From positions 1 to 54,197 of the IMG/VR virus record IMGVR_UViG_3300010160_000057: a stretch of 54,197 nucleotides of DNA; one strand, 5' to 3'. The position numbers and the translations under genes are program-made. Positions 1 through 54,197 of the stretch are shown here, in pieces. The notes beneath the pieces were generated by a model. The model saw only the letters and a list, made by a program, of their open reading frames with translations. It was not told the DNA's origin and searched no databases. The stretch is from a virus. Its lineage: Duplodnaviria; Caudoviricetes. Each line of letters starts with the position of its first letter. Positions within the stretch are counted from its first letter, which is position 1.

Positions 1-111
1 AACTTCCCTGACGGACATATAATTACAAAAGAGAGTTGGGATAATGCTGACAAGATAACCCAAGACGGATTTGTGTATGTGAAGTTTAACGACTTAAGTT
101 TTTATAAATGA
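1..111 (+). CDS. partial hypothetical protein (3' end only)
   Basis: Frame 1 is open from the window start (NFPDGHII...LSFYK) to TGA at 109-111, which overlaps the next ATG. Confidence 0.5.
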   Translation, partial: NFPDGHIITKESWDNADKITQDGFVYVKFNDLSFYK

Positions 112-197
112 GATATAAAATATACGGATTTTTAATGTGGTGTTTATTTATATTTTGTATAGGAATGTCGTTAGTTTTAATATTAAATTTATGTTAA
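108..197 (+). CDS. small membrane peptide (29 aa)
   Basis: Read manually: MRYKIYGFLMWCLFIFCIGMSLVLILNLC; ATGA coupling to the upstream gene; one hydrophobic helix. Confidence 0.4.
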   Translation: MRYKIYGFLMWCLFIFCIGMSLVLILNLC

Positions 198-225
198 AAA
201 TGTATTGTATGTAAAAGATATTTAT

Positions 226-233
226 TATCTTTG
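226..233 (+). promoter_or_regulatory. Bacteroidota-type -7 promoter element (TATCTTTG)
   Basis: Matches TAnnTTTG, with TTG 18 nt upstream (205-207); precedes the replication operon. Confidence 0.7.
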
Positions 234-259
234 TACTTTAATTAATCAAATCAAATCAA

Positions 260-562
260 ATGAAATCAGATGTATTTAATCAATATGTTGACCGAGTTAC
301 AGACTTGTTCAACATTGATAGAGAAACCCTATTCTCTAAACTAAAACAAAGACATATAGTAGATGCAAGACAATTACTTTACTACTTATGTTTCAACAGA
401 CAAATGCAATTAGTTATTATCAAAAAGTTTATGAATGATAATGGCTATAACATTGCTCACAATTCAATCATTAATGGAATTAACGTAGTCGACCAAAAGA
501 TTAAGGAAGACAAAGATTATCAATCAATCGTTAAGGATATTGACAAAGCAGTATTTATTTAA
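260..562 (+). CDS. DnaA C-terminal (domain IV)-like HTH DNA-binding protein
   Basis: IVDARQLLYYLC...HNSIING resembles the Bac_DnaA_C motif (V.ARQIAMYL...DHTTV). Confidence 0.65.
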   Translation: MKSDVFNQYVDRVTDLFNIDRETLFSKLKQRHIVDARQLLYYLCFNRQMQLVIIKKFMNDNGYNIAHNSIINGINVVDQKIKEDKDYQSIVKDIDKAVFI

Positions 563-582
563 TCAAATCAAATCAAATCAAA

Positions 583-1221
583 ATGGAAAACACATTTGAA
601 AAATTGTCGGCTATAAACGTGAACGACAAAGTAGAAAAGAAAAGTAATTTAACTTATTTAAGTTGGGCGTGGGCGTGGTCAGAAACTAAGAAGGCTTTCC
701 CTGATGCTTCTTATCAAATTAAAGGAGACCCTATTACTCAAAAACCATACTTCTATGATGAAAATCTTGGATATATGGTAATGACAGAGGTAACAATTAA
801 TGGTGAGACATTAGAAATGTGGTTACCCGTAATGGACGGAGCCAACAAAGCAATGTTAGCTCAATCATATACCTATTCAACAAGATACGGAGAGAAGACT
901 GTTGAGGCTGCCTCAATGTTTGACATCAACAAAACATTAATGAGATGCTTAGTTAAGAACTTAGCTATGTTTGGATTGGGTATTTATATCTATGCCGGTG
1001 AAGACTTACCTGAAGGAGAGACTACTAAAGTAGTGGCACCCGTGAAACAAGAGCCCGTATTGGAAGACCTAAAGAAAGGTACTGACAATTGGAACAATGT
1101 AATCAAATATGTTACAGCCAACAAGGAATTGGGTATGGAGAAAATTGGTCAACAATTAAATCGTAAATACAAAATCAGTCCGGCATTGAAGAAAGAAATT
1201 GCTAACGTATTAAGTGTATAG
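583..1221 (+). CDS. Sak/Rad52-like single-strand annealing protein (DUF1071-like)
   Basis: LTYLSWAWAW, MWLPVMD and DINKTLMRCLVKNLAMFGLGIYIYAGEDLP motifs typical of Sak proteins. Confidence 0.85.
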   Translation: MENTFEKLSAINVNDKVEKKSNLTYLSWAWAWSETKKAFPDASYQIKGDPITQKPYFYDENLGYMVMTEVTINGETLEMWLPVMDGANKAMLAQSYTYSTRYGEKTVEAASMFDINKTLMRCLVKNLAMFGLGIYIYAGEDLPEGETTKVVAPVKQEPVLEDLKKGTDNWNNVIKYVTANKELGMEKIGQQLNRKYKISPALKKEIANVLSV

Positions 1222-1222
1222 T

Positions 1223-1969
1223 ATGGCAGTAGTAAACGCACACATACTTGAATTACTTCGTGATGATAACGAATACTATGGTGGTATTGGTAAGAACTAT
1301 TTATCTAATTCAGATATAGGAACCTTATTAGAGAACCCAAAAGAATTTCGTACACCACGTGAGGACAACAAAGCCTTTGCAGAAGGCAGATACTTTCACC
1401 AATCAATTCTTGAACCTGAGAAGATTAAGGATGTAAAATTTGTTGATGTAACTACTCGTACTACAAAAGAGTACAAGGAGTTTTGCAAAGACAATAACCT
1501 ACCATTTTGTTTATTAAAGAAAGAGATTGACGATGTAAAGAACTTGGTGAAGATTATCAATGGTAACATTGCTTTCTTTGAGGACATATACAGAGACGGG
1601 AACCAATACGAGATACCGGCTATTGGAGAGATACAAGGCATGATGTGGAAGGGTAAGGCTGACATTATAACTAATGAGCACGTGATTGACCTTAAAACCA
1701 CGAGTGATATTCAGAAATTCAAATGGAACGCTAAAAGGTACAACTACGACTCACAATGTTACATATACCAAATACTATTTGGTAAACCTTTAGTGTTCTA
1801 TGTGATTGACAAGGTAACGGGTATCCTTGCGATATTCAAACCTACTGAGGAGTTTGTTAAGGGTGGTGAGTTAAAGGTAGCACGTGCAGTTGATATGTAT
1901 CAAAGATACTTCTCAGAGAACCCAACAGATAGTATTGACAACTATTATATAGACGAGTTCTTATATTAA
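1223..1969 (+). CDS. PD-(D/E)XK exonuclease (RecE/ExoVIII-like, DUF3799-like)
   Basis: LSNSDI, G..FH..ILEP, KGKADI, IDLKTT and Y..Q..IY motifs; start moved to the ATG at 1223. Confidence 0.8.
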   Translation: MAVVNAHILELLRDDNEYYGGIGKNYLSNSDIGTLLENPKEFRTPREDNKAFAEGRYFHQSILEPEKIKDVKFVDVTTRTTKEYKEFCKDNNLPFCLLKKEIDDVKNLVKIINGNIAFFEDIYRDGNQYEIPAIGEIQGMMWKGKADIITNEHVIDLKTTSDIQKFKWNAKRYNYDSQCYIYQILFGKPLVFYVIDKVTGILAIFKPTEEFVKGGELKVARAVDMYQRYFSENPTDSIDNYYIDEFLY

Positions 1970-1990
1970 TAAAACATAAATAAAACATAA

Positions 1991-2722
1991 ATGAAATATA
2001 TGGGAAGCAAAGCAAGATTTGTTAATGAAATTTTGCCGATAATTACAAAAGATAGAAAAGAAAATCAATGGTTTGTTGATTTATTTTGTGGCGGATGTTC
2101 TATTTCTCAAGAAGTAAAAGGAAAAGTAATTGCTAATGATAAAAACAAATATTTAATAGCAATGTTTAAAGGACTTCAAGTAAATAGAAATAGACCTACG
2201 GAAATAACAAAAGATTTATACAATGTAGCAAGAGATGTTTATAATGGTAAAGAAAAATCTTTTAATCATACTATGGAAATGGATGATTTTATAGTAGGTT
2301 GGATTGGTTGGATGGGAAGCTACAACGGAAGATTTTTTGATGGTGGATATTCAGGACACAATGTAAACGGTAGAGATTATATTTGCGAGCAAATAAGAAA
2401 TACTGAAAAGCAAATTGACAAAATAAAACATATTCAATTTTTTAGCCAAGATTATTCAATGTTTGATTTTAAAGAACCTTGTATTATCTATTGTGATATT
2501 CCTTATGAAAACACAAAACAATATTCTACATCAAAAGGATTTAATCATAGTAATTTTTGGGAATGGTGTAGAGGAATGACAAAAGAAGGTCATAAAGTAT
2601 TTATTAGCGAATATAATGCTCCAAGTGATTTTACTTGTGTATGGTCAAAAAAAACAACCAACTCAATGAATACCACTAAAACATATAGACCTACTGAAAA
2701 GCTATTCGAGTATAAACCCTAA
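1991..2722 (+). CDS. DNA adenine methyltransferase (Dam/D12-class-like)
   Basis: KYMGSK, DLFCGG (motif I) and YCDIPY (motif IV, DPPY variant). Confidence 0.85.
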   Translation: MKYMGSKARFVNEILPIITKDRKENQWFVDLFCGGCSISQEVKGKVIANDKNKYLIAMFKGLQVNRNRPTEITKDLYNVARDVYNGKEKSFNHTMEMDDFIVGWIGWMGSYNGRFFDGGYSGHNVNGRDYICEQIRNTEKQIDKIKHIQFFSQDYSMFDFKEPCIIYCDIPYENTKQYSTSKGFNHSNFWEWCRGMTKEGHKVFISEYNAPSDFTCVWSKKTTNSMNTTKTYRPTEKLFEYKP

Positions 2723-2728
2723 CAATAC

Positions 2729-2782
2729 ACCAAGCATATCTTTAATCTCAGGGAGTTATGCTTGGTTCAAATAGACTGAGAT
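2729..2782 (+). ncRNA. predicted H-type RNA pseudoknot, copy 1
   Basis: P1 ACCAAGCATA(2729-38)/TATGCTTGGT(2757-66); P2 ATCTCAG(2745-51)/CTGAGAT(2776-82); covaries with copy 2. Confidence 0.65.
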
Positions 2783-2847
2783 AAACTAAAAATTATTTTA
2801 ATGGAAAATAAAACACTGATAAAATCAATTAGTGGAAAATAAAGTAA

Positions 2848-2871
2848 AAAATAAACAAATTTGTTTATTTT
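2848..2871. repeat. perfect 24-bp palindrome among three TGGAAAATAAA direct repeats
   Basis: AAAATAAACAAATTTGTTTATTTT; TGGAAAATAAA at 2802, 2833 and 2874. Confidence 0.7.
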
Positions 2872-2883
2872 AATGGAAAATAA

Positions 2884-2972
2884 AGTCGGTTGGTGTAAGT
2901 GGGAATAAATACCACCTTGGGTAGCAACTCAATTTAATTTGAGGGACAGAGGTTCGAATCCTCTACCGGCTT
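2884..2972 (+). tRNA. tRNA-like element / degenerate tRNA, anticodon not assignable
   Basis: Acceptor AGTCGGT/ACCGGCT, D arm GTGT/ATAC with GG in the loop, perfect T arm AGAGG-TTCGAAT-CCTCT; anticodon region non-canonical; no encoded CCA. Confidence 0.6.
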
Positions 2973-2980
2973 TTTAATAT

Positions 2981-3033
2981 ACCAATTACAAACTTAGCCT
3001 TAGAGGTTAGTGGTTGGTTTAATAGACTAAGGC
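2981..3033 (+). ncRNA. predicted H-type RNA pseudoknot, copy 2, in the leader of the ssb-like gene
   Basis: P1 ACCAATTAC(2981-89)/GTGGTTGGT(3010-18); P2 GCCTTAG(2997-3003)/CTAAGGC(3027-33); shares the AATAGA linker with copy 1. Confidence 0.65.
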
Positions 3034-3053
3034 GAACTAAAAAATTATTTACA

Positions 3054-3350
3054 ATGGCAGAAGAAAAAATCTTTGCAGATGGTTTCGTATTCAAACGAAA
3101 CGAAAACGCCCCTGATTTCGTAGTGGGGAGAATTTCAATTAAAGTTAATGAAGCGATTGAGTTCATTAAGAAACACGAAAAGAATGGTTGGGTTAACCTT
3201 GGGGTTAAGACAGCTCGTAGTGGTAACTACTACATTGACTTGGACACCTTCGAAGCGAATGATAGTTCGAAGAAAGAAGGTGCAGTTGACAAGTATGAAG
3301 CCAAATCAAAAGCGGTAGCTGAAGACCCGGCAGACGATTTGCCTTTCTAA
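3054..3350 (+). CDS. putative single-stranded DNA-binding protein
   Basis: Small beta-rich protein with an acidic DDLPF C-terminal tail, in a recombination module. Confidence 0.65.
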   Translation: MAEEKIFADGFVFKRNENAPDFVVGRISIKVNEAIEFIKKHEKNGWVNLGVKTARSGNYYIDLDTFEANDSSKKEGAVDKYEAKSKAVAEDPADDLPF

Positions 3351-3371
3351 CCAATTGATTAGCAATAAGAT

Positions 3372-3398
3372 AGGGGAACTAACACTTCCCCTTTTTTT
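3372..3398 (+). terminator. intrinsic terminator
   Basis: AGGGGAA-ctaacac-TTCCCCT hairpin followed by a T run. Confidence 0.8.
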
Positions 3399-3410
3399 AC
3401 CAACGCTCCG

Positions 3411-3570
3411 TGTCGATATTGCTAATTAGGTACCCCCTATTACTTCTATATGTAATATATATATAATATTTTTTTTATTACTATATTTTGAAGTTAAAAT
3501 TGACATAAACGACAGAAGTATTGATTATCAACAACTTAGATTAAATAAAACGACATAAAAACGACATAAA
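3411..3570. promoter_or_regulatory. origin-like element A (CGACA iterons, TA-rich core, IHF consensus)
   Basis: TGTCG 3411; (TA)n 3446-67; TGACA 3501; CGACA 3510, 3551, 3562; TATCAACAACTTA 3526-38 matches WATCAANNNNTTR. Confidence 0.55.
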
Positions 3571-3685
3571 GATAATAAACCTATATAGTTTATTATATAA
3601 TAATAGGTTTATTATATTTAAAATCAATAGATTATGTAACAAATTTAGTGTATAATTGTTACAAAACTATATAATAAATAAGATT

Positions 3686-3940
3686 ATGAAACAATCAGCA
3701 GTAGAATTTCAAACAGAACAAATTGGAATATTAGTATCAAAACTTTTTAATGATGAAATATCTAAAGCAGAATTTCACTTTACAAGATTTGAAATATGTG
3801 ACCAAGCAAAAGAAATGGAGAAGCAACAGATTATTGATGCTTATGGTGTAAAAGTAAAACATATGATTGAACAAGGTGCAATAGTTTATATTAACACATT
3901 TGGAGAAGAATATTATAACAAAAACTTTAAAAACAAATAA
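3686..3940 (+). CDS. cassette protein 1 (MKQSAVEF...EMEKQQIIDA...FKNK family)
   Basis: Starts at the repeat ATG, ends FKNK*; paralog of 4464..4682. Confidence 0.75.
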   Translation: MKQSAVEFQTEQIGILVSKLFNDEISKAEFHFTRFEICDQAKEMEKQQIIDAYGVKVKHMIEQGAIVYINTFGEEYYNKNFKNK

Positions 3941-3944
3941 GATT

Positions 3945-4094
3945 ATGAAAGATATTTTAAAAAAGTTTATGAATGAATATAAACATTTACAGAAGTTTTA
4001 CAAAACTAAAAAAGAATTTAAACAACATTTATTATCAGGAGAAGTAAAAATTAGTATTCCTGATATGATTAATTTAAAAAAAATAAGATTATGA
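3945..4094 (+). CDS. cassette protein 2, basic hypothetical
   Basis: Starts at the repeat ATG; reads the 1-nt-shorter downstream repeat in another frame (LKKIRL*). Confidence 0.6.
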   Translation: MKDILKKFMNEYKHLQKFYKTKKEFKQHLLSGEVKISIPDMINLKKIRL

Positions 4095-4459
4095 TAATAA
4101 TAGAAGATAATAAATATCCTATCGGTAGATATGCTCCGGGGAATTATATGTGTAATTGTTCTACTTGTAAAACACAGTTTCAAGGTGATAAAAGAGCAGT
4201 TCAATGTGAACCTTGTGCAATAAAAATGACAAAAGAAGAACCTAAAAAAGAATATAACTACATTGGCGAATGTAAAGGCAACAATGGAAATGGTTGTTTT
4301 ATGGATAGTTGTGGACACGATTGTGGGTGCTTTATTATACAAGAAAGAAGTTATAGTGAGGAAGAAGTATTAGAAATTCTTTATAAACATACAGAAGATT
4401 TGTTAGCAGGTAAAAAGTTAACTTTAGAAGAATGGTTTGAACTATTTAAAAACAAATAA
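4091..4459 (+). CDS. cassette protein 3, Cys-rich chimeric hypothetical
   Basis: CxCxxC...CxxC, a second Cys cluster, then the QERSYSEE...WFELFKNK module. Confidence 0.75.
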   Translation: MIIIEDNKYPIGRYAPGNYMCNCSTCKTQFQGDKRAVQCEPCAIKMTKEEPKKEYNYIGECKGNNGNGCFMDSCGHDCGCFIIQERSYSEEEVLEILYKHTEDLLAGKKLTLEEWFELFKNK

Positions 4460-4463
4460 GATT

Positions 4464-4682
4464 ATGAAACCAACAGCAGTAGAATTTGCAGTAGAGCAAT
4501 TAGAACAATTAATTCCATTTGGACATAAATTGGCAGTTAGAATTATTCTTGAACAAGCCCTAGAAATGGAAAAGCAACAGATTATTGATGCTTGGGAAAA
4601 TGGAGCTTATGGTGGCGGACAATTTACAACTATATTTTATAATTCAGAACAATACTACAAAGAAACATTTAAAAACAAATAA
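4464..4682 (+). CDS. cassette protein 4 (MKPTAVEF...EMEKQQIIDA...FKNK)
   Basis: Starts at the repeat ATG; paralog of cassette 1. Confidence 0.75.
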   Translation: MKPTAVEFAVEQLEQLIPFGHKLAVRIILEQALEMEKQQIIDAWENGAYGGGQFTTIFYNSEQYYKETFKNK

Positions 4683-4683
4683 A

Positions 4684-4833
4684 ATGAAAAAATTAATAAT
4701 TCTAATTTTAGAATACAAATTACATAGAGCAACTAACGCTGCTAAAAGAGAAAAAAATCCAATTGCAAAAATATCAAAACTATTTAAAGTTAGCGATTTA
4801 CAGGAAAAATTATTAGACCTTAAAAACAAATAA
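4684..4833 (+). CDS. cassette protein 5, hypothetical
   Basis: MKKLIIL...DLKNK*; bounded by repeat copies. Confidence 0.65.
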   Translation: MKKLIILILEYKLHRATNAAKREKNPIAKISKLFKVSDLQEKLLDLKNK

Positions 4834-4837
4834 GATT

Positions 4838-5059
4838 ATGGAAACACTTGAAGAAGCAGCTGAAAATTATAATTTGAATACTATTAATGCTTTTGGTGAT
4901 TATGAATCATTTATAGCAGGTGCTAAATGGCAACAAGAAAGAAGTTATAGCGAGGAAGATATGAGAGACGCATATTGCAATGGCGCACTTGGATTAGAAT
5001 ATAAAAAAAGCTTTAATGAAAGTTTTAATAAATGGTTTGAACAATTTAAAAAGAAATAA
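4838..5059 (+). CDS. cassette protein 6 (METLEEAAE...GAKWQQERSYSEE...FKKK)
   Basis: Bounded by repeats; shares its C-terminal module with cassette 3. Confidence 0.75.
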   Translation: METLEEAAENYNLNTINAFGDYESFIAGAKWQQERSYSEEDMRDAYCNGALGLEYKKSFNESFNKWFEQFKKK

Positions 5060-5063
5060 GATT

Positions 5064-5345
5064 ATGAAACAAATAAAAAAATCAAAAATGAAAAGAGTGC
5101 TTACAACAATATTAGTTGGAGTATTATTATTTAGTTGTACACCTTCAGAGTCAACACCTCCTACAAATACAACAGATTGTGATTGTGGTGTAGTTGTTCA
5201 AAGTATGTCTTATAACATACCTGACAATCAAGGAGGAGTGATTACACAATCAACAATTATAGTAAGAAATAATTGTACACAACTTACTAAAACAGTAAGT
5301 GGCATATCAGGAATAGTAACAACAGGTTCACAATGGTGTCGATAA
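5064..5345 (+). CDS. cassette protein 7, predicted lipoprotein
   Basis: MKRVLTTILVGVLLFSC signal peptide II/lipobox (alternative start at 5088); CDCG...C...C body. Confidence 0.7.
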   Translation: MKQIKKSKMKRVLTTILVGVLLFSCTPSESTPPTNTTDCDCGVVVQSMSYNIPDNQGGVITQSTIIVRNNCTQLTKTVSGISGIVTTGSQWCR

Positions 5346-5349
5346 GATT

Positions 5350-5382
5350 ATGAGTATAATAGAAAAATTTAAAAACAAATAA
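5350..5382 (+). CDS. 10-codon minimal cassette MSIIEKFKNK
   Basis: ATG comes from repeat copy 5343, FKNK* from copy 5368. Confidence 0.4.
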   Translation: MSIIEKFKNK

Positions 5383-5385
5383 GAT

Positions 5386-7815
5386 ATGACAAATAACGTA
5401 ACGATATTCCAAAACATAAGAGATACGGACACTCCGTTCTTTAGGGATGTTAATGTTATCCTTGAGAGAATAAAGATTGGTGCGGGTGCTACAAAAGATA
5501 TTGTGAAACGCATTAGACAAGAAAAAAACAAAACTGAACGTAACGAGATTAAGAAACTATTACCGGCTATATGCTTCAGTGGTACATTCAAAAAGAGATT
5601 AGATAGTGCATTGGAAGAACACTCAGGACTTATATGCTTGGACTTTGATGGATACACTAAGCAGAAAGAATTATTACAAGACAAAGAGACTATATCAAAA
5701 AACAAATATGTATTCTCTGTATTCATTTCCCCTTCGGGTAATGGTTTAAAAGTATTGGTTAAGATTCCCGCTGATGTGGATAATCATACAAACTACTTCA
5801 ATAGCCTAGAAAAGCATTTTAATAGCCCTTATTTCGATAAAACAAGTAAAAATGTTAGTAGAGTATGTTACGAGTCTTATGACCCTTTAATTCACGTTAA
5901 TATCAATTCCTCTATTTGGGACTTAATTGAGGAGCCTGAGTACACAGAGGTAAATAAGATTAGAGACCAAGCTACTATTCCAATTACAGATGAGAATAAA
6001 ATTGTAGAGATACTTGTTAAGTGGTGGGAGAAGAAATACCCAATGCAAGAAGGACAACGCAATCATAACGCCTACATTCTTGCGATGGCTTTCAATGACT
6101 TTGGTATTAATAAAAGCCTTGCGGGTTATGTATTAAACCAATTCGCTAACTCAGACTTTACTTTAGGAGAGATAGCACAGACTATTGACTCAGCCTACAG
6201 ACACACAGCCAACTTCGGGACCAAGTACTATGAAGATGAAGAACGTATTAATATGATACGTGCTAAGTTAAGAAGGGGTGTATCTAAGAAAGAGATTAAA
6301 TACCAATTGCAAGACTCCAACTTAGACAATGATATAATTGATGCAGTGCTTAACAAAGTTGAGGATGAAAACTCAAAGTTGACCTTTTGGACTAAGAACG
6401 ATAAAGGTGCCATCAAGATAGAGCACATTCTATTTAAGCAGTTCTTAGAAGACTCAGGGTTCTATAAGTTCTGTCCTGAAGGTAGTCGTAACTATGTGTT
6501 TGTAAAAGTTACTAATAACCTTGTGGACCATACCTCTGAGAAAGAGATTAAAGATTACTTACTCACTCACTTGTTAGAGTTGGATGACAATAGCGTATAT
6601 AATTATTTTGCAGATAATACGAGGTTTTTTAAAGATGAGTTCTTAACTTTGTTGTCAACAATTGAGATATACTTTATTGGAGATAATAAAGACTCAGCTT
6701 ACTTGTACTACAAGAATTGTGCAGTAAAGATTATGAAAGATAAAATTACCACTATTGACTATGTAGATTTAGGTGGGTATGTATGGAAGGACCACGTGAT
6801 TGATAGAAACTTTAACATTTGTGATGTTACCGGAAATTGTGATTTCAAAAAGTTCATAAGTAATATCAATGGTGGAGATGAAAATCGTGTGAAGACTATG
6901 GAAAGTACCATTGGATTCTTAATGCACGGATACAAGAACTTATCATTCTGTCCGGCAGTGATATTAAATGATGAGGTGATTAGTGATAACCCTGAAGGTG
7001 GTACGGGAAAAGGATTAGTGATGAATGCCTTGAGTAATATGAAGAAGCTAGTGGTGATTGATGGTAAGTCATTCAACTTTGAGAAGTCTTTCCCTTATCA
7101 GTTGGTGTCGGCTGACACTCAGATACTTTGCTTTGATGATGTAAAGAAACACTTTGACTTCGAGAGATTGTTTAGTGTAATTACAGAAGGGTTGACATTG
7201 GAGAAGAAGAACAAGGATGCGATTAAGATACCATTTGTTAAATCTCCTAAGGTAACTATAACTACTAACTACGCAATCAAGGGAGCGGGTAATTCATTTG
7301 CTCGAAGAAAGTGGGAGTTGGAGTTGCACCAATACTACACGATGAACTTCACGCCAAGAGATGATTTTGGTAAGATGATGTTCGGGGATTGGAACGATGA
7401 TGATTGGTGTGAGTTTGACAACTATATGATTAACTGCTTGAGATTCTACTTAGCAAAAGGTTTGGTTAAGTCTAAGTTCGTTAACTTAAAGATTCGTCAG
7501 TTGTCAGCAGAGACTTGCCACGAGTTCATTGAATGGGTTGGGCTAGTTGATAACAACGATAGAAGTAATGTATTACCTACCAATGTGAGATTGTATAAGA
7601 ATGAATTATATAATAACTTTGTTGATGAGTATCCTGACTATGGTGCAAGAGGAAAGATGACTATAAGCAGAACTAAGTTTTATAAATTCTTAATAGCTTA
7701 CGCTATCTATAAAGAAGGAATGATGCCTGAGGAAGACAGAGATCACTTAGGTAGATGGATAATAATTAAAAAGAGAGCAGATAACGAAACACAAATTCAA
7801 TTGAATCAAGAATGA
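5386..7815 (+). CDS. primase-helicase (VirE-N/BT4734-like + PriCT + SF3-like ATPase)
   Basis: LPAICFSG, SGLICLDFD, FISPSGNGLK, GQRN (PriCT), Walker A GGTGKG, Walker B CFDD. Confidence 0.85.
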   Translation: MTNNVTIFQNIRDTDTPFFRDVNVILERIKIGAGATKDIVKRIRQEKNKTERNEIKKLLPAICFSGTFKKRLDSALEEHSGLICLDFDGYTKQKELLQDKETISKNKYVFSVFISPSGNGLKVLVKIPADVDNHTNYFNSLEKHFNSPYFDKTSKNVSRVCYESYDPLIHVNINSSIWDLIEEPEYTEVNKIRDQATIPITDENKIVEILVKWWEKKYPMQEGQRNHNAYILAMAFNDFGINKSLAGYVLNQFANSDFTLGEIAQTIDSAYRHTANFGTKYYEDEERINMIRAKLRRGVSKKEIKYQLQDSNLDNDIIDAVLNKVEDENSKLTFWTKNDKGAIKIEHILFKQFLEDSGFYKFCPEGSRNYVFVKVTNNLVDHTSEKEIKDYLLTHLLELDDNSVYNYFADNTRFFKDEFLTLLSTIEIYFIGDNKDSAYLYYKNCAVKIMKDKITTIDYVDLGGYVWKDHVIDRNFNICDVTGNCDFKKFISNINGGDENRVKTMESTIGFLMHGYKNLSFCPAVILNDEVISDNPEGGTGKGLVMNALSNMKKLVVIDGKSFNFEKSFPYQLVSADTQILCFDDVKKHFDFERLFSVITEGLTLEKKNKDAIKIPFVKSPKVTITTNYAIKGAGNSFARRKWELELHQYYTMNFTPRDDFGKMMFGDWNDDDWCEFDNYMINCLRFYLAKGLVKSKFVNLKIRQLSAETCHEFIEWVGLVDNNDRSNVLPTNVRLYKNELYNNFVDEYPDYGARGKMTISRTKFYKFLIAYAIYKEGMMPEEDRDHLGRWIIIKKRADNETQIQLNQE

Positions 7816-8114
7816 AAACAAAAGAAAGAGCAGCAAACTATATGAGACTAAAGAAAGATTATAGAGACCCTGAGGATATTGCATTCTCAAAGTGGGTAGA
7901 TGACCACTTCCCGTTAAGAAACAGGAACTTCAAAGGTGAAGTATTATATTCAGGAAGTAAATACGATGATTTTTATTTAATAAGTGAGTTAGTACAAATT
8001 TATAAAAAGAAAAATGTTATGTTACCAAACAATGAAAAGATTGTAGTAGAAGTTTTAGCTTGGCTATCAGTTATAACGCTAATATCAGCAGTATTATTTT
8101 TAATATTTAATTAA
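7812..8114 (+). CDS. hypothetical protein with C-terminal TM helix
   Basis: ORF track; ATGA-coupled; hydrophobic C-terminus. Confidence 0.6.
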   Translation: MKTKERAANYMRLKKDYRDPEDIAFSKWVDDHFPLRNRNFKGEVLYSGSKYDDFYLISELVQIYKKKNVMLPNNEKIVVEVLAWLSVITLISAVLFLIFN

Positions 8115-8120
8115 TAGATT

Positions 8121-8246
8121 ATGTCAAAGTATTTTAAACCATTAACACGAATAAAAAAAGTAATGGAGTTCTACTATAAAAGAGGAACCAACAAAGAGAG
8201 TATCAATGAATTGTATCGTAAAATTTTAAATGAAGAAAAGAAATGA
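8121..8246 (+). CDS. small hypothetical protein (41 aa)
   Basis: Read manually: MSKYFKPLTRIKK...NEEKK; fills the gap and has an ATGA overlap with the next gene. Confidence 0.55.
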   Translation: MSKYFKPLTRIKKVMEFYYKRGTNKESINELYRKILNEEKK

Positions 8247-8473
8247 CAGATATAAGTAAATGCACGGACCATCAGTGTCCTTCAAAAGAAATATGTTATA
8301 GATTCACAGCACCGGCATCAGAATATTGGCAGTCTTATGGGGCATTTGGAAGAGAACAAGATGCCTATAATTGTGATATGTTTTGGCATAATGGTGCTTG
8401 TAAATATTGTCATCAAAAAGATGGAGTACATAAAATGAGTTGTCCAACAATGAAAATCCAAGTAAACTTATGA
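8243..8473 (+). CDS. Cys/His-rich hypothetical protein
   Basis: DISKC...CP.KE.CYRFTAP and CKYCH...HKMSC; probable zinc binding. Confidence 0.7.
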   Translation: MTDISKCTDHQCPSKEICYRFTAPASEYWQSYGAFGREQDAYNCDMFWHNGACKYCHQKDGVHKMSCPTMKIQVNL

Positions 8474-8700
8474 GACATTATACAACAAACGAAAATCATG
8501 GTGAAGATATTTTAAAAGCAATAGCTAAAATAGAAGCACTTGAAAACAATTTTAAATATTCCCAAAAAGAAGCAGACGAATTTACTATTGGGTTTGCAGA
8601 GTGGTATTTGAACTTGTGGCATACAGATGATGATTCATCTTTTGATAATAACTCACCACAAGAACTATTAGAACTCTATAAAAAAGAAAAAGGATTATGA
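8470..8700 (+). CDS. hypothetical protein (...GFAEW...ELLELYKKEKGL)
   Basis: Start moved to the coupled ATG at 8470. Confidence 0.65.
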   Translation: MRHYTTNENHGEDILKAIAKIEALENNFKYSQKEADEFTIGFAEWYLNLWHTDDDSSFDNNSPQELLELYKKEKGL

Positions 8701-8924
8701 TTGACAAGTATATAAAGATGAGGAACACAAGCCAATACAATATAAATTGGTTTTATGATTACTTTGTTTCAAATGGTGGTGATTCAATGGGAATAAATAA
8801 ATTCAGTATGGTATTCAATATGATTAGCTTACAGGAAATATGCGAATCATTAGATAAGAAATTCAATCTAACATCAATAGAAGATACTAAAGGAAACCTA
8901 CTAAAAGTTTTTAAAAATGAATAA
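8697..8924 (+). CDS. hypothetical protein
   Basis: ORF track; ATGA-coupled. Confidence 0.6.
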   Translation: MIDKYIKMRNTSQYNINWFYDYFVSNGGDSMGINKFSMVFNMISLQEICESLDKKFNLTSIEDTKGNLLKVFKNE

Positions 8925-9252
8925 CACACAGACGGTACATATAGGAATGTTAAATTCATTTAATGTCTTAACAGAAAAAGCCACAATCGAAGATATTATC
9001 AGCTCAGGGTTGGCTTACTTTGCTCACGCACCTGATGAGGAATCAGTAATGCAAAGTATAGAGTTTATGATTTTTTACTTTAAAGGAATTGAGATGTATG
9101 AGAAGTGTGCAGAGCTAAAAAAATATATAGAAAAAACATTTAATGAAGATGGAACCTACAAAGAAAAGTTTTGCAATTGTGAGTACCCAAACATAGAAAC
9201 TTATATATCTAAACCTAAATGTTCTGTATGCAACCTGAGACTAATGAGATAA
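8917..9252 (+). CDS. hypothetical protein with UVR-like YEKCAEL motif and C-terminal Cys pairs
   Basis: ORF track; EMYEKCAELKK; CNC...CSVC. Confidence 0.6.
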   Translation: MNNTQTVHIGMLNSFNVLTEKATIEDIISSGLAYFAHAPDEESVMQSIEFMIFYFKGIEMYEKCAELKKYIEKTFNEDGTYKEKFCNCEYPNIETYISKPKCSVCNLRLMR

Positions 9253-10703
9253 TTGAAAGAACACCGGGGTTTAATAACCAAGAGATGTGGAAACAATGCG
9301 AACTATTAAAAAGCGTTGTGTTTCAAACTATTCAAGTGAAGTCAGGAAGAGGTAAAGGAGTTAGGATAACAGAAGAGTTCAAACATGACACACCTTCAGA
9401 GATTAGAAATAGAATAGCTAATAGTTGTGAGTATTATAAAAATCTTCACGAACAAGATATGAAAAGAAACAATAAAATTGAATACAGAGATTACCAATTA
9501 GACATCATAAAGCTTGGCGCTAAAATAATTGAAGAGTTTGGTTTTGTTTATTTAGCTATGGAAGTTAGGACCGGAAAGACTTTAACAAGCCTTGGGATAG
9601 CAGAACTTATTTGCAGCAGTAATGTTTTGTTTTTAACAAAAAAGAAAGCTATCTCTAGCATTCAAAAGGATTACGAGCTTCTCAATCCTCCGTATCATTT
9701 AACAGTTACCAACTACGAGAGTTTACATAAGATAGATACTACTGATTGGGATTTGATTATTTGTGATGAGGCTCACTCCATGGGTGCATTCGCAAAACCA
9801 AGTAAAAGAGCGGTCCAAGTAAAAGACCTTATTAAAAGTACAATGGCAAATGTTATTCTTTTATCAGGCACACCTACTCCTGAGTCCTACTCACAGATGT
9901 ACCACCAAGTTTATGGAATACCTAAAAATCCTTTTAAAGAATTTAGTAATTTCTATAAATTTTGTAATACCTTTGTAAAAGTAAAGACCAAAATGATAAA
10001 TGGTTTAATCATTAAAGATTACTCAGAAGGGTTAGACACTATAGTTGAAGCAATGGCTCCGTTCACAATCAACTACACTCAACAAGAGGCAGGATTTCTA
10101 ACTGAGACTACTGAAGAGGTATTTGAAGTTGAGCTAAAAGAATCAACCTACAAGTTGATTAATAAATTAAAAAAGGATTTGATTGTTGAAGGAAAGGAGG
10201 AAGTTATCTTAGGTGACACTCCGGTGAAATTGATGAGTAAGATACATCAATTATTCTCAGGAACAATTAAATTTGAAAGTGGTAACTCAATGGTTATTGA
10301 TACCGCTAAAGCAGAGTTTATCAAGGAACAATGGATGGGATGTCAGATTGGTATCTTCTATAAATTCAAAGAAGAATTAGTAGCTTTGCAACAAGTCTTC
10401 GGAGATGAATTAACAACAGACTTGGATGAGTTCAATAATAGCTATAAAAACATAGCATTACAGATTGTATCAGGGCGTGAGGGTATATCATTAAAGAAAG
10501 CACAATATCTTGTATATTACAATATTGATTTCAGTGCTACAAGTTATTGGCAGTCCAAAGATAGAATGACCACCAAGGATAGATTAGAGAACCAAGTGTT
10601 TTGGATATTTGCTAAAGGTGGTATAGAATATGATATTTATAAAGCAGTAACAAAGAAAAAAAATTATACATTAAATCACTTCAAAAAAGATTTTTACTTA
10701 TGA
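9219..10703 (+). CDS. SF2 (SNF2/DEAH-like) helicase
   Basis: YRDYQ Q-motif, RTGKT, DEAH, LSGTP, GREGISL, Q..DR; start uncertain. Confidence 0.85.
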   Translation: MFCMQPETNEIIERTPGFNNQEMWKQCELLKSVVFQTIQVKSGRGKGVRITEEFKHDTPSEIRNRIANSCEYYKNLHEQDMKRNNKIEYRDYQLDIIKLGAKIIEEFGFVYLAMEVRTGKTLTSLGIAELICSSNVLFLTKKKAISSIQKDYELLNPPYHLTVTNYESLHKIDTTDWDLIICDEAHSMGAFAKPSKRAVQVKDLIKSTMANVILLSGTPTPESYSQMYHQVYGIPKNPFKEFSNFYKFCNTFVKVKTKMINGLIIKDYSEGLDTIVEAMAPFTINYTQQEAGFLTETTEEVFEVELKESTYKLINKLKKDLIVEGKEEVILGDTPVKLMSKIHQLFSGTIKFESGNSMVIDTAKAEFIKEQWMGCQIGIFYKFKEELVALQQVFGDELTTDLDEFNNSYKNIALQIVSGREGISLKKAQYLVYYNIDFSATSYWQSKDRMTTKDRLENQVFWIFAKGGIEYDIYKAVTKKKNYTLNHFKKDFYL

Positions 10704-10822
10704 TTGACTACAGAGATTACGGAAACGAATACAACGAGTGCACTTGCAGACAATGTGGAGAAGACTCAAGTGGTGAATTTTGCAGCCAACATTGTGCAAA
10801 AGAATATGAAGCAGATAATTAA
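10700..10822 (+). CDS. small zinc-finger protein (40 aa)
   Basis: Read manually: MIDYRDYGNEYNECTCRQCGEDSSGEFCSQHCAKEYEADN; ATGA-coupled. Confidence 0.6.
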   Translation: MIDYRDYGNEYNECTCRQCGEDSSGEFCSQHCAKEYEADN

Positions 10823-10830
10823 TAATAGAT

Positions 10831-11118
10831 ATGGAAAGTAAAAGAAACAGAATGGCGGGTGAACACCCATCTTACGACAAATTAGGAATGTCACCAAAAA
10901 GAAGAGCTAAGAAATTAGCTTATGACAAGAAGTACCAAGCTACTGAAGAGCGAGTTAATTATAGAGAAAAACTTAACAAAGCTAATAAGAAAGCCGGGAC
11001 CTATGGTAATGGTGATAACTTAGATATGAGTCATACTAAGGCAGGAAGTATGGTAGCTGAGAATATGAAGTCGAATCGTGGTAGAAACGGACAGAACGGC
11101 AAATCAACTAAGAAATGA
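10831..11118 (+). CDS. basic protein, possibly a minimal or degenerate HNH-like nuclease
   Basis: DMSH...NRGRN pattern; very basic. Confidence 0.5.
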   Translation: MESKRNRMAGEHPSYDKLGMSPKRRAKKLAYDKKYQATEERVNYREKLNKANKKAGTYGNGDNLDMSHTKAGSMVAENMKSNRGRNGQNGKSTKK

Positions 11119-11447
11119 TAAAGTGTGTATGCATAGATGCTGATAACAAACCAAGTAAAATACCTCAGCATAAATGGTTAGAAGAAGGAAAAGAGTACAC
11201 GTTGGCTTTTAGTATGACTGTACTTCCTCAAAAGAAATTAGCTTTCCAAGTTCAAGAGATTGACCTTGATGATAGTTGTTCTCCCTTTACTTGGTTCCTC
11301 GCAAACCGATTTGCGTTCAGACAGGAAGACTTAGAGAAATTATCTGATTTTATTCAAGATTGCAACAAGATTACTTTCTCAGTGAAAGAACTAATGAGAG
11401 AAACAAACATAAATGAAAGAGAGCCAAATACAATCAAAGAAGATTAA
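11115..11447 (+). CDS. hypothetical protein
   Basis: ORF track; coupled to neighbours. Confidence 0.65.
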   Translation: MIKCVCIDADNKPSKIPQHKWLEEGKEYTLAFSMTVLPQKKLAFQVQEIDLDDSCSPFTWFLANRFAFRQEDLEKLSDFIQDCNKITFSVKELMRETNINEREPNTIKED

Positions 11448-11655
11448 GGAACTTGAGGCTCAGGGATATTATGTTATTAAGCTTACCAAGACAAATAAGA
11501 ATGGGATTCCCGACATTATTGCTATCCCTCCCAACTCAGATGTTGAGTTCTACGAAGTTAAAGGACCAACCGGAAAGCTATCAAAATTACAAGAATATAG
11601 AATAAAAGAATTAACTGAACACGGAGTCAAAGCCGAGGTTTATAAACCAATTTAA
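11413..11655 (+). CDS. VRR-NUC domain nuclease
   Basis: ESQIQ, GIPDII, FYEVK, GKLSKLQ. Confidence 0.85.
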   Translation: MKESQIQSKKIKELEAQGYYVIKLTKTNKNGIPDIIAIPPNSDVEFYEVKGPTGKLSKLQEYRIKELTEHGVKAEVYKPI

Positions 11656-11659
11656 TCAA

Positions 11660-12175
11660 ATGGAATTAACATACAAAGAAAAAACAGATTTAGAAAAAGA
11701 ATCATTAAAAGAAATAGTAAGTAATGTTTTTGGAGTAGATATATCTTTAAAAAACAGACAAAGAAACTCAGTAGATGCACGTAGAATTTACTCAAAGATA
11801 TTAAGAGAAAGAGGATATACTTTTGAATCTATAGGAGAGTCAGTAGAAAGAGACCACGCATCGGTTATTAATTATATGGCTTCTGTTGATACTATACTTG
11901 CTTATGATAAAGGTCTTAGAGATAAATATATAGCTTGTAAGAACGTATTTCTTGAAGGTAGAGCACCACTTATGGCTGAAAGAATAAAGAAAGATGCTGA
12001 TGTATATTTAACCGTAATGAAATTAAATAACGAACTTCAAGAAATTATTAAAGAAAAGAAAGAAATTTTGACTAAATTTGTACATTATATAGAAAAGTAC
12101 GAAAATGAAACAGGATATTATCCTTCTGTTAAATTTTTAAAAAATAATGTAATACCATTGTTTGATGTTAAATAA
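11660..12175 (+). CDS. second DnaA domain IV-like HTH protein with helical tail
   Basis: VDARRIYSKILR...SIGESVERDHASVI matches the DnaA_C RDHTTV signature. Confidence 0.7.
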   Translation: MELTYKEKTDLEKESLKEIVSNVFGVDISLKNRQRNSVDARRIYSKILRERGYTFESIGESVERDHASVINYMASVDTILAYDKGLRDKYIACKNVFLEGRAPLMAERIKKDADVYLTVMKLNNELQEIIKEKKEILTKFVHYIEKYENETGYYPSVKFLKNNVIPLFDVK

Positions 12176-12186
12176 ATCGTAATTTT

Positions 12187-12381
12187 ATGAAACCAATTTT
12201 AGATGAAGAAAACAAAAGAGCTGCTCGGATAGCTTATAGATTAAATGAGTACCATGCTCTATTAGATACTATCTACGAGAACTTAGTTGACCGTGATTTT
12301 AAAATTGTGAGAAGAGAGACTCAGGTCTTGATAATGGAATTAAGATGTATATTAAAATCAACAGAAGAAGATGACTTTTGA
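12187..12381 (+). CDS. hypothetical protein
   Basis: ORF track. Confidence 0.6.
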   Translation: MKPILDEENKRAARIAYRLNEYHALLDTIYENLVDRDFKIVRRETQVLIMELRCILKSTEEDDF

Positions 12382-12784
12382 AACAGAACAAGACTTAAAA
12401 AGAGAACACAAAGCAATAACAACATTCGTAAATACATTTGGAGGTTCCTTCAAAAAATTAGACCCACACGATGTTGACTACAAGATATTCGATAAAGAAG
12501 GAAAGCTAATAGCTTATGCTGAGGTGAAAGGCAGAATAAGAACTATGCACAATGCTTATCCTCTTCCGGTAGCAGCAAGAAAGATTGTTAAGTTAGTAGA
12601 TAAGAGATTACCTCCGGTGATGATATGGTCTTGTGAAGACGGTATTATATACGGAAAAATTGATAAACTAATAGGAGAAGTTAAGTGGGGTGGTCGTGCC
12701 CCACGTAACGGCTCCGTTAATGATTTAGAACTTATGGTGTTCTATGAAAAACAAAAAGACTTAAAGTATATTAGATTTCTTTAA
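12371..12784 (+). CDS. putative PD-(D/E)XK nuclease
   Basis: VDY...AEVKGR motif. Confidence 0.55.
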   Translation: MTFETEQDLKREHKAITTFVNTFGGSFKKLDPHDVDYKIFDKEGKLIAYAEVKGRIRTMHNAYPLPVAARKIVKLVDKRLPPVMIWSCEDGIIYGKIDKLIGEVKWGGRAPRNGSVNDLELMVFYEKQKDLKYIRFL

Positions 12785-15700
12785 GACTTGATGTTCTTGT
12801 ATAGCTATTTATAACATTACCTTCTTTATCGGTAACTGTTCTTGTGTATTTCTTTTTATAAGTACCATCAGAATTTTTAGACCTTTTACTTTTTGATTTT
12901 TTTGGAGCGGCTGAATAATTATTCTCTTCGTCTTTTATCTTTGTAAGTTCTTCATTAATAAGTTTGTCTAATTCTTTTTCTGACTTATGCTCTTTATACC
13001 ATTCTGAATTAGGACCAAAATTTTTATTCCATAAATTTGGATTGTATTTTTCTAAGTCAGTTACATTTTCGTATTTTTTACCTGTATCAGGGTCAACAAG
13101 TAATTTATCTTTTTTGTAATTCTCAATAGTATTTAAGTCTTTTAAATATTTAGCATAATCTTTATCTATAGAATATTTAATTTCAGTAACTTTCTTTTCT
13201 GCAGCATTGATTAATTCTTGGTCAGTTGTTTTCTGAACAATCTCGTCAATTATATCAATCTTTTTCTTATTTTCATAATACTTTTTGTAATCTTTACCTT
13301 GCTGTATATCAGATGCGCTTTCAAGTCCTTTATAAATATCCTTCATTACAGACTTTCTAATTTCTTTGTAAAGAGGAACAAGCCCTAAGTTACCTAATAC
13401 TTCTAAAGGTATTCTTACATTCTTTTCTTTTTCTTGTCTTTCTATAGCTTCAGCTTGTTGTTTTTCATCTTCAAATGCTTTTTTAAGAACAAGGTCGGCA
13501 GTTTTAATAGCAGGACCATAAGACCCGGTCATATTTTTAAACAAGTCATAAACACCGGTTTGTGTCCCTTTCTTCTCAGGAGCAATTACTGAATACTGTA
13601 ATGCATCTTTGTATGGGTCGTAATCTCCTTCTCTTAAAAAGTCAAGGTAATTTTCATTAACTTGTTCTACCCCATAATTTATTGCTGTTTTTGTTGCATT
13701 TCCAAAGTCTCTTCCTAATAGCATAGAGCTAAAGGTAGATGCTAATGCTTGACCAACAGCTTTCTCCGGTGCTTTTTCTTCTTCATCATCTTCTTCATCA
13801 AATAACAATCCAATAAGACCACCTCCTAATGCTTTTATTAATAAACTATATACAGTCATACGGGTGACAGCAGCTCCTAATAATGCAGCACCTTGTCTTT
13901 TAGTTAAAGAACCATTACCCATAGCAGCCATTATACCTGTTCTTGCGGTAACAAATTCATAAACCATAAACTTAGTCATAAAACTGTTCATATTGTTAAA
14001 TATTTTTGTTGTAATACTTTGATTTGGTTTACTTGTTCCTTTAAGTATTCCTGTAAAAGCATTACTACTCGCACCTGTTATAACAGACCTTTCATCAGCA
14101 ATTGTTTTTGCTTTTTCAATAGCTTCTTTATTCTCATCCATGTAAGCCTCATCATTTGCTGCAATCTTTTTAAAGTCAACATCTTCTCCTGTTAATTTTT
14201 TAAAATTATAAGCAAATGAGCCAAACCATATAGGTCTCATAATAGCCTTATCAGGAGTTGCAATTTGAATATCTGCTAATAATTCAACAGAATTAACATA
14301 TTTTTTACCTGATAAATTAAAAATTTGTTGTATTTTATTAGCAACAACATTTTTAGATTTACCACCTTTTATACCACTTATTTGATTTAATATACCTGAA
14401 TCAATCATTCTACCTGATAATGTATCTGTAGGAAAAATTCTATTTATTTCTTTACTATTTACATTCTTCATTACTTCAGGTGCATCGGTAGATAGTATTA
14501 AACCTGTATTTTTAATACCTTCTGTAAATGCAGTCGGGTCACTAAGAAGTACAAATCCTACGTTAGAAAGAAACTCTGAAGCAAATCTACCTGTTCCGGC
14601 AAGAACAGCACGATAACCTTGTTTGCTTACATAATCAGCTACATCGTCAAAAAAAGATGTTGCAACATAATTATTAGTAATTAAGTTATCAATAGTCTCT
14701 TCAAAAGCGTTATTGATAGCATTAACTATTTGTCTTTTTTCTTTTGGTATCTTACCCTTTTCTTCCATATTAGCTATGGTTCTATTCATAGTCTTACGAG
14801 CAGTACGAATAGGCTCAGTTAAGTGATAATCCATAAGAACAAACTTAGCTCCTCTCTGAGCAGAAGTAAATATATCAAAGTTTAGAGGAGATACTTTACC
14901 GGTTCTCTCTATTAATGACTTAGCTTTCGTAGATGGTCTCATTGAATTATTATAGTCATTAGCAAAAGAGTCTCCTGATGCTAAATCATTTGGCTTATAT
15001 TCATGAAGAACATTTAAGTGTACATAATTATTTAAAGGATTAATTTTTTGACCTCTAATTATAGCTCCTGTGTACTCTGCTTTTTCTTTTAATGATTCGT
15101 TTACTTCACGAACTGTTTTAATAGCTTCTTTTTCAGCAGTATTAAATGAATTAAATAATTTTTCATTATCTATATTTCCTTCTGAGTCAGTATATTTGTC
15201 ATATATTTCTTGCAACATTTCAGCATCACGTTCTCCGAATTGAGACTTACCTGCTTCTATATGTTTTATAGTAGCTTTTAAATATTCTGCAGCAGGGTTT
15301 ACTTGTTTATTATTAGGGTTTGAATCATGCTCTAATTGAATCATATAAGTCATCATTTTAAACTTCGACATTAATGTTTTATTAGCATTAAGTTTAAATG
15401 ATTTTGCAACTTTTTCTTCTGCTTTTTCTAATAGAGACTGAACATTTTTTAACTCTGAAGTAAATTTAGCTTCAGCTTCAGCAGCTTTATTAAATAATGA
15501 ATTAAATATGTCTTTTGTTTTAAAGTCACCTAATACTTGGTCTATATTAAACAAAGGATTTCTTCTTATCATCTCTAACATAGCATCTTTCTTTGTTAAA
15601 ATAGATTTTGCTTTAGCATATAGTTTAGATAAAGGAAGAGGTTTTGATTTATTTACAGCAGTTTCTAACGTAACAGCATTATTTATAGAGTTTAACTTCT

Positions 15701-18700
15701 CAACTAATAATTGTGTGTAATGTGGTAAATACCCATTATTTATATTGTCAATTACTTTTAATAAGTTTTTTAATTCAACATTAGTTAATTCATTAATAGC
15801 CTTTCCTTTGATTAATGAATTTAATTCTTTTGCTAAATCACGTTCATCTTTAGTTGAAAGCTCAGTTCCATCTACTTTTGATTTTTGTATGATTTTAGTT
15901 AGCTCATCTTTTTCTTCTTGAATTTCTTCTTCAGTTAGTTTACTTTTTTCTACTTGAGGAAGTATATCTTTCTTGTATTTTTTCATTAGTTCAAGACCAT
16001 CACTATCTATCTCTCCTTCTTCAAGCATCTTATCTAATGTAGCCAAGTAGTCTAACTTTTCGTCTTTAAATACTTTATTGTCATAGTTATTAAATCTATC
16101 AGCTAATTCATCAACCAATGACCTTTCATTATTTATTTCATCAAGTATTTCTTGTACATCTTTTATTGTTTGAGATTTTTCTTCAAGAGTAAGCACAGCT
16201 TGTTTCTTTCCAAACATATCTACCAAGCTTAAATATTTACCTAAATAAGCCTCAGGTATCATTGTTGGATTAATTGAAAATAATCTTTGTAAAGGAAGTA
16301 TTAAACCATCTGCTATTCCTAACTTAGTAACAATGTTTTTCTTAGCTGTTTTTAAATTACTTTTAGCTGTATCAATTTTATCAGAGTAATCTGCATCATT
16401 AAAAACTTTTGTCATATAATCAACAAAGTTAGATACCGATGCATCATTAAGTACATTTACTTTACTAAATGCACGAAGTATGCTAGCAACTTGTTTTGCG
16501 TTAATAGTCCCTTTAGATGCAAGTTCTTTAATGTCTTTAGTCAATTGTTGACTTGCTAATTTAAAAGCCTTAACAGCTTCTCTAGCACCTTTAGCTGTAT
16601 CTTTAATTTGCTTTACAAGAGCTGATTTCTCAGTCATAGTTATTTTAGCAATGTCTTTCAACTTACCAAATAATCTATTCACTGATGGTGCTGATTTCTC
16701 TTTTAAACCAAACTCCTTACGGGTAGCTCTAACTAAATTCTCTTTCTGAATATCATCTGCCTCAGCATACTCTTTTGATTCTTTAAGAGTTTTTATTGCA
16801 TTGTCTGTTTCGATTCCTTTAGAAGTTTCATTAGCTCGTTGTAAACCTCTATTTGTTGTGGGGTTGGTTTCTCCATACTTTTGTTTTAAGTGATTCTTTA
16901 TTATTTTAACTTGTTCATCAGATAATACTTTTCCTGCTAACGCATCTAATGCAGCCATGGATTTAGCATCATTTCTTAATCCCATATATACCTCATAAGC
17001 TTTCTCAGGAGAGAATATTATTTTAGCGGCATTATTTAATTTTCTTATTTTTTCTTTTGACCTTTTATATTTTTCAGGATTTGATTCTCTATCTAATATA
17101 TACTCAATAGCATCATCAGGAGTTATCTCTGAACCAAATAGGTCTGATAATTCTGCAAGTCTTGTGTCTAAAGGTGTTGCTTTATCTGATAGATATTTTA
17201 TAGCAAACCCTTTATTTCCTTTTCTTTGATTAGGGTCTCCATAGCTATCAAAATCACTCGGTCTAATTCTACCTAAATTTTCGTGTAAAAACATTAATTT
17301 ATCTCCAAAACCCGGTGCTGATGTTTTATAAAGTTCTATCTCGGCATCTCTTTGTCTGTATGCCTCATCCATAGATTCTTTATCCAATTCAGATATTAAG
17401 CTTTCATCAATGTCTCCCTGCTTAACAGCTTCTTCATATCCTTTTAAATCTTCTTCAGACATTGGCTCAAAAGAATTGTCTTCTGTAAGAGATACCTCAG
17501 TAGGGGTAGTACTTGTTATTTCAATAGGATTTATTTCAGTGGGATTAGGAACTGTTATTACTTCATTAATAGGTACTTCCGAAATTACTTCTTCCGGTTT
17601 CTTAATAGCGATACTTTCTTCGGTAACTTCGACAGGTTGGACGTTTCCTTCGCCCATTCCTTGCAATTCCAATTCGGGTTGTTCTGTGCGTAGCACGCTT
17701 TCATTTGTTGTTGGCTCTTGAACGGCATTTTCTTTTGATTTTAAAATTGTTTCTTTTATCTTTTCATTTATTTCTGATATTCTTTGTTTTTCTAAAACAG
17801 ATAATGCATCATCTTTATCATTTATTTTTTCAGATAAATTTTCTCTTTCTTTTAATAAGTTGGCTATCTCTACTTTTGACTTTTCATCAACATCAACATC
17901 TCTTAATTGACCTGTTATTTGTTTTGTTTTATCAAAAACATATAGAGATTGTTTCGCTTGGTCTTTAGTTATATTTCCCTTTTTAACATCACTATCTAAG
18001 TCCTTAACTAACAAGTCTCTTGATTTTTCTAAAGAAGCTATGCTTAATTGTTTTTCATTTATTTCAGAATCTTTTGACACATCAAAAACTTTACTAAAAG
18101 TTTCGTCAGTTCCTTCTAATATTGTGTTGATTTTTTTCTTATCATCAACTTCAACTATTTTATTTTTTATTCTATCTTTAGCGTTCTTTAAAGATATTGG
18201 AGCTGTAAACATAACTCCACTACCACCACCTAATATAAAGGCATCTGCGGCACCATCAAAAGCAGGTTTACCACTAATCATATTTTGAGTTATTTGAGTA
18301 GCAGATTCCTCTATTCCTTCTCCCAACAAACCTACAGGTACACCATATTTCTCAAGAGCACCTTTATACATTTGCACAAGACCATCTTTAAAAACTTGCT
18401 TCCCTACTTCTGCTCCTTCTTTTCTTATTATGTCTCTATACACAGCACCTATTTGACCTTCTCCTATAGAACTAAATACACTTTCAGCGGCAGCCATTCC
18501 TAGTGCCTTTATGTTATTTTCTATATCTGAATTATTAGGGTTTTCTTCTTGAATCTGCTCTAAGTTTTGGTCATAGAAAGCAGCCGTTGATGCGGTAGCT
18601 AATTCAGCAGTACTTAATGTAGCACCACCCGCCATCATAGCTATACTTGTTGGTGCTGACCTTGCAATACCGGTGCCTAATAATTCAAAAGCATCTTGGT

Positions 18701-19352
18701 AATTACCATCTTTTACATTTTCATATATAGAGGATGTTTTATATCTATCTTGATTAAAATTAGATATTTCTTTCTCTAATTTTTTTCCTTCTTCCTTGTA
18801 GTAATCTAAAACAGGATTTTTAATACCTACTTTATTTTTAAATTTATCTGCATTTGTAGAAATATCTAATCCTGTAGCATAAGCTATTGCATTTTGAGGA
18901 ATGCTAAAAACATTATATATTGTTTCAGGTATAGATGTAATCATTTTGTTTACATCATTTATACCTGACATAATGCTTGTTCCTAAATTACTTAGATAAC
19001 TCTCTTCTTCTTTTTTAGGAGTTGTTTTTTTAGTAGGCTGTTGCGTAGCCAATGAACCATCTCCCAAAGGTAATGCCGTAGTACCTTGTTGAGGAGTTGG
19101 AGTATTTGATACCCCAATATCTTTTTTTTTTACAGGTACGACTTGAGATTGTGGTGCTTGAGTTGCATTACCACTATATTTTTGTAAGAAAGAGTCTTTG
19201 TCTTTTGTATAAAAACCATCACGACTCATTACATCATAAACCTTTGTTTGATATGATTGGTCTTGACTCCATTTAGACTGAAACTCTTCAAAAGATTTTG
19301 TGTATTTTCCTTCTCTTACTAATACGTCGTATAGTTTTTGTAACTCTTCCAT
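12771..19352 (-). CDS. large internal virion / DNA-ejection protein (2193 aa)
   Basis: Giant helical protein, last of three ejection-type genes in a podovirus-like order; hydrophobic Gly/Ala segments. Confidence 0.65.
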   Translation of the reverse strand: MEELQKLYDVLVREGKYTKSFEEFQSKWSQDQSYQTKVYDVMSRDGFYTKDKDSFLQKYSGNATQAPQSQVVPVKKKDIGVSNTPTPQQGTTALPLGDGSLATQQPTKKTTPKKEEESYLSNLGTSIMSGINDVNKMITSIPETIYNVFSIPQNAIAYATGLDISTNADKFKNKVGIKNPVLDYYKEEGKKLEKEISNFNQDRYKTSSIYENVKDGNYQDAFELLGTGIARSAPTSIAMMAGGATLSTAELATASTAAFYDQNLEQIQEENPNNSDIENNIKALGMAAAESVFSSIGEGQIGAVYRDIIRKEGAEVGKQVFKDGLVQMYKGALEKYGVPVGLLGEGIEESATQITQNMISGKPAFDGAADAFILGGGSGVMFTAPISLKNAKDRIKNKIVEVDDKKKINTILEGTDETFSKVFDVSKDSEINEKQLSIASLEKSRDLLVKDLDSDVKKGNITKDQAKQSLYVFDKTKQITGQLRDVDVDEKSKVEIANLLKERENLSEKINDKDDALSVLEKQRISEINEKIKETILKSKENAVQEPTTNESVLRTEQPELELQGMGEGNVQPVEVTEESIAIKKPEEVISEVPINEVITVPNPTEINPIEITSTTPTEVSLTEDNSFEPMSEEDLKGYEEAVKQGDIDESLISELDKESMDEAYRQRDAEIELYKTSAPGFGDKLMFLHENLGRIRPSDFDSYGDPNQRKGNKGFAIKYLSDKATPLDTRLAELSDLFGSEITPDDAIEYILDRESNPEKYKRSKEKIRKLNNAAKIIFSPEKAYEVYMGLRNDAKSMAALDALAGKVLSDEQVKIIKNHLKQKYGETNPTTNRGLQRANETSKGIETDNAIKTLKESKEYAEADDIQKENLVRATRKEFGLKEKSAPSVNRLFGKLKDIAKITMTEKSALVKQIKDTAKGAREAVKAFKLASQQLTKDIKELASKGTINAKQVASILRAFSKVNVLNDASVSNFVDYMTKVFNDADYSDKIDTAKSNLKTAKKNIVTKLGIADGLILPLQRLFSINPTMIPEAYLGKYLSLVDMFGKKQAVLTLEEKSQTIKDVQEILDEINNERSLVDELADRFNNYDNKVFKDEKLDYLATLDKMLEEGEIDSDGLELMKKYKKDILPQVEKSKLTEEEIQEEKDELTKIIQKSKVDGTELSTKDERDLAKELNSLIKGKAINELTNVELKNLLKVIDNINNGYLPHYTQLLVEKLNSINNAVTLETAVNKSKPLPLSKLYAKAKSILTKKDAMLEMIRRNPLFNIDQVLGDFKTKDIFNSLFNKAAEAEAKFTSELKNVQSLLEKAEEKVAKSFKLNANKTLMSKFKMMTYMIQLEHDSNPNNKQVNPAAEYLKATIKHIEAGKSQFGERDAEMLQEIYDKYTDSEGNIDNEKLFNSFNTAEKEAIKTVREVNESLKEKAEYTGAIIRGQKINPLNNYVHLNVLHEYKPNDLASGDSFANDYNNSMRPSTKAKSLIERTGKVSPLNFDIFTSAQRGAKFVLMDYHLTEPIRTARKTMNRTIANMEEKGKIPKEKRQIVNAINNAFEETIDNLITNNYVATSFFDDVADYVSKQGYRAVLAGTGRFASEFLSNVGFVLLSDPTAFTEGIKNTGLILSTDAPEVMKNVNSKEINRIFPTDTLSGRMIDSGILNQISGIKGGKSKNVVANKIQQIFNLSGKKYVNSVELLADIQIATPDKAIMRPIWFGSFAYNFKKLTGEDVDFKKIAANDEAYMDENKEAIEKAKTIADERSVITGASSNAFTGILKGTSKPNQSITTKIFNNMNSFMTKFMVYEFVTARTGIMAAMGNGSLTKRQGAALLGAAVTRMTVYSLLIKALGGGLIGLLFDEEDDEEEKAPEKAVGQALASTFSSMLLGRDFGNATKTAINYGVEQVNENYLDFLREGDYDPYKDALQYSVIAPEKKGTQTGVYDLFKNMTGSYGPAIKTADLVLKKAFEDEKQQAEAIERQEKEKNVRIPLEVLGNLGLVPLYKEIRKSVMKDIYKGLESASDIQQGKDYKKYYENKKKIDIIDEIVQKTTDQELINAAEKKVTEIKYSIDKDYAKYLKDLNTIENYKKDKLLVDPDTGKKYENVTDLEKYNPNLWNKNFGPNSEWYKEHKSEKELDKLINEELTKIKDEENNYSAAPKKSKSKRSKNSDGTYKKKYTRTVTDKEGNVINSYTRTSSLKEI

Positions 19353-19369
19353 GTATAAATTTTATTTTA

Positions 19370-21310
19370 TTAGTCTAATTCTCCTGCTCCTGCTTCTGCC
19401 GCAGTTCCGCCAACTCCAATTATATTTGCTTTAAGCAATTCTTCAGCATAAGCATCTTTATCTTTAACAGTTCCTATCTTCTTAGCAGTAGTATTAGCTT
19501 TCATCCATTTTTTTGCAGCAGCAAATGCATTTTTAGATTTTGTAACAGCATCTTTCTCTCCCGGCTTACCTATTTTAAACCAAGGTGATTTATCTCCATT
19601 TTTATTGGTTACTCTAATTTCATTATTCCAAGAAGCCAATGCTGATTCAATTTCAAATCCTGTACCTACTAATTGGTTATTCATATTCTCAGCAATTTTA
19701 GCATCATTAGGGAATTGAGTATATTTACCACTTGCATCTTTTGGTCCTAAGAATGTAGATTCAGGAACTACTTTATCAATATGACGTACAAATACTTGTA
19801 AAGGCTTCTCAGGTTCTTTTTTAACATCATATCCTTTCGCCTCAGTAGTTTCGTTTATTTTAGCCCCTTTAGGTAAGAATTGTTGTACATATTTCAATAC
19901 TTGGTCTTCATTCAAGTCAGGTAGATTTCCTTTCATAACACCTACAAAAGATTTAGAGAAACCTAATGGGTCAGCAAGTGTTTTACCGTCTGCTTTGAAT
20001 TTATAAGTTTGAACATTTCCACTTGCATCAGTAACAACATATCCTTCTTTTGTTTTATTGATAGGAGTTTTTGTTGTCGCTGTTAGATATTGAGTTCCTG
20101 CTCTTGATTTATTAGCATCTCCTGTTAATGAGAACACTAAATTCTGAGCTACGTTTTTGCTCAACTCTCTAATTCTTTCATCTTCTGCATTACCTTTTGC
20201 AACATACTCAGGAGCATATTGTGCCTGTAACTGACCTGTAGTAGATATTTTTCTTTCAGCATCCATTTTAGTTAAGATTTTGTTTTTAATAAAATCTTTT
20301 GCTTCATCGTATTGTGCCTTATAATTTTTACCCGTGTCATCCATAGTAGTCATTTGAGTTGTTGGGTCAATTGTTACTAAGATTTTTTTAGGGTCTTTAT
20401 CTGCCTCTTCTCTATCAAATGTAAATGACTTATCATTATACTTACCTGTATCATCAGTTAATATTGATGTTACATTTAATTTATTGCTTAAATAACCCTC
20501 AGCTCTATAATTAATAGCATCACTAAAGTTTTGAGCTATTTCTCTATCAATAGGGTCTTTTAAATTTTTTATAAATTCATATCCTGTATATTCAGTTATT
20601 GACCCTGCTCTTGTAGTTGATGCAGAACGATATGCAGCATCTTTTATTTCACCAAGGTTTTTTACAAAGTCAGTTGTTTGGGCATCAACATCAAAATACG
20701 CAGGTTTTTGCTTTATTTTACCGGTCCATACAGCTGTAGTTGCGGCTGTATTTTTATTTAAAACTCTAACTAATTTACCATCAATAACTTTATTTTCCAT
20801 TAAACCAACACTAACAGAGCCGTCTTCAGGATTGATAAAAGCTTTCGAGTTATTAAAATTGGCAGCACCCTCAACAGAGCTTTGATTAAAAATAGTTAAT
20901 CCACTTTGTAATGTTTTATCATTAATACCTTGCATTGTGGTTTCAAACTCTTGTTGGTATAATTTTTGTAAATTAAACAATCGTTTAGTTCCATCCATTT
21001 GGTTTTGCATTCTCAAAGTATATTCTTTTTCAGATATTAATCCTCTTTCAAATAGGTTTTTATCAGACATTTTTTGATTAATCATGTCTTGAGCATAATT
21101 ACTAATAAAGTCATTGGCATTTTGGTCTTTACCTTGAGGTGCATCCATTAAATTATTAATAGACTCACGTGAAGCTTGTTTGTAAGCCTCTTTCTTTTCT
21201 TCACGGGTATTGTACCAATTCTGAAGTTCGCCAACAGCTTGTTGACCTATTTCAGCGTAATTTATTTGTGAGTCAGCATCACGAGCTACATATTTATAGT
21301 ATTCTGCCAT
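19370..21310 (-). CDS. putative internal virion protein
   Basis: Position in the ejection-gene cluster; helical composition. Confidence 0.55.
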   Translation of the reverse strand: MAEYYKYVARDADSQINYAEIGQQAVGELQNWYNTREEKKEAYKQASRESINNLMDAPQGKDQNANDFISNYAQDMINQKMSDKNLFERGLISEKEYTLRMQNQMDGTKRLFNLQKLYQQEFETTMQGINDKTLQSGLTIFNQSSVEGAANFNNSKAFINPEDGSVSVGLMENKVIDGKLVRVLNKNTAATTAVWTGKIKQKPAYFDVDAQTTDFVKNLGEIKDAAYRSASTTRAGSITEYTGYEFIKNLKDPIDREIAQNFSDAINYRAEGYLSNKLNVTSILTDDTGKYNDKSFTFDREEADKDPKKILVTIDPTTQMTTMDDTGKNYKAQYDEAKDFIKNKILTKMDAERKISTTGQLQAQYAPEYVAKGNAEDERIRELSKNVAQNLVFSLTGDANKSRAGTQYLTATTKTPINKTKEGYVVTDASGNVQTYKFKADGKTLADPLGFSKSFVGVMKGNLPDLNEDQVLKYVQQFLPKGAKINETTEAKGYDVKKEPEKPLQVFVRHIDKVVPESTFLGPKDASGKYTQFPNDAKIAENMNNQLVGTGFEIESALASWNNEIRVTNKNGDKSPWFKIGKPGEKDAVTKSKNAFAAAKKWMKANTTAKKIGTVKDKDAYAEELLKANIIGVGGTAAEAGAGELD

Positions 21311-21327
21311 AATTTATTTTATTATTA

Positions 21328-22116
21328 TTAAAAACCACCTACACCACTAAAATCATACGTTTTTTTACCATATAATGGTTCAGGTTTAGTGTATCCAAAT
21401 GGAGTTTGATTTTGATTTTGATAAGGATTAGATTGAGCAGGTGTTGCGTAATTAGCCATAGGAGCGTAGTTTGTTCCTCCCGGACCATAAGAAGTAGCAG
21501 TACCCGATAAAGGGTTTGTAGGTGCAGGTCCTGCAACAGGCGATGCTCCCGGAGCTTTATTTGATTTAGGATATAAGTTTATCATATTTAAAGCTTGTGT
21601 TCCTAATCCAATAGCACCTTGGATACCTTGTTCTTGATACGCAGTAGCTGCTTCTTCAGCATTTGCTGCTGCCATTTGAGCTCCCTCAACTTGCCCCAAA
21701 TCTAACTGAGCACCTAAATCTCTTAAACGGCTAGCTTCTGCTAATTGTTTATTTTCAATGTCAGTCATCTCTTTACCCATTTCAGTTCTTATACCTGCTT
21801 GAGCTTCATTCTGAGCCATTTGAACTTTACCTGCTGTAGCAGCTGCTCCTCTATCTGACTCTTGACCTGCTTGAATAGCTTGTGCACCCTGAGAAAGCAT
21901 AGCCTCTCTTTGGAGCTCATAAGGTTCTTTTTTTACAGCCTGTTGGTCATAAAAATTAATTTCAAGTTTCTTACGTGCCTCTGCCATTGCTTGCGCTGCT
22001 TTAGCTTCTGCTTGTTGTTGTTTTGCGCGCTGTTCTCCGGCTTGAGTAAAAGACATTACCGTTGAAACTCCTTGAAGGGCTAATCCTCCAATTGCTACTG
22101 CTGATGCTGCTGCCAT
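21328..22116 (-). CDS. putative internal virion (pilot-like) protein
   Basis: Ala/Gly/Gln-rich with a hydrophobic N-terminus; follows the acetyltransferase-like gene as T7 gp14 follows gp13. Confidence 0.55.
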   Translation of the reverse strand: MAAASAVAIGGLALQGVSTVMSFTQAGEQRAKQQQAEAKAAQAMAEARKKLEINFYDQQAVKKEPYELQREAMLSQGAQAIQAGQESDRGAAATAGKVQMAQNEAQAGIRTEMGKEMTDIENKQLAEASRLRDLGAQLDLGQVEGAQMAAANAEEAATAYQEQGIQGAIGLGTQALNMINLYPKSNKAPGASPVAGPAPTNPLSGTATSYGPGGTNYAPMANYATPAQSNPYQNQNQTPFGYTKPEPLYGKKTYDFSGVGGF

Positions 22117-22117
22117 A

Positions 22118-22528
22118 TTATAATATTTTTATCATTTCACTTGTATATCCATCTCCTTTAGACCAACCAAGGTCTATATAGGTTTTGATTAAACTTTGGT
22201 TTTTAATTAAAGCATAACCATATTTGCTTCCTGCTTGTTTACAAACATTTGCAAGAGACTCTATTAATAATTTTATTGCCCCTCTTCTTTTATCTTTTAT
22301 TCTATATTCTTTGTTAGAAACAATCCAATCTACCCAAGCCACTTTTGAGTTTGTCATGTATATGAAGCCTGCACAAATTGGCGTATCTCCATCGTAAACT
22401 ATCATTCCTCCTTTACCATCATCAGGTAAAAAATCTTTTGCAGGAGCCTCCCAATTCCATTGTTTCCACCACTCTACAAGAGTTTCTTGGTAATCATTTT
22501 CATTTAGAGGTCTAATATTTAACTCCAT
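22118..22528 (-). CDS. GNAT-fold acetyltransferase-like protein
   Basis: IRPL, AWVDWIVSNKEYR, Y..LGW; located between tail and ejection genes. Confidence 0.6.
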   Translation of the reverse strand: MELNIRPLNENDYQETLVEWWKQWNWEAPAKDFLPDDGKGGMIVYDGDTPICAGFIYMTNSKVAWVDWIVSNKEYRIKDKRRGAIKLLIESLANVCKQAGSKYGYALIKNQSLIKTYIDLGWSKGDGYTSEMIKIL

Positions 22529-22535
22529 ATTGATA

Positions 22536-22543
22536 CAAAGATA
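22536..22543 (-). promoter_or_regulatory. -7 promoter element TATCTTTG
   Basis: CAAAGATA on + strand, just upstream of the ATG at 22528. Confidence 0.6.
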
Positions 22544-22549
22544 TTAAAA

Positions 22550-23329
22550 TTAAGGGAAACTTTTCATAACATTTGCTTCCGCTGCAAATAATTCTATTTT
22601 ACTGCTAGAATCATTTGTGAGTGTAAAGGTACAATAATGTCCTAAAACTCCATGCGATTCTGCTACAGAATTTTTAATATATAAGAAATAAGGATTTTGA
22701 GTAGTAATAGGAACTGTTGTAGCTCCCGGTACTACGGTAGTAATTGTTAATTGGTTTAGATTGTTTGGATAGTCAACACTAATAGCCGTTACCTTTCCTG
22801 CAAGTAATGGTGTATTAGATGGTGGGTCAAAGAAATACAATAAATCTCCAATACTAATAATACCACCTAATGATATTAATGGATTAATTGAGAACTTAAT
22901 AGTAGTACCACCTGTAACTTGAAAGCTTCTACCAATACCATTTAAACTTCTTAAAGCCAATTCACCTATTGCGTTGTTTCTAATAAATGCAAAATAAGAT
23001 TGTTCTTTTTTCTCAAACCAACTTTGTTCAATAAATCCTGAAACCTGTATGTCAGTTTCAAGTGCAACAGCCCATGGAGCATCACCTTCTAAGTTAATGG
23101 TTTTAAATAACTTATTCTCAAGAGCAGCATTATTAAACACACTCTGAATAGAACTTTGTGTAAATATACCATAGAACGTATTTCTATTGTCATTCACATT
23201 GTGTTTATAAATATTTCCACCTTTAAAGGTGTAAAAATAATTGTTCATTCCAATCATCCAATCAGGATAATAAGAATAAAAAGAAACCCAACCGGCTACT
23301 CCTTCGCTGTATGATAAGGTATAATTCAT
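22550..23329 (-). CDS. tail tube/nozzle protein C-terminal-like subunit
   Basis: TLSYSE...GWVSFYSY, KLFKTINLEG, FEKKE; start moved to the coupled ATG at 23329. Confidence 0.6.
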   Translation of the reverse strand: MNYTLSYSEGVAGWVSFYSYYPDWMIGMNNYFYTFKGGNIYKHNVNDNRNTFYGIFTQSSIQSVFNNAALENKLFKTINLEGDAPWAVALETDIQVSGFIEQSWFEKKEQSYFAFIRNNAIGELALRSLNGIGRSFQVTGGTTIKFSINPLISLGGIISIGDLLYFFDPPSNTPLLAGKVTAISVDYPNNLNQLTITTVVPGATTVPITTQNPYFLYIKNSVAESHGVLGHYCTFTLTNDSSSKIELFAAEANVMKSFP

Positions 23330-24252
23330 GGTGTACAACTTACATTTGATGTTACTATTCCGTCTGTGACTCCTAAAACTCTAGTACCGTATAAATAGAA
23401 ACCATCTGCTAATGGGTATTGACCATTTTCGTCTGAAAAAACATAATCAGTTACATCTATATCGCTTGATGCATTTACATCTTTCCAATAATATACTTCC
23501 TCTGTAGCTGTAGAGCAAGTTATTTCAGTATCATCATCATATTTAATAGAACCATTAAAACTTGGTAATGGTTCAGGACAAGAAATTCCAATAAAATTCC
23601 CTGATAAAGTACAAGGTCCTATAGATTCAATATTTAAAATATTAGGAGCTGATGAAGGTTTTGGTATAACCATTATACAAAATCCTTGATTAAAAGTGTC
23701 TAAGGAAATATCTCCCGGACCAATAGTTATAGATTGAGTATTCCCCGTAGGTATATAATTATATGTTCCCGTATCGTAACTATATTCATTTAAAGATATA
23801 GTGCCTCCTGATGGATACCAAGACACATCACAGGTTCCTGTTTGAGTTGAGTCTCCCATAATTGTAAAGTTACCATAACTTGAACTCTGATGCAATCCAT
23901 TTACAGGTGAACTTAGTTTATTGTAAACAACTCCGTCATAAACAACTCTAATTCCACTTGGAACATCAGGAGCTTGAAAAGTAATTATAATAGCACCCGT
24001 AGTAGAACCTACATTTACACTTGCCAAGAAAATTCCTTCACCTCCTGCGCTTGGTTCTTGATCTCCACACACTAATGTGCAGTCAACACAAGTTTCAATT
24101 TCTAATAATATACCGCTTGATTGTTGTCTTACAACACTTCCAAACTTATACACTCCGTCAGGAGCTATAAAAGCTAAATTTACGTCTAAATATACAGACG
24201 TAGCCACATCAAATGTAGCTGCATCTATATAGTATGTTGAATTTATTGCCAT
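23326..24252 (-). CDS. tail-associated Cys-containing beta-rich protein
   Basis: Shares the YY.D...ATSV..D....A.DG.Y module with the C-terminus of the upstream gene. Confidence 0.6.
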   Translation of the reverse strand: MAINSTYYIDAATFDVATSVYLDVNLAFIAPDGVYKFGSVVRQQSSGILLEIETCVDCTLVCGDQEPSAGGEGIFLASVNVGSTTGAIIITFQAPDVPSGIRVVYDGVVYNKLSSPVNGLHQSSSYGNFTIMGDSTQTGTCDVSWYPSGGTISLNEYSYDTGTYNYIPTGNTQSITIGPGDISLDTFNQGFCIMVIPKPSSAPNILNIESIGPCTLSGNFIGISCPEPLPSFNGSIKYDDDTEITCSTATEEVYYWKDVNASSDIDVTDYVFSDENGQYPLADGFYLYGTRVLGVTDGIVTSNVSCTP

Positions 24253-24267
24253 ATTTTTTTAATTAAA

Positions 24268-27200
24268 TTATGTTTCACACCCACAAGATATATAAATTAC
24301 TCCAATTTTTTCTACATTAGTAAATGGAAGTCCTATTGAGCAATATGAAACATCTATAGCTTCTGAGGCAAGTGTATTTGAAGTTAAAATTCCATTTTCA
24401 TTATAATAAAATACTTGAACGTCATCAGACCCCGGAGGATTAGTAACTGAATAAGAATTGTAAGGGGTTGGACAGCTTGTGTTACAAACGCAACATACAT
24501 CAAAAGAACTTACTCCAAAGCACAAAGATACTTCAACTGCACAAGGTGCGCAAGTTTGTTGAGGTAATAATACGCCATCAATTGTTAATTCTCTTACTAT
24601 TCCTCCTAATGAATAGAATCCATCTTCCGCAAATGTAGTTAATGTATCGTCAGCCCAAACTGATGTTGCTACATTAAATGCTCCATCTAAATAATATATA
24701 TCAGTAACACAATCACAACAAGAATCAATTCTTGTTTTTGCAAAACACAGTTCAGTTTCAATAGCACTTCTGAAATCCCATATTAGATATAGATAATTAC
24801 CATCTATACTTGCAGGAACTGTGAAGTCTCCGCTATACACAGGAGCACTTCCTGTAATAGGAGTTATTGTAGTTGATGACAATAAAAGAGACTGAATATC
24901 TATGTTATTATTACCATACAATGTATTACTTCTTAAATACCTAAACTTATTATATGTGGTATCAAATACAAAATCATCAGGGACAATAGCATTTGATATA
25001 AGGCTCATTACGCTAGATTCAGGAGGGAATCCTCCTTGTCCTGCAAATCCTGTAGTGATATTATATCTTGACACAACAGGTGATGTAGTATCAATTATAA
25101 ATGGTACTAAATTAGATAAAAGAGGTCCTACAAATGATAAATTAGTATATCTATATTGAGTATGAATAGTCTTACCTGCCTCTGAATTATTAGTTAAAAC
25201 TACCTCAACTATATTTAATTCTTCAGCTTCAGTACATTCTGCAGTTACAGAAACAGTCATATCTCCTGTATAGGTAAGGGTTATTTGTGCTGTTTGTATT
25301 AATATGTTATCTTTATTAAATGTAATTTGCCCATCTGTATCTACAGGACCTGAAGTTACTGTAACACCATTGTACAAAACACTTACCTCAAGTGTTTTTC
25401 CTGACTCAATGTTTGCAAATTCCCATCTTATATTGGTATTACCTACAGTAGGACCTAAGTCAACACAATATATTTGCGTTTTAGACACTTCAACTCCTAC
25501 AGACAAAGTAAATGTTTGAGATATTCCGCAATCCAAACATTGAGGATTTATAGGAAGTTGTTGGTCGTTCATAGACAATACATACTCATTCATATAAGGG
25601 TCAAAGCCTCCAAGTTTTTGGTAATTAAATGACGAATTAAACTCATCTCTAAACCAAGTTCTCATGTTTTGGTCAGATGTTACTATTAATTGTTCATTTT
25701 GGTCTTCACCACCTTTTAATTGAATAACAGAACCACGTTTTGCGTCAGTAAAAAATCTATCGTAACCCCATTGAACATAGCTCTCAGGATTAAAACTAAT
25801 ACCATACTTTTCAGTACGTGCTATTTGCGTTCCTAAGACCTCAGGTGTAGCTGTAATTATACCTCCGGCACTTGCATCTGATAATAAATTTTTCTCTGCT
25901 AAAACGTAAGATATTTTATCTTCTTGTAAACAAAGAATATCTGTATTTCTACCATCTAAATATTGTATTTCTCCAAACGAACCTTCACAATGTTTAAAGT
26001 TTAATAAACCTGAATTAAACTCATTTAATTTATTAATATTACTCTCTCCATTATAAATACCACTATAAGTAATATCTGAAAATCTATCAGCCATTTTATA
26101 ATCTTGAGCAGCAACTGTAGTTACTCTCTCTCCAAAGTTGAATGATTTTCCAATAAGTGAATCACGTATTTTATAACTTTCTGCTCCGTTTCCAAAAGTA
26201 AAACAATTATAAAAACCGGTGTCAATTATAGCGGGTAATGATGATGTTTGGTTTTGAATATTACCATCATGATAACCATTTGAATCAATAGCAAATGATA
26301 AATTATTTTCAAAAAATACATCAGGTAAAGCATCAGACGGTTCTGTTTCCCATATAATAGTATTTATTGCTCTAAATACAGTTAACGATACAGAAACTTC
26401 AGAAAATATAAAAAGTTTACCCGAAACCCCTCTTACATTTAACACAAGTCTATTAGTAGTAAGGTTTCTATCAAATTGCATATACATTGTATATCTTTCA
26501 CAAGAAGAAGGAGTTCCAAACCCCGGTATATATTGAATGCTACTTCCTGAACATCCATATACATTAGGATTTGACAATGTTGAAGAGATATTGTCTCCAA
26601 CAAACCAATCATACATATTGTCATAGTTTCTTGAAGATACAAATTCATTAACCCAAGAAGCGCTAAAACACCCAATACTACCTACCTCAGGTCGATATCC
26701 GCTTACAGAAATTTTTATTCTACTCCCTGCAGGAACAGTATAATCTTCATAAATCCAACTAGGGTGTGCAGGGTCAAATCCTGCTGCACGTCCAATATTC
26801 ATAGGATAATCAATAGTAACACATTGGTCAGCAAATGCTCTTTCATAACGATTTCCCGGATTAATAGTAGCATCAGGGTCAACAACAACATTAAATGAAT
26901 TTGGATTTATTTTAATATATAAACCCGCTAACACAGGTACATTTTCTTTAGGAACAATAAAATTAGAAGATTGTGATTTTTTATCAAGAACAGTTGCATA
27001 AGCGCAATTTGTAGTAGGACCTGATGTGTCTGCTTTTACAATTAACCTGTCTCCAATCTCAACTTTTTTAGTATTTTCTCCCTCAATTAAAAAATATACT
27101 TCATTAGTATTTTTATCTGTAAAAAATATATTTGAATATATTGTTTCGTAATTCTCTGCATCAGGTTTAATTACAAACTTATATCTTGTAGCCCAATAAG

Positions 27201-29118
27201 GTGCTATTTGAGTAGGAGGTATAGTAACTTGAATTGTATTTTTACTTGCAGAAGCATCACAAGGTACAAATACTGTATTAGTTTGACTTACTAATGCTGT
27301 AGTTGAACGATTAAATTCATCCATATACACTATACCTATTTCATACCCTCTATTACTATGTAAACTTGAAGGGTTTCCTATTTCTTGAAAAGTAGCTAAT
27401 GCGTATGTAAAATCATAATATTCATAAACTCTTTGAGTAGGAGTTGTTAAAGAATTAACATATTCCATTGCAGGAATTTGTAATCCAATTATATTACTTG
27501 CGGGAGTTGAAATTATTTTTATTGGTTGTAGTATAGAATTTATACCACTTCCATATTTTAAAAGAGAACCTAAATTGGCAGGAAGAAAACAATTAAAAGA
27601 ATCTGTTAAAGTAGTTCCATCACAAGATGTTTGAACACCCGGTGTTGAACTATAAACAGGTTTTATATTAGCTGCTGTTCCTATAGCTAAAGTAAATTCA
27701 GGGCTTGTAGCTAATGCATATACTGATGAATAATTTGTTGATAAATTAAATACAAATTCTAAAACTACAAAATCAGTTGTTTCTGTTGGAAAAGGAAGAG
27801 AGCCTGTAAAAGTAGAATGAGTTAATGATAAATTTATAGTTATAGACGAACCTGCTACCAAATTTATTCCTGTTAAATCAAAAGTTACAATAGAATCAGT
27901 AATAGTTTGACCTAATGCCGATGGGTCTATATTATAAATACCATTATCCGTAGAATCAGGGATAGAAGTTTGACCTATAGCTTCAGACGTTAAAGATGTT
28001 GTGTATTCAATTTTAACAGGTACTTCTTTTTCGTCAATTAAATCATATCCCTCTACATAATTTCCATACATTAACCTATTACCCATAATAGTTTGAGCTT
28101 TAGCAAAACGAGGAACATTATCATAAAGTCTTAAAATCTCAGCCTCATTTAATACTGTAAATATCTTACTATTATTAAAAGAATATTGTAAAACTTGATT
28201 ATCTACACCACCTAAATCTGCTGCTTTATCAAGTTGTTCAATAATTTTAATTATATTTTTATTTGATTCTTTAAATAATAAATCGACACCAACAACAAGT
28301 GGTCCTCCTGAATTATACTCAATTATTGAAGTATTGCAAGAATTAACCATACCTTCATTTAACATACTATTTATACTAAACTCAAAAGGCTGAGGTATAA
28401 AAGCAGGTTCTGACCATTGAGAAGTAGCCGAGTATTCTCCATCAACATATTTATATCTATATGCAAAACATATAAATCTTGTTTCTAAAAAATTCTCTTG
28501 TCCACTTGTTTTAATTGGAATTATAGTTGGAGACTCAATAGGTGGTTTTTTTATAACAAGTAAAGCCTCTGCTGAAACTTGGTCAATATCGCTAATAGGA
28601 TTTGGATACCTATTTCTAACAGGTCTTATATTTATAAATCTTGGAGGATTATAATCGTCTGTAAAAAATATTAAATTATCAATAAGACTTACTCCTGTTA
28701 TAAGATAAGTTGAGTTAAAGTTTAATGTAGTATCTATACCTCCGCCATCATCTATACTGATGACGTGATACGTTAGTACATCCCTTAATACATTATAAGA
28801 TACAATTAAATCAAGTTTTCCCGTAGCTCCAACGGTAAATGTTGGATCATGTACAAACCAATAGATTGTTTCATTAGCACTATCTTCAATAGCACCAATA
28901 CATCTTGCATTTGCACTTAAAGATGTTCCATCAACAATATAAGCTAATTTAGTCAATGGTAAATTGCCTTTTGTATTAGTAATAACTCCTACTTCTGATT
29001 TTTCAGTAGAACCCATTCTAATATTCATAGCATCAACATACTCACTTTCAGGAAGAAGTCTTTGGTCAACGACCTTATTCATTCTACCTGCTAAAAAATT
29101 TCTTGTGAAATTGCCCAT
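24268..29118 (-). CDS. tail stabilisation/nozzle (tail tubular B-like) protein (1616 aa)
   Basis: GRMNK..DQRLLP.SEYVDAMNIR N-terminus, beta-propeller-like body, YGIS.NPES, GGFDP..NEYVLS. Confidence 0.7.
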   Translation of the reverse strand: MGNFTRNFLAGRMNKVVDQRLLPESEYVDAMNIRMGSTEKSEVGVITNTKGNLPLTKLAYIVDGTSLSANARCIGAIEDSANETIYWFVHDPTFTVGATGKLDLIVSYNVLRDVLTYHVISIDDGGGIDTTLNFNSTYLITGVSLIDNLIFFTDDYNPPRFINIRPVRNRYPNPISDIDQVSAEALLVIKKPPIESPTIIPIKTSGQENFLETRFICFAYRYKYVDGEYSATSQWSEPAFIPQPFEFSINSMLNEGMVNSCNTSIIEYNSGGPLVVGVDLLFKESNKNIIKIIEQLDKAADLGGVDNQVLQYSFNNSKIFTVLNEAEILRLYDNVPRFAKAQTIMGNRLMYGNYVEGYDLIDEKEVPVKIEYTTSLTSEAIGQTSIPDSTDNGIYNIDPSALGQTITDSIVTFDLTGINLVAGSSITINLSLTHSTFTGSLPFPTETTDFVVLEFVFNLSTNYSSVYALATSPEFTLAIGTAANIKPVYSSTPGVQTSCDGTTLTDSFNCFLPANLGSLLKYGSGINSILQPIKIISTPASNIIGLQIPAMEYVNSLTTPTQRVYEYYDFTYALATFQEIGNPSSLHSNRGYEIGIVYMDEFNRSTTALVSQTNTVFVPCDASASKNTIQVTIPPTQIAPYWATRYKFVIKPDAENYETIYSNIFFTDKNTNEVYFLIEGENTKKVEIGDRLIVKADTSGPTTNCAYATVLDKKSQSSNFIVPKENVPVLAGLYIKINPNSFNVVVDPDATINPGNRYERAFADQCVTIDYPMNIGRAAGFDPAHPSWIYEDYTVPAGSRIKISVSGYRPEVGSIGCFSASWVNEFVSSRNYDNMYDWFVGDNISSTLSNPNVYGCSGSSIQYIPGFGTPSSCERYTMYMQFDRNLTTNRLVLNVRGVSGKLFIFSEVSVSLTVFRAINTIIWETEPSDALPDVFFENNLSFAIDSNGYHDGNIQNQTSSLPAIIDTGFYNCFTFGNGAESYKIRDSLIGKSFNFGERVTTVAAQDYKMADRFSDITYSGIYNGESNINKLNEFNSGLLNFKHCEGSFGEIQYLDGRNTDILCLQEDKISYVLAEKNLLSDASAGGIITATPEVLGTQIARTEKYGISFNPESYVQWGYDRFFTDAKRGSVIQLKGGEDQNEQLIVTSDQNMRTWFRDEFNSSFNYQKLGGFDPYMNEYVLSMNDQQLPINPQCLDCGISQTFTLSVGVEVSKTQIYCVDLGPTVGNTNIRWEFANIESGKTLEVSVLYNGVTVTSGPVDTDGQITFNKDNILIQTAQITLTYTGDMTVSVTAECTEAEELNIVEVVLTNNSEAGKTIHTQYRYTNLSFVGPLLSNLVPFIIDTTSPVVSRYNITTGFAGQGGFPPESSVMSLISNAIVPDDFVFDTTYNKFRYLRSNTLYGNNNIDIQSLLLSSTTITPITGSAPVYSGDFTVPASIDGNYLYLIWDFRSAIETELCFAKTRIDSCCDCVTDIYYLDGAFNVATSVWADDTLTTFAEDGFYSLGGIVRELTIDGVLLPQQTCAPCAVEVSLCFGVSSFDVCCVCNTSCPTPYNSYSVTNPPGSDDVQVFYYNENGILTSNTLASEAIDVSYCSIGLPFTNVEKIGVIYISCGCET

Positions 29119-29119
29119 A

Positions 29120-30043
29120 TTATTTTATTATCTTATCCATACCTCTTAAATTCATTAAGAGTCTTCCCGGATGAATATTACTTATTCTAATTTTTGCATT
29201 TCTTAATAATGCAGTTCTATCTTTTTTAGCTCTTGCTACTATATATTCTTGTACCCCAAATTTAGAGTTTAATATCTCATATTTAATAGCTGCATAAATA
29301 TATTGTTCAAACAATTTATTAACAGTAATCAATGAATTATCTCCACCTTCCATACCATCGGATACATACTCAAGAATACATAATTCACCCGCCATACTTG
29401 AGTCAAAATTTATAACTCCTGCTTTCTTATCTATTTTAAAAGTAGGATTAAAATTAGCTGTCTCAGTATTTAATCCAAATGCTGTATTAACACCATAATC
29501 AAAATACCACATTCCTTCATAATACCAACCTAATTGTCCATGAAATTGGTTTCCTTGATTTAAGTAAATACTTTTTTTACCTTTTGTAAGTCTATCAAAA
29601 TCAATGTCTGAATATTGTGGTCTTAAAATATTACCATTTTGGTCAAATAAAATATTACCTTGTTGGTCCTGTAAATAAGCATTAGCAGAAAGTATTTGAA
29701 TGTTCTCAGTTAATGGTCTTAACCAACCATCTTTATATAATGAAATACGAACCCAATTAACATAATCAGATGGAAGTACATATCTTAACGAATCAGCTAC
29801 ACTTAACTCTAATACTTTAATTTCTTTAAACGCATCATAATTAAGTTCTTGTATAGCTCTTTTTGCATGAAATATAACTTTATATCTTTCCTCATTATTT
29901 ACTAATGAATGGTTTCCTGAGTACATTAATAAAAAATTATTAACCACATCATCTAAGCTAACATATTGATAAGAACCCCAATTTGCATCTTGAGGTGTAC
30001 TACCATTATTGTCATAATATTCATATTGAGATAAATACGCCAT
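29120..30043 (-). CDS. tail ring/adaptor protein
   Basis: AKRAIQEL, LPSDYVNWVRI; lies between capsid and nozzle genes. Confidence 0.6.
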   Translation of the reverse strand: MAYLSQYEYYDNNGSTPQDANWGSYQYVSLDDVVNNFLLMYSGNHSLVNNEERYKVIFHAKRAIQELNYDAFKEIKVLELSVADSLRYVLPSDYVNWVRISLYKDGWLRPLTENIQILSANAYLQDQQGNILFDQNGNILRPQYSDIDFDRLTKGKKSIYLNQGNQFHGQLGWYYEGMWYFDYGVNTAFGLNTETANFNPTFKIDKKAGVINFDSSMAGELCILEYVSDGMEGGDNSLITVNKLFEQYIYAAIKYEILNSKFGVQEYIVARAKKDRTALLRNAKIRISNIHPGRLLMNLRGMDKIIK

Positions 30044-30061
30044 TTCTTTTTATTTATATTA

Positions 30062-31021
30062 TTATTGTTGCATACTAAATGTAGGCTGTTCGTGTTGTTG
30101 TTGAGCCATACCAAATTGAGTAACTTCCGCTTCACGAATTGATATACCACAATACTCAAGAATTTTTGTTACTAATTTATAACCATCTTCAGTTGGTAAC
30201 TCAAAATCTTGGTAGTCAGGTTGAGATTGGTCAAATGCCGGTTCTCCGCTAATTAATGTAATATAAGTCCACTTAGGTGTTTTAGGGTATCTAAAATAAA
30301 CCGCTTGAACTTGACCTTTACTGTTTATAGTAGAAGGATATATCTTAATGGTTTCTCCCTCTAATGTATATGAAGGATAAAACTCAGTAGGTTTTGTAAG
30401 TGGTGAAGCATTTAACATTGTTATTTTGCCAACACTAACTTTATCAGCTTCTTTTAATGTAGCTGCTTTTAATATTGAATAATTACTAGGTGTAGTTGTA
30501 AATATATTTGCTGTTAATGCTAAATTAGTATTTGTTGATGAAGTTAATGATAATATATTAGCACTAACACCGGTTGTTGTATTTACAACAATATCTCCTA
30601 CAGATAAACCATCAGATAAAAATGTTGCTGTTGAATCCACTAAAAATGACGATACTACCGATGTGTTTGTTCCGCTCTTAAGTTTATTTGGATAACATAA
30701 TAGTTTAAGAATATAATATGAATAATTACCAACAGTTACAGGAGTGGGTACTGAAAAATTATTTAACCCTAAATTAGCTAAGTAATCTGTTTGTAAAAAA
30801 GTCTCTAATGTCTCAGCAATAGGACTTTCAATATCGGCATAGTCAGTCCCTGAGGCACGTGCATTCTCAGCATTTATAGTTTTATTATAACTGCTATAGT
30901 ACTCTTCATAAATTTCCATTTGTGCATTAGCTGCAAATAAATTGAAATCTGATGGAGAGATATATCCGTAATTATTCTTGTTAAGTATGGATAATACTGC
31001 GTTTCTAACTTCGTTTATCAT
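30062..31021 (-). CDS. tail ring/adaptor (tail tubular A-like) protein
   Basis: True start MINEVRN at 31021, downstream of the terminator and promoter; GYISP.DFN, YFRYP..PKW. Confidence 0.6.
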   Translation of the reverse strand: MINEVRNAVLSILNKNNYGYISPSDFNLFAANAQMEIYEEYYSSYNKTINAENARASGTDYADIESPIAETLETFLQTDYLANLGLNNFSVPTPVTVGNYSYYILKLLCYPNKLKSGTNTSVVSSFLVDSTATFLSDGLSVGDIVVNTTTGVSANILSLTSSTNTNLALTANIFTTTPSNYSILKAATLKEADKVSVGKITMLNASPLTKPTEFYPSYTLEGETIKIYPSTINSKGQVQAVYFRYPKTPKWTYITLISGEPAFDQSQPDYQDFELPTEDGYKLVTKILEYCGISIREAEVTQFGMAQQQHEQPTFSMQQ

Positions 31022-31035
31022 TTTTAATCTTTTTA

Positions 31036-31043
31036 CAAATATA
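31036..31043 (-). promoter_or_regulatory. -7 promoter element TATATTTG
   Basis: CAAATATA on + strand, upstream of the ATG at 31021. Confidence 0.6.
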
Positions 31044-31045
31044 GT

Positions 31046-31075
31046 AAAAAAAAAGCACAGAAATAAATCTGTGCT
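31046..31075 (-). terminator. intrinsic terminator
   Basis: AGCACAGA/TCTGTGCT hairpin with an A9 run on its left. Confidence 0.75.
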
Positions 31076-31113
31076 AATTTTCGACCGGGGATACCCCAAT
31101 CCCAAAAAAAATA

Positions 31114-31857
31114 TTATTGAGGTAAGTTTGCCTCTAACATTTTAAGTGCATCTATACCATCATCACTTGATAGGAAGTGACCTACCATATCGTAAGGGTC
31201 TTCACCAAATGGTACTGATAACATTTTCTTTTTATTAGTTGGTGTACTAAACCAAACCTCTTTATCGTTATTGCGTAATGCTAATAATTTTTCTTCAAAG
31301 AATAAACGAACTTTAGCTTGGAATTGTAGCTCAGGGTCATTCAATGTAGTCAAGAACCCTTTTGGGTCATTTTTAGCAAATACTAATATATCTCGTTTTA
31401 ATTCTGCTGTTGAAATTGTAGAAGGGTCTTTACCAAACATAACTCTTGTAAGAGTTTCAATTTGCTCAAGTGAAAGTTTTCTTGCTTCAACTAAAGCATC
31501 AATTTCAAGGTCTAAATCTTCTACCTCGTGAACAGCATCTTTTTCTTCATCTACCTCTACAAATATTCTACCATTTAAAGGGTGATAATGTAAGAAAGCT
31601 TGTAATGAAGGATTAGTTCTTGGAACACTTAAGAAACCATCTTCAAAAATGATTGGTTCAATAATTGCATTTCCATCTTGTTCATCTTCGAAAGGAGACT
31701 TTTGATTTACCGCATATCTAAGAGCACGGTTTTCATTCTTTTTTTCATCATACCACATTAATGGGAATCGTGGGTGATTTCTTGCCGCTAGGCTATAGGA
31801 AAGTGGATTTCCTATTGTTAATTTATAGATTTTATCTATTGAAGGTGTTGTTGCCAT
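31114..31857 (-). CDS. hypothetical protein downstream of the major capsid gene
   Basis: ORF track; 247 aa. Confidence 0.7.
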   Translation of the reverse strand: MATTPSIDKIYKLTIGNPLSYSLAARNHPRFPLMWYDEKKNENRALRYAVNQKSPFEDEQDGNAIIEPIIFEDGFLSVPRTNPSLQAFLHYHPLNGRIFVEVDEEKDAVHEVEDLDLEIDALVEARKLSLEQIETLTRVMFGKDPSTISTAELKRDILVFAKNDPKGFLTTLNDPELQFQAKVRLFFEEKLLALRNNDKEVWFSTPTNKKKMLSVPFGEDPYDMVGHFLSSDDGIDALKMLEANLPQ

Positions 31858-31894
31858 TTTATAATAATTTAATTTAATTTAATTCTTTTTAACT

Positions 31895-31931
31895 AAAAAA
31901 ATATACAGAGGGACATTGATGTCCCTCTGTA
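31895..31931 (-). terminator. intrinsic terminator after the major capsid gene
   Basis: TACAGAGGGACA-ttga-TGTCCCTCTGTA 12-bp stem plus A run. Confidence 0.8.
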
Positions 31932-31948
31932 GTATTTAAAACTATATA

Positions 31949-33367
31949 TTAACCGTAACGGAATAATACAAAGTTATTTGCACCTAAAGTACATACACAT
32001 CTTTCAGATAGGAAGTTAACCTCCATTGCATCTAAGTCAGAATTTTGAGCACCTCCGGCAGAACCTGTAATCCAAGTTTTGTAACGTCTGTCCTCAGCTT
32101 CAGAAGCACGGTATCTTACGTGTAAGAATGGTCTCTTAGCGTTTTTACCTAAGATTTGGTCATATACAGAAGTAGAACCTGCAGGTACCATAAGTCCTGT
32201 GATTGTACCTGTTGCAGTAGCTGCAGTAGTATTTAAACCACCTCTCATTGTAGGGTCGTTTAGGTATTTCCAATCAGATTTGTAGAAATCATAACCTCTA
32301 CGGAATCCTGTGAATCCTAAGTTTAATGCCATATCAACATCATTGTCGAATAAACCGAAAGATGCAGACTGAGCAACACCACCTGAAGTATAACCATTCA
32401 ATGTAGCTAACATATTGTCGATGTCAAAAGACAATCCACGATTAACAAACACTACGTTTTCTTCGATAGCTCCTTGTTTGTCTAAACGAGAAACGATAGA
32501 ATCCCAATCAGATAAAGTAGTTGGTGTACCACCACCCCAAACATTTCCTCTTGAGTTAACAACGTAGAAAATACCTTGAGAACCAATTAAACCTGTAGAA
32601 GTAGCATTAGTAGTGTTAGCCATAGGAACAGCTTCAATCATAGCAGTTTCTAAGTAATCTTCGAAACGTAAACGAGTTTCGTGCTCTGATTTCAAATACC
32701 ACAAGTAACCTGTAGCACCATTTTCAGTAGTAACTTCAACCCATCCGATTTGAGCCATATCAGAACCATTAACCGAATATTTATCTTTAATGATAATTGG
32801 GTTATTGCTGAAGATGTCATCTTCTGCCTCTAATGAACCAACCATTCCGTTAGTTCCTTTTCTAAACTCAGAACCATAAATAAATACAGTACAAGCAGTA
32901 GATACAGCGAAAGCTTGTCCTCCTGATTCATAGAAAGCTACTGTAAAAGTAGTTGCTGATGGAACAGCAGTAACAACTGCTTTGTTGTAAACTCCTGAAG
33001 AGTTGTTTTGAATCATAACAGTTTGTCCAACTCTAATTGCGATGTAAGTAACACCTGAATCAGCTACAGTGAAAGTAGCAGTGTTTGAAGCTGCTGCAGC
33101 TCCTGAAGTTACATTGGTATACTTAATGTGAAGACGACCTTGTTCTGCCCATTTAATTTGGTCAGAGTTAGAAGGCATCTCAGCACCTACCATTCTCAAG
33201 AATGATGCGATGGTTCTATTACCATATCTTTCAAATTCTTTCTCATAGGTATCAGGAAGATACTGATTCAAGAAGTTAAAGTTGGTAATGTAGTTTGTTG
33301 ATAACGCTACTTGCTCCGCTGACGGTTGTAATGCATAAGTAGGCGTTGATAATAAAGCACTTGCCAT
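31949..33367 (-). CDS. major capsid protein
   Basis: 472 aa after portal and scaffold, followed by a strong terminator; QYLPD.YEKEFERYGNR, WAEQGRLH, FLSERC motifs recognised from flavobacterial podovirus capsids. Confidence 0.8.
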   Translation of the reverse strand: MASALLSTPTYALQPSAEQVALSTNYITNFNFLNQYLPDTYEKEFERYGNRTIASFLRMVGAEMPSNSDQIKWAEQGRLHIKYTNVTSGAAAASNTATFTVADSGVTYIAIRVGQTVMIQNNSSGVYNKAVVTAVPSATTFTVAFYESGGQAFAVSTACTVFIYGSEFRKGTNGMVGSLEAEDDIFSNNPIIIKDKYSVNGSDMAQIGWVEVTTENGATGYLWYLKSEHETRLRFEDYLETAMIEAVPMANTTNATSTGLIGSQGIFYVVNSRGNVWGGGTPTTLSDWDSIVSRLDKQGAIEENVVFVNRGLSFDIDNMLATLNGYTSGGVAQSASFGLFDNDVDMALNLGFTGFRRGYDFYKSDWKYLNDPTMRGGLNTTAATATGTITGLMVPAGSTSVYDQILGKNAKRPFLHVRYRASEAEDRRYKTWITGSAGGAQNSDLDAMEVNFLSERCVCTLGANNFVLFRYG

Positions 33368-33385
33368 TTTAATTAATTTTTAAAT

Positions 33386-34483
33386 TTATAATCTTTTTAT
33401 ACTACGGATTTTAAGACTTCTACCGGAATCAGGATTAACCGCTTTTACCTGCATTCCATCCGTTGACTTAGCTACTTCAGGTGCTCTATTAGTTGACATT
33501 TGAATGTTCTTAATGTTTTTCATAGTACCTTCTGTTGCATCAGCTTGACCTTGCTCATAAAAGAACTTGGCAAACTTCTCAGGATTCATAGCGACTGCTA
33601 ATGATTTATGATAACCTGCTGCATCTTTAATTAACCCTTGCTCATCTAAAAACTTATTAATAAAGTTAGCAGGTGTGGCTTGAGCCTTTTTAAGTTCAGA
33701 AGCTTCTCCGGGATTGAAAGTGATTTTTTTATCATTAACATTAAATTCAAAACCTTTGAACTCTCCGTTAAATACTTCATCAGATTTTTGGTTAAACCAA
33801 TTTCTTTTTCTTTCATTCTCCTCTTCAATAGTCTTCGCTTGTTGGGTATATTGCTTATAGTTTTCATAAATTTCTTTTTCCTCATCAGAAATTAGTGGAG
33901 CACTTGACTCAAGTGGCACTTTATATTTTTCTTTTTGAGAATTAAAAAACTTCTTTGCCTCAGCAACAGCCTTTTTCTTTGCGATTTTAACTCTTTTAAT
34001 ATGTGATTCATCGTCAACATCTTCATCGTAACGATAATCATCCATTAAAGAATCAATATCATCAGCATCAAGTCCTTCTTGAGTTACTGATAAATAATTT
34101 TTAAGTAAACTTTCAGGTTCCATTGTATCGTAATCTTTCTTAAGATTTAAGAAATCTTCAAATCCCCTTCCTGTTTCCTTTTTGTATTTCATATAAGCAG
34201 CTACATCTTCAGGTAAAGCCTCAGCTTCTTGTCTTTCAGATGCCAATTCATCTAGTGAATTTATTTGCTTATTGTATCTTTTTCCAATATAAGAAAGAAC
34301 TTGTTCTTCGTTTAATTCAGGTTCTTGTTGTTGTACAATATTTTGTACATTGTCCTGTACAATATTTTGTGCATTATCTTGAACTTCTTGAAATTGTTCT
34401 TCGTGCTTATCAAGTAATTCTTGTTCTACTTGAGCGGTTCCTTTTTCTTCAGAGCCATCTAATAATCTAACTTTCATTTCCAT
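33386..34483 (-). CDS. capsid scaffold protein
   Basis: Acidic helical protein between portal and capsid; FFYEQG.ADA. Confidence 0.7.
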   Translation of the reverse strand: MEMKVRLLDGSEEKGTAQVEQELLDKHEEQFQEVQDNAQNIVQDNVQNIVQQQEPELNEEQVLSYIGKRYNKQINSLDELASERQEAEALPEDVAAYMKYKKETGRGFEDFLNLKKDYDTMEPESLLKNYLSVTQEGLDADDIDSLMDDYRYDEDVDDESHIKRVKIAKKKAVAEAKKFFNSQKEKYKVPLESSAPLISDEEKEIYENYKQYTQQAKTIEEENERKRNWFNQKSDEVFNGEFKGFEFNVNDKKITFNPGEASELKKAQATPANFINKFLDEQGLIKDAAGYHKSLAVAMNPEKFAKFFYEQGQADATEGTMKNIKNIQMSTNRAPEVAKSTDGMQVKAVNPDSGRSLKIRSIKRL

Positions 34484-34515
34484 TTTAATTTGATTTTATT
34501 TGATTTAATTTTTTA

Positions 34516-34523
34516 CAAATGTA
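34516..34523 (-). promoter_or_regulatory. -7 promoter element TACATTTG
   Basis: CAAATGTA upstream of scaffold and capsid genes. Confidence 0.6.
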
Positions 34524-34541
34524 AACATTTTTGTTTATATT

Positions 34542-36977
34542 TTATCGAGGCTCAAACTCTGACAGGTCAAACCCGTCTAAACTGTCCTCGTTGGATTCAA
34601 AATTCAAAGGAGGAAGATTATTTTTTCTTTGGTCTATTAGTTTTGATTGCTCTGTATTTTGTTGGCTAATACGTTTAGCCTTAGCATCTTCTCTTTCTTG
34701 TTCACGCTTACTTAGTGTTTGCATTTCTAAGCCATTAAGATGTTGGTTGTATTGAAACTCCTCAGCCATTAAGTGAGATTTTAACTCAGCTTGAACCTGC
34801 ATTGTTTTAATATTATATTCAGTCTCCATTTGTTTTAACTGCATCTTAGTCTGCAATTCAGTCTGCATTTTTTGAATAGCCAACTGACCTGCCATCTCCT
34901 GAGATTTTAATTGCTGTTGAGCAATCATTGCTTGTTGCTGCATCTTCATTTGCTCCTCACGGTCTTGTTTCTTAATTCGCTTCATCTTCAACAATTGATT
35001 CGCAAGTTTAAGATTTCTAATCTCACGAATATCAATTGCATCTTCAAGGTTAATATCTCCTTTAGATAGAGCCATTTGAATATTAGCTTCAAGTTGTGCT
35101 TTTTGTTCTTCATCAGGTGCAATCTCGATAAAGATACCAAAGTCATAAATATAAAGGTCTGAAATATCTCCTAAAATAGATACATTGTATCTACCAATTT
35201 GGTTTATAAACTCGTCTTTAAAATCGGAGTATTCTAATATGTCTCCAATTCTATAAGTTAATGCTTCTGCCATTGAGCGATAAATATACAAACCACCATC
35301 AAGAATATGACGAGTAGCAGTATTTGAATTTAAAGCTGCTAATTTTTGTAAACCAACTAATGAATTAGGGTCAGGAGTAGAACCATCTCTTGCTTCATTT
35401 AAACCGGTTACAGTTCTAATCATATCCATATAATGATTATAATTAGCGATAAGCATTTGTGTTTTTCCTACACCTGTGTTAGAACTTAATTGTGTAATTG
35501 GAACTTTAGCATTATTGAAATCTCCATCTTGAGTAAAACTTCTACCAATAACAGAACCTGTTTGGAAATACAATCTCAAAGCATCTTCAGGATTGTAAGC
35601 CGCTCCATTACCTAGGTCAACTTCATTAAGACCATCAGCATCAATAAATACACCATCAGGTACAACACGATTAATTACTTGTTGTAATTTTAAATGCGTA
35701 ATTTGAATAAGGTCAGCAAATGGTATCATTCTGCGAACTAAAGACTCAATAGCTCCTTTATACATACGTGGTGCTGAGGCAATATAGTTTGGCAATGCGT
35801 GTTGTGATGCTGATTTTGGTCTAACCATATTCTCAGACAATCTCCATTGTAAAAGAATATTAGTACCCATAACCATAATACCTTCATACCATACATCAAT
35901 AGTTTTCTCTATTTTCTCAAAGTTTCCTTCTTCCATCATCTCTGTTGGAGGATTGAAAGTATCATCTTTTTGTATTACACGAGAACCACCATTATCAAGT
36001 ATTTTCTTTTTATATACAATCTTTTTAGTAGTCTTATAGTTAAAGTACATTAATGTACAAGTATCACGAGAGAATACGCTATTCTCATAAAACTGAGCTA
36101 CATTAAAATAATCGTACCAACTTTGGCTATATTGAGTTATTTCTTGTAAATCTTCTTTAGTTAAACTTTGGTCAATTTTCATCAACTCACTAATAGGAAG
36201 AGTTTTAATTTCACCCCAATAAAAACAATCTTTAAAGTAAGGGTCTTCAGTATAACTATACACTACATTAGCAGGGTCAACATAAGATATTTTAACACCT
36301 GTTCCTTGTAAAAACTCATGTTTTGCTATAGATATACCAAGTACAGTAGCGTCATAATCAAGTCTTTTTCTAATATCTTCGTAATGATTTTCGTCAAATA
36401 TAGTATTGATTGCCTCTTCTTCAGCTATCTCAATTGCAGGTTTGTAGTTAAGCTGCATGTATAAGTTTAATTCTTCGTCTGTCTCAGGAAGCTTATCAGG
36501 GTCCATTGTAAAAGCATTATATCCTGTTTCTTCTTTTATAGTTTTTAACACAGGTTTTGCAATCATTTGCCCTTCAATCATATTTTGGTATTTGCTTCTT
36601 TTAGATTGAGACATAGCATCTTGAGAATATGCTTTTACTTTAAACAATCTATCAGACATACCATTTACAACTATATCAACAAATTTAGGAATTATTGGAA
36701 CCGGAGTCCAATCTAAGTTTAAATACGATAAATCGCCATCAATAGCTAATTCATTCTTATATTTACCAACTGATTGTTCTCCTCTTGCGTATAGCCTAAG
36801 TCTATGAAATTCTCTCCATTGACCATAATATCTACAATTATTTCCATCCTTTCTAAACCATTCATATTGAATAGCTTGTCCAACTTGTAGTCCAAATTGC
36901 TCGGATGCTTTTTCCGCATCAGTAGCTAACTGACTTGGAAAGGCTGACGATGTAATATCTATTGTTACGTTTTTCAT
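34542..36977 (-). CDS. portal protein
   Basis: 811 aa directly after the terminase; PIIPKFVD, TGLNEARDG, Q-rich C-terminal barrel. Confidence 0.8.
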   Translation of the reverse strand: MKNVTIDITSSAFPSQLATDAEKASEQFGLQVGQAIQYEWFRKDGNNCRYYGQWREFHRLRLYARGEQSVGKYKNELAIDGDLSYLNLDWTPVPIIPKFVDIVVNGMSDRLFKVKAYSQDAMSQSKRSKYQNMIEGQMIAKPVLKTIKEETGYNAFTMDPDKLPETDEELNLYMQLNYKPAIEIAEEEAINTIFDENHYEDIRKRLDYDATVLGISIAKHEFLQGTGVKISYVDPANVVYSYTEDPYFKDCFYWGEIKTLPISELMKIDQSLTKEDLQEITQYSQSWYDYFNVAQFYENSVFSRDTCTLMYFNYKTTKKIVYKKKILDNGGSRVIQKDDTFNPPTEMMEEGNFEKIEKTIDVWYEGIMVMGTNILLQWRLSENMVRPKSASQHALPNYIASAPRMYKGAIESLVRRMIPFADLIQITHLKLQQVINRVVPDGVFIDADGLNEVDLGNGAAYNPEDALRLYFQTGSVIGRSFTQDGDFNNAKVPITQLSSNTGVGKTQMLIANYNHYMDMIRTVTGLNEARDGSTPDPNSLVGLQKLAALNSNTATRHILDGGLYIYRSMAEALTYRIGDILEYSDFKDEFINQIGRYNVSILGDISDLYIYDFGIFIEIAPDEEQKAQLEANIQMALSKGDINLEDAIDIREIRNLKLANQLLKMKRIKKQDREEQMKMQQQAMIAQQQLKSQEMAGQLAIQKMQTELQTKMQLKQMETEYNIKTMQVQAELKSHLMAEEFQYNQHLNGLEMQTLSKREQEREDAKAKRISQQNTEQSKLIDQRKNNLPPLNFESNEDSLDGFDLSEFEPR

Positions 36978-39268
36978 CTAATTAATTCACTTGTTGTTCC
37001 ATCATTCGAATACCTTGCGAAGTTAACAATAATTTTTGAATCTTTTTTCTCCGGCATATATAAATGCTTCTGATTAGCCATAATAGCTAATCCTGAGCTA
37101 ATAGATGCATCGAATTTAGTTCTATCGTTAATATCAAATTTAGCCCAATCTTCCAAAGTTCGTGTAAAAGGCATTGTGCCCATACTATCACTCTCTCTGT
37201 ACGTTGACGTAAAATCAATCCCTACATATTTTTCAATGTAAGACTCGATTGCAGAAGCGTGTGCTTGTTTCACATCTTCTGAAGAGTTTGGTATTCCTCC
37301 AAGCTCTCTTTCAGTTTTTGTTAATTTATTATATTGTTTATCAGGTCTATTTAAACAGTACCCTCTATATCCTCTATTTTTAAAATGGTATAATAACCTT
37401 GGCTTATTATTCTCTATTAATATTGGCATACCATAAAAAACACAAGCCATTAATACTTCTTCAAAAAATATCTCAGCCGTTTGCGGTCTTGCTATGTATT
37501 CTAAAAAAAATTCATTACTTGGGGCTTCATCCATATTAAACTTAGTAAGCCCATGCAAAGAACCATTAGAACCTCTTCCTCCAACTACTGCTGATATATC
37601 ATAGGAGTCACACCCAAAAGAACCTATATGTTCATTTCCGGGTTGTCTCATTCCGTTTCTAAAATAATGATTATTTTGTAAATGTTTTGCAGGTGTCCAA
37701 CTAACCGAGAACCTACCTCTTGTATCGGGAGTAAATATAACCTCAGTATCTTTCATACCGTCTCTCCAATGAAATGAACCACGGGTAACAAAATGTTCTT
37801 TTATAAGGCTGTCATTGTAATCAATCTGTTGGTATATTTTTGTAAGATTAAACAAAGATTGTTTACTTTCATCTCTAAATGCGTGTGATTCCGTTCTTGG
37901 AAACTGACGATAAAATTCATTTAACGCATCAGCATCGCTTTTAAGTGAATCAACCTCAGCTTCCCAATAGTCAATAGCACCGTTTTTAATCATCATTCCA
38001 TCAACACCTTTAATAGGTTCTTCAGGCTTACGAAATACAGGCATACCATACAAGTCTATAAATCCCTCCATATTCCATTCCATAGGAATAAATAATGCAT
38101 ATAGACCGCTTTTAGTTTGACCATTCGCATTACGAGTAGTAACTACCGAATCTTCAAACATATCTTTATAGTTCTGTCCTCCTTTAGATAATGCATTTGA
38201 GGTTGAACCCATCATACACTTTCCAATAATTTTAGAACCTAATCTCAAACAAGTTTTAGTTACTCGCCAATTCTCCTTAATGTTATTTGGCTTAGTCCAC
38301 TTACCGCTCTCATCATGTGCTAAGAATAAAAGTTTTTCCCCATCATAAGAGTTATCTTCTGTATTCTTCCAATCTATTGACGTATCTAAGCCTTCTATAA
38401 TTTCAGCCTCAGTATCGTACATATTCTTCTTTGTAATCTTAGATGCAGGTACACGGAAAGCCAACTCTGTCTTTGGTTTATCCATACCATCCATAATAGG
38501 TTTAAAGAAGAAAGGTAATCTACTATTAATAGGAACCACTTTATCGGTAAACATTTTCTTAGCATCGGCTCCTGTCTTAGATAAAATACCAATACGAGAA
38601 TCTCTTGCAAGAGTTCCTATATTAACACACTCAGATGACGACATAAAGGAGAATCCTGAACGTCTAATCTTTAAGTATATCATTCCAAAACTTCTTGTGT
38701 CTGCTTTACAAGCTTCCCAAAAAATCCAATAGATTCTATTTGCTTCACGAAAGTCAGGATAACCAACATCAATACTTGACCATTGCAGATACATATAATG
38801 AGAACCCGTGATATAAGTAGGAACTCCATTGTTCATAAACCAATATCCTTTTTCTCTGTAATCAAATTCTTGTTCAATATAATCTACCCATCTGTTTTTA
38901 AACTCAGAAGGCATCTCATTCCATTGAAAAATTGATTGTATTCTTGAGAGTTGTTTAGGCATTGGCTCTCTCTCCCAATATTGCTCTGCTTTAGAAGAAC
39001 TTCTTTTAGGACATTCTTTTGGAGCTTTAGGTAATGCAATATAAAGACCTGAGATATTAACTATTTCTCCTATCTCTCCTGTCTTTGATATTACTATAAC
39101 ATCATACTGTTCATTATAACCATATAACCAAGACTTATTTCCATTTTTTTTAGAAATAACTCCTGATGATATATAGTCTTTAACTACATTGTATATATTA
39201 TTTTGACCTTCTTTCTGCAAATCCTTGTTTTGTATCAGTTTTACTTCCTCCTTTTTCAGATATTTCAA
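36974..39268 (-). CDS. terL: terminase large subunit (start codon uncertain)
   Basis: KIRRSGFS Walker A-like, LAHDESGK Walker B, MGST coupling motif, GCDSYD nuclease motif. Confidence 0.85.
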   Translation of the reverse strand: MKYLKKEEVKLIQNKDLQKEGQNNIYNVVKDYISSGVISKKNGNKSWLYGYNEQYDVIVISKTGEIGEIVNISGLYIALPKAPKECPKRSSSKAEQYWEREPMPKQLSRIQSIFQWNEMPSEFKNRWVDYIEQEFDYREKGYWFMNNGVPTYITGSHYMYLQWSSIDVGYPDFREANRIYWIFWEACKADTRSFGMIYLKIRRSGFSFMSSSECVNIGTLARDSRIGILSKTGADAKKMFTDKVVPINSRLPFFFKPIMDGMDKPKTELAFRVPASKITKKNMYDTEAEIIEGLDTSIDWKNTEDNSYDGEKLLFLAHDESGKWTKPNNIKENWRVTKTCLRLGSKIIGKCMMGSTSNALSKGGQNYKDMFEDSVVTTRNANGQTKSGLYALFIPMEWNMEGFIDLYGMPVFRKPEEPIKGVDGMMIKNGAIDYWEAEVDSLKSDADALNEFYRQFPRTESHAFRDESKQSLFNLTKIYQQIDYNDSLIKEHFVTRGSFHWRDGMKDTEVIFTPDTRGRFSVSWTPAKHLQNNHYFRNGMRQPGNEHIGSFGCDSYDISAVVGGRGSNGSLHGLTKFNMDEAPSNEFFLEYIARPQTAEIFFEEVLMACVFYGMPILIENNKPRLLYHFKNRGYRGYCLNRPDKQYNKLTKTERELGGIPNSSEDVKQAHASAIESYIEKYVGIDFTSTYRESDSMGTMPFTRTLEDWAKFDINDRTKFDASISSGLAIMANQKHLYMPEKKDSKIIVNFARYSNDGTTSELIR

Positions 39269-39482
39269 TACTTTCTTTTTCAGATTCTATTCTATTTAGA
39301 ATCTCAAATGCATCAAAAATAGCTAACTTTTTTGTTGCTGCTGCATTTTTTAATTTATCAGCCGCTAAATCATCTCCTTCCATATCAGGATTTAAGATTG
39401 ATTCTTCTGCAACTTTAATAAGTTCTGTTACTGCTCTGTAACCGGCAGAAATAATTTTTAATTTTACTTCTTTATTTGTCAT
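39198..39482 (-). CDS. putative terminase small subunit
   Basis: Small helical protein immediately upstream of terL. Confidence 0.5.
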   Translation of the reverse strand: MTNKEVKLKIISAGYRAVTELIKVAEESILNPDMEGDDLAADKLKNAAATKKLAIFDAFEILNRIESEKESIEISEKGGSKTDTKQGFAERRSK

Positions 39483-40042
39483 AACTTAATCGTTATTTGG
39501 TGGTCATACATACGATATAGTTTCTCTCCATCTACGGTAAACTCATATTCACTATCGGGAGAAAAACAAACGTAATCATCTTTTTTAACTCCTTGACTTA
39601 ATAAGTATTCATTTGGATAAACCATTTGACCCATTAAAGGTTCTTCTGAAAAAGGTTTTTTAATATACGATTCAATTGCAGGAATTGGTCTAACAAAACA
39701 ATACCTATCGTAAGAATACCAAGTATCTCCTTTTTTATACATAAAAAATTGTTCTGTTTCTATAAAGAATAAATCATCTTTAAAAAAGCTCTTTCCGCTT
39801 TTTTGACGACCTCTCATATCATTATAAAATTTAAATGCATTGTGATGCACAAGAAGAGTGTCTCCTATTGATATAGGACCATCATAGCCAACGGGTAATT
39901 CAATAACTTCTGCAAATCTATTAGAAAACTTATGGTCTTCTTCAGAGGTACTAACTATAAATTCAATACCTCCTATATTTCTTGTGTTATCGTATCTTTT
40001 CCCATTTATAGGCTTTGCTATAAAGTAGAATGGTGATTTCAT
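39479..40042 (-). CDS. GroES-like protein (two tandem GroES-like domains)
   Basis: FIAKP...AEVIELP...IGDTLL, then FVRP...GQMVY...GVKKDDYVCF....EYEF.VDGEKLY.M....I. Confidence 0.55.
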   Translation of the reverse strand: MKSPFYFIAKPINGKRYDNTRNIGGIEFIVSTSEEDHKFSNRFAEVIELPVGYDGPISIGDTLLVHHNAFKFYNDMRGRQKSGKSFFKDDLFFIETEQFFMYKKGDTWYSYDRYCFVRPIPAIESYIKKPFSEEPLMGQMVYPNEYLLSQGVKKDDYVCFSPDSEYEFTVDGEKLYRMYDHQITIKL

Positions 40043-40269
40043 TAAAAATCTATATTAAATTCGATTGAAATTGGAACCGTAAAGGTAAACTCTTTCCACA
40101 AGACTACCTCATCTTTTTTATTAATTATGTAAATTAATATTGATTTAGTATCAGTATTGTATTTAATTAGGTGAATTTCATTGGAATCACCAAGTATTTT
40201 TTGACCTACTAAGTAATGCATGGCACCACTTTTATAATCAGGTCCGATTGATATTTTTCTTATATCCAT
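40042..40269 (-). CDS. hypothetical protein
   Basis: ORF track; coupled. Confidence 0.65.
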   Translation of the reverse strand: MDIRKISIGPDYKSGAMHYLVGQKILGDSNEIHLIKYNTDTKSILIYIINKKDEVVLWKEFTFTVPISIEFNIDF

Positions 40270-40292
40270 TTGATTTAATTTATTTATTATTA

Positions 40293-42209
40293 CTATCCTA
40301 CACCAAGAGAACTTAATGACCTCCTTAAATTATTAAATATCCAATTTGTATTACCACCACCATCTACAGAACCACCAATTGCATACCAATTATTAGCTTG
40401 TAAGGCATTAGATGCTTGAATATAACAATTTTGAACCACTACTATTCCCAAATTAAGTTTATTTAAAAGAAAATTACCTCCGCTAGTCTGATATAAAAGA
40501 GTCTGATTAACTGAATTACCAACTTGAAAAGTATCATAAATATTAACAGTTTGACCCGAGCTAAATACTATCTGATGATTACCTCCGGGAGTTTGTGTTA
40601 AATCTATAAAATTATAAAAAGTTGATGTACCTGAAATATTAGTTATTGGATTAATAGCAGATGCTGATGACCTATTTATTTTTAAAGTATAATAAGTATT
40701 AGCAGCTCCGCATACAAATCCAACTGTATTACTAAATGAGTCTGTTATAACTATTGTAGAAGTTCCACTATTAAGAGTTAAATTTGTTGTTACGTTAGTA
40801 TTCCAAATATTACCTGTATTACCTGTGAGATTTATAGTTGCGTTATTAAGATTAATCGTTCTAACATTACTATTTGAAGAAGTAAAGGAAAAAATAGTAC
40901 TTGTTGAGTTTGACGTAAAAGTTAAATTTCCTGAACTATGATTTAATACCCCTGATAATGTTGTATCACCTAAAGTTACATCTCCTAAAGTAAATGTCAT
41001 TGCAGGTGCAGTAACAGAATTAAAACTTACAGGTATTAACGTACTTCCATTTGTTGAGTTTACAACTATAGCACCTCCAACATTAATACCATTTTGAAAT
41101 GTAACAGAAGCGGCTGAAGATATAGTTGTTCCTGTTGCTACTGAATAAGTAGAAATATAATCACCAACTACAGTTAATGTGGTGTTGTATAAATTTTGGT
41201 CGTTGACATTTAATATACCTGTGAATGTTTTTCCAAATGTGGTGAATACATAGTTTGTATTTGGATTACCTGAATAACTTGAAAAGGTTAAGGTACCTGT
41301 TGTTGTTACAGTCATTGCGGCACACATAGTGACACTTCCATAAACTGTTACAGCATTTACAGACGATAAATTTATAGTGCTGCCTGTTACAAATGTGATA
41401 CTACTAAAAACACATACTCCAAAAAGTAACGTGCCTGCTAATTTACTTACATAAAGATTAGGGGCAATAATAGCAGTAGATGCAGCGCTTATTGTTGTAG
41501 CACTTGCTCCTGAACCCTGTAAATATAAATTAGTGCAAGATACAGCGTTATTTAAAGTTATAGATTTAGTAGTCGCTGTTGTGTTTGTTAGATATATATT
41601 TGTAGCAGTCCAAGTTAAACCTGTTTGATTTGCTAATCCTATTGATAAAGTTATTCCTGAACCTGATAGATATAAATTAGTAAAATTAAATACTCTAGTA
41701 TTTGTATTTGCACTTCCAAAAATACCTGCAGAAATGCTTGTTCCGCTAATATTACCTGCTGTTAATGTAAATGTACCTGTACAAGTAAAAAAATCATTAA
41801 AAACAAAACTACCTGTTGTAGTATTTATTGTTACTGCTCCTGAATGAGTTTTACCATTAGCAAGTATTACACCATTAACTGCTGCTCCTGATATTGTAAT
41901 AGTTCCTGTATAACTATGAGTACCTCCTAAGCTTAATACAGTTGCTCCTGTTAATGCTAAACTAACAATGTTTAATGCCGAAGCTCCTGCAAGTGTTCCT
42001 GTAAAAGTAGAAGTATTTAAACTTGAGCAAGTTGATGTAGCTGCAATAGTTAAAGTACCACTTCCTGAAGCAGCATTAACAATAGCATCATCAGTAGCAG
42101 TAGGCACTCCAAGAACAATTCCTGTACCACCTGAGCCACTATACCAATTTCCTGCTACAGACCAATTGGCACTACCATTACCTGCTACATACCAATACTT
42201 TGCAGCCAT
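40293..42209 (-). CDS. beta-helix-like tail spike/receptor-binding protein
   Basis: T/S/N/G-rich beta-strand repeats; W..AGNW...G...VPT..DD N-terminus. Confidence 0.6.
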   Translation of the reverse strand: MAAKYWYVAGNGSANWSVAGNWYSGSGGTGIVLGVPTATDDAIVNAASGSGTLTIAATSTCSSLNTSTFTGTLAGASALNIVSLALTGATVLSLGGTHSYTGTITISGAAVNGVILANGKTHSGAVTINTTTGSFVFNDFFTCTGTFTLTAGNISGTSISAGIFGSANTNTRVFNFTNLYLSGSGITLSIGLANQTGLTWTATNIYLTNTTATTKSITLNNAVSCTNLYLQGSGASATTISAASTAIIAPNLYVSKLAGTLLFGVCVFSSITFVTGSTINLSSVNAVTVYGSVTMCAAMTVTTTGTLTFSSYSGNPNTNYVFTTFGKTFTGILNVNDQNLYNTTLTVVGDYISTYSVATGTTISSAASVTFQNGINVGGAIVVNSTNGSTLIPVSFNSVTAPAMTFTLGDVTLGDTTLSGVLNHSSGNLTFTSNSTSTIFSFTSSNSNVRTINLNNATINLTGNTGNIWNTNVTTNLTLNSGTSTIVITDSFSNTVGFVCGAANTYYTLKINRSSASAINPITNISGTSTFYNFIDLTQTPGGNHQIVFSSGQTVNIYDTFQVGNSVNQTLLYQTSGGNFLLNKLNLGIVVVQNCYIQASNALQANNWYAIGGSVDGGGNTNWIFNNLRRSLSSLGVG

Positions 42210-42213
42210 TTAA

Positions 42214-42462
42214 TTATATTGTTTTTAAATTCAATTGCTCTAATACATAATTTTGTATTACAGAATCATCAACTCCCCATTCTGAAACTATACTATTTGG
42301 TATTACCATAGAACCACTGAATGAATTTGAATCACCAATTAGTTTCCAAAATACTTCAACTGTATCAGGAAATAATGGGAAAGCATTAATTGTTATTTCT
42401 ATAGATTTTGCATCCCAATTCAATGGGTATGTAATTACGTTTGTAGGTTGTAAGTTTGCCAT
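42214..42462 (-). CDS. small tail-fibre-associated protein
   Basis: EWGVDDSVIQNYVLEQLNL; in the fibre cluster. Confidence 0.5.
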   Translation of the reverse strand: MANLQPTNVITYPLNWDAKSIEITINAFPLFPDTVEVFWKLIGDSNSFSGSMVIPNSIVSEWGVDDSVIQNYVLEQLNLKTI

Positions 42463-42466
42463 GATG

Positions 42467-42817
42467 TTATTTATAAAATATGTTAATTGTTAAATCATTT
42501 ACAGAAACACTTGAAGTGTCAGATTCAGGTATTCCTGTTACTGTTGTTATTGAAATTCCTGTTGTGAAAGATATTCCGTCAGGAAAAGATACGTTTGCAG
42601 CTGATAGTGGAGGTATTACTAAAGCCATTACCACTCCTGAACCTGCTGTTGGTGTTGTAGCAATATTATGAAAAGCAACTTTTCTTGCGGATGTTGCATT
42701 ATTATAAATGTACCATCCATTGACAGTTCCTGCACTTGATTTAATAACAGTAGGATTAGTACCGCTTGCAGATACTAAGTCAAAATAAGACGAGGGTGAG
42801 ACAGGTGTATATGCCAT
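42467..42817 (-). CDS. small beta-rich virion protein
   Basis: Start moved to MAYTPV at 42817; IKSSAG.V.G...N, GISF.TGI. Confidence 0.55.
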   Translation of the reverse strand: MAYTPVSPSSYFDLVSASGTNPTVIKSSAGTVNGWYIYNNATSARKVAFHNIATTPTAGSGVVMALVIPPLSAANVSFPDGISFTTGISITTVTGIPESDTSSVSVNDLTINIFYK

Positions 42818-42819
42818 AA

Positions 42820-44412
42820 TTATATAATATTCCAATTAGCACCATCGCTAATTATTGTTAATGATAAATATTGAACTTTTATAGGAGCCGTTAAGCTTCC
42901 ATCTATTGTTTGAGATGAGGTAGTATTAATAGTTATAACACCCGTACCTACATTCTTTATTGTATATAAATTTTGATTACCTACGGCTGTTGGTAATGTT
43001 ATATTTATTGTACCTGATGCTAAATAAACATAATCTGTACTTGAAGCGCTACCTGCTGATGTATTTGTAGATACAATATTTATAGATTTACCTGATGCCG
43101 ATATTGTCCAACTTCTATCAGCAGTTAAATCATAAGTAGTTCCATTTATAGTTAATGTTCTTGCATTTGTTACAGGAGTATATCCTAATGCAGTTGTAAC
43201 TTGTCCACTTGTTATACCTGTTAAATATGTATTAGTATCTAAAGAAAAAACACCTGATGCTGTCATCTTAACAAACGATGTAGAAATATAAGTTAATCCA
43301 CTTAATGATGTTAAGTTTGTTGCTAATGGCTGCCCTCCTAATCCACTAAGTGTATATGTAGGTACATTTAATACTCCTGCTATTAAAGTTGAAGCACCTG
43401 ATGAACCTGTTGTAGTTAGTGAAGCAAATGGAGATGAGGCAGGAGTTGGTATGTTTAATACATTAGCAACTAATGTAGCCGCTCCTGTTCCTGTTGTTGT
43501 TAAACTTGTTATTCTATTTGTATATGCGGTATTCCAATTTGCTGCTGATGCTATTCTACTATCTGCTAATGTACCTGTCCAACCTAATGTCAATGACACT
43601 GCTTGTAGTAATGAAGTAGCAGGTGTTCCTCCTAAAGTTAATGTTACATTAGTATCATCTACCCTTGTCAATGCTGCAGCTGTTGGTGATGCTGAATCAA
43701 TCCAATCAGTACCTGTTACAGTAGAAGACAAAACTTGACCTGCCGTTCCCGGTGAATTATTTGAATCATAAATAGCACCTGTTATACGTGCATTAGAAGC
43801 ATTTATATCTCCTATTAAAGTTATACTATTAGTAGCTGTATTTCCTACTAACAACACATCATTTAATCCCGGTGTGTAAACAATTGAGTTATTTACCCAT
43901 CTTATACCTGATACTGTTTTTTGAAGTATTTGACCTGTTGTGCCAATACTTGCAGTGTCATCTTGTATGTTCCCCGGTATTATTTTTGTTGATGTAATAT
44001 TACCAATAAGAGTAATATTTTGCGTTGCTGTATTACCTGCATTAAGAACATCTTGAAGATTATCTACAGGTAAATTTACCCAATTAATACCTGTTGTATT
44101 TTTACTAAGATATTGAAAAGTAGTACCTTGACTTCCAAGAGAATCCTCAATATTATTAGGTTTAATTAACGTAACATCAATAGTTCCTGTTAATGTAATA
44201 TTTTGAGTAGCAGCATTTCCTGTGTTAAGTACAGCTTGCAAAGATGCAGCAGGAAAGTTAGCAGAGAATAATTGCAACAACTCCGATAACGAAAAGTTTT
44301 TTGTCGCTAACGGAGTTGAGGTAGGTGGAGTCCTAATAGCTTCTGTACCTATCAGCCTATCGCTTAATAATAAGGGGGTATCCGCTGAAGGATAAGTAGA
44401 TATTTTAGACAT
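42820..44412 (-). CDS. tail fibre protein
   Basis: Three L..VL..GN.AT repeats, two SLTTTG..GA.TL...VLN.P repeats, RTLTING..YDLTADRSWT. Confidence 0.75.
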   Translation of the reverse strand: MSKISTYPSADTPLLLSDRLIGTEAIRTPPTSTPLATKNFSLSELLQLFSANFPAASLQAVLNTGNAATQNITLTGTIDVTLIKPNNIEDSLGSQGTTFQYLSKNTTGINWVNLPVDNLQDVLNAGNTATQNITLIGNITSTKIIPGNIQDDTASIGTTGQILQKTVSGIRWVNNSIVYTPGLNDVLLVGNTATNSITLIGDINASNARITGAIYDSNNSPGTAGQVLSSTVTGTDWIDSASPTAAALTRVDDTNVTLTLGGTPATSLLQAVSLTLGWTGTLADSRIASAANWNTAYTNRITSLTTTGTGAATLVANVLNIPTPASSPFASLTTTGSSGASTLIAGVLNVPTYTLSGLGGQPLATNLTSLSGLTYISTSFVKMTASGVFSLDTNTYLTGITSGQVTTALGYTPVTNARTLTINGTTYDLTADRSWTISASGKSINIVSTNTSAGSASSTDYVYLASGTINITLPTAVGNQNLYTIKNVGTGVITINTTSSQTIDGSLTAPIKVQYLSLTIISDGANWNII

Positions 44413-44430
44413 TTTATTTTACATTAATTA

Positions 44431-44694
44431 TTAAACAACAATTCTTACTTCTCCCGTAGATGTCTTGTAAATTGAATTTACAGCAAGACCACCTGAAATA
44501 GCAGCGGCATTATTTGCATAAGTAGGAAGAATACTATCTACCACAGTAACAAAATCACCCGTAGTAGTAGCAAGAGTAAGAACATCTGATACAACGAAGT
44601 TTTGAGTTGAATTGCTATTATTCACATCTGTTCCTAATAAAAAATCATCCAATGAAGGAGGAGGAGTATCAGCATACGTACTAATCTTAGCCAT
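44431..44694 (-). CDS. short tail-fibre-related protein
   Basis: N-terminus MAKISTY...D.LLGTD parallels the fibre's MSKISTY...D.LIGTE; YANNAAA..GGL. Confidence 0.6.
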   Translation of the reverse strand: MAKISTYADTPPPSLDDFLLGTDVNNSNSTQNFVVSDVLTLATTTGDFVTVVDSILPTYANNAAAISGGLAVNSIYKTSTGEVRIVV

Positions 44695-44700
44695 TTTATT

Positions 44701-45042
44701 TTAGTTTAAAGTTAATAAGTATAAAATCTTATCTATTAATCCAATCATCTCATCTATAATGTTTTGTAACTCTGATGGATAATTATTTCTTTCAGTATCT
44801 AAAGTTGAACGCAATTCTTTTAAATGAGTAGTAGCGTCTGTATTTTTTGATTCAGGTATAACTATTTCAACTCTTTTGTTTCTACCAAAGTATGCCTCAG
44901 TAAAAGTATCAGTTAAATCAAGAATACCATCGTAATAAGCGTTTAATGCTTTGTGCTCTGCAAACGATGTTGTTTGTAGATGAGCGATGTGCATTGCATC
45001 TCTTGATTGGAATAATGTTCCTATTAATTTACCCGGTGTCAT
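44701..45042 (-). CDS. ferritin/Dps-like four-helix protein (DUF5856-like)
   Basis: HIAHLQT.SFAEHKAL..YYD...D...E, LQNIIDEM. Confidence 0.65.
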   Translation of the reverse strand: MTPGKLIGTLFQSRDAMHIAHLQTTSFAEHKALNAYYDGILDLTDTFTEAYFGRNKRVEIVIPESKNTDATTHLKELRSTLDTERNNYPSELQNIIDEMIGLIDKILYLLTLN

Positions 45043-45044
45043 AA

Positions 45045-45281
45045 TTAGTCTTGTTTTTGAGTTACTTCTCCTGTTTGAATATTGATGACTGCATCTGCAC
45101 CATATTTATCAATCAATAATTTTTCATGTGCTGCAAATTCTACCTTTAATTCCTCAATATGACGTATGATGTTACTTTTTTGTAATTCAACATCTCCAAT
45201 AGCCATTTTTGCTTTATTAAACTCTGAGTTTAATTCTTGAATTTTTGTTAATTCTTCTTGTGTTACTTGTGCGTTTGCCAT
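45045..45281 (-). CDS. small coiled-coil protein
   Basis: EELTKIQEL...KYG....INIQTGE. Confidence 0.6.
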   Translation of the reverse strand: MANAQVTQEELTKIQELNSEFNKAKMAIGDVELQKSNIIRHIEELKVEFAAHEKLLIDKYGADAVINIQTGEVTQKQD

Positions 45282-45314
45282 TTTAATTTGATTTTTATTT
45301 AATTATTAATTCTA

Positions 45315-45322
45315 CAAAGATA
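45315..45322 (-). promoter_or_regulatory. -7 promoter element TATCTTTG
   Basis: CAAAGATA upstream of the ATG at 45281. Confidence 0.6.
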
Positions 45323-45328
45323 TAATTT

Positions 45329-45796
45329 TTAAATTAAACTTTTATTTATTTTATTATGAATGTAAAAAAACAACACTATTAATAAAATAAAAATTAACCA
45401 CCAAAAATACATTGCGTAATTTGATTTCTTATCAATGTCTTTTTTAAATGCTTTTACGTTAGTATTTTTTTTTACCTCAACCTTAATAGAGGTCTTTTCA
45501 GCCACTTTTATTTTTGTGGTATCTACTAACACATTTTTTGTTTTTTTGTATCTTAGTTTAGCGTTTTTGTACGTTATTCCATTCACAACCATAGGTATTG
45601 TATCAGATACCGGACATATTTCTAATTCATCAGTATTAGTTGTAATACTAACGTGATTATCTTGAGTAGTAACTACGTCTTGTTTAATAACTGCAGTGCT
45701 ATCTACTTTTACTACTGAATCTACTTTATTTACGTTTACTTTTCTTGCAGCACAAGAAGATAGAATCAAAACAATTAATATTAATATCCTTTTCAT
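45329..45796 (-). CDS. putative unimolecular spanin
   Basis: Lipobox LSSC plus a C-terminal TM helix; follows endolysin and holin. Confidence 0.65.
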   Translation of the reverse strand: MKRILILIVLILSSCAARKVNVNKVDSVVKVDSTAVIKQDVVTTQDNHVSITTNTDELEICPVSDTIPMVVNGITYKNAKLRYKKTKNVLVDTTKIKVAEKTSIKVEVKKNTNVKAFKKDIDKKSNYAMYFWWLIFILLIVLFFYIHNKINKSLI

Positions 45797-46179
45797 TATT
45801 CAATTGTTAAAGTTATATTTTTTGCTAATTGCATTTTTTTAAATAATTTTTCAAAAGCCAATCTGCTATTGCCTATAAAATCATTTGAACGTGTAGTTCC
45901 TACTAAAATACAACCTTCTGTATCATGGTTGGTATTACCTGAATGTATTCTTACACCCTCAAAATTTGGAACATTAAGTAATATTGGTAATAACTTTTTA
46001 AATCTATTGCTTAAAGTTATTCCAACTATATAAGTACCTTTTGGTATTGCTGTCTCTGATTTGATTTTTACTTCACGTTCTACATCTTCTAATGTATAGC
46101 ATTCAAATTTACCATCAACATAAAGTTCTCCAATTGTAGAATGTTCTGTTTTGTGAAGTCTTTTAAGTGTAAGTTTCAT
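45796..46179 (-). CDS. putative endolysin (DUF5675-like peptidase)
   Basis: STIGEL, CYTLED, TAIP.G.Y, GVRIHSGN...DTEGCILVG. Confidence 0.7.
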   Translation of the reverse strand: MKLTLKRLHKTEHSTIGELYVDGKFECYTLEDVEREVKIKSETAIPKGTYIVGITLSNRFKKLLPILLNVPNFEGVRIHSGNTNHDTEGCILVGTTRSNDFIGNSRLAFEKLFKKMQLAKNITLTIE

Positions 46180-46610
46180 TATTGTAAATCTCCTATATCT
46201 GTTTTAATTTCTTTCGCTCTAAGAAATGCTTTTTTAAGTAATGCCCAAATATCTATTTTAAACGAAGCCTCTATATTTTCTTTAATTGATACTAACTCAA
46301 TAAAAATTAAAAGTATCGCACATATTTTTGTAAACATAAATTGGAATCCAAACCATTTAAAAATAAACTCATTCAATACAAACTTATCAATTACAAAAAG
46401 AAGTAAAATACATACTTCGTATAATGCCATTTTTGAAATAATATTAGAAAGTATGCGGCTTCTAATACTACACCAACCTCCTAATTTTATACTTTTAAAA
46501 ATACCCGTGAATGTATCAAGAGCTATAGCAGTACCAACCGCAATTAAAAGTCCATATATAGGAACGAATAAAAGGACTAAAGAAGATAATATGTATTTTA
46601 AGTATTTCAT
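46179..46610 (-). CDS. holin
   Basis: Multiple TM helices, D..TG..KS and E..SI.EN motifs; adjacent to the endolysin. Confidence 0.75.
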   Translation of the reverse strand: MKYLKYILSSLVLLFVPIYGLLIAVGTAIALDTFTGIFKSIKLGGWCSIRSRILSNIISKMALYEVCILLLFVIDKFVLNEFIFKWFGFQFMFTKICAILLIFIELVSIKENIEASFKIDIWALLKKAFLRAKEIKTDIGDLQ

Positions 46611-46744
46611 TATCTTCCTTGTCCTTTATAAGTTTTAACGTAGTTCTTACTTGACTTTAATTTACTCGTTTTAGTTTTTGCTGCTACTCCTGTTTTTTTA
46701 GGTTTAGGTTGATAAGCACTCTCTTGTATTTTAACCTTTGCCAT
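46610..46744 (-). CDS. small basic protein (44 aa)
   Basis: Read manually: MAKVKIQ...KNYVKTYKGQGR; TAATG coupling to the holin. Confidence 0.65.
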   Translation of the reverse strand: MAKVKIQESAYQPKPKKTGVAAKTKTSKLKSSKNYVKTYKGQGR

Positions 46745-46745
46745 T

Positions 46746-47234
46746 TTACCACATTGCGTTTACAAGAGTTGCTGTTGTTCCTGTTGCTCTAAGTTTTAAA
46801 ACTTGAATTGGAAGAGTAGTTCCTGCAGGTACACCATTAAATGTAATTTGGTCACCTCCTATTGTTATAACTGATACATTTCCTGTTCCTCCAATATATA
46901 AAAAAGCACCTGTATTTCCTAATCCTGCTTGAGCAGATGCTGAATAAACAATATAAGTTTGCGCTGTAGAAGTAAAAATATCAGCATTTAATGTAAGTTG
47001 AGTTTCACTATCCACACTAACAACAGTTGCTGAAGTAGATGCAGTATCATTATGAACTATATCTCCCGGAAAAACAGGATTAGTTATAAATGTTGCAGCA
47101 GAGTTTATTAATTTTAATGCTGTAGCAGTAGTATTTGTACCTGTTGAATTAACAGCACCGGGATATGCAAGGTTTGCATTATCTGAAGGATGTGCTCTAT
47201 TTACTCTTGTAAATGTTGTTTTAAATACTGACAT
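46746..47234 (-). CDS. putative virion structural protein
   Basis: LYIGGTGNV.V...F.GVPAGT.LPIQV....ATGTTAT. Confidence 0.6.
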   Translation of the reverse strand: MSVFKTTFTRVNRAHPSDNANLAYPGAVNSTGTNTTATALKLINSAATFITNPVFPGDIVHNDTASTSATVVSVDSETQLTLNADIFTSTAQTYIVYSASAQAGLGNTGAFLYIGGTGNVSVITIGGDQITFNGVPAGTTLPIQVLKLRATGTTATLVNAMW

Positions 47235-47239
47235 AGTTT

Positions 47240-47413
47240 TTAATTTTTATAAAATGTTTTGTTTATTAACAAATCAGGGTTGTTAAGATTTTCTTTTCTT
47301 TTATTACAACCACATTCTTTTCCTGTAGCTTGTGAAACTTTTTCAACTACTTTTTTAATTCCTGTAGCTGCAGTAATTTTTTCGATTGTGTCTCCTAATC
47401 CTTTTGATTTCAT
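47240..47413 (-). CDS. small protein MKSKGLGDTIEK...CGC (57 aa)
   Basis: Read manually; fills the gap; GLGDT..K.T.ATGIK...CGC..RK motif familiar from related phages. Confidence 0.7.
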   Translation of the reverse strand: MKSKGLGDTIEKITAATGIKKVVEKVSQATGKECGCNKRKENLNNPDLLINKTFYKN

Positions 47414-47425
47414 TGTGTAAAGATA

Positions 47426-47641
47426 TTAAATTTTATTAGATTTTATTTTTTTGACGTTGCCTTTTAAATAAGACATTTTCCCATTAAGGGAACTTTTTGA
47501 TTCGTACTGTTTTGCCTTATCAGTTATTTTCTTTTCTTGTTTAATCATCTCTGTTGTTGGTTTTTTACCTGAACCTTTAGATGCTCTGATATTATTCCAC
47601 AAAGAATTTTTAACTCCGAGTTTATTTAACTTTTCTTTCAT
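47426..47641 (-). CDS. small basic hypothetical protein
   Basis: ORF track. Confidence 0.55.
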   Translation of the reverse strand: MKEKLNKLGVKNSLWNNIRASKGSGKKPTTEMIKQEKKITDKAKQYESKSSLNGKMSYLKGNVKKIKSNKI

Positions 47642-47931
47642 CAGTATTTTCCTTTACGATTTTTTGGGTTTGGTGTTGTTGAACCCCCCGATCCTGCCCA
47701 TAAATTTTTACAAGCCCAATACCTTGGAGTTAGTTTGTCATTAGCTGTATCACAACTATGTCTTGCCTTAAAACTTCTTCGAGCAGCAGGAGAATAATTA
47801 TTTCCATAACCCTTTGCTCCAAAATGGAGAAGTTTTTCCTCTCCATTGGAACAAGCTTTTACCATCTTCTTCTTTCCGGGTCTATCGGAAGGAACAGGAT
47901 GATTACACTTCATATTTGCTTTATCAGCCAT
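47641..47931 (-). CDS. basic Cys/His-containing hypothetical protein
   Basis: HFGAKGY...RSFKARH.C...RYWAC. Confidence 0.7.
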   Translation of the reverse strand: MADKANMKCNHPVPSDRPGKKKMVKACSNGEEKLLHFGAKGYGNNYSPAARRSFKARHSCDTANDKLTPRYWACKNLWAGSGGSTTPNPKNRKGKY

Positions 47932-47934
47932 TGA

Positions 47935-48075
47935 TTATGAAAAAAAATCTCTACTTGGATGTCCTGCTTGAGGAACAACTACTTCAGCTTCAACTTTCTC
48001 AACTTCAACTGTTTCAGGAGTAACTACTTCAGGAGCTACAACTTCAACATCTACTGTTTCTTTTGACTTTGCCAT
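47935..48075 (-). CDS. small acidic V/E/P-rich protein (46 aa)
   Basis: Read manually: MAKSKETVDVEVVAPEVVTPE...GHPSRDFFS. Confidence 0.6.
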   Translation of the reverse strand: MAKSKETVDVEVVAPEVVTPETVEVEKVEAEVVVPQAGHPSRDFFS

Positions 48076-48094
48076 TTTAATTCTATTTTAAAAA

Positions 48095-48286
48095 TTAACA
48101 ATAAGGATTTTTCTTTTTCAATCCTGTTCCTGATGCAGCAGTTAGAACTCTTTTAGAAGTTCCTTTGCTACCACCTTTCATACCACCATGTTCTTGAATC
48201 AATCCGTTAGTTCCATTAGAACTCGTGCTTGGTCCTTGTAAACGAGATGAACCCGGTAAGTTTGGAGTGTCTTTAATTTTACCCAT
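48095..48286 (-). CDS. small protein with DTPNLPGSSRL N-terminal motif
   Basis: ORF track. Confidence 0.65.
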   Translation of the reverse strand: MGKIKDTPNLPGSSRLQGPSTSSNGTNGLIQEHGGMKGGSKGTSKRVLTAASGTGLKKKNPYC

Positions 48287-48450
48287 TATTTCTTTTTGAT
48301 TACAGTTTTAACAATTCCTTTTAATGCTCCTGTAACCGCTCCTTTAGCAGCTCCTTTTAGTGCATTTTTAATAGCAGGTTTTGCTGCTGCTGTTGGTGCT
48401 TTCAATTTTGATGAAGCAGGTAAATTCGGTGTTGATTTTGCTTTTGCCAT
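48286..48450 (-). CDS. small cationic protein with STPNLPASSKL motif (54 aa)
   Basis: Read manually: MAKAKSTPNLPASSKLKAPTAAAKPAIKNALKGAAKGAVTGALKGIVKTVIKKK; TAATG-coupled. Confidence 0.7.
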   Translation of the reverse strand: MAKAKSTPNLPASSKLKAPTAAAKPAIKNALKGAAKGAVTGALKGIVKTVIKKK

Positions 48451-48476
48451 TTTGTTTGTATTTGTGTTAGTAATTA

Positions 48477-48731
48477 TTATTCTTTTTCTCTTCCTGTTGA
48501 GTTTCTAAAAGAAGCCAATCCATATAAGCTTCCTCCTGCTATATCTTTTTTTTCTCTACTTCTAGCTATTCTTGCTTCATTAAGTTTTGCACGAGTCTCC
48601 TTCATTGAAGCTGTTCTTTCAGCTTGTCTTTTATTTATATCAGCTAATGCTGATTTCAAATCGTTAACCGGTGCTTCAACATCAGGACTATCTGCTAAAG
48701 GAGTATCCTTTCTTTCTTGTTTTTTTGCCAT
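48477..48731 (-). CDS. tag-bearing small protein 5 (RKDTPLADSPD)
   Basis: ORF track; shared N-terminal motif. Confidence 0.7.
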   Translation of the reverse strand: MAKKQERKDTPLADSPDVEAPVNDLKSALADINKRQAERTASMKETRAKLNEARIARSREKKDIAGGSLYGLASFRNSTGREKE

Positions 48732-48737
48732 GTCTTA

Positions 48738-49082
48738 TTAGTTTGATTTCATACAAGCTCCTCCTTTACAAGGAGATTTAGGTCCGTTATCACCTGCAAA
48801 GAAAGTTCTTTCTCCTTTAGGTTCCTTAGCTTTATAAGAATTTTCTTTTGTTCTTTGGTCAAATTTATTATACCACTGCTCAAAAGAATCCCCTTTTTGT
48901 TTTTCTTTTGATTCATCATAAGATTTCTTATAGATAATCTTTCTTTTCTCAGTTTTTATTGAGTCAATTTTTTGTCTTGGAGTAAGAACAACCTTTGGTT
49001 TAATTGTATCATTAACCGCCATGAATCTTGGTTCAGGGGTTGCAGCTAATGGAGTGTCGGGTCTTTTTTGATTGATTGCCAT
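48738..49082 (-). CDS. tag-bearing small protein 4 (RPDTPLAATPEP)
   Basis: ORF track; shared N-terminal motif. Confidence 0.75.
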   Translation of the reverse strand: MAINQKRPDTPLAATPEPRFMAVNDTIKPKVVLTPRQKIDSIKTEKRKIIYKKSYDESKEKQKGDSFEQWYNKFDQRTKENSYKAKEPKGERTFFAGDNGPKSPCKGGACMKSN

Positions 49083-49084
49083 AA

Positions 49085-49525
49085 TTATGATATATTTGCT
49101 TTTCTTAATTTTAATAAATCTTTTTTATCAGATGCTGTTAAGTTTTTCTTACTTCCTGATGTTACGTTATAATAATTTGCATTATTATTTCTACGTTGCA
49201 TAGTATCTGTACTATCTCTAACATACTCTTTTCTCAAATCCTCTCTACTTTTCTGAGAACCTGTAACAGATTTTTTAACTGTTTTATTTCCTGAATCCAC
49301 AATTAAAGCATCGCTTCTATTTTTATCTGCCGGAATAAATCTTTTCTCATAAGGCTTAGCCGTAGCTTTACCATCTGACACATTTAATCCCGCAGGAACT
49401 TTTCCTCCCTTTTCGTTTTTAGCTTGATTAGTCTGTACCTTCTCATATCTTGACGTAAAAGAAAAGTTAGGAGTAGGTGTTTCAGCTAAAGGAGTGTCGG
49501 GTCTTTTAATTATTTTATCAGCCAT
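49085..49525 (-). CDS. tag-bearing small protein 3 (RPDTPLAETPTP)
   Basis: ORF track; shared N-terminal motif. Confidence 0.75.
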   Translation of the reverse strand: MADKIIKRPDTPLAETPTPNFSFTSRYEKVQTNQAKNEKGGKVPAGLNVSDGKATAKPYEKRFIPADKNRSDALIVDSGNKTVKKSVTGSQKSREDLRKEYVRDSTDTMQRRNNNANYYNVTSGSKKNLTASDKKDLLKLRKANIS

Positions 49526-49527
49526 TT

Positions 49528-49737
49528 TTATTGTTGTTGTTGGTTATTAGACGGAGCAGGTGCTGCAGGCTGTGGCATACTTTCTTTTGAAAGCTTTCCT
49601 ATTTGTTGAATAGCTGCATCAGCTGTAGCTTGATATTTAGTAATAGGCTGTGCCGGTGCTTGACCCATAGGTTGTAATCCTGAGCTAACAGGTTGCGGTT
49701 CCGGTGTATTCGCTAATGGTGTATCAGGTCTTTGCAT
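49528..49737 (-). CDS. tag-bearing small protein 2 (RPDTPLANTPEP)
   Basis: ORF track; shared N-terminal motif; P/Q-rich. Confidence 0.75.
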   Translation of the reverse strand: MQRPDTPLANTPEPQPVSSGLQPMGQAPAQPITKYQATADAAIQQIGKLSKESMPQPAAPAPSNNQQQQ

Positions 49738-49739
49738 TG

Positions 49740-50027
49740 TTATTTTATTTTATATCCGTTTTTATCATAACCGATTTTTCCTTTATCAGATTGTCTAAGT
49801 TGATTTGAAATTGCTTTGTTTTTTTCAGAAACTAAATTTCTCATCTCTTGACTTTTTTTATTATCATTCTTATCGTTAGAAATAAATCTTGGAAGATTTG
49901 GTATTACTTTTTTTATTTTTTCATTTACCTCTTTAACTTTATTTCTAAAATATACTGTACTATCTTTAGGGATAGGTGTTTCCGCTAATGGGGTATCAGG
50001 TCTGCTTATTTTTTTAGGTTGTAACAT
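49740..50027 (-). CDS. tag-bearing small protein 1 (RPDTPLAETPIP)
   Basis: ORF track; shared N-terminal motif. Confidence 0.75.
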   Translation of the reverse strand: MLQPKKISRPDTPLAETPIPKDSTVYFRNKVKEVNEKIKKVIPNLPRFISNDKNDNKKSQEMRNLVSEKNKAISNQLRQSDKGKIGYDKNGYKIK

Positions 50028-50048
50028 TGTTATATCTATTTTAATTGA

Positions 50049-50067
50049 TAACTTTGTAGCAAATGTA
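50049..50067. promoter_or_regulatory. two overlapping, oppositely oriented -7 promoter elements
   Basis: TAACTTTG (+, 50049-56) and TACATTTG (-, 50060-67). Confidence 0.65.
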
Positions 50068-50082
50068 GTAAATTTATTTTAA

Positions 50083-50526
50083 ATGAAATCAAATCAAGAC
50101 GATTATCTAAAATATTGGAGAGTCATTCGCCAATTCGTAAAAATCAAATATGGACTAACACAGTCAGACCTTGACATCCTATTGTTCTTATACTCTGAGA
50201 AGTATTTTGATAGAGGAAAGTTTGAAGAGTTTGACAACCTTCTAGGGTGGGATAAACAAAGATTTGAGAACTTAAGACAAGCCGATTGGATTGTTGTCTT
50301 TAGAAAAAGAATGGGAGCTAGAAAAGCTATATACCAATTATCAATCAAGTCAGTTCGTATGATTCAATCTATATATAGAAAACTAAGCGGGGAAGAAATC
50401 CCCGTTAGTAGTTCTAATAATAAAATGTTTGCTAAGAACGTATCTTACTCAGATAAAGTCTATCGCAATATGATTATCGAGATGAATAAACTTATAAAAC
50501 AACAACGACATCAGACTCGCGAATAA
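50083..50526 (+). CDS. putative winged-helix (MarR-like) DNA-binding protein
   Basis: YGLTQSDLDILLFL...L...WI......YQLS pattern; the only convincing + strand gene in this arm. Confidence 0.6.
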   Translation: MKSNQDDYLKYWRVIRQFVKIKYGLTQSDLDILLFLYSEKYFDRGKFEEFDNLLGWDKQRFENLRQADWIVVFRKRMGARKAIYQLSIKSVRMIQSIYRKLSGEEIPVSSSNNKMFAKNVSYSDKVYRNMIIEMNKLIKQQRHQTRE

Positions 50527-50749
50527 TAGTATATTGCTTGTCCTCAATTAGCATTGTAAATCCGTGTGCTTTATCATAGTAAATGTCATCATCCTTTTTG
50601 ATATGAGGCACCTCTGTACCCGATTCAATTACTATTCCACGTTTGTATCTCATTTGGTTAACATCTTCTCCCGATAATATTAATCCTGATTCTGTTTTCA
50701 ATTCTTCATCAATTGTTTTGATGACAATGTATTTACCTATTGGTTTCAT
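50492..50749 (-). CDS. groES: co-chaperonin GroES
   Basis: MKPIG..IVI...E.KTESGLIL...G.V...G...I...D.I....IRESDVV. Confidence 0.85.
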   Translation of the reverse strand: MKPIGKYIVIKTIDEELKTESGLILSGEDVNQMRYKRGIVIESGTEVPHIKKDDDIYYDKAHGFTMLIEDKQYTIIRESDVVVVL

Positions 50750-51230
50750 CTGTTTTTCTTTTTATATTTTTTGCTCTAAAATTATCTGTTTGTGAGTGGC
50801 AATTGGGACATAGTACTTGTAAGTTTGAAGACTCATTATTGTTATTAACTCCATCAATATGATGAACCTCAAGAGTAATTGGTTCTCCCAACCAATCTGA
50901 AAGATTGCAAATTTCACATTTGTACTCTGCTTTTTTTAACATTATTTTTCTTAAGGTTTGAATATGAAGCTTCTCTCCGTTCAAATACTTTTGGTTTGTT
51001 TTTCTATCCCAAGTATCTTTACTCTTTTGCTTCTTTGTTGGTGAATTGTTTAAAATAAAAAAGTCAACACTATCCATTACACCTTTCTTCCAATTACTAA
51101 TAGCCTTCTTACTTATCTTGTCTTTAGAATCTGAAGTATGTGGTCTCCCATTTCTACAAGCCAAACTACAAAAGTTTATTAAACCTTTTTGAACTTCAAA
51201 CGAACTGTTGCATTTTTTACAAAGCTTCAT
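50733..51230 (-). CDS. HNH homing-type endonuclease
   Basis: CEIC, LEVHHIDG...NN...NLQVLCPNCH; N-terminal zinc finger and NUMOD3-like H...SK.KIS; start moved to 51230. Confidence 0.85.
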   Translation of the reverse strand: MKLCKKCNSSFEVQKGLINFCSLACRNGRPHTSDSKDKISKKAISNWKKGVMDSVDFFILNNSPTKKQKSKDTWDRKTNQKYLNGEKLHIQTLRKIMLKKAEYKCEICNLSDWLGEPITLEVHHIDGVNNNNESSNLQVLCPNCHSQTDNFRAKNIKRKTDETNR

Positions 51231-51354
51231 TAAATCTTTTTTTAATTTTATCAATTACTACTTTAACCTCAGCAGCTCTCTCGTAATTTTTTTCAATAAT
51301 ATGCTTTGCCTTTAATTTTTCTAAAGATTCTAATATTTTGTCAATAGTGTCCAT
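51217..51354 (-). CDS. UVR (UvrB/UvrC-like) coiled-coil microprotein (45 aa)
   Basis: Read manually: MDTIDKILESLEKLKAKHIIEKNYERAAEVKVVIDKIKKRFNEAL. Confidence 0.55.
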   Translation of the reverse strand: MDTIDKILESLEKLKAKHIIEKNYERAAEVKVVIDKIKKRFNEAL

Positions 51355-51358
51355 TGTT

Positions 51359-51571
51359 TTATTTTTTAGATTCATCTTTCCAATTCAGCCAAAAACCAAT
51401 TGCAACAATTATGTTCATTCCCATTGATGCCACTATCTCATAAATGTCCTCATAAATATTTAAACTTAGGTGAACGTGACCTACCACCCAAAATGGTATT
51501 GATAGGTTACACGCCACCCATATTATTGTAAATCTTACAAATTGTTTAAACTTGTGGCTCTTCGTGTCCAT
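51359..51571 (-). CDS. small two-TM membrane protein
   Basis: Two hydrophobic segments; directly after groEL. Confidence 0.6.
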   Translation of the reverse strand: MDTKSHKFKQFVRFTIIWVACNLSIPFWVVGHVHLSLNIYEDIYEIVASMGMNIIVAIGFWLNWKDESKK

Positions 51572-53162
51572 AACTACGTGCCATTGTTACTATAGCGTTC
51601 GTACTTAGAATTGTTACCGCAACTGATATTGCATTTTGTAATGCAGACCTTGTAACTTTCAGCGGGTCAATAACACCCATCTTAATTAAGTCACCGTACT
51701 TACCTGTCTTAAGATTATAACCTTCGCCATTAATCAATGACCCTTGGTAGATGTCCTCTACTTTCAATCCTGCGTTAGTTAAGATTTGGATAAGAGGTGC
51801 CTGTAATGCTTCACCAAGAATTTTAATAGCAGCTAAGTGCTCTTTACTTACTGACTCAATACCTAAGAAGCTTTCCTCAAACAATGCTTTACCTGCACCC
51901 GGTAAGATGCCTTCCTCTAATGCTGAACGTACTGCACATACAGCGTCATCTACTCTGTCATACAATTCTTTCTGCTCTAAGTCAGTTTGTCCGCCCACAA
52001 AAATCACGCCAATTCCTCCTGTTAATGAAGCAATTCTCTCCAATAAAAAGTCTTTATCACCTTTCTTATTTGCATTTTTATGCGCCTCCCATAACTGAGC
52101 TACTCTCTCATCAACAACAGCTTGATTGGTACGTGCATCTGACTTAATAATTACAGTCTTGTCTTTACTTACAATTACTTTAGAAGCGTGTCCTAAATCA
52201 CCGAAGTTCATAATACTTAAATCATCACCGGTCTTCTCACTAAAATAAGTAGCACCTACACTAACTGCAATGTCATGCATCAACTCGTGTTGCTTGTATC
52301 CAAAACTTGGAGGAGCAACAGCACATATCTTTACACTACCTTTCATTACATTCGCTGCCAATGTGTTTATCACATTTACATTACAAGGAGAGATAATTAA
52401 TAACTTCTTCCCCTCTGTAATAATTGGTTTCAATATGTTCTCAATCTGCAAAATGTTTGCAATCTCCATATCAGCTACCAATACCATCACATCTTCAAGA
52501 ACACACTCGTCTTTCTTTTGGTCATTGATAAACATAGGACTTAAATACCCTCTGTCGAATTTCAATCCCATAGTGGTCTCTGCATAAGTCTCATCGTTCT
52601 GACTCTTTTCCACCGTTACAATACCATTCTTTCCAACGTCTTTGTAAACCTCAGCGATAATCTTCCCTGTCTCACGGTCATTGTTAGCCGATATAGTAGC
52701 TACATCTGATAACATACCAATTGATACCTTCTTGCTACGTCTTCGTAGCTTGTCAACTACCTTATCACTCAAATCATTTAAGTGTCTTAACACCTCTGTT
52801 CTATTCAAGTCCTCAGTTATGTGAACTAATCCACCTAACACTAAAGCCTCAGTAAGAACAATAGCAGTTGTTGTACCATCACCCGCAGATGAAGCGGTAC
52901 GCTCAGCAGCTTCCTTCATCATCTTAACAGCAAGGTTCTCAGAAGGGTCAAATAAGTCAATTGATTTGGCAACAGTTACACCATCTTTAGTAACAGTGAT
53001 ACCATGAGTATGGTTTGGACTTTCAATAAGTACAGTATTCCCTCCGGGACCTAATGTACTCTTAACAGCTTTGGACATTTTAATAACGCCACTTACTAAT
53101 TTTTTCCTACCATTGTCACCAAAGAACAAATCTTTAGGAGAATAACCTTGATTTTCTAACAT
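51546..53162 (-). CDS. groEL: chaperonin GroEL
   Basis: AVKSTLGPGG, TKDGVTVAK, AGDGTTTA, FDRGYLSP, RVDDA, GVIDP.KVTRSAL; no GGM tail. Confidence 0.95.
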   Translation of the reverse strand: MLENQGYSPKDLFFGDNGRKKLVSGVIKMSKAVKSTLGPGGNTVLIESPNHTHGITVTKDGVTVAKSIDLFDPSENLAVKMMKEAAERTASSAGDGTTTAIVLTEALVLGGLVHITEDLNRTEVLRHLNDLSDKVVDKLRRRSKKVSIGMLSDVATISANNDRETGKIIAEVYKDVGKNGIVTVEKSQNDETYAETTMGLKFDRGYLSPMFINDQKKDECVLEDVMVLVADMEIANILQIENILKPIITEGKKLLIISPCNVNVINTLAANVMKGSVKICAVAPPSFGYKQHELMHDIAVSVGATYFSEKTGDDLSIMNFGDLGHASKVIVSKDKTVIIKSDARTNQAVVDERVAQLWEAHKNANKKGDKDFLLERIASLTGGIGVIFVGGQTDLEQKELYDRVDDAVCAVRSALEEGILPGAGKALFEESFLGIESVSKEHLAAIKILGEALQAPLIQILTNAGLKVEDIYQGSLINGEGYNLKTGKYGDLIKMGVIDPLKVTRSALQNAISVAVTILSTNAIVTMARSYGHEEPQV

Positions 53163-53188
53163 TTGATTTAATTTTTAATTATTATGTG

Positions 53189-53196
53189 CAAATATA
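53189..53196 (-). promoter_or_regulatory. -7 promoter element TATATTTG for groEL
   Basis: CAAATATA upstream of the ATG at 53162. Confidence 0.6.
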
Positions 53197-53208
53197 GTAC
53201 AATAAATT

Positions 53209-53334
53209 CTAATTAAACCCGTATTTAGAAAAAATATTTGATAAAATTATAATACTTATGTATAAAAGTATGCAGAAAGCTAATTTTCTTAACTCATCAG
53301 GTGTAGGATTCTCGTCTTGGTTGTTGTAAGTCAT
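53209..53334 (-). CDS. small membrane peptide (41 aa)
   Basis: Read manually: MTYNNQDENPTPDELRKLAFCILLYISIIILSNIFSKYGFN. Confidence 0.45.
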   Translation of the reverse strand: MTYNNQDENPTPDELRKLAFCILLYISIIILSNIFSKYGFN

Positions 53335-53335
53335 T

Positions 53336-53525
53336 ATGTCGAATGTCGATTTTAGTATTTCCTATATATATATATATAATTTCCCTTTATATATTTTTTT
53401 TTCCACTATATTCTCTTCTTTTTTTCGACATTATCGTCGCAAAAGAAATAATATATTAATAATCAAATAGTTAGAAAAATCAAATCGTCGCAAAAACGTC
53501 GTAAAATATAGCCGATTATGTCGAT
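53336..53525. promoter_or_regulatory. origin-like element B, same architecture as element A
   Basis: TGTCG 53337 and 53344; (TA)n 53363-78; CGACA 53426; CGTCG 53435, 53486, 53497; AATCAAATAGTTA 53461-73 (IHF consensus). Confidence 0.55.
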
Positions 53526-53532
53526 TTTTGAT

Positions 53533-53568
53533 AAAAAAAGAACAGAGCATCAATAATGACACTCTGTT
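53533..53568 (-). terminator. intrinsic terminator
   Basis: AACAGAG...CTCTGTT stem with an A7 run on its left. Confidence 0.6.
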
Positions 53569-53583
53569 GATTGTTGGTTTTGA

Positions 53584-53820
53584 TTACATACAATGCTCTC
53601 CCATATCAGAATTCATTTCTCCAATTGTAAAAGCAGCCGACATAGTAGCTATTTTCTCAGCTCTATGAATAGATTTTTTTAATTGTGCAATGTGTGCAAT
53701 TCCGGTTTGACCATCAGGGCGATTGTTAATCAACATACCATCGTTAACTGTAAGTCCACTATAAGAACCTCCGTTCTTTTGTTGGTAAATACTGTTCTTC
53801 AAATTTAAAGGCTGTTTCAT
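53584..53820 (-). CDS. hypothetical protein
   Basis: ORF track; has its own promoter and terminator. Confidence 0.65.
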   Translation of the reverse strand: MKQPLNLKNSIYQQKNGGSYSGLTVNDGMLINNRPDGQTGIAHIAQLKKSIHRAEKIATMSAAFTIGEMNSDMGEHCM

Positions 53821-53845
53821 CTTTACGTTTTTTAAAAGTTCACTA

Positions 53846-53853
53846 CAAAGATA
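53846..53853 (-). promoter_or_regulatory. -7 promoter element TATCTTTG
   Basis: CAAAGATA upstream of the ATG at 53820. Confidence 0.6.
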
Positions 53854-54197
53854 TAATTTTTATTAGATAATAGTAGTGTTTGGGTATTATACCCATTTTA
53901 CGTCAACTGCCCTCAGCCGAAAGTCGATATTTTTTTAGGTGGGTAGGTTTGCAATTTGCAAACTTTGTCCCGATTTTTTGGCTTTTTTGGTAGACACCTT
54001 TGCACCTTTGCCCGTCCCACACTCGCACACGCCTCCCGTGTCCGTTTCCCGTTTGACTTAGTTGCACCTTTGCACGTTTACCACGCCTCGCACCCGTGCC
54101 ACACATAGCCGACAACAAACGACTACAAACGTTTACAAAGTTTTAAGATATAATAGACTTTGCCTAACATCAGCCCGAAAATTTCAACGCCTCACAA

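Follow-up and report, generated by a model that had tools for sequence, protein, structure and literature searches.

A short proline-rich peptide common to otherwise dissimilar small proteins of an abundant uncultured podophage lineage: a possible virion-loading label

The stretch of DNA analysed here (the window: 54,197 nucleotides of IMG/VR virus record IMGVR_UViG_3300010160_000057) carries, on its minus strand between positions 50027 and 48477, five consecutive small open reading frames that each encode a proline-rich tag of 12 residues, RPDTPLAxTPxP, close to the N-terminus. The five genes lie back to back, separated by 2, 2, 2 and 6 nt; the arginine of the tag is residue 9, 3, 8, 7 and 7 of tagged proteins 1 to 5, respectively, and the consensus across them is R-[PK]-D-T-P-L-A-x-[TS]-P. 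That five small frames share such a tag was the starting claim of the original prediction, and it is confirmed: with up to 2 mismatches allowed, a degenerate DNA pattern encoding R-P-D-T-P-L-A matches five times in the window, always at the tags, vs. a mean of 0.05 (maximum 1) in 100 dinucleotide-preserving shuffles. A profile of the tag, built with these five rows included, gives exactly five matches in the window at E<=10. The array and its surroundings are as follows.

50083..50526, plus strand: 147-aa protein, PHROG 17028; its homolog in phage MW202828.1 is annotated 'repressor protein'
50028..50082, no strand assigned: conserved 55-bp control region separating the array from the divergent regulator gene
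49740..50027, minus strand: tagged protein 1, 95 aa, Lys-rich; tag RPDTPLAETPIP at 50003-49968
49528..49737, minus strand: tagged protein 2, 69 aa, P/Q-rich, body family B; tag RPDTPLANTPEP at 49731-49696
49085..49525, minus strand: tagged protein 3, 146 aa, body family C; tag RPDTPLAETPTP at 49504-49469
48738..49082, minus strand: tagged protein 4, 114 aa, body family D; tag RPDTPLAATPEP at 49064-49029
48477..48731, minus strand: tagged protein 5, 84 aa, helical, R/K/E-rich, body family E; variant tag RKDTPLADSPDV at 48713-48678
48286..48450, minus strand: small Lys/Gly/Ala-rich protein, 54 aa, motif STPNLPASSK; paralog of the next gene
48095..48286, minus strand: small Gly/Ser/Lys-rich protein, 63 aa, motif DTPNLPGSSR, C-terminal NPYC
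47935..48075, minus strand: acidic V/E/T-rich protein, 46 aa; follows the array in 7 of the 8 tag-bearing genomes read
47641..47931, minus strand: basic protein, 96 aa, aligning with a portion of PHROG 220 'minor head protein and DNA pilot'

A second N-terminal motif, K-x-T-P-N-L-P-x-S-S-[KR], related to the tag, is found in the two frames that follow the tagged five (48450-48286 and 48286-48095). The 96-aa PHROG 220 gene is the conserved downstream boundary of the array. In MW202828.1, a close relative with a portal 77% and a capsid 70% identical to those encoded here, the whole array is missing, and the 46-aa acidic gene is absent as well.

The control region contains a TACATTTG box at 50067-50060, oriented toward the array, and an opposed TAACTTTG box oriented toward the regulator gene; the two are situated around the near-palindrome TTTG(C)TACAAA. 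The former box we take to be of the TAnnTTTG type, the host-type promoter consensus, and its conservation agrees with the leftward promoter that had been proposed near 50060. The 147-aa protein is likely the regulator of this putative array promoter. A sigma-70 promoter scan returned 21 sites, against 18.7 expected, and a terminator scan found no minus-strand terminator inside the array. RNA runs contained small shares only (<=0.07), all as contigs, for which depth cannot rank genes; two freshwater metatranscriptome runs held short exact pieces of 48289-48439 and 47898-48083 together with pieces of the capsid gene, possibly through DNA carry-over.

Strong purifying selection maintains the tag, a portable short linear motif. 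The four exact matches to the pattern vary at N and Y positions alone (CCC/CCT, GAC/GAT, ACT/ACA/ACC and CCA/CCT), and DNA copies of the tag region are 63-78% identical over 51 nt, the differences between copies being concentrated at synonymous third codon positions, which supports the earlier proposal that selection acts on the peptide instead of on a DNA repeat. In the alignment of body family D, the first ~18 columns hardly vary, against 30-40% identity between the bodies. A family of 51-nt direct repeats recurring at the 5' ends of consecutive genes might also be expected of a nucleic-acid element, either a translation-initiation signal or a regulatory RNA or DNA repeat, with the peptide as its by-product; however, this degree of DNA identity, with mostly synonymous third-position changes around an invariant peptide, and the encoding of the same peptide near the 3' end of the family G genes bring that explanation close to refuted, and we regard it as very improbable.

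The exact codon pattern is present at no fewer than 80 loci on at least 75 IMG/VR contigs and, among the 80 loci listed, 23 hold it 2-4 times. The tag profile matches 49 of 50 IMG/VR records at E<=0.01, and 46 of the 50 at <=4e-8, with 1-6 tagged frames per record; these frames encode 53-219 aa, save for two weak and probably chance matches. A search of 1.84 billion protein representatives gave 59 matches at E<=0.001, 58 of them true on reading (36-213 aa), and in 56 of the 58 the tag lies in the first residues. The position that follows P-L-A is unconstrained (E, N, A, D, P, S, T, R or Q). All of the tagged proteins belong to one abundant uncultured lineage, within which the tag stays constant and the number, order and identity of the proteins that carry it differ between genomes, in keeping with the original prediction. 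The expectation of an N-terminal tag holds for the five frames described here and fails as a strict rule, because family G carries its tag near the C-terminus. In family E the tag is present in five genomes and absent from two; P0170 and P0145 have doubled tags, and in P0164 an insert separates tag from body. The tag is thus modular and portable, varying in position, presence and copy number.

All seven of the GenBank relatives tested lack the tag. A scan of 596 Gb of prokaryote genomes, confined to the codon choices of the pattern, gave 24 scattered single matches, none of them clustered and none in a record titled Bacteroidota, and favours a tag that is not host-derived. With the 146-aa protein, tblastn found no match among GenBank phages; blastn of positions 46000-52000 against phages matched the HNH gene only; a homologue search with residues 1-40 of the 146-aa protein, using a word index that is blind to the motif alone, returned two near-identical proteins. 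A literature search for the peptide strings gave unrelated matches only.

The bodies behind the tag had been described as unrelated to one another, and profile comparison bears this out. With the tag removed, all ten hhalign pairs among five body families, A to E, score at a probability of 0.3% or less, and full-length paralogy was not seen; with profiles of little depth (3-6 rows, Neff 1.4-2.5) and sequences of low complexity, the bodies may still have a very remote common ancestor. The body of the 95-aa protein falls outside all five families compared and shows no hhalign relation to family A. At least 12 unrelated body types, counted by eye as were the body families generally, carry the tag; most are Lys-rich, helical or of low complexity. 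None of the tagged proteins found has an enzymatic domain and every one of them is small, so nothing points to cargo that is large or enzymatic. AlphaFold2 models place the tag in a predicted unstructured terminal extension: tagged protein 3 (family C) has a moderately confident strand-plus-helix core at residues 50-120, with pLDDT below 50 in the tag region, and tagged protein 4 (family D) has two low-confidence helices behind 34 unstructured residues, with pLDDT of ~57 in the tag region. The five tagged proteins match no known internal head protein family in PHROG or Pfam at E<=0.1, and 10 further ones gave nothing informative, and no such family, against PHROGs at E<=0.05. A Foldseek search of BFVD with the family C model had no match at E<=0.001, and the 146-aa protein found only unnamed viral clusters, at scores of 0.81 or less, in the ESM Atlas.

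Several features of the locus would suit diverged paralogs, derived from one small gene by tandem duplication, whose conserved peptide is the active part and addresses nothing. The tagged genes are tandem, small and similarly Lys-rich, detectable similarity is quickly lost in low-complexity bodies, and there are true paralog pairs in the locus, namely the two family A genes in L081 and L083 and the TPNLP pair, which aligns over its full length as in an ordinary tandem paralog family, unlike the tagged five. We nevertheless think such an origin improbable: the body profiles are dissimilar in every pair compared, the predicted architectures are of different kinds, with strands plus a helix in one family, two helices in another and a third that is P/Q-rich, and duplication in its simple form leaves unexplained the C-terminal tag of family G, as it does the gain or loss of the tag within family E and the doubled tags.

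The lineage consists of uncultured, very abundant podophages of Bacteroidota type, roughly 60 kb in size and related to the Flavobacterium Elemovirus and Cellulophaga Pervagoviridae phages. Its muzzle protein was recognised by a match of residues 6-237 of a 1616-aa protein to Pfam PF25731 (crAss_MUZ; 41 bits vs. a cut-off of 27, 9e-11); phmmer searches of the PDB with the 307-, 347-, 247- and 1616-aa virion proteins gave nothing significant. The strand that carries the array also holds the GroEL/ES, lysis, terminase, portal, capsid and muzzle genes, and the replication and recombination genes lie on the opposite strand. The array directly precedes the gene for the PHROG 220 domain protein and, in relatives, single tagged genes are found among small genes of the structural cluster or after the lysis cassette. 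This genomic context favours a virion role for the tagged proteins. They are dispensable for building such a particle, given that MW202828.1 does without the array.

To our knowledge, how a phage chooses the proteins that its particle carries is understood for very few systems, mainly T4, and we know of no account of cargo choice for crass-like or flavobacterial podophages, dominant as these are in many habitats. The T-even internal proteins are described as diverse, have only a capsid targeting sequence as their common feature, and make Lys-rich contacts with DNA (PMC3012670). The tag resembles that targeting sequence in being a short, portable, terminal peptide that alone is common to otherwise unrelated small basic proteins of a variable locus. 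The T4 analogy drawn in the original prediction is apt as a concept, a targeting sequence alone being shared (PMC3012670). In other respects the systems differ. The scan of the terminase-to-muzzle proteins turned up no prohead protease, so that core binding followed by cleavage, as in T4, is not literally transferable, although the window is estimated at ~89% of the genome and a protease may be encoded elsewhere; neither PHROG nor Pfam yielded an internal-protein family; the tag can also be C-terminal or doubled; the particle type is that of a podophage with a muzzle of the crAss type, as against a T4-like myophage; and T4 internal proteins are located in the virion, whereas the tagged proteins are known from their genes.

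In crAss001, the portal wings, the ring proteins and the muzzle are docking sites for short cargo segments, and cargo is stored in the capsid as well as the tail barrel (PMC10172136). That cargo is large, 60-277 kDa, vs. 36-213 aa here, and the passages on it describe no addressing peptide common to it, in contrast to the one proline-rich peptide found here (PMC10172136). The present phage shares with the crassviruses, whose cargo includes crAss001 gp45/gp46 and the RNA-polymerase proteins, a homolog of the muzzle protein (PF25731). The cargo-loading peptides of encapsulins are also short and terminal, occur on unrelated cargo at either of its ends, and bind the interior of an HK97-fold shell. 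The tag is like them in being a short terminal peptide on unrelated proteins, at either end; unlike that system, no encapsulin is present here, the motif differs by eye, the cargo is non-enzymatic, and capsid binding is only a candidate. The Dar proteins of phage P1 are accessory proteins packaged into the head by N-terminal targeting information, which, once ejected, protect the DNA entering the cell. In its proteins, phage type and dependencies that system is different from the present one, and we know of no short motif common to many small proteins in the Dar system.

The occurrence of the tag on unrelated bodies, its virion-gene context and the precedents of T4 and crAss001 count in favour of a tag that acts as a putative docking peptide, recruiting small basic proteins into the virion in analogy to the T4 capsid-targeting sequence; we propose this tentatively, as a quite possible function. 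All of the tagged proteins would dock through the tag onto one common partner, most likely a component of the assembling virion such as the capsid interior, the scaffold, the portal, or the tail barrel and muzzle. Small basic proteins, interchangeable and made late in infection, would be built into the particle as internal or ejected proteins, following the logic of the T4 targeting sequence without a recognisable prohead protease. The targets of their bodies would be the packaged DNA or the cell just infected. The fuller proposal, possible but somewhat doubtful, is of a putative loading label independent of both protease and position, by which an abundant freshwater lineage exchanges the small effector or DNA-coating proteins that its particle carries. 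The lack of enzymatic domains in the tagged proteins, unlike some packaged effectors, speaks against virion loading, as do the dispensability of the array in MW202828.1, the missing prohead protease among the head-module proteins scanned, and a promoter box and adjacent regulator of the array's own, with which it could be early. Complex prediction from the tag alignment with the capsid protein and with a scaffold-like 365-aa protein scored 0.00, which gives no answer.

A different partner would be a host hub: the tag would bind one cytoplasmic host protein, which the bodies modulate or block in takeover or anti-defence, and nothing would be packaged. Viral proteins usually engage host hubs by terminal short linear motifs in disordered tails, and the fast turnover of the repertoire (1-6 genes per genome, in shuffled order, with at least 12 body types) is typical of arms-race accessory genes, as is consistent with the dispensability of the whole array in MW202828.1. 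The array also has a conserved host-type promoter box of its own and sits beside a divergent, repressor-like gene, so that it could be expressed early. Yet the array and the dispersed tagged genes lie among virion and lysis genes, away from the replication and recombination block, the codon-restricted scan found no host protein with the tag, and the bodies, mostly Lys-rich and of low complexity, have no recognisable inhibitor fold; we consider host docking unlikely. Less likely still would be a motif read by a non-structural processing or handling factor, whether as a degron, a cleavage site, a proline-directed kinase site or a chaperonin handle. Degrons and processing signals are terminal, portable and tolerant of position, as suits tags at both termini, two T/S-P dipeptides lie within the tag, and the array always adjoins the phage GroES and GroEL genes. 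However, tag-less relatives keep GroEL/GroES, and the presence of the chaperonin therefore does not follow that of the tag; the window proteins that were scanned include no recognisable kinase or protease, the free residue after P-L-A is unlike a defined cleavage site, and the tag profile has no match among PDB chains at E<=10.

If the tag does serve as a loading signal, it would offer an experimental handle (peptide pull-downs, reporter fusions, a target for cryo-EM density) and a ready-made means of loading foreign proteins into such particles, and candidate packaged proteins of uncultured phages could be listed from sequence alone. A virion-loading label would, if true, be the first cargo addressing code in a muzzle-bearing, crass-like podophage; if the tag binds a host hub instead, it would point to a conserved vulnerability of the host. 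The tag itself is a clean short linear motif marking a changing set of small proteins, in an abundant lineage for which public metagenomes yield at least 8000 capsid-protein sequence clusters.

The five neighbouring ORFs that were noted to share a terminal peptide lie on the minus strand, separated by 2, 2, 2 and 6 nt. All five do carry the tag, R-[PK]-D-T-P-L-A-x-[TS]-P, and its Arg falls between residues 3 and 9.

Tagged ORFs of the array
50027-49740, minus strand, tagged ORF 1, 95 aa
49737-49528, minus strand, tagged ORF 2, 69 aa
49525-49085, minus strand, tagged ORF 3, 146 aa
49082-48738, minus strand, tagged ORF 4, 114 aa
48731-48477, minus strand, tagged ORF 5, 84 aa

With up to two mismatches allowed, the back-translated tag pattern matches five times in the window, each time in one of these ORFs; the shuffled-sequence control averages 0.05 matches, with a maximum of 1. 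Variation among the four exact DNA matches is confined to degenerate positions, and the 51-nt DNA copies of the tag are 63-78% identical, differing mostly at third codon positions; selection therefore acts on the peptide, as originally proposed, and not on a DNA repeat.

The expectation that relatives would keep the motif held in IMG/VR but not in GenBank. A codon-restricted scan of IMG/VR found at least 80 loci on 75 contigs among the matches listed, with two to four pattern copies at 23 of the 80 loci listed. The tag profile A1 (19 rows, some of them from one of the records searched), in which D-T-P-L-A never varies and conservation reaches at least 90% for the Arg and later Pro, was run on the whole records behind 50 of these 75 contigs; it matches 49 of the 50 at E<=0.01 and 46 at E<=4e-8. 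Open frames around the matches are of 53-219 aa, bar two weak ones of 19 and 337 aa that are probably due to chance. The counts of tagged ORFs are 1, 4, 3, 4, 2 and 2 in the records that have the capsid gene in common and a completeness rating of 100%. Against 1.84 billion representative proteins A1 gave 59 matches at E<=0.001; one, P0155, proved on reading to be an unrelated repeat protein and was dropped. The remaining 58 are 36-213 aa long and, sorted by eye, include at least 12 types of body, the part left after removal of the tag. As a background control, the codon-restricted DNA pattern of the tag has only 24 scattered single matches in 596 Gb of prokaryote genomes, nine of them in Mesorhizobium and none in a record titled Bacteroidota. 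The tag is absent from all seven GenBank relatives examined: A1 has no match at E<=1 in five such relatives, and the fully degenerate D-T-P-L-A pattern has none in two. A literature search with the tag peptide strings found no relevant paper, its three hits being unrelated.

The tag is a separable module and not a terminus conserved within a single gene family, as shown by its C-terminal placement in some proteins, its coming and going within family E, its doubling and separation from the body, the turnover of the array and the divergence of family D. The N-terminal position originally noted is the rule, 56 of the 58 representatives having the start of the match among their first nine residues, but a family of about 100 aa, whose sequences begin with 'MPDLR.GQ', has the tag at or near the C-terminus in three independent sequences (3317-3610 of L007 and 5316-5618 of L034, both IMG/VR loci of related phages, and the representative protein P0167). 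Family E carries the tag in the window and in the related loci L081, L083, L037 and L007; its copies at 6309-6584 of L034 and at 12399-12638 of the complete genome that contains L005 lack it. Two proteins, P0170 and P0145, have two tag copies, and in P0164 an insert separates tag from body. The forecast that the tag would stay constant while the number and identity of its putative cargo vary was borne out: there are one to six tagged matches per record, and the order and content of the array differ among syntenic loci. In L037, family D has been displaced by about 4 kb and now lies behind the lysis cassette, and four further loci have a third pattern copy at a similar distance from the array. 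The first 18 or so columns of family D are near-invariant, whereas its bodies are 30-40% identical.

For comparison of the bodies, orthologs were taken from syntenic IMG/VR loci, the tags cut off and five families aligned: A (alignment A2, with the motif 'DSxDYKxGF', absent from the window), B (A3, P/Q-rich), C (A4, the 146-aa type), D (A5, the 114-135-aa type) and E (A6, the helical 84-aa type). The bodies had been described as unrelated, and at profile level this stands, with all ten pairs at a probability of <=0.3% (E 0.21-0.87), a result compatible with very remote kinship given shallow profiles (3-6 rows) and low-complexity sequences. Family A has no match to the body of the window's 95-aa protein. 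The predicted architectures of C and D differ: short strands and a long helix, with a moderately confident core (pLDDT 71-88 over residues 50-120), in C, and two helices of low confidence in D. The tag segment has no secondary structure in either model (pLDDT <50 in C, about 57 in D).

The record is linear (54,197 bases, estimated completeness 89%), with PHROG matches for TerL, portal and the major 'virion structural protein'. Its closest GenBank record is MW202828.1, an uncultured freshwater-spring podophage (capsid 70%, portal 77% identical); farther relatives include Maribacter phage Panino, Flavobacterium Elemovirus phages, and Cellulophaga and Tenacibaculum phages of Pervagoviridae and Pachyviridae. 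A plus-strand block for recombination and replication holds Sak, PDDEXK nucleases, Dam methylase, primase-helicase and SNF2 helicase; the minus-strand block holds GroEL, GroES, the array, small virion-cluster proteins, lysis genes, terminase, portal, a scaffold-like protein, capsid protein, muzzle and giant proteins.

Features around the array and in the virion block
50733-51254, HNH endonuclease gene, 173 aa, between GroEL and GroES
50492-50749, canonical cpn10 (GroES), 85 aa, next to GroEL
upstream of the array, across the 55-bp region, divergent 147-aa gene, homolog annotated as repressor in MW202828.1
50028-50082, 55-bp intergenic region between the array and the putative 147-aa regulator gene
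48095-48450, paralogous pair of small Gly/Lys-rich proteins directly 3' of the array, with a second N-terminal motif
47935-48075, acidic V/E/T-rich 46-aa protein after the pair, conserved C-terminal P-G-H-x-x-R-x-F
next after the 46-aa gene, 96-aa protein with a partial match (1.3e-16) to PHROG 220 'minor head protein and DNA pilot'
39479-40042, second GroES-like protein, 187 aa, upstream of terminase, PHROG 13932 'co-chaperonin GroES'
31949-33367, capsid protein gene
24268-29118, 1616-aa virion protein, Pfam crAss_MUZ (9e-11, 41 bits against a cut-off of 27)
12771-19352, giant protein, 2193 aa, end of the virion block (3859 aa at 741-12320 of MW202828.1)

The match of the 1616-aa protein covers the N-terminal part of the muzzle family of crassviruses. 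It occurs in a phage of about 60 kb outside Crassvirales and suggests a crass-type tail architecture common to Elemovirus and Pervagoviridae-like flavobacterial podophages. The giant protein matches a PHROG of unknown function through its C-terminal part only; by position, it corresponds to the cargo genes that crassviruses have after their muzzle gene. In a 5.8-billion-protein collection the capsid protein is represented by at least 8000 clusters at 90% identity, the best 120 of these being 91-100% identical, so this uncultured lineage is very abundant. Exact short pieces occur in two runs labelled freshwater metatranscriptome.

The 55-bp region is conserved in six genomes (the window, L081, L037, L083, L007 and L034) and has two opposed, overlapping TAnnTTTG-type boxes, presumably the -7 promoter element of Bacteroidota, which lie around a near-palindrome, TTTG(C)TACAAA. 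The arrangement has the look of an operator or of two divergent, mutually exclusive promoters. At the other end, the Gly/Lys-rich pair is kept in every tag-bearing relative read, both proteins having K-x-T-P-N-L-P-x-S-S-[KR]..P near the N-terminus; this motif is similar to the main tag with one residue inserted. The 46-aa acidic protein, possibly a partner for the basic proteins, lies behind the array in seven of the eight tag-bearing genomes read and is missing in L035 and MW202828.1. Where the array would lie, MW202828.1 has an HNH gene together with a 158-aa gene that is unrelated, and in the GenBank relative elemoA the GroEL genes directly adjoin the homolog of the 96-aa gene. In L083 a 66-aa Lys-rich protein 3' of the 96-aa gene (7093-7293) begins with a looser tag, M-N-R-D-Y-P-L-A-P-T, and the strict profile may miss some members of the motif family.

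The tag is a terminal peptide, flexible, rich in proline and portable, borne by many small proteins that are unrelated; this is how a short linear docking motif is built, here with a single putative reader for all copies. The likeliest reading, which we hold tentatively, is that this reader belongs to virion assembly. It is favoured because tagged genes, dispersed ones included, have late, virion and lysis genes around them; because the small Lys-rich bodies resemble the T4 internal proteins, which are Lys-rich and contact DNA, and the turnover of the repertoire is like that of the T-even internal-protein locus (PMC3012670); and because the phage has a crass-type tail, a kind of tail in which cargo proteins are stored in capsid and tail barrel, with portal, ring and muzzle proteins as docking sites for short cargo segments (PMC10172136). 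Against it count the failure to recognise a prohead protease among the terminase-to-muzzle proteins scanned, the array's own promoter and regulator, with which it could also be expressed early, and the close relative MW202828.1, which manages without the array. Docking to a host hub is an unlikely alternative. Rather less probable still are a degron, processing or chaperonin handle and, about equally, a paralog family that has diverged but keeps a functional N-terminus. That the tag is a nucleic-acid element is highly improbable, the peptide being what selection acts on.

The virion-assembly reading recalls the T-even internal-protein locus, whose members have only a capsid targeting sequence (CTS) in common (PMC3012670). 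By analogy, the array would work like the T4 CTS system without being a member, and the tag would give small, interchangeable proteins of the phage a common address or docking peptide. The likeness originally drawn to T4 holds for a shared peptide on diverse proteins, with these differences: the tagged proteins have no sequence family match, no prohead protease was recognised among the proteins scanned, the architecture of the phage is different and the tag tolerates a C-terminal position.

GroES directly follows GroEL, with no HNH gene between, in L081, L007 and L037, and part of the window's HNH gene is 71-76% identical in DNA to genes of enterobacterial phages, both T5-like and T4-like, that are listed as HNH or hypothetical. 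The gene probably encodes a homing endonuclease and is mobile. The window has two GroES-like genes.
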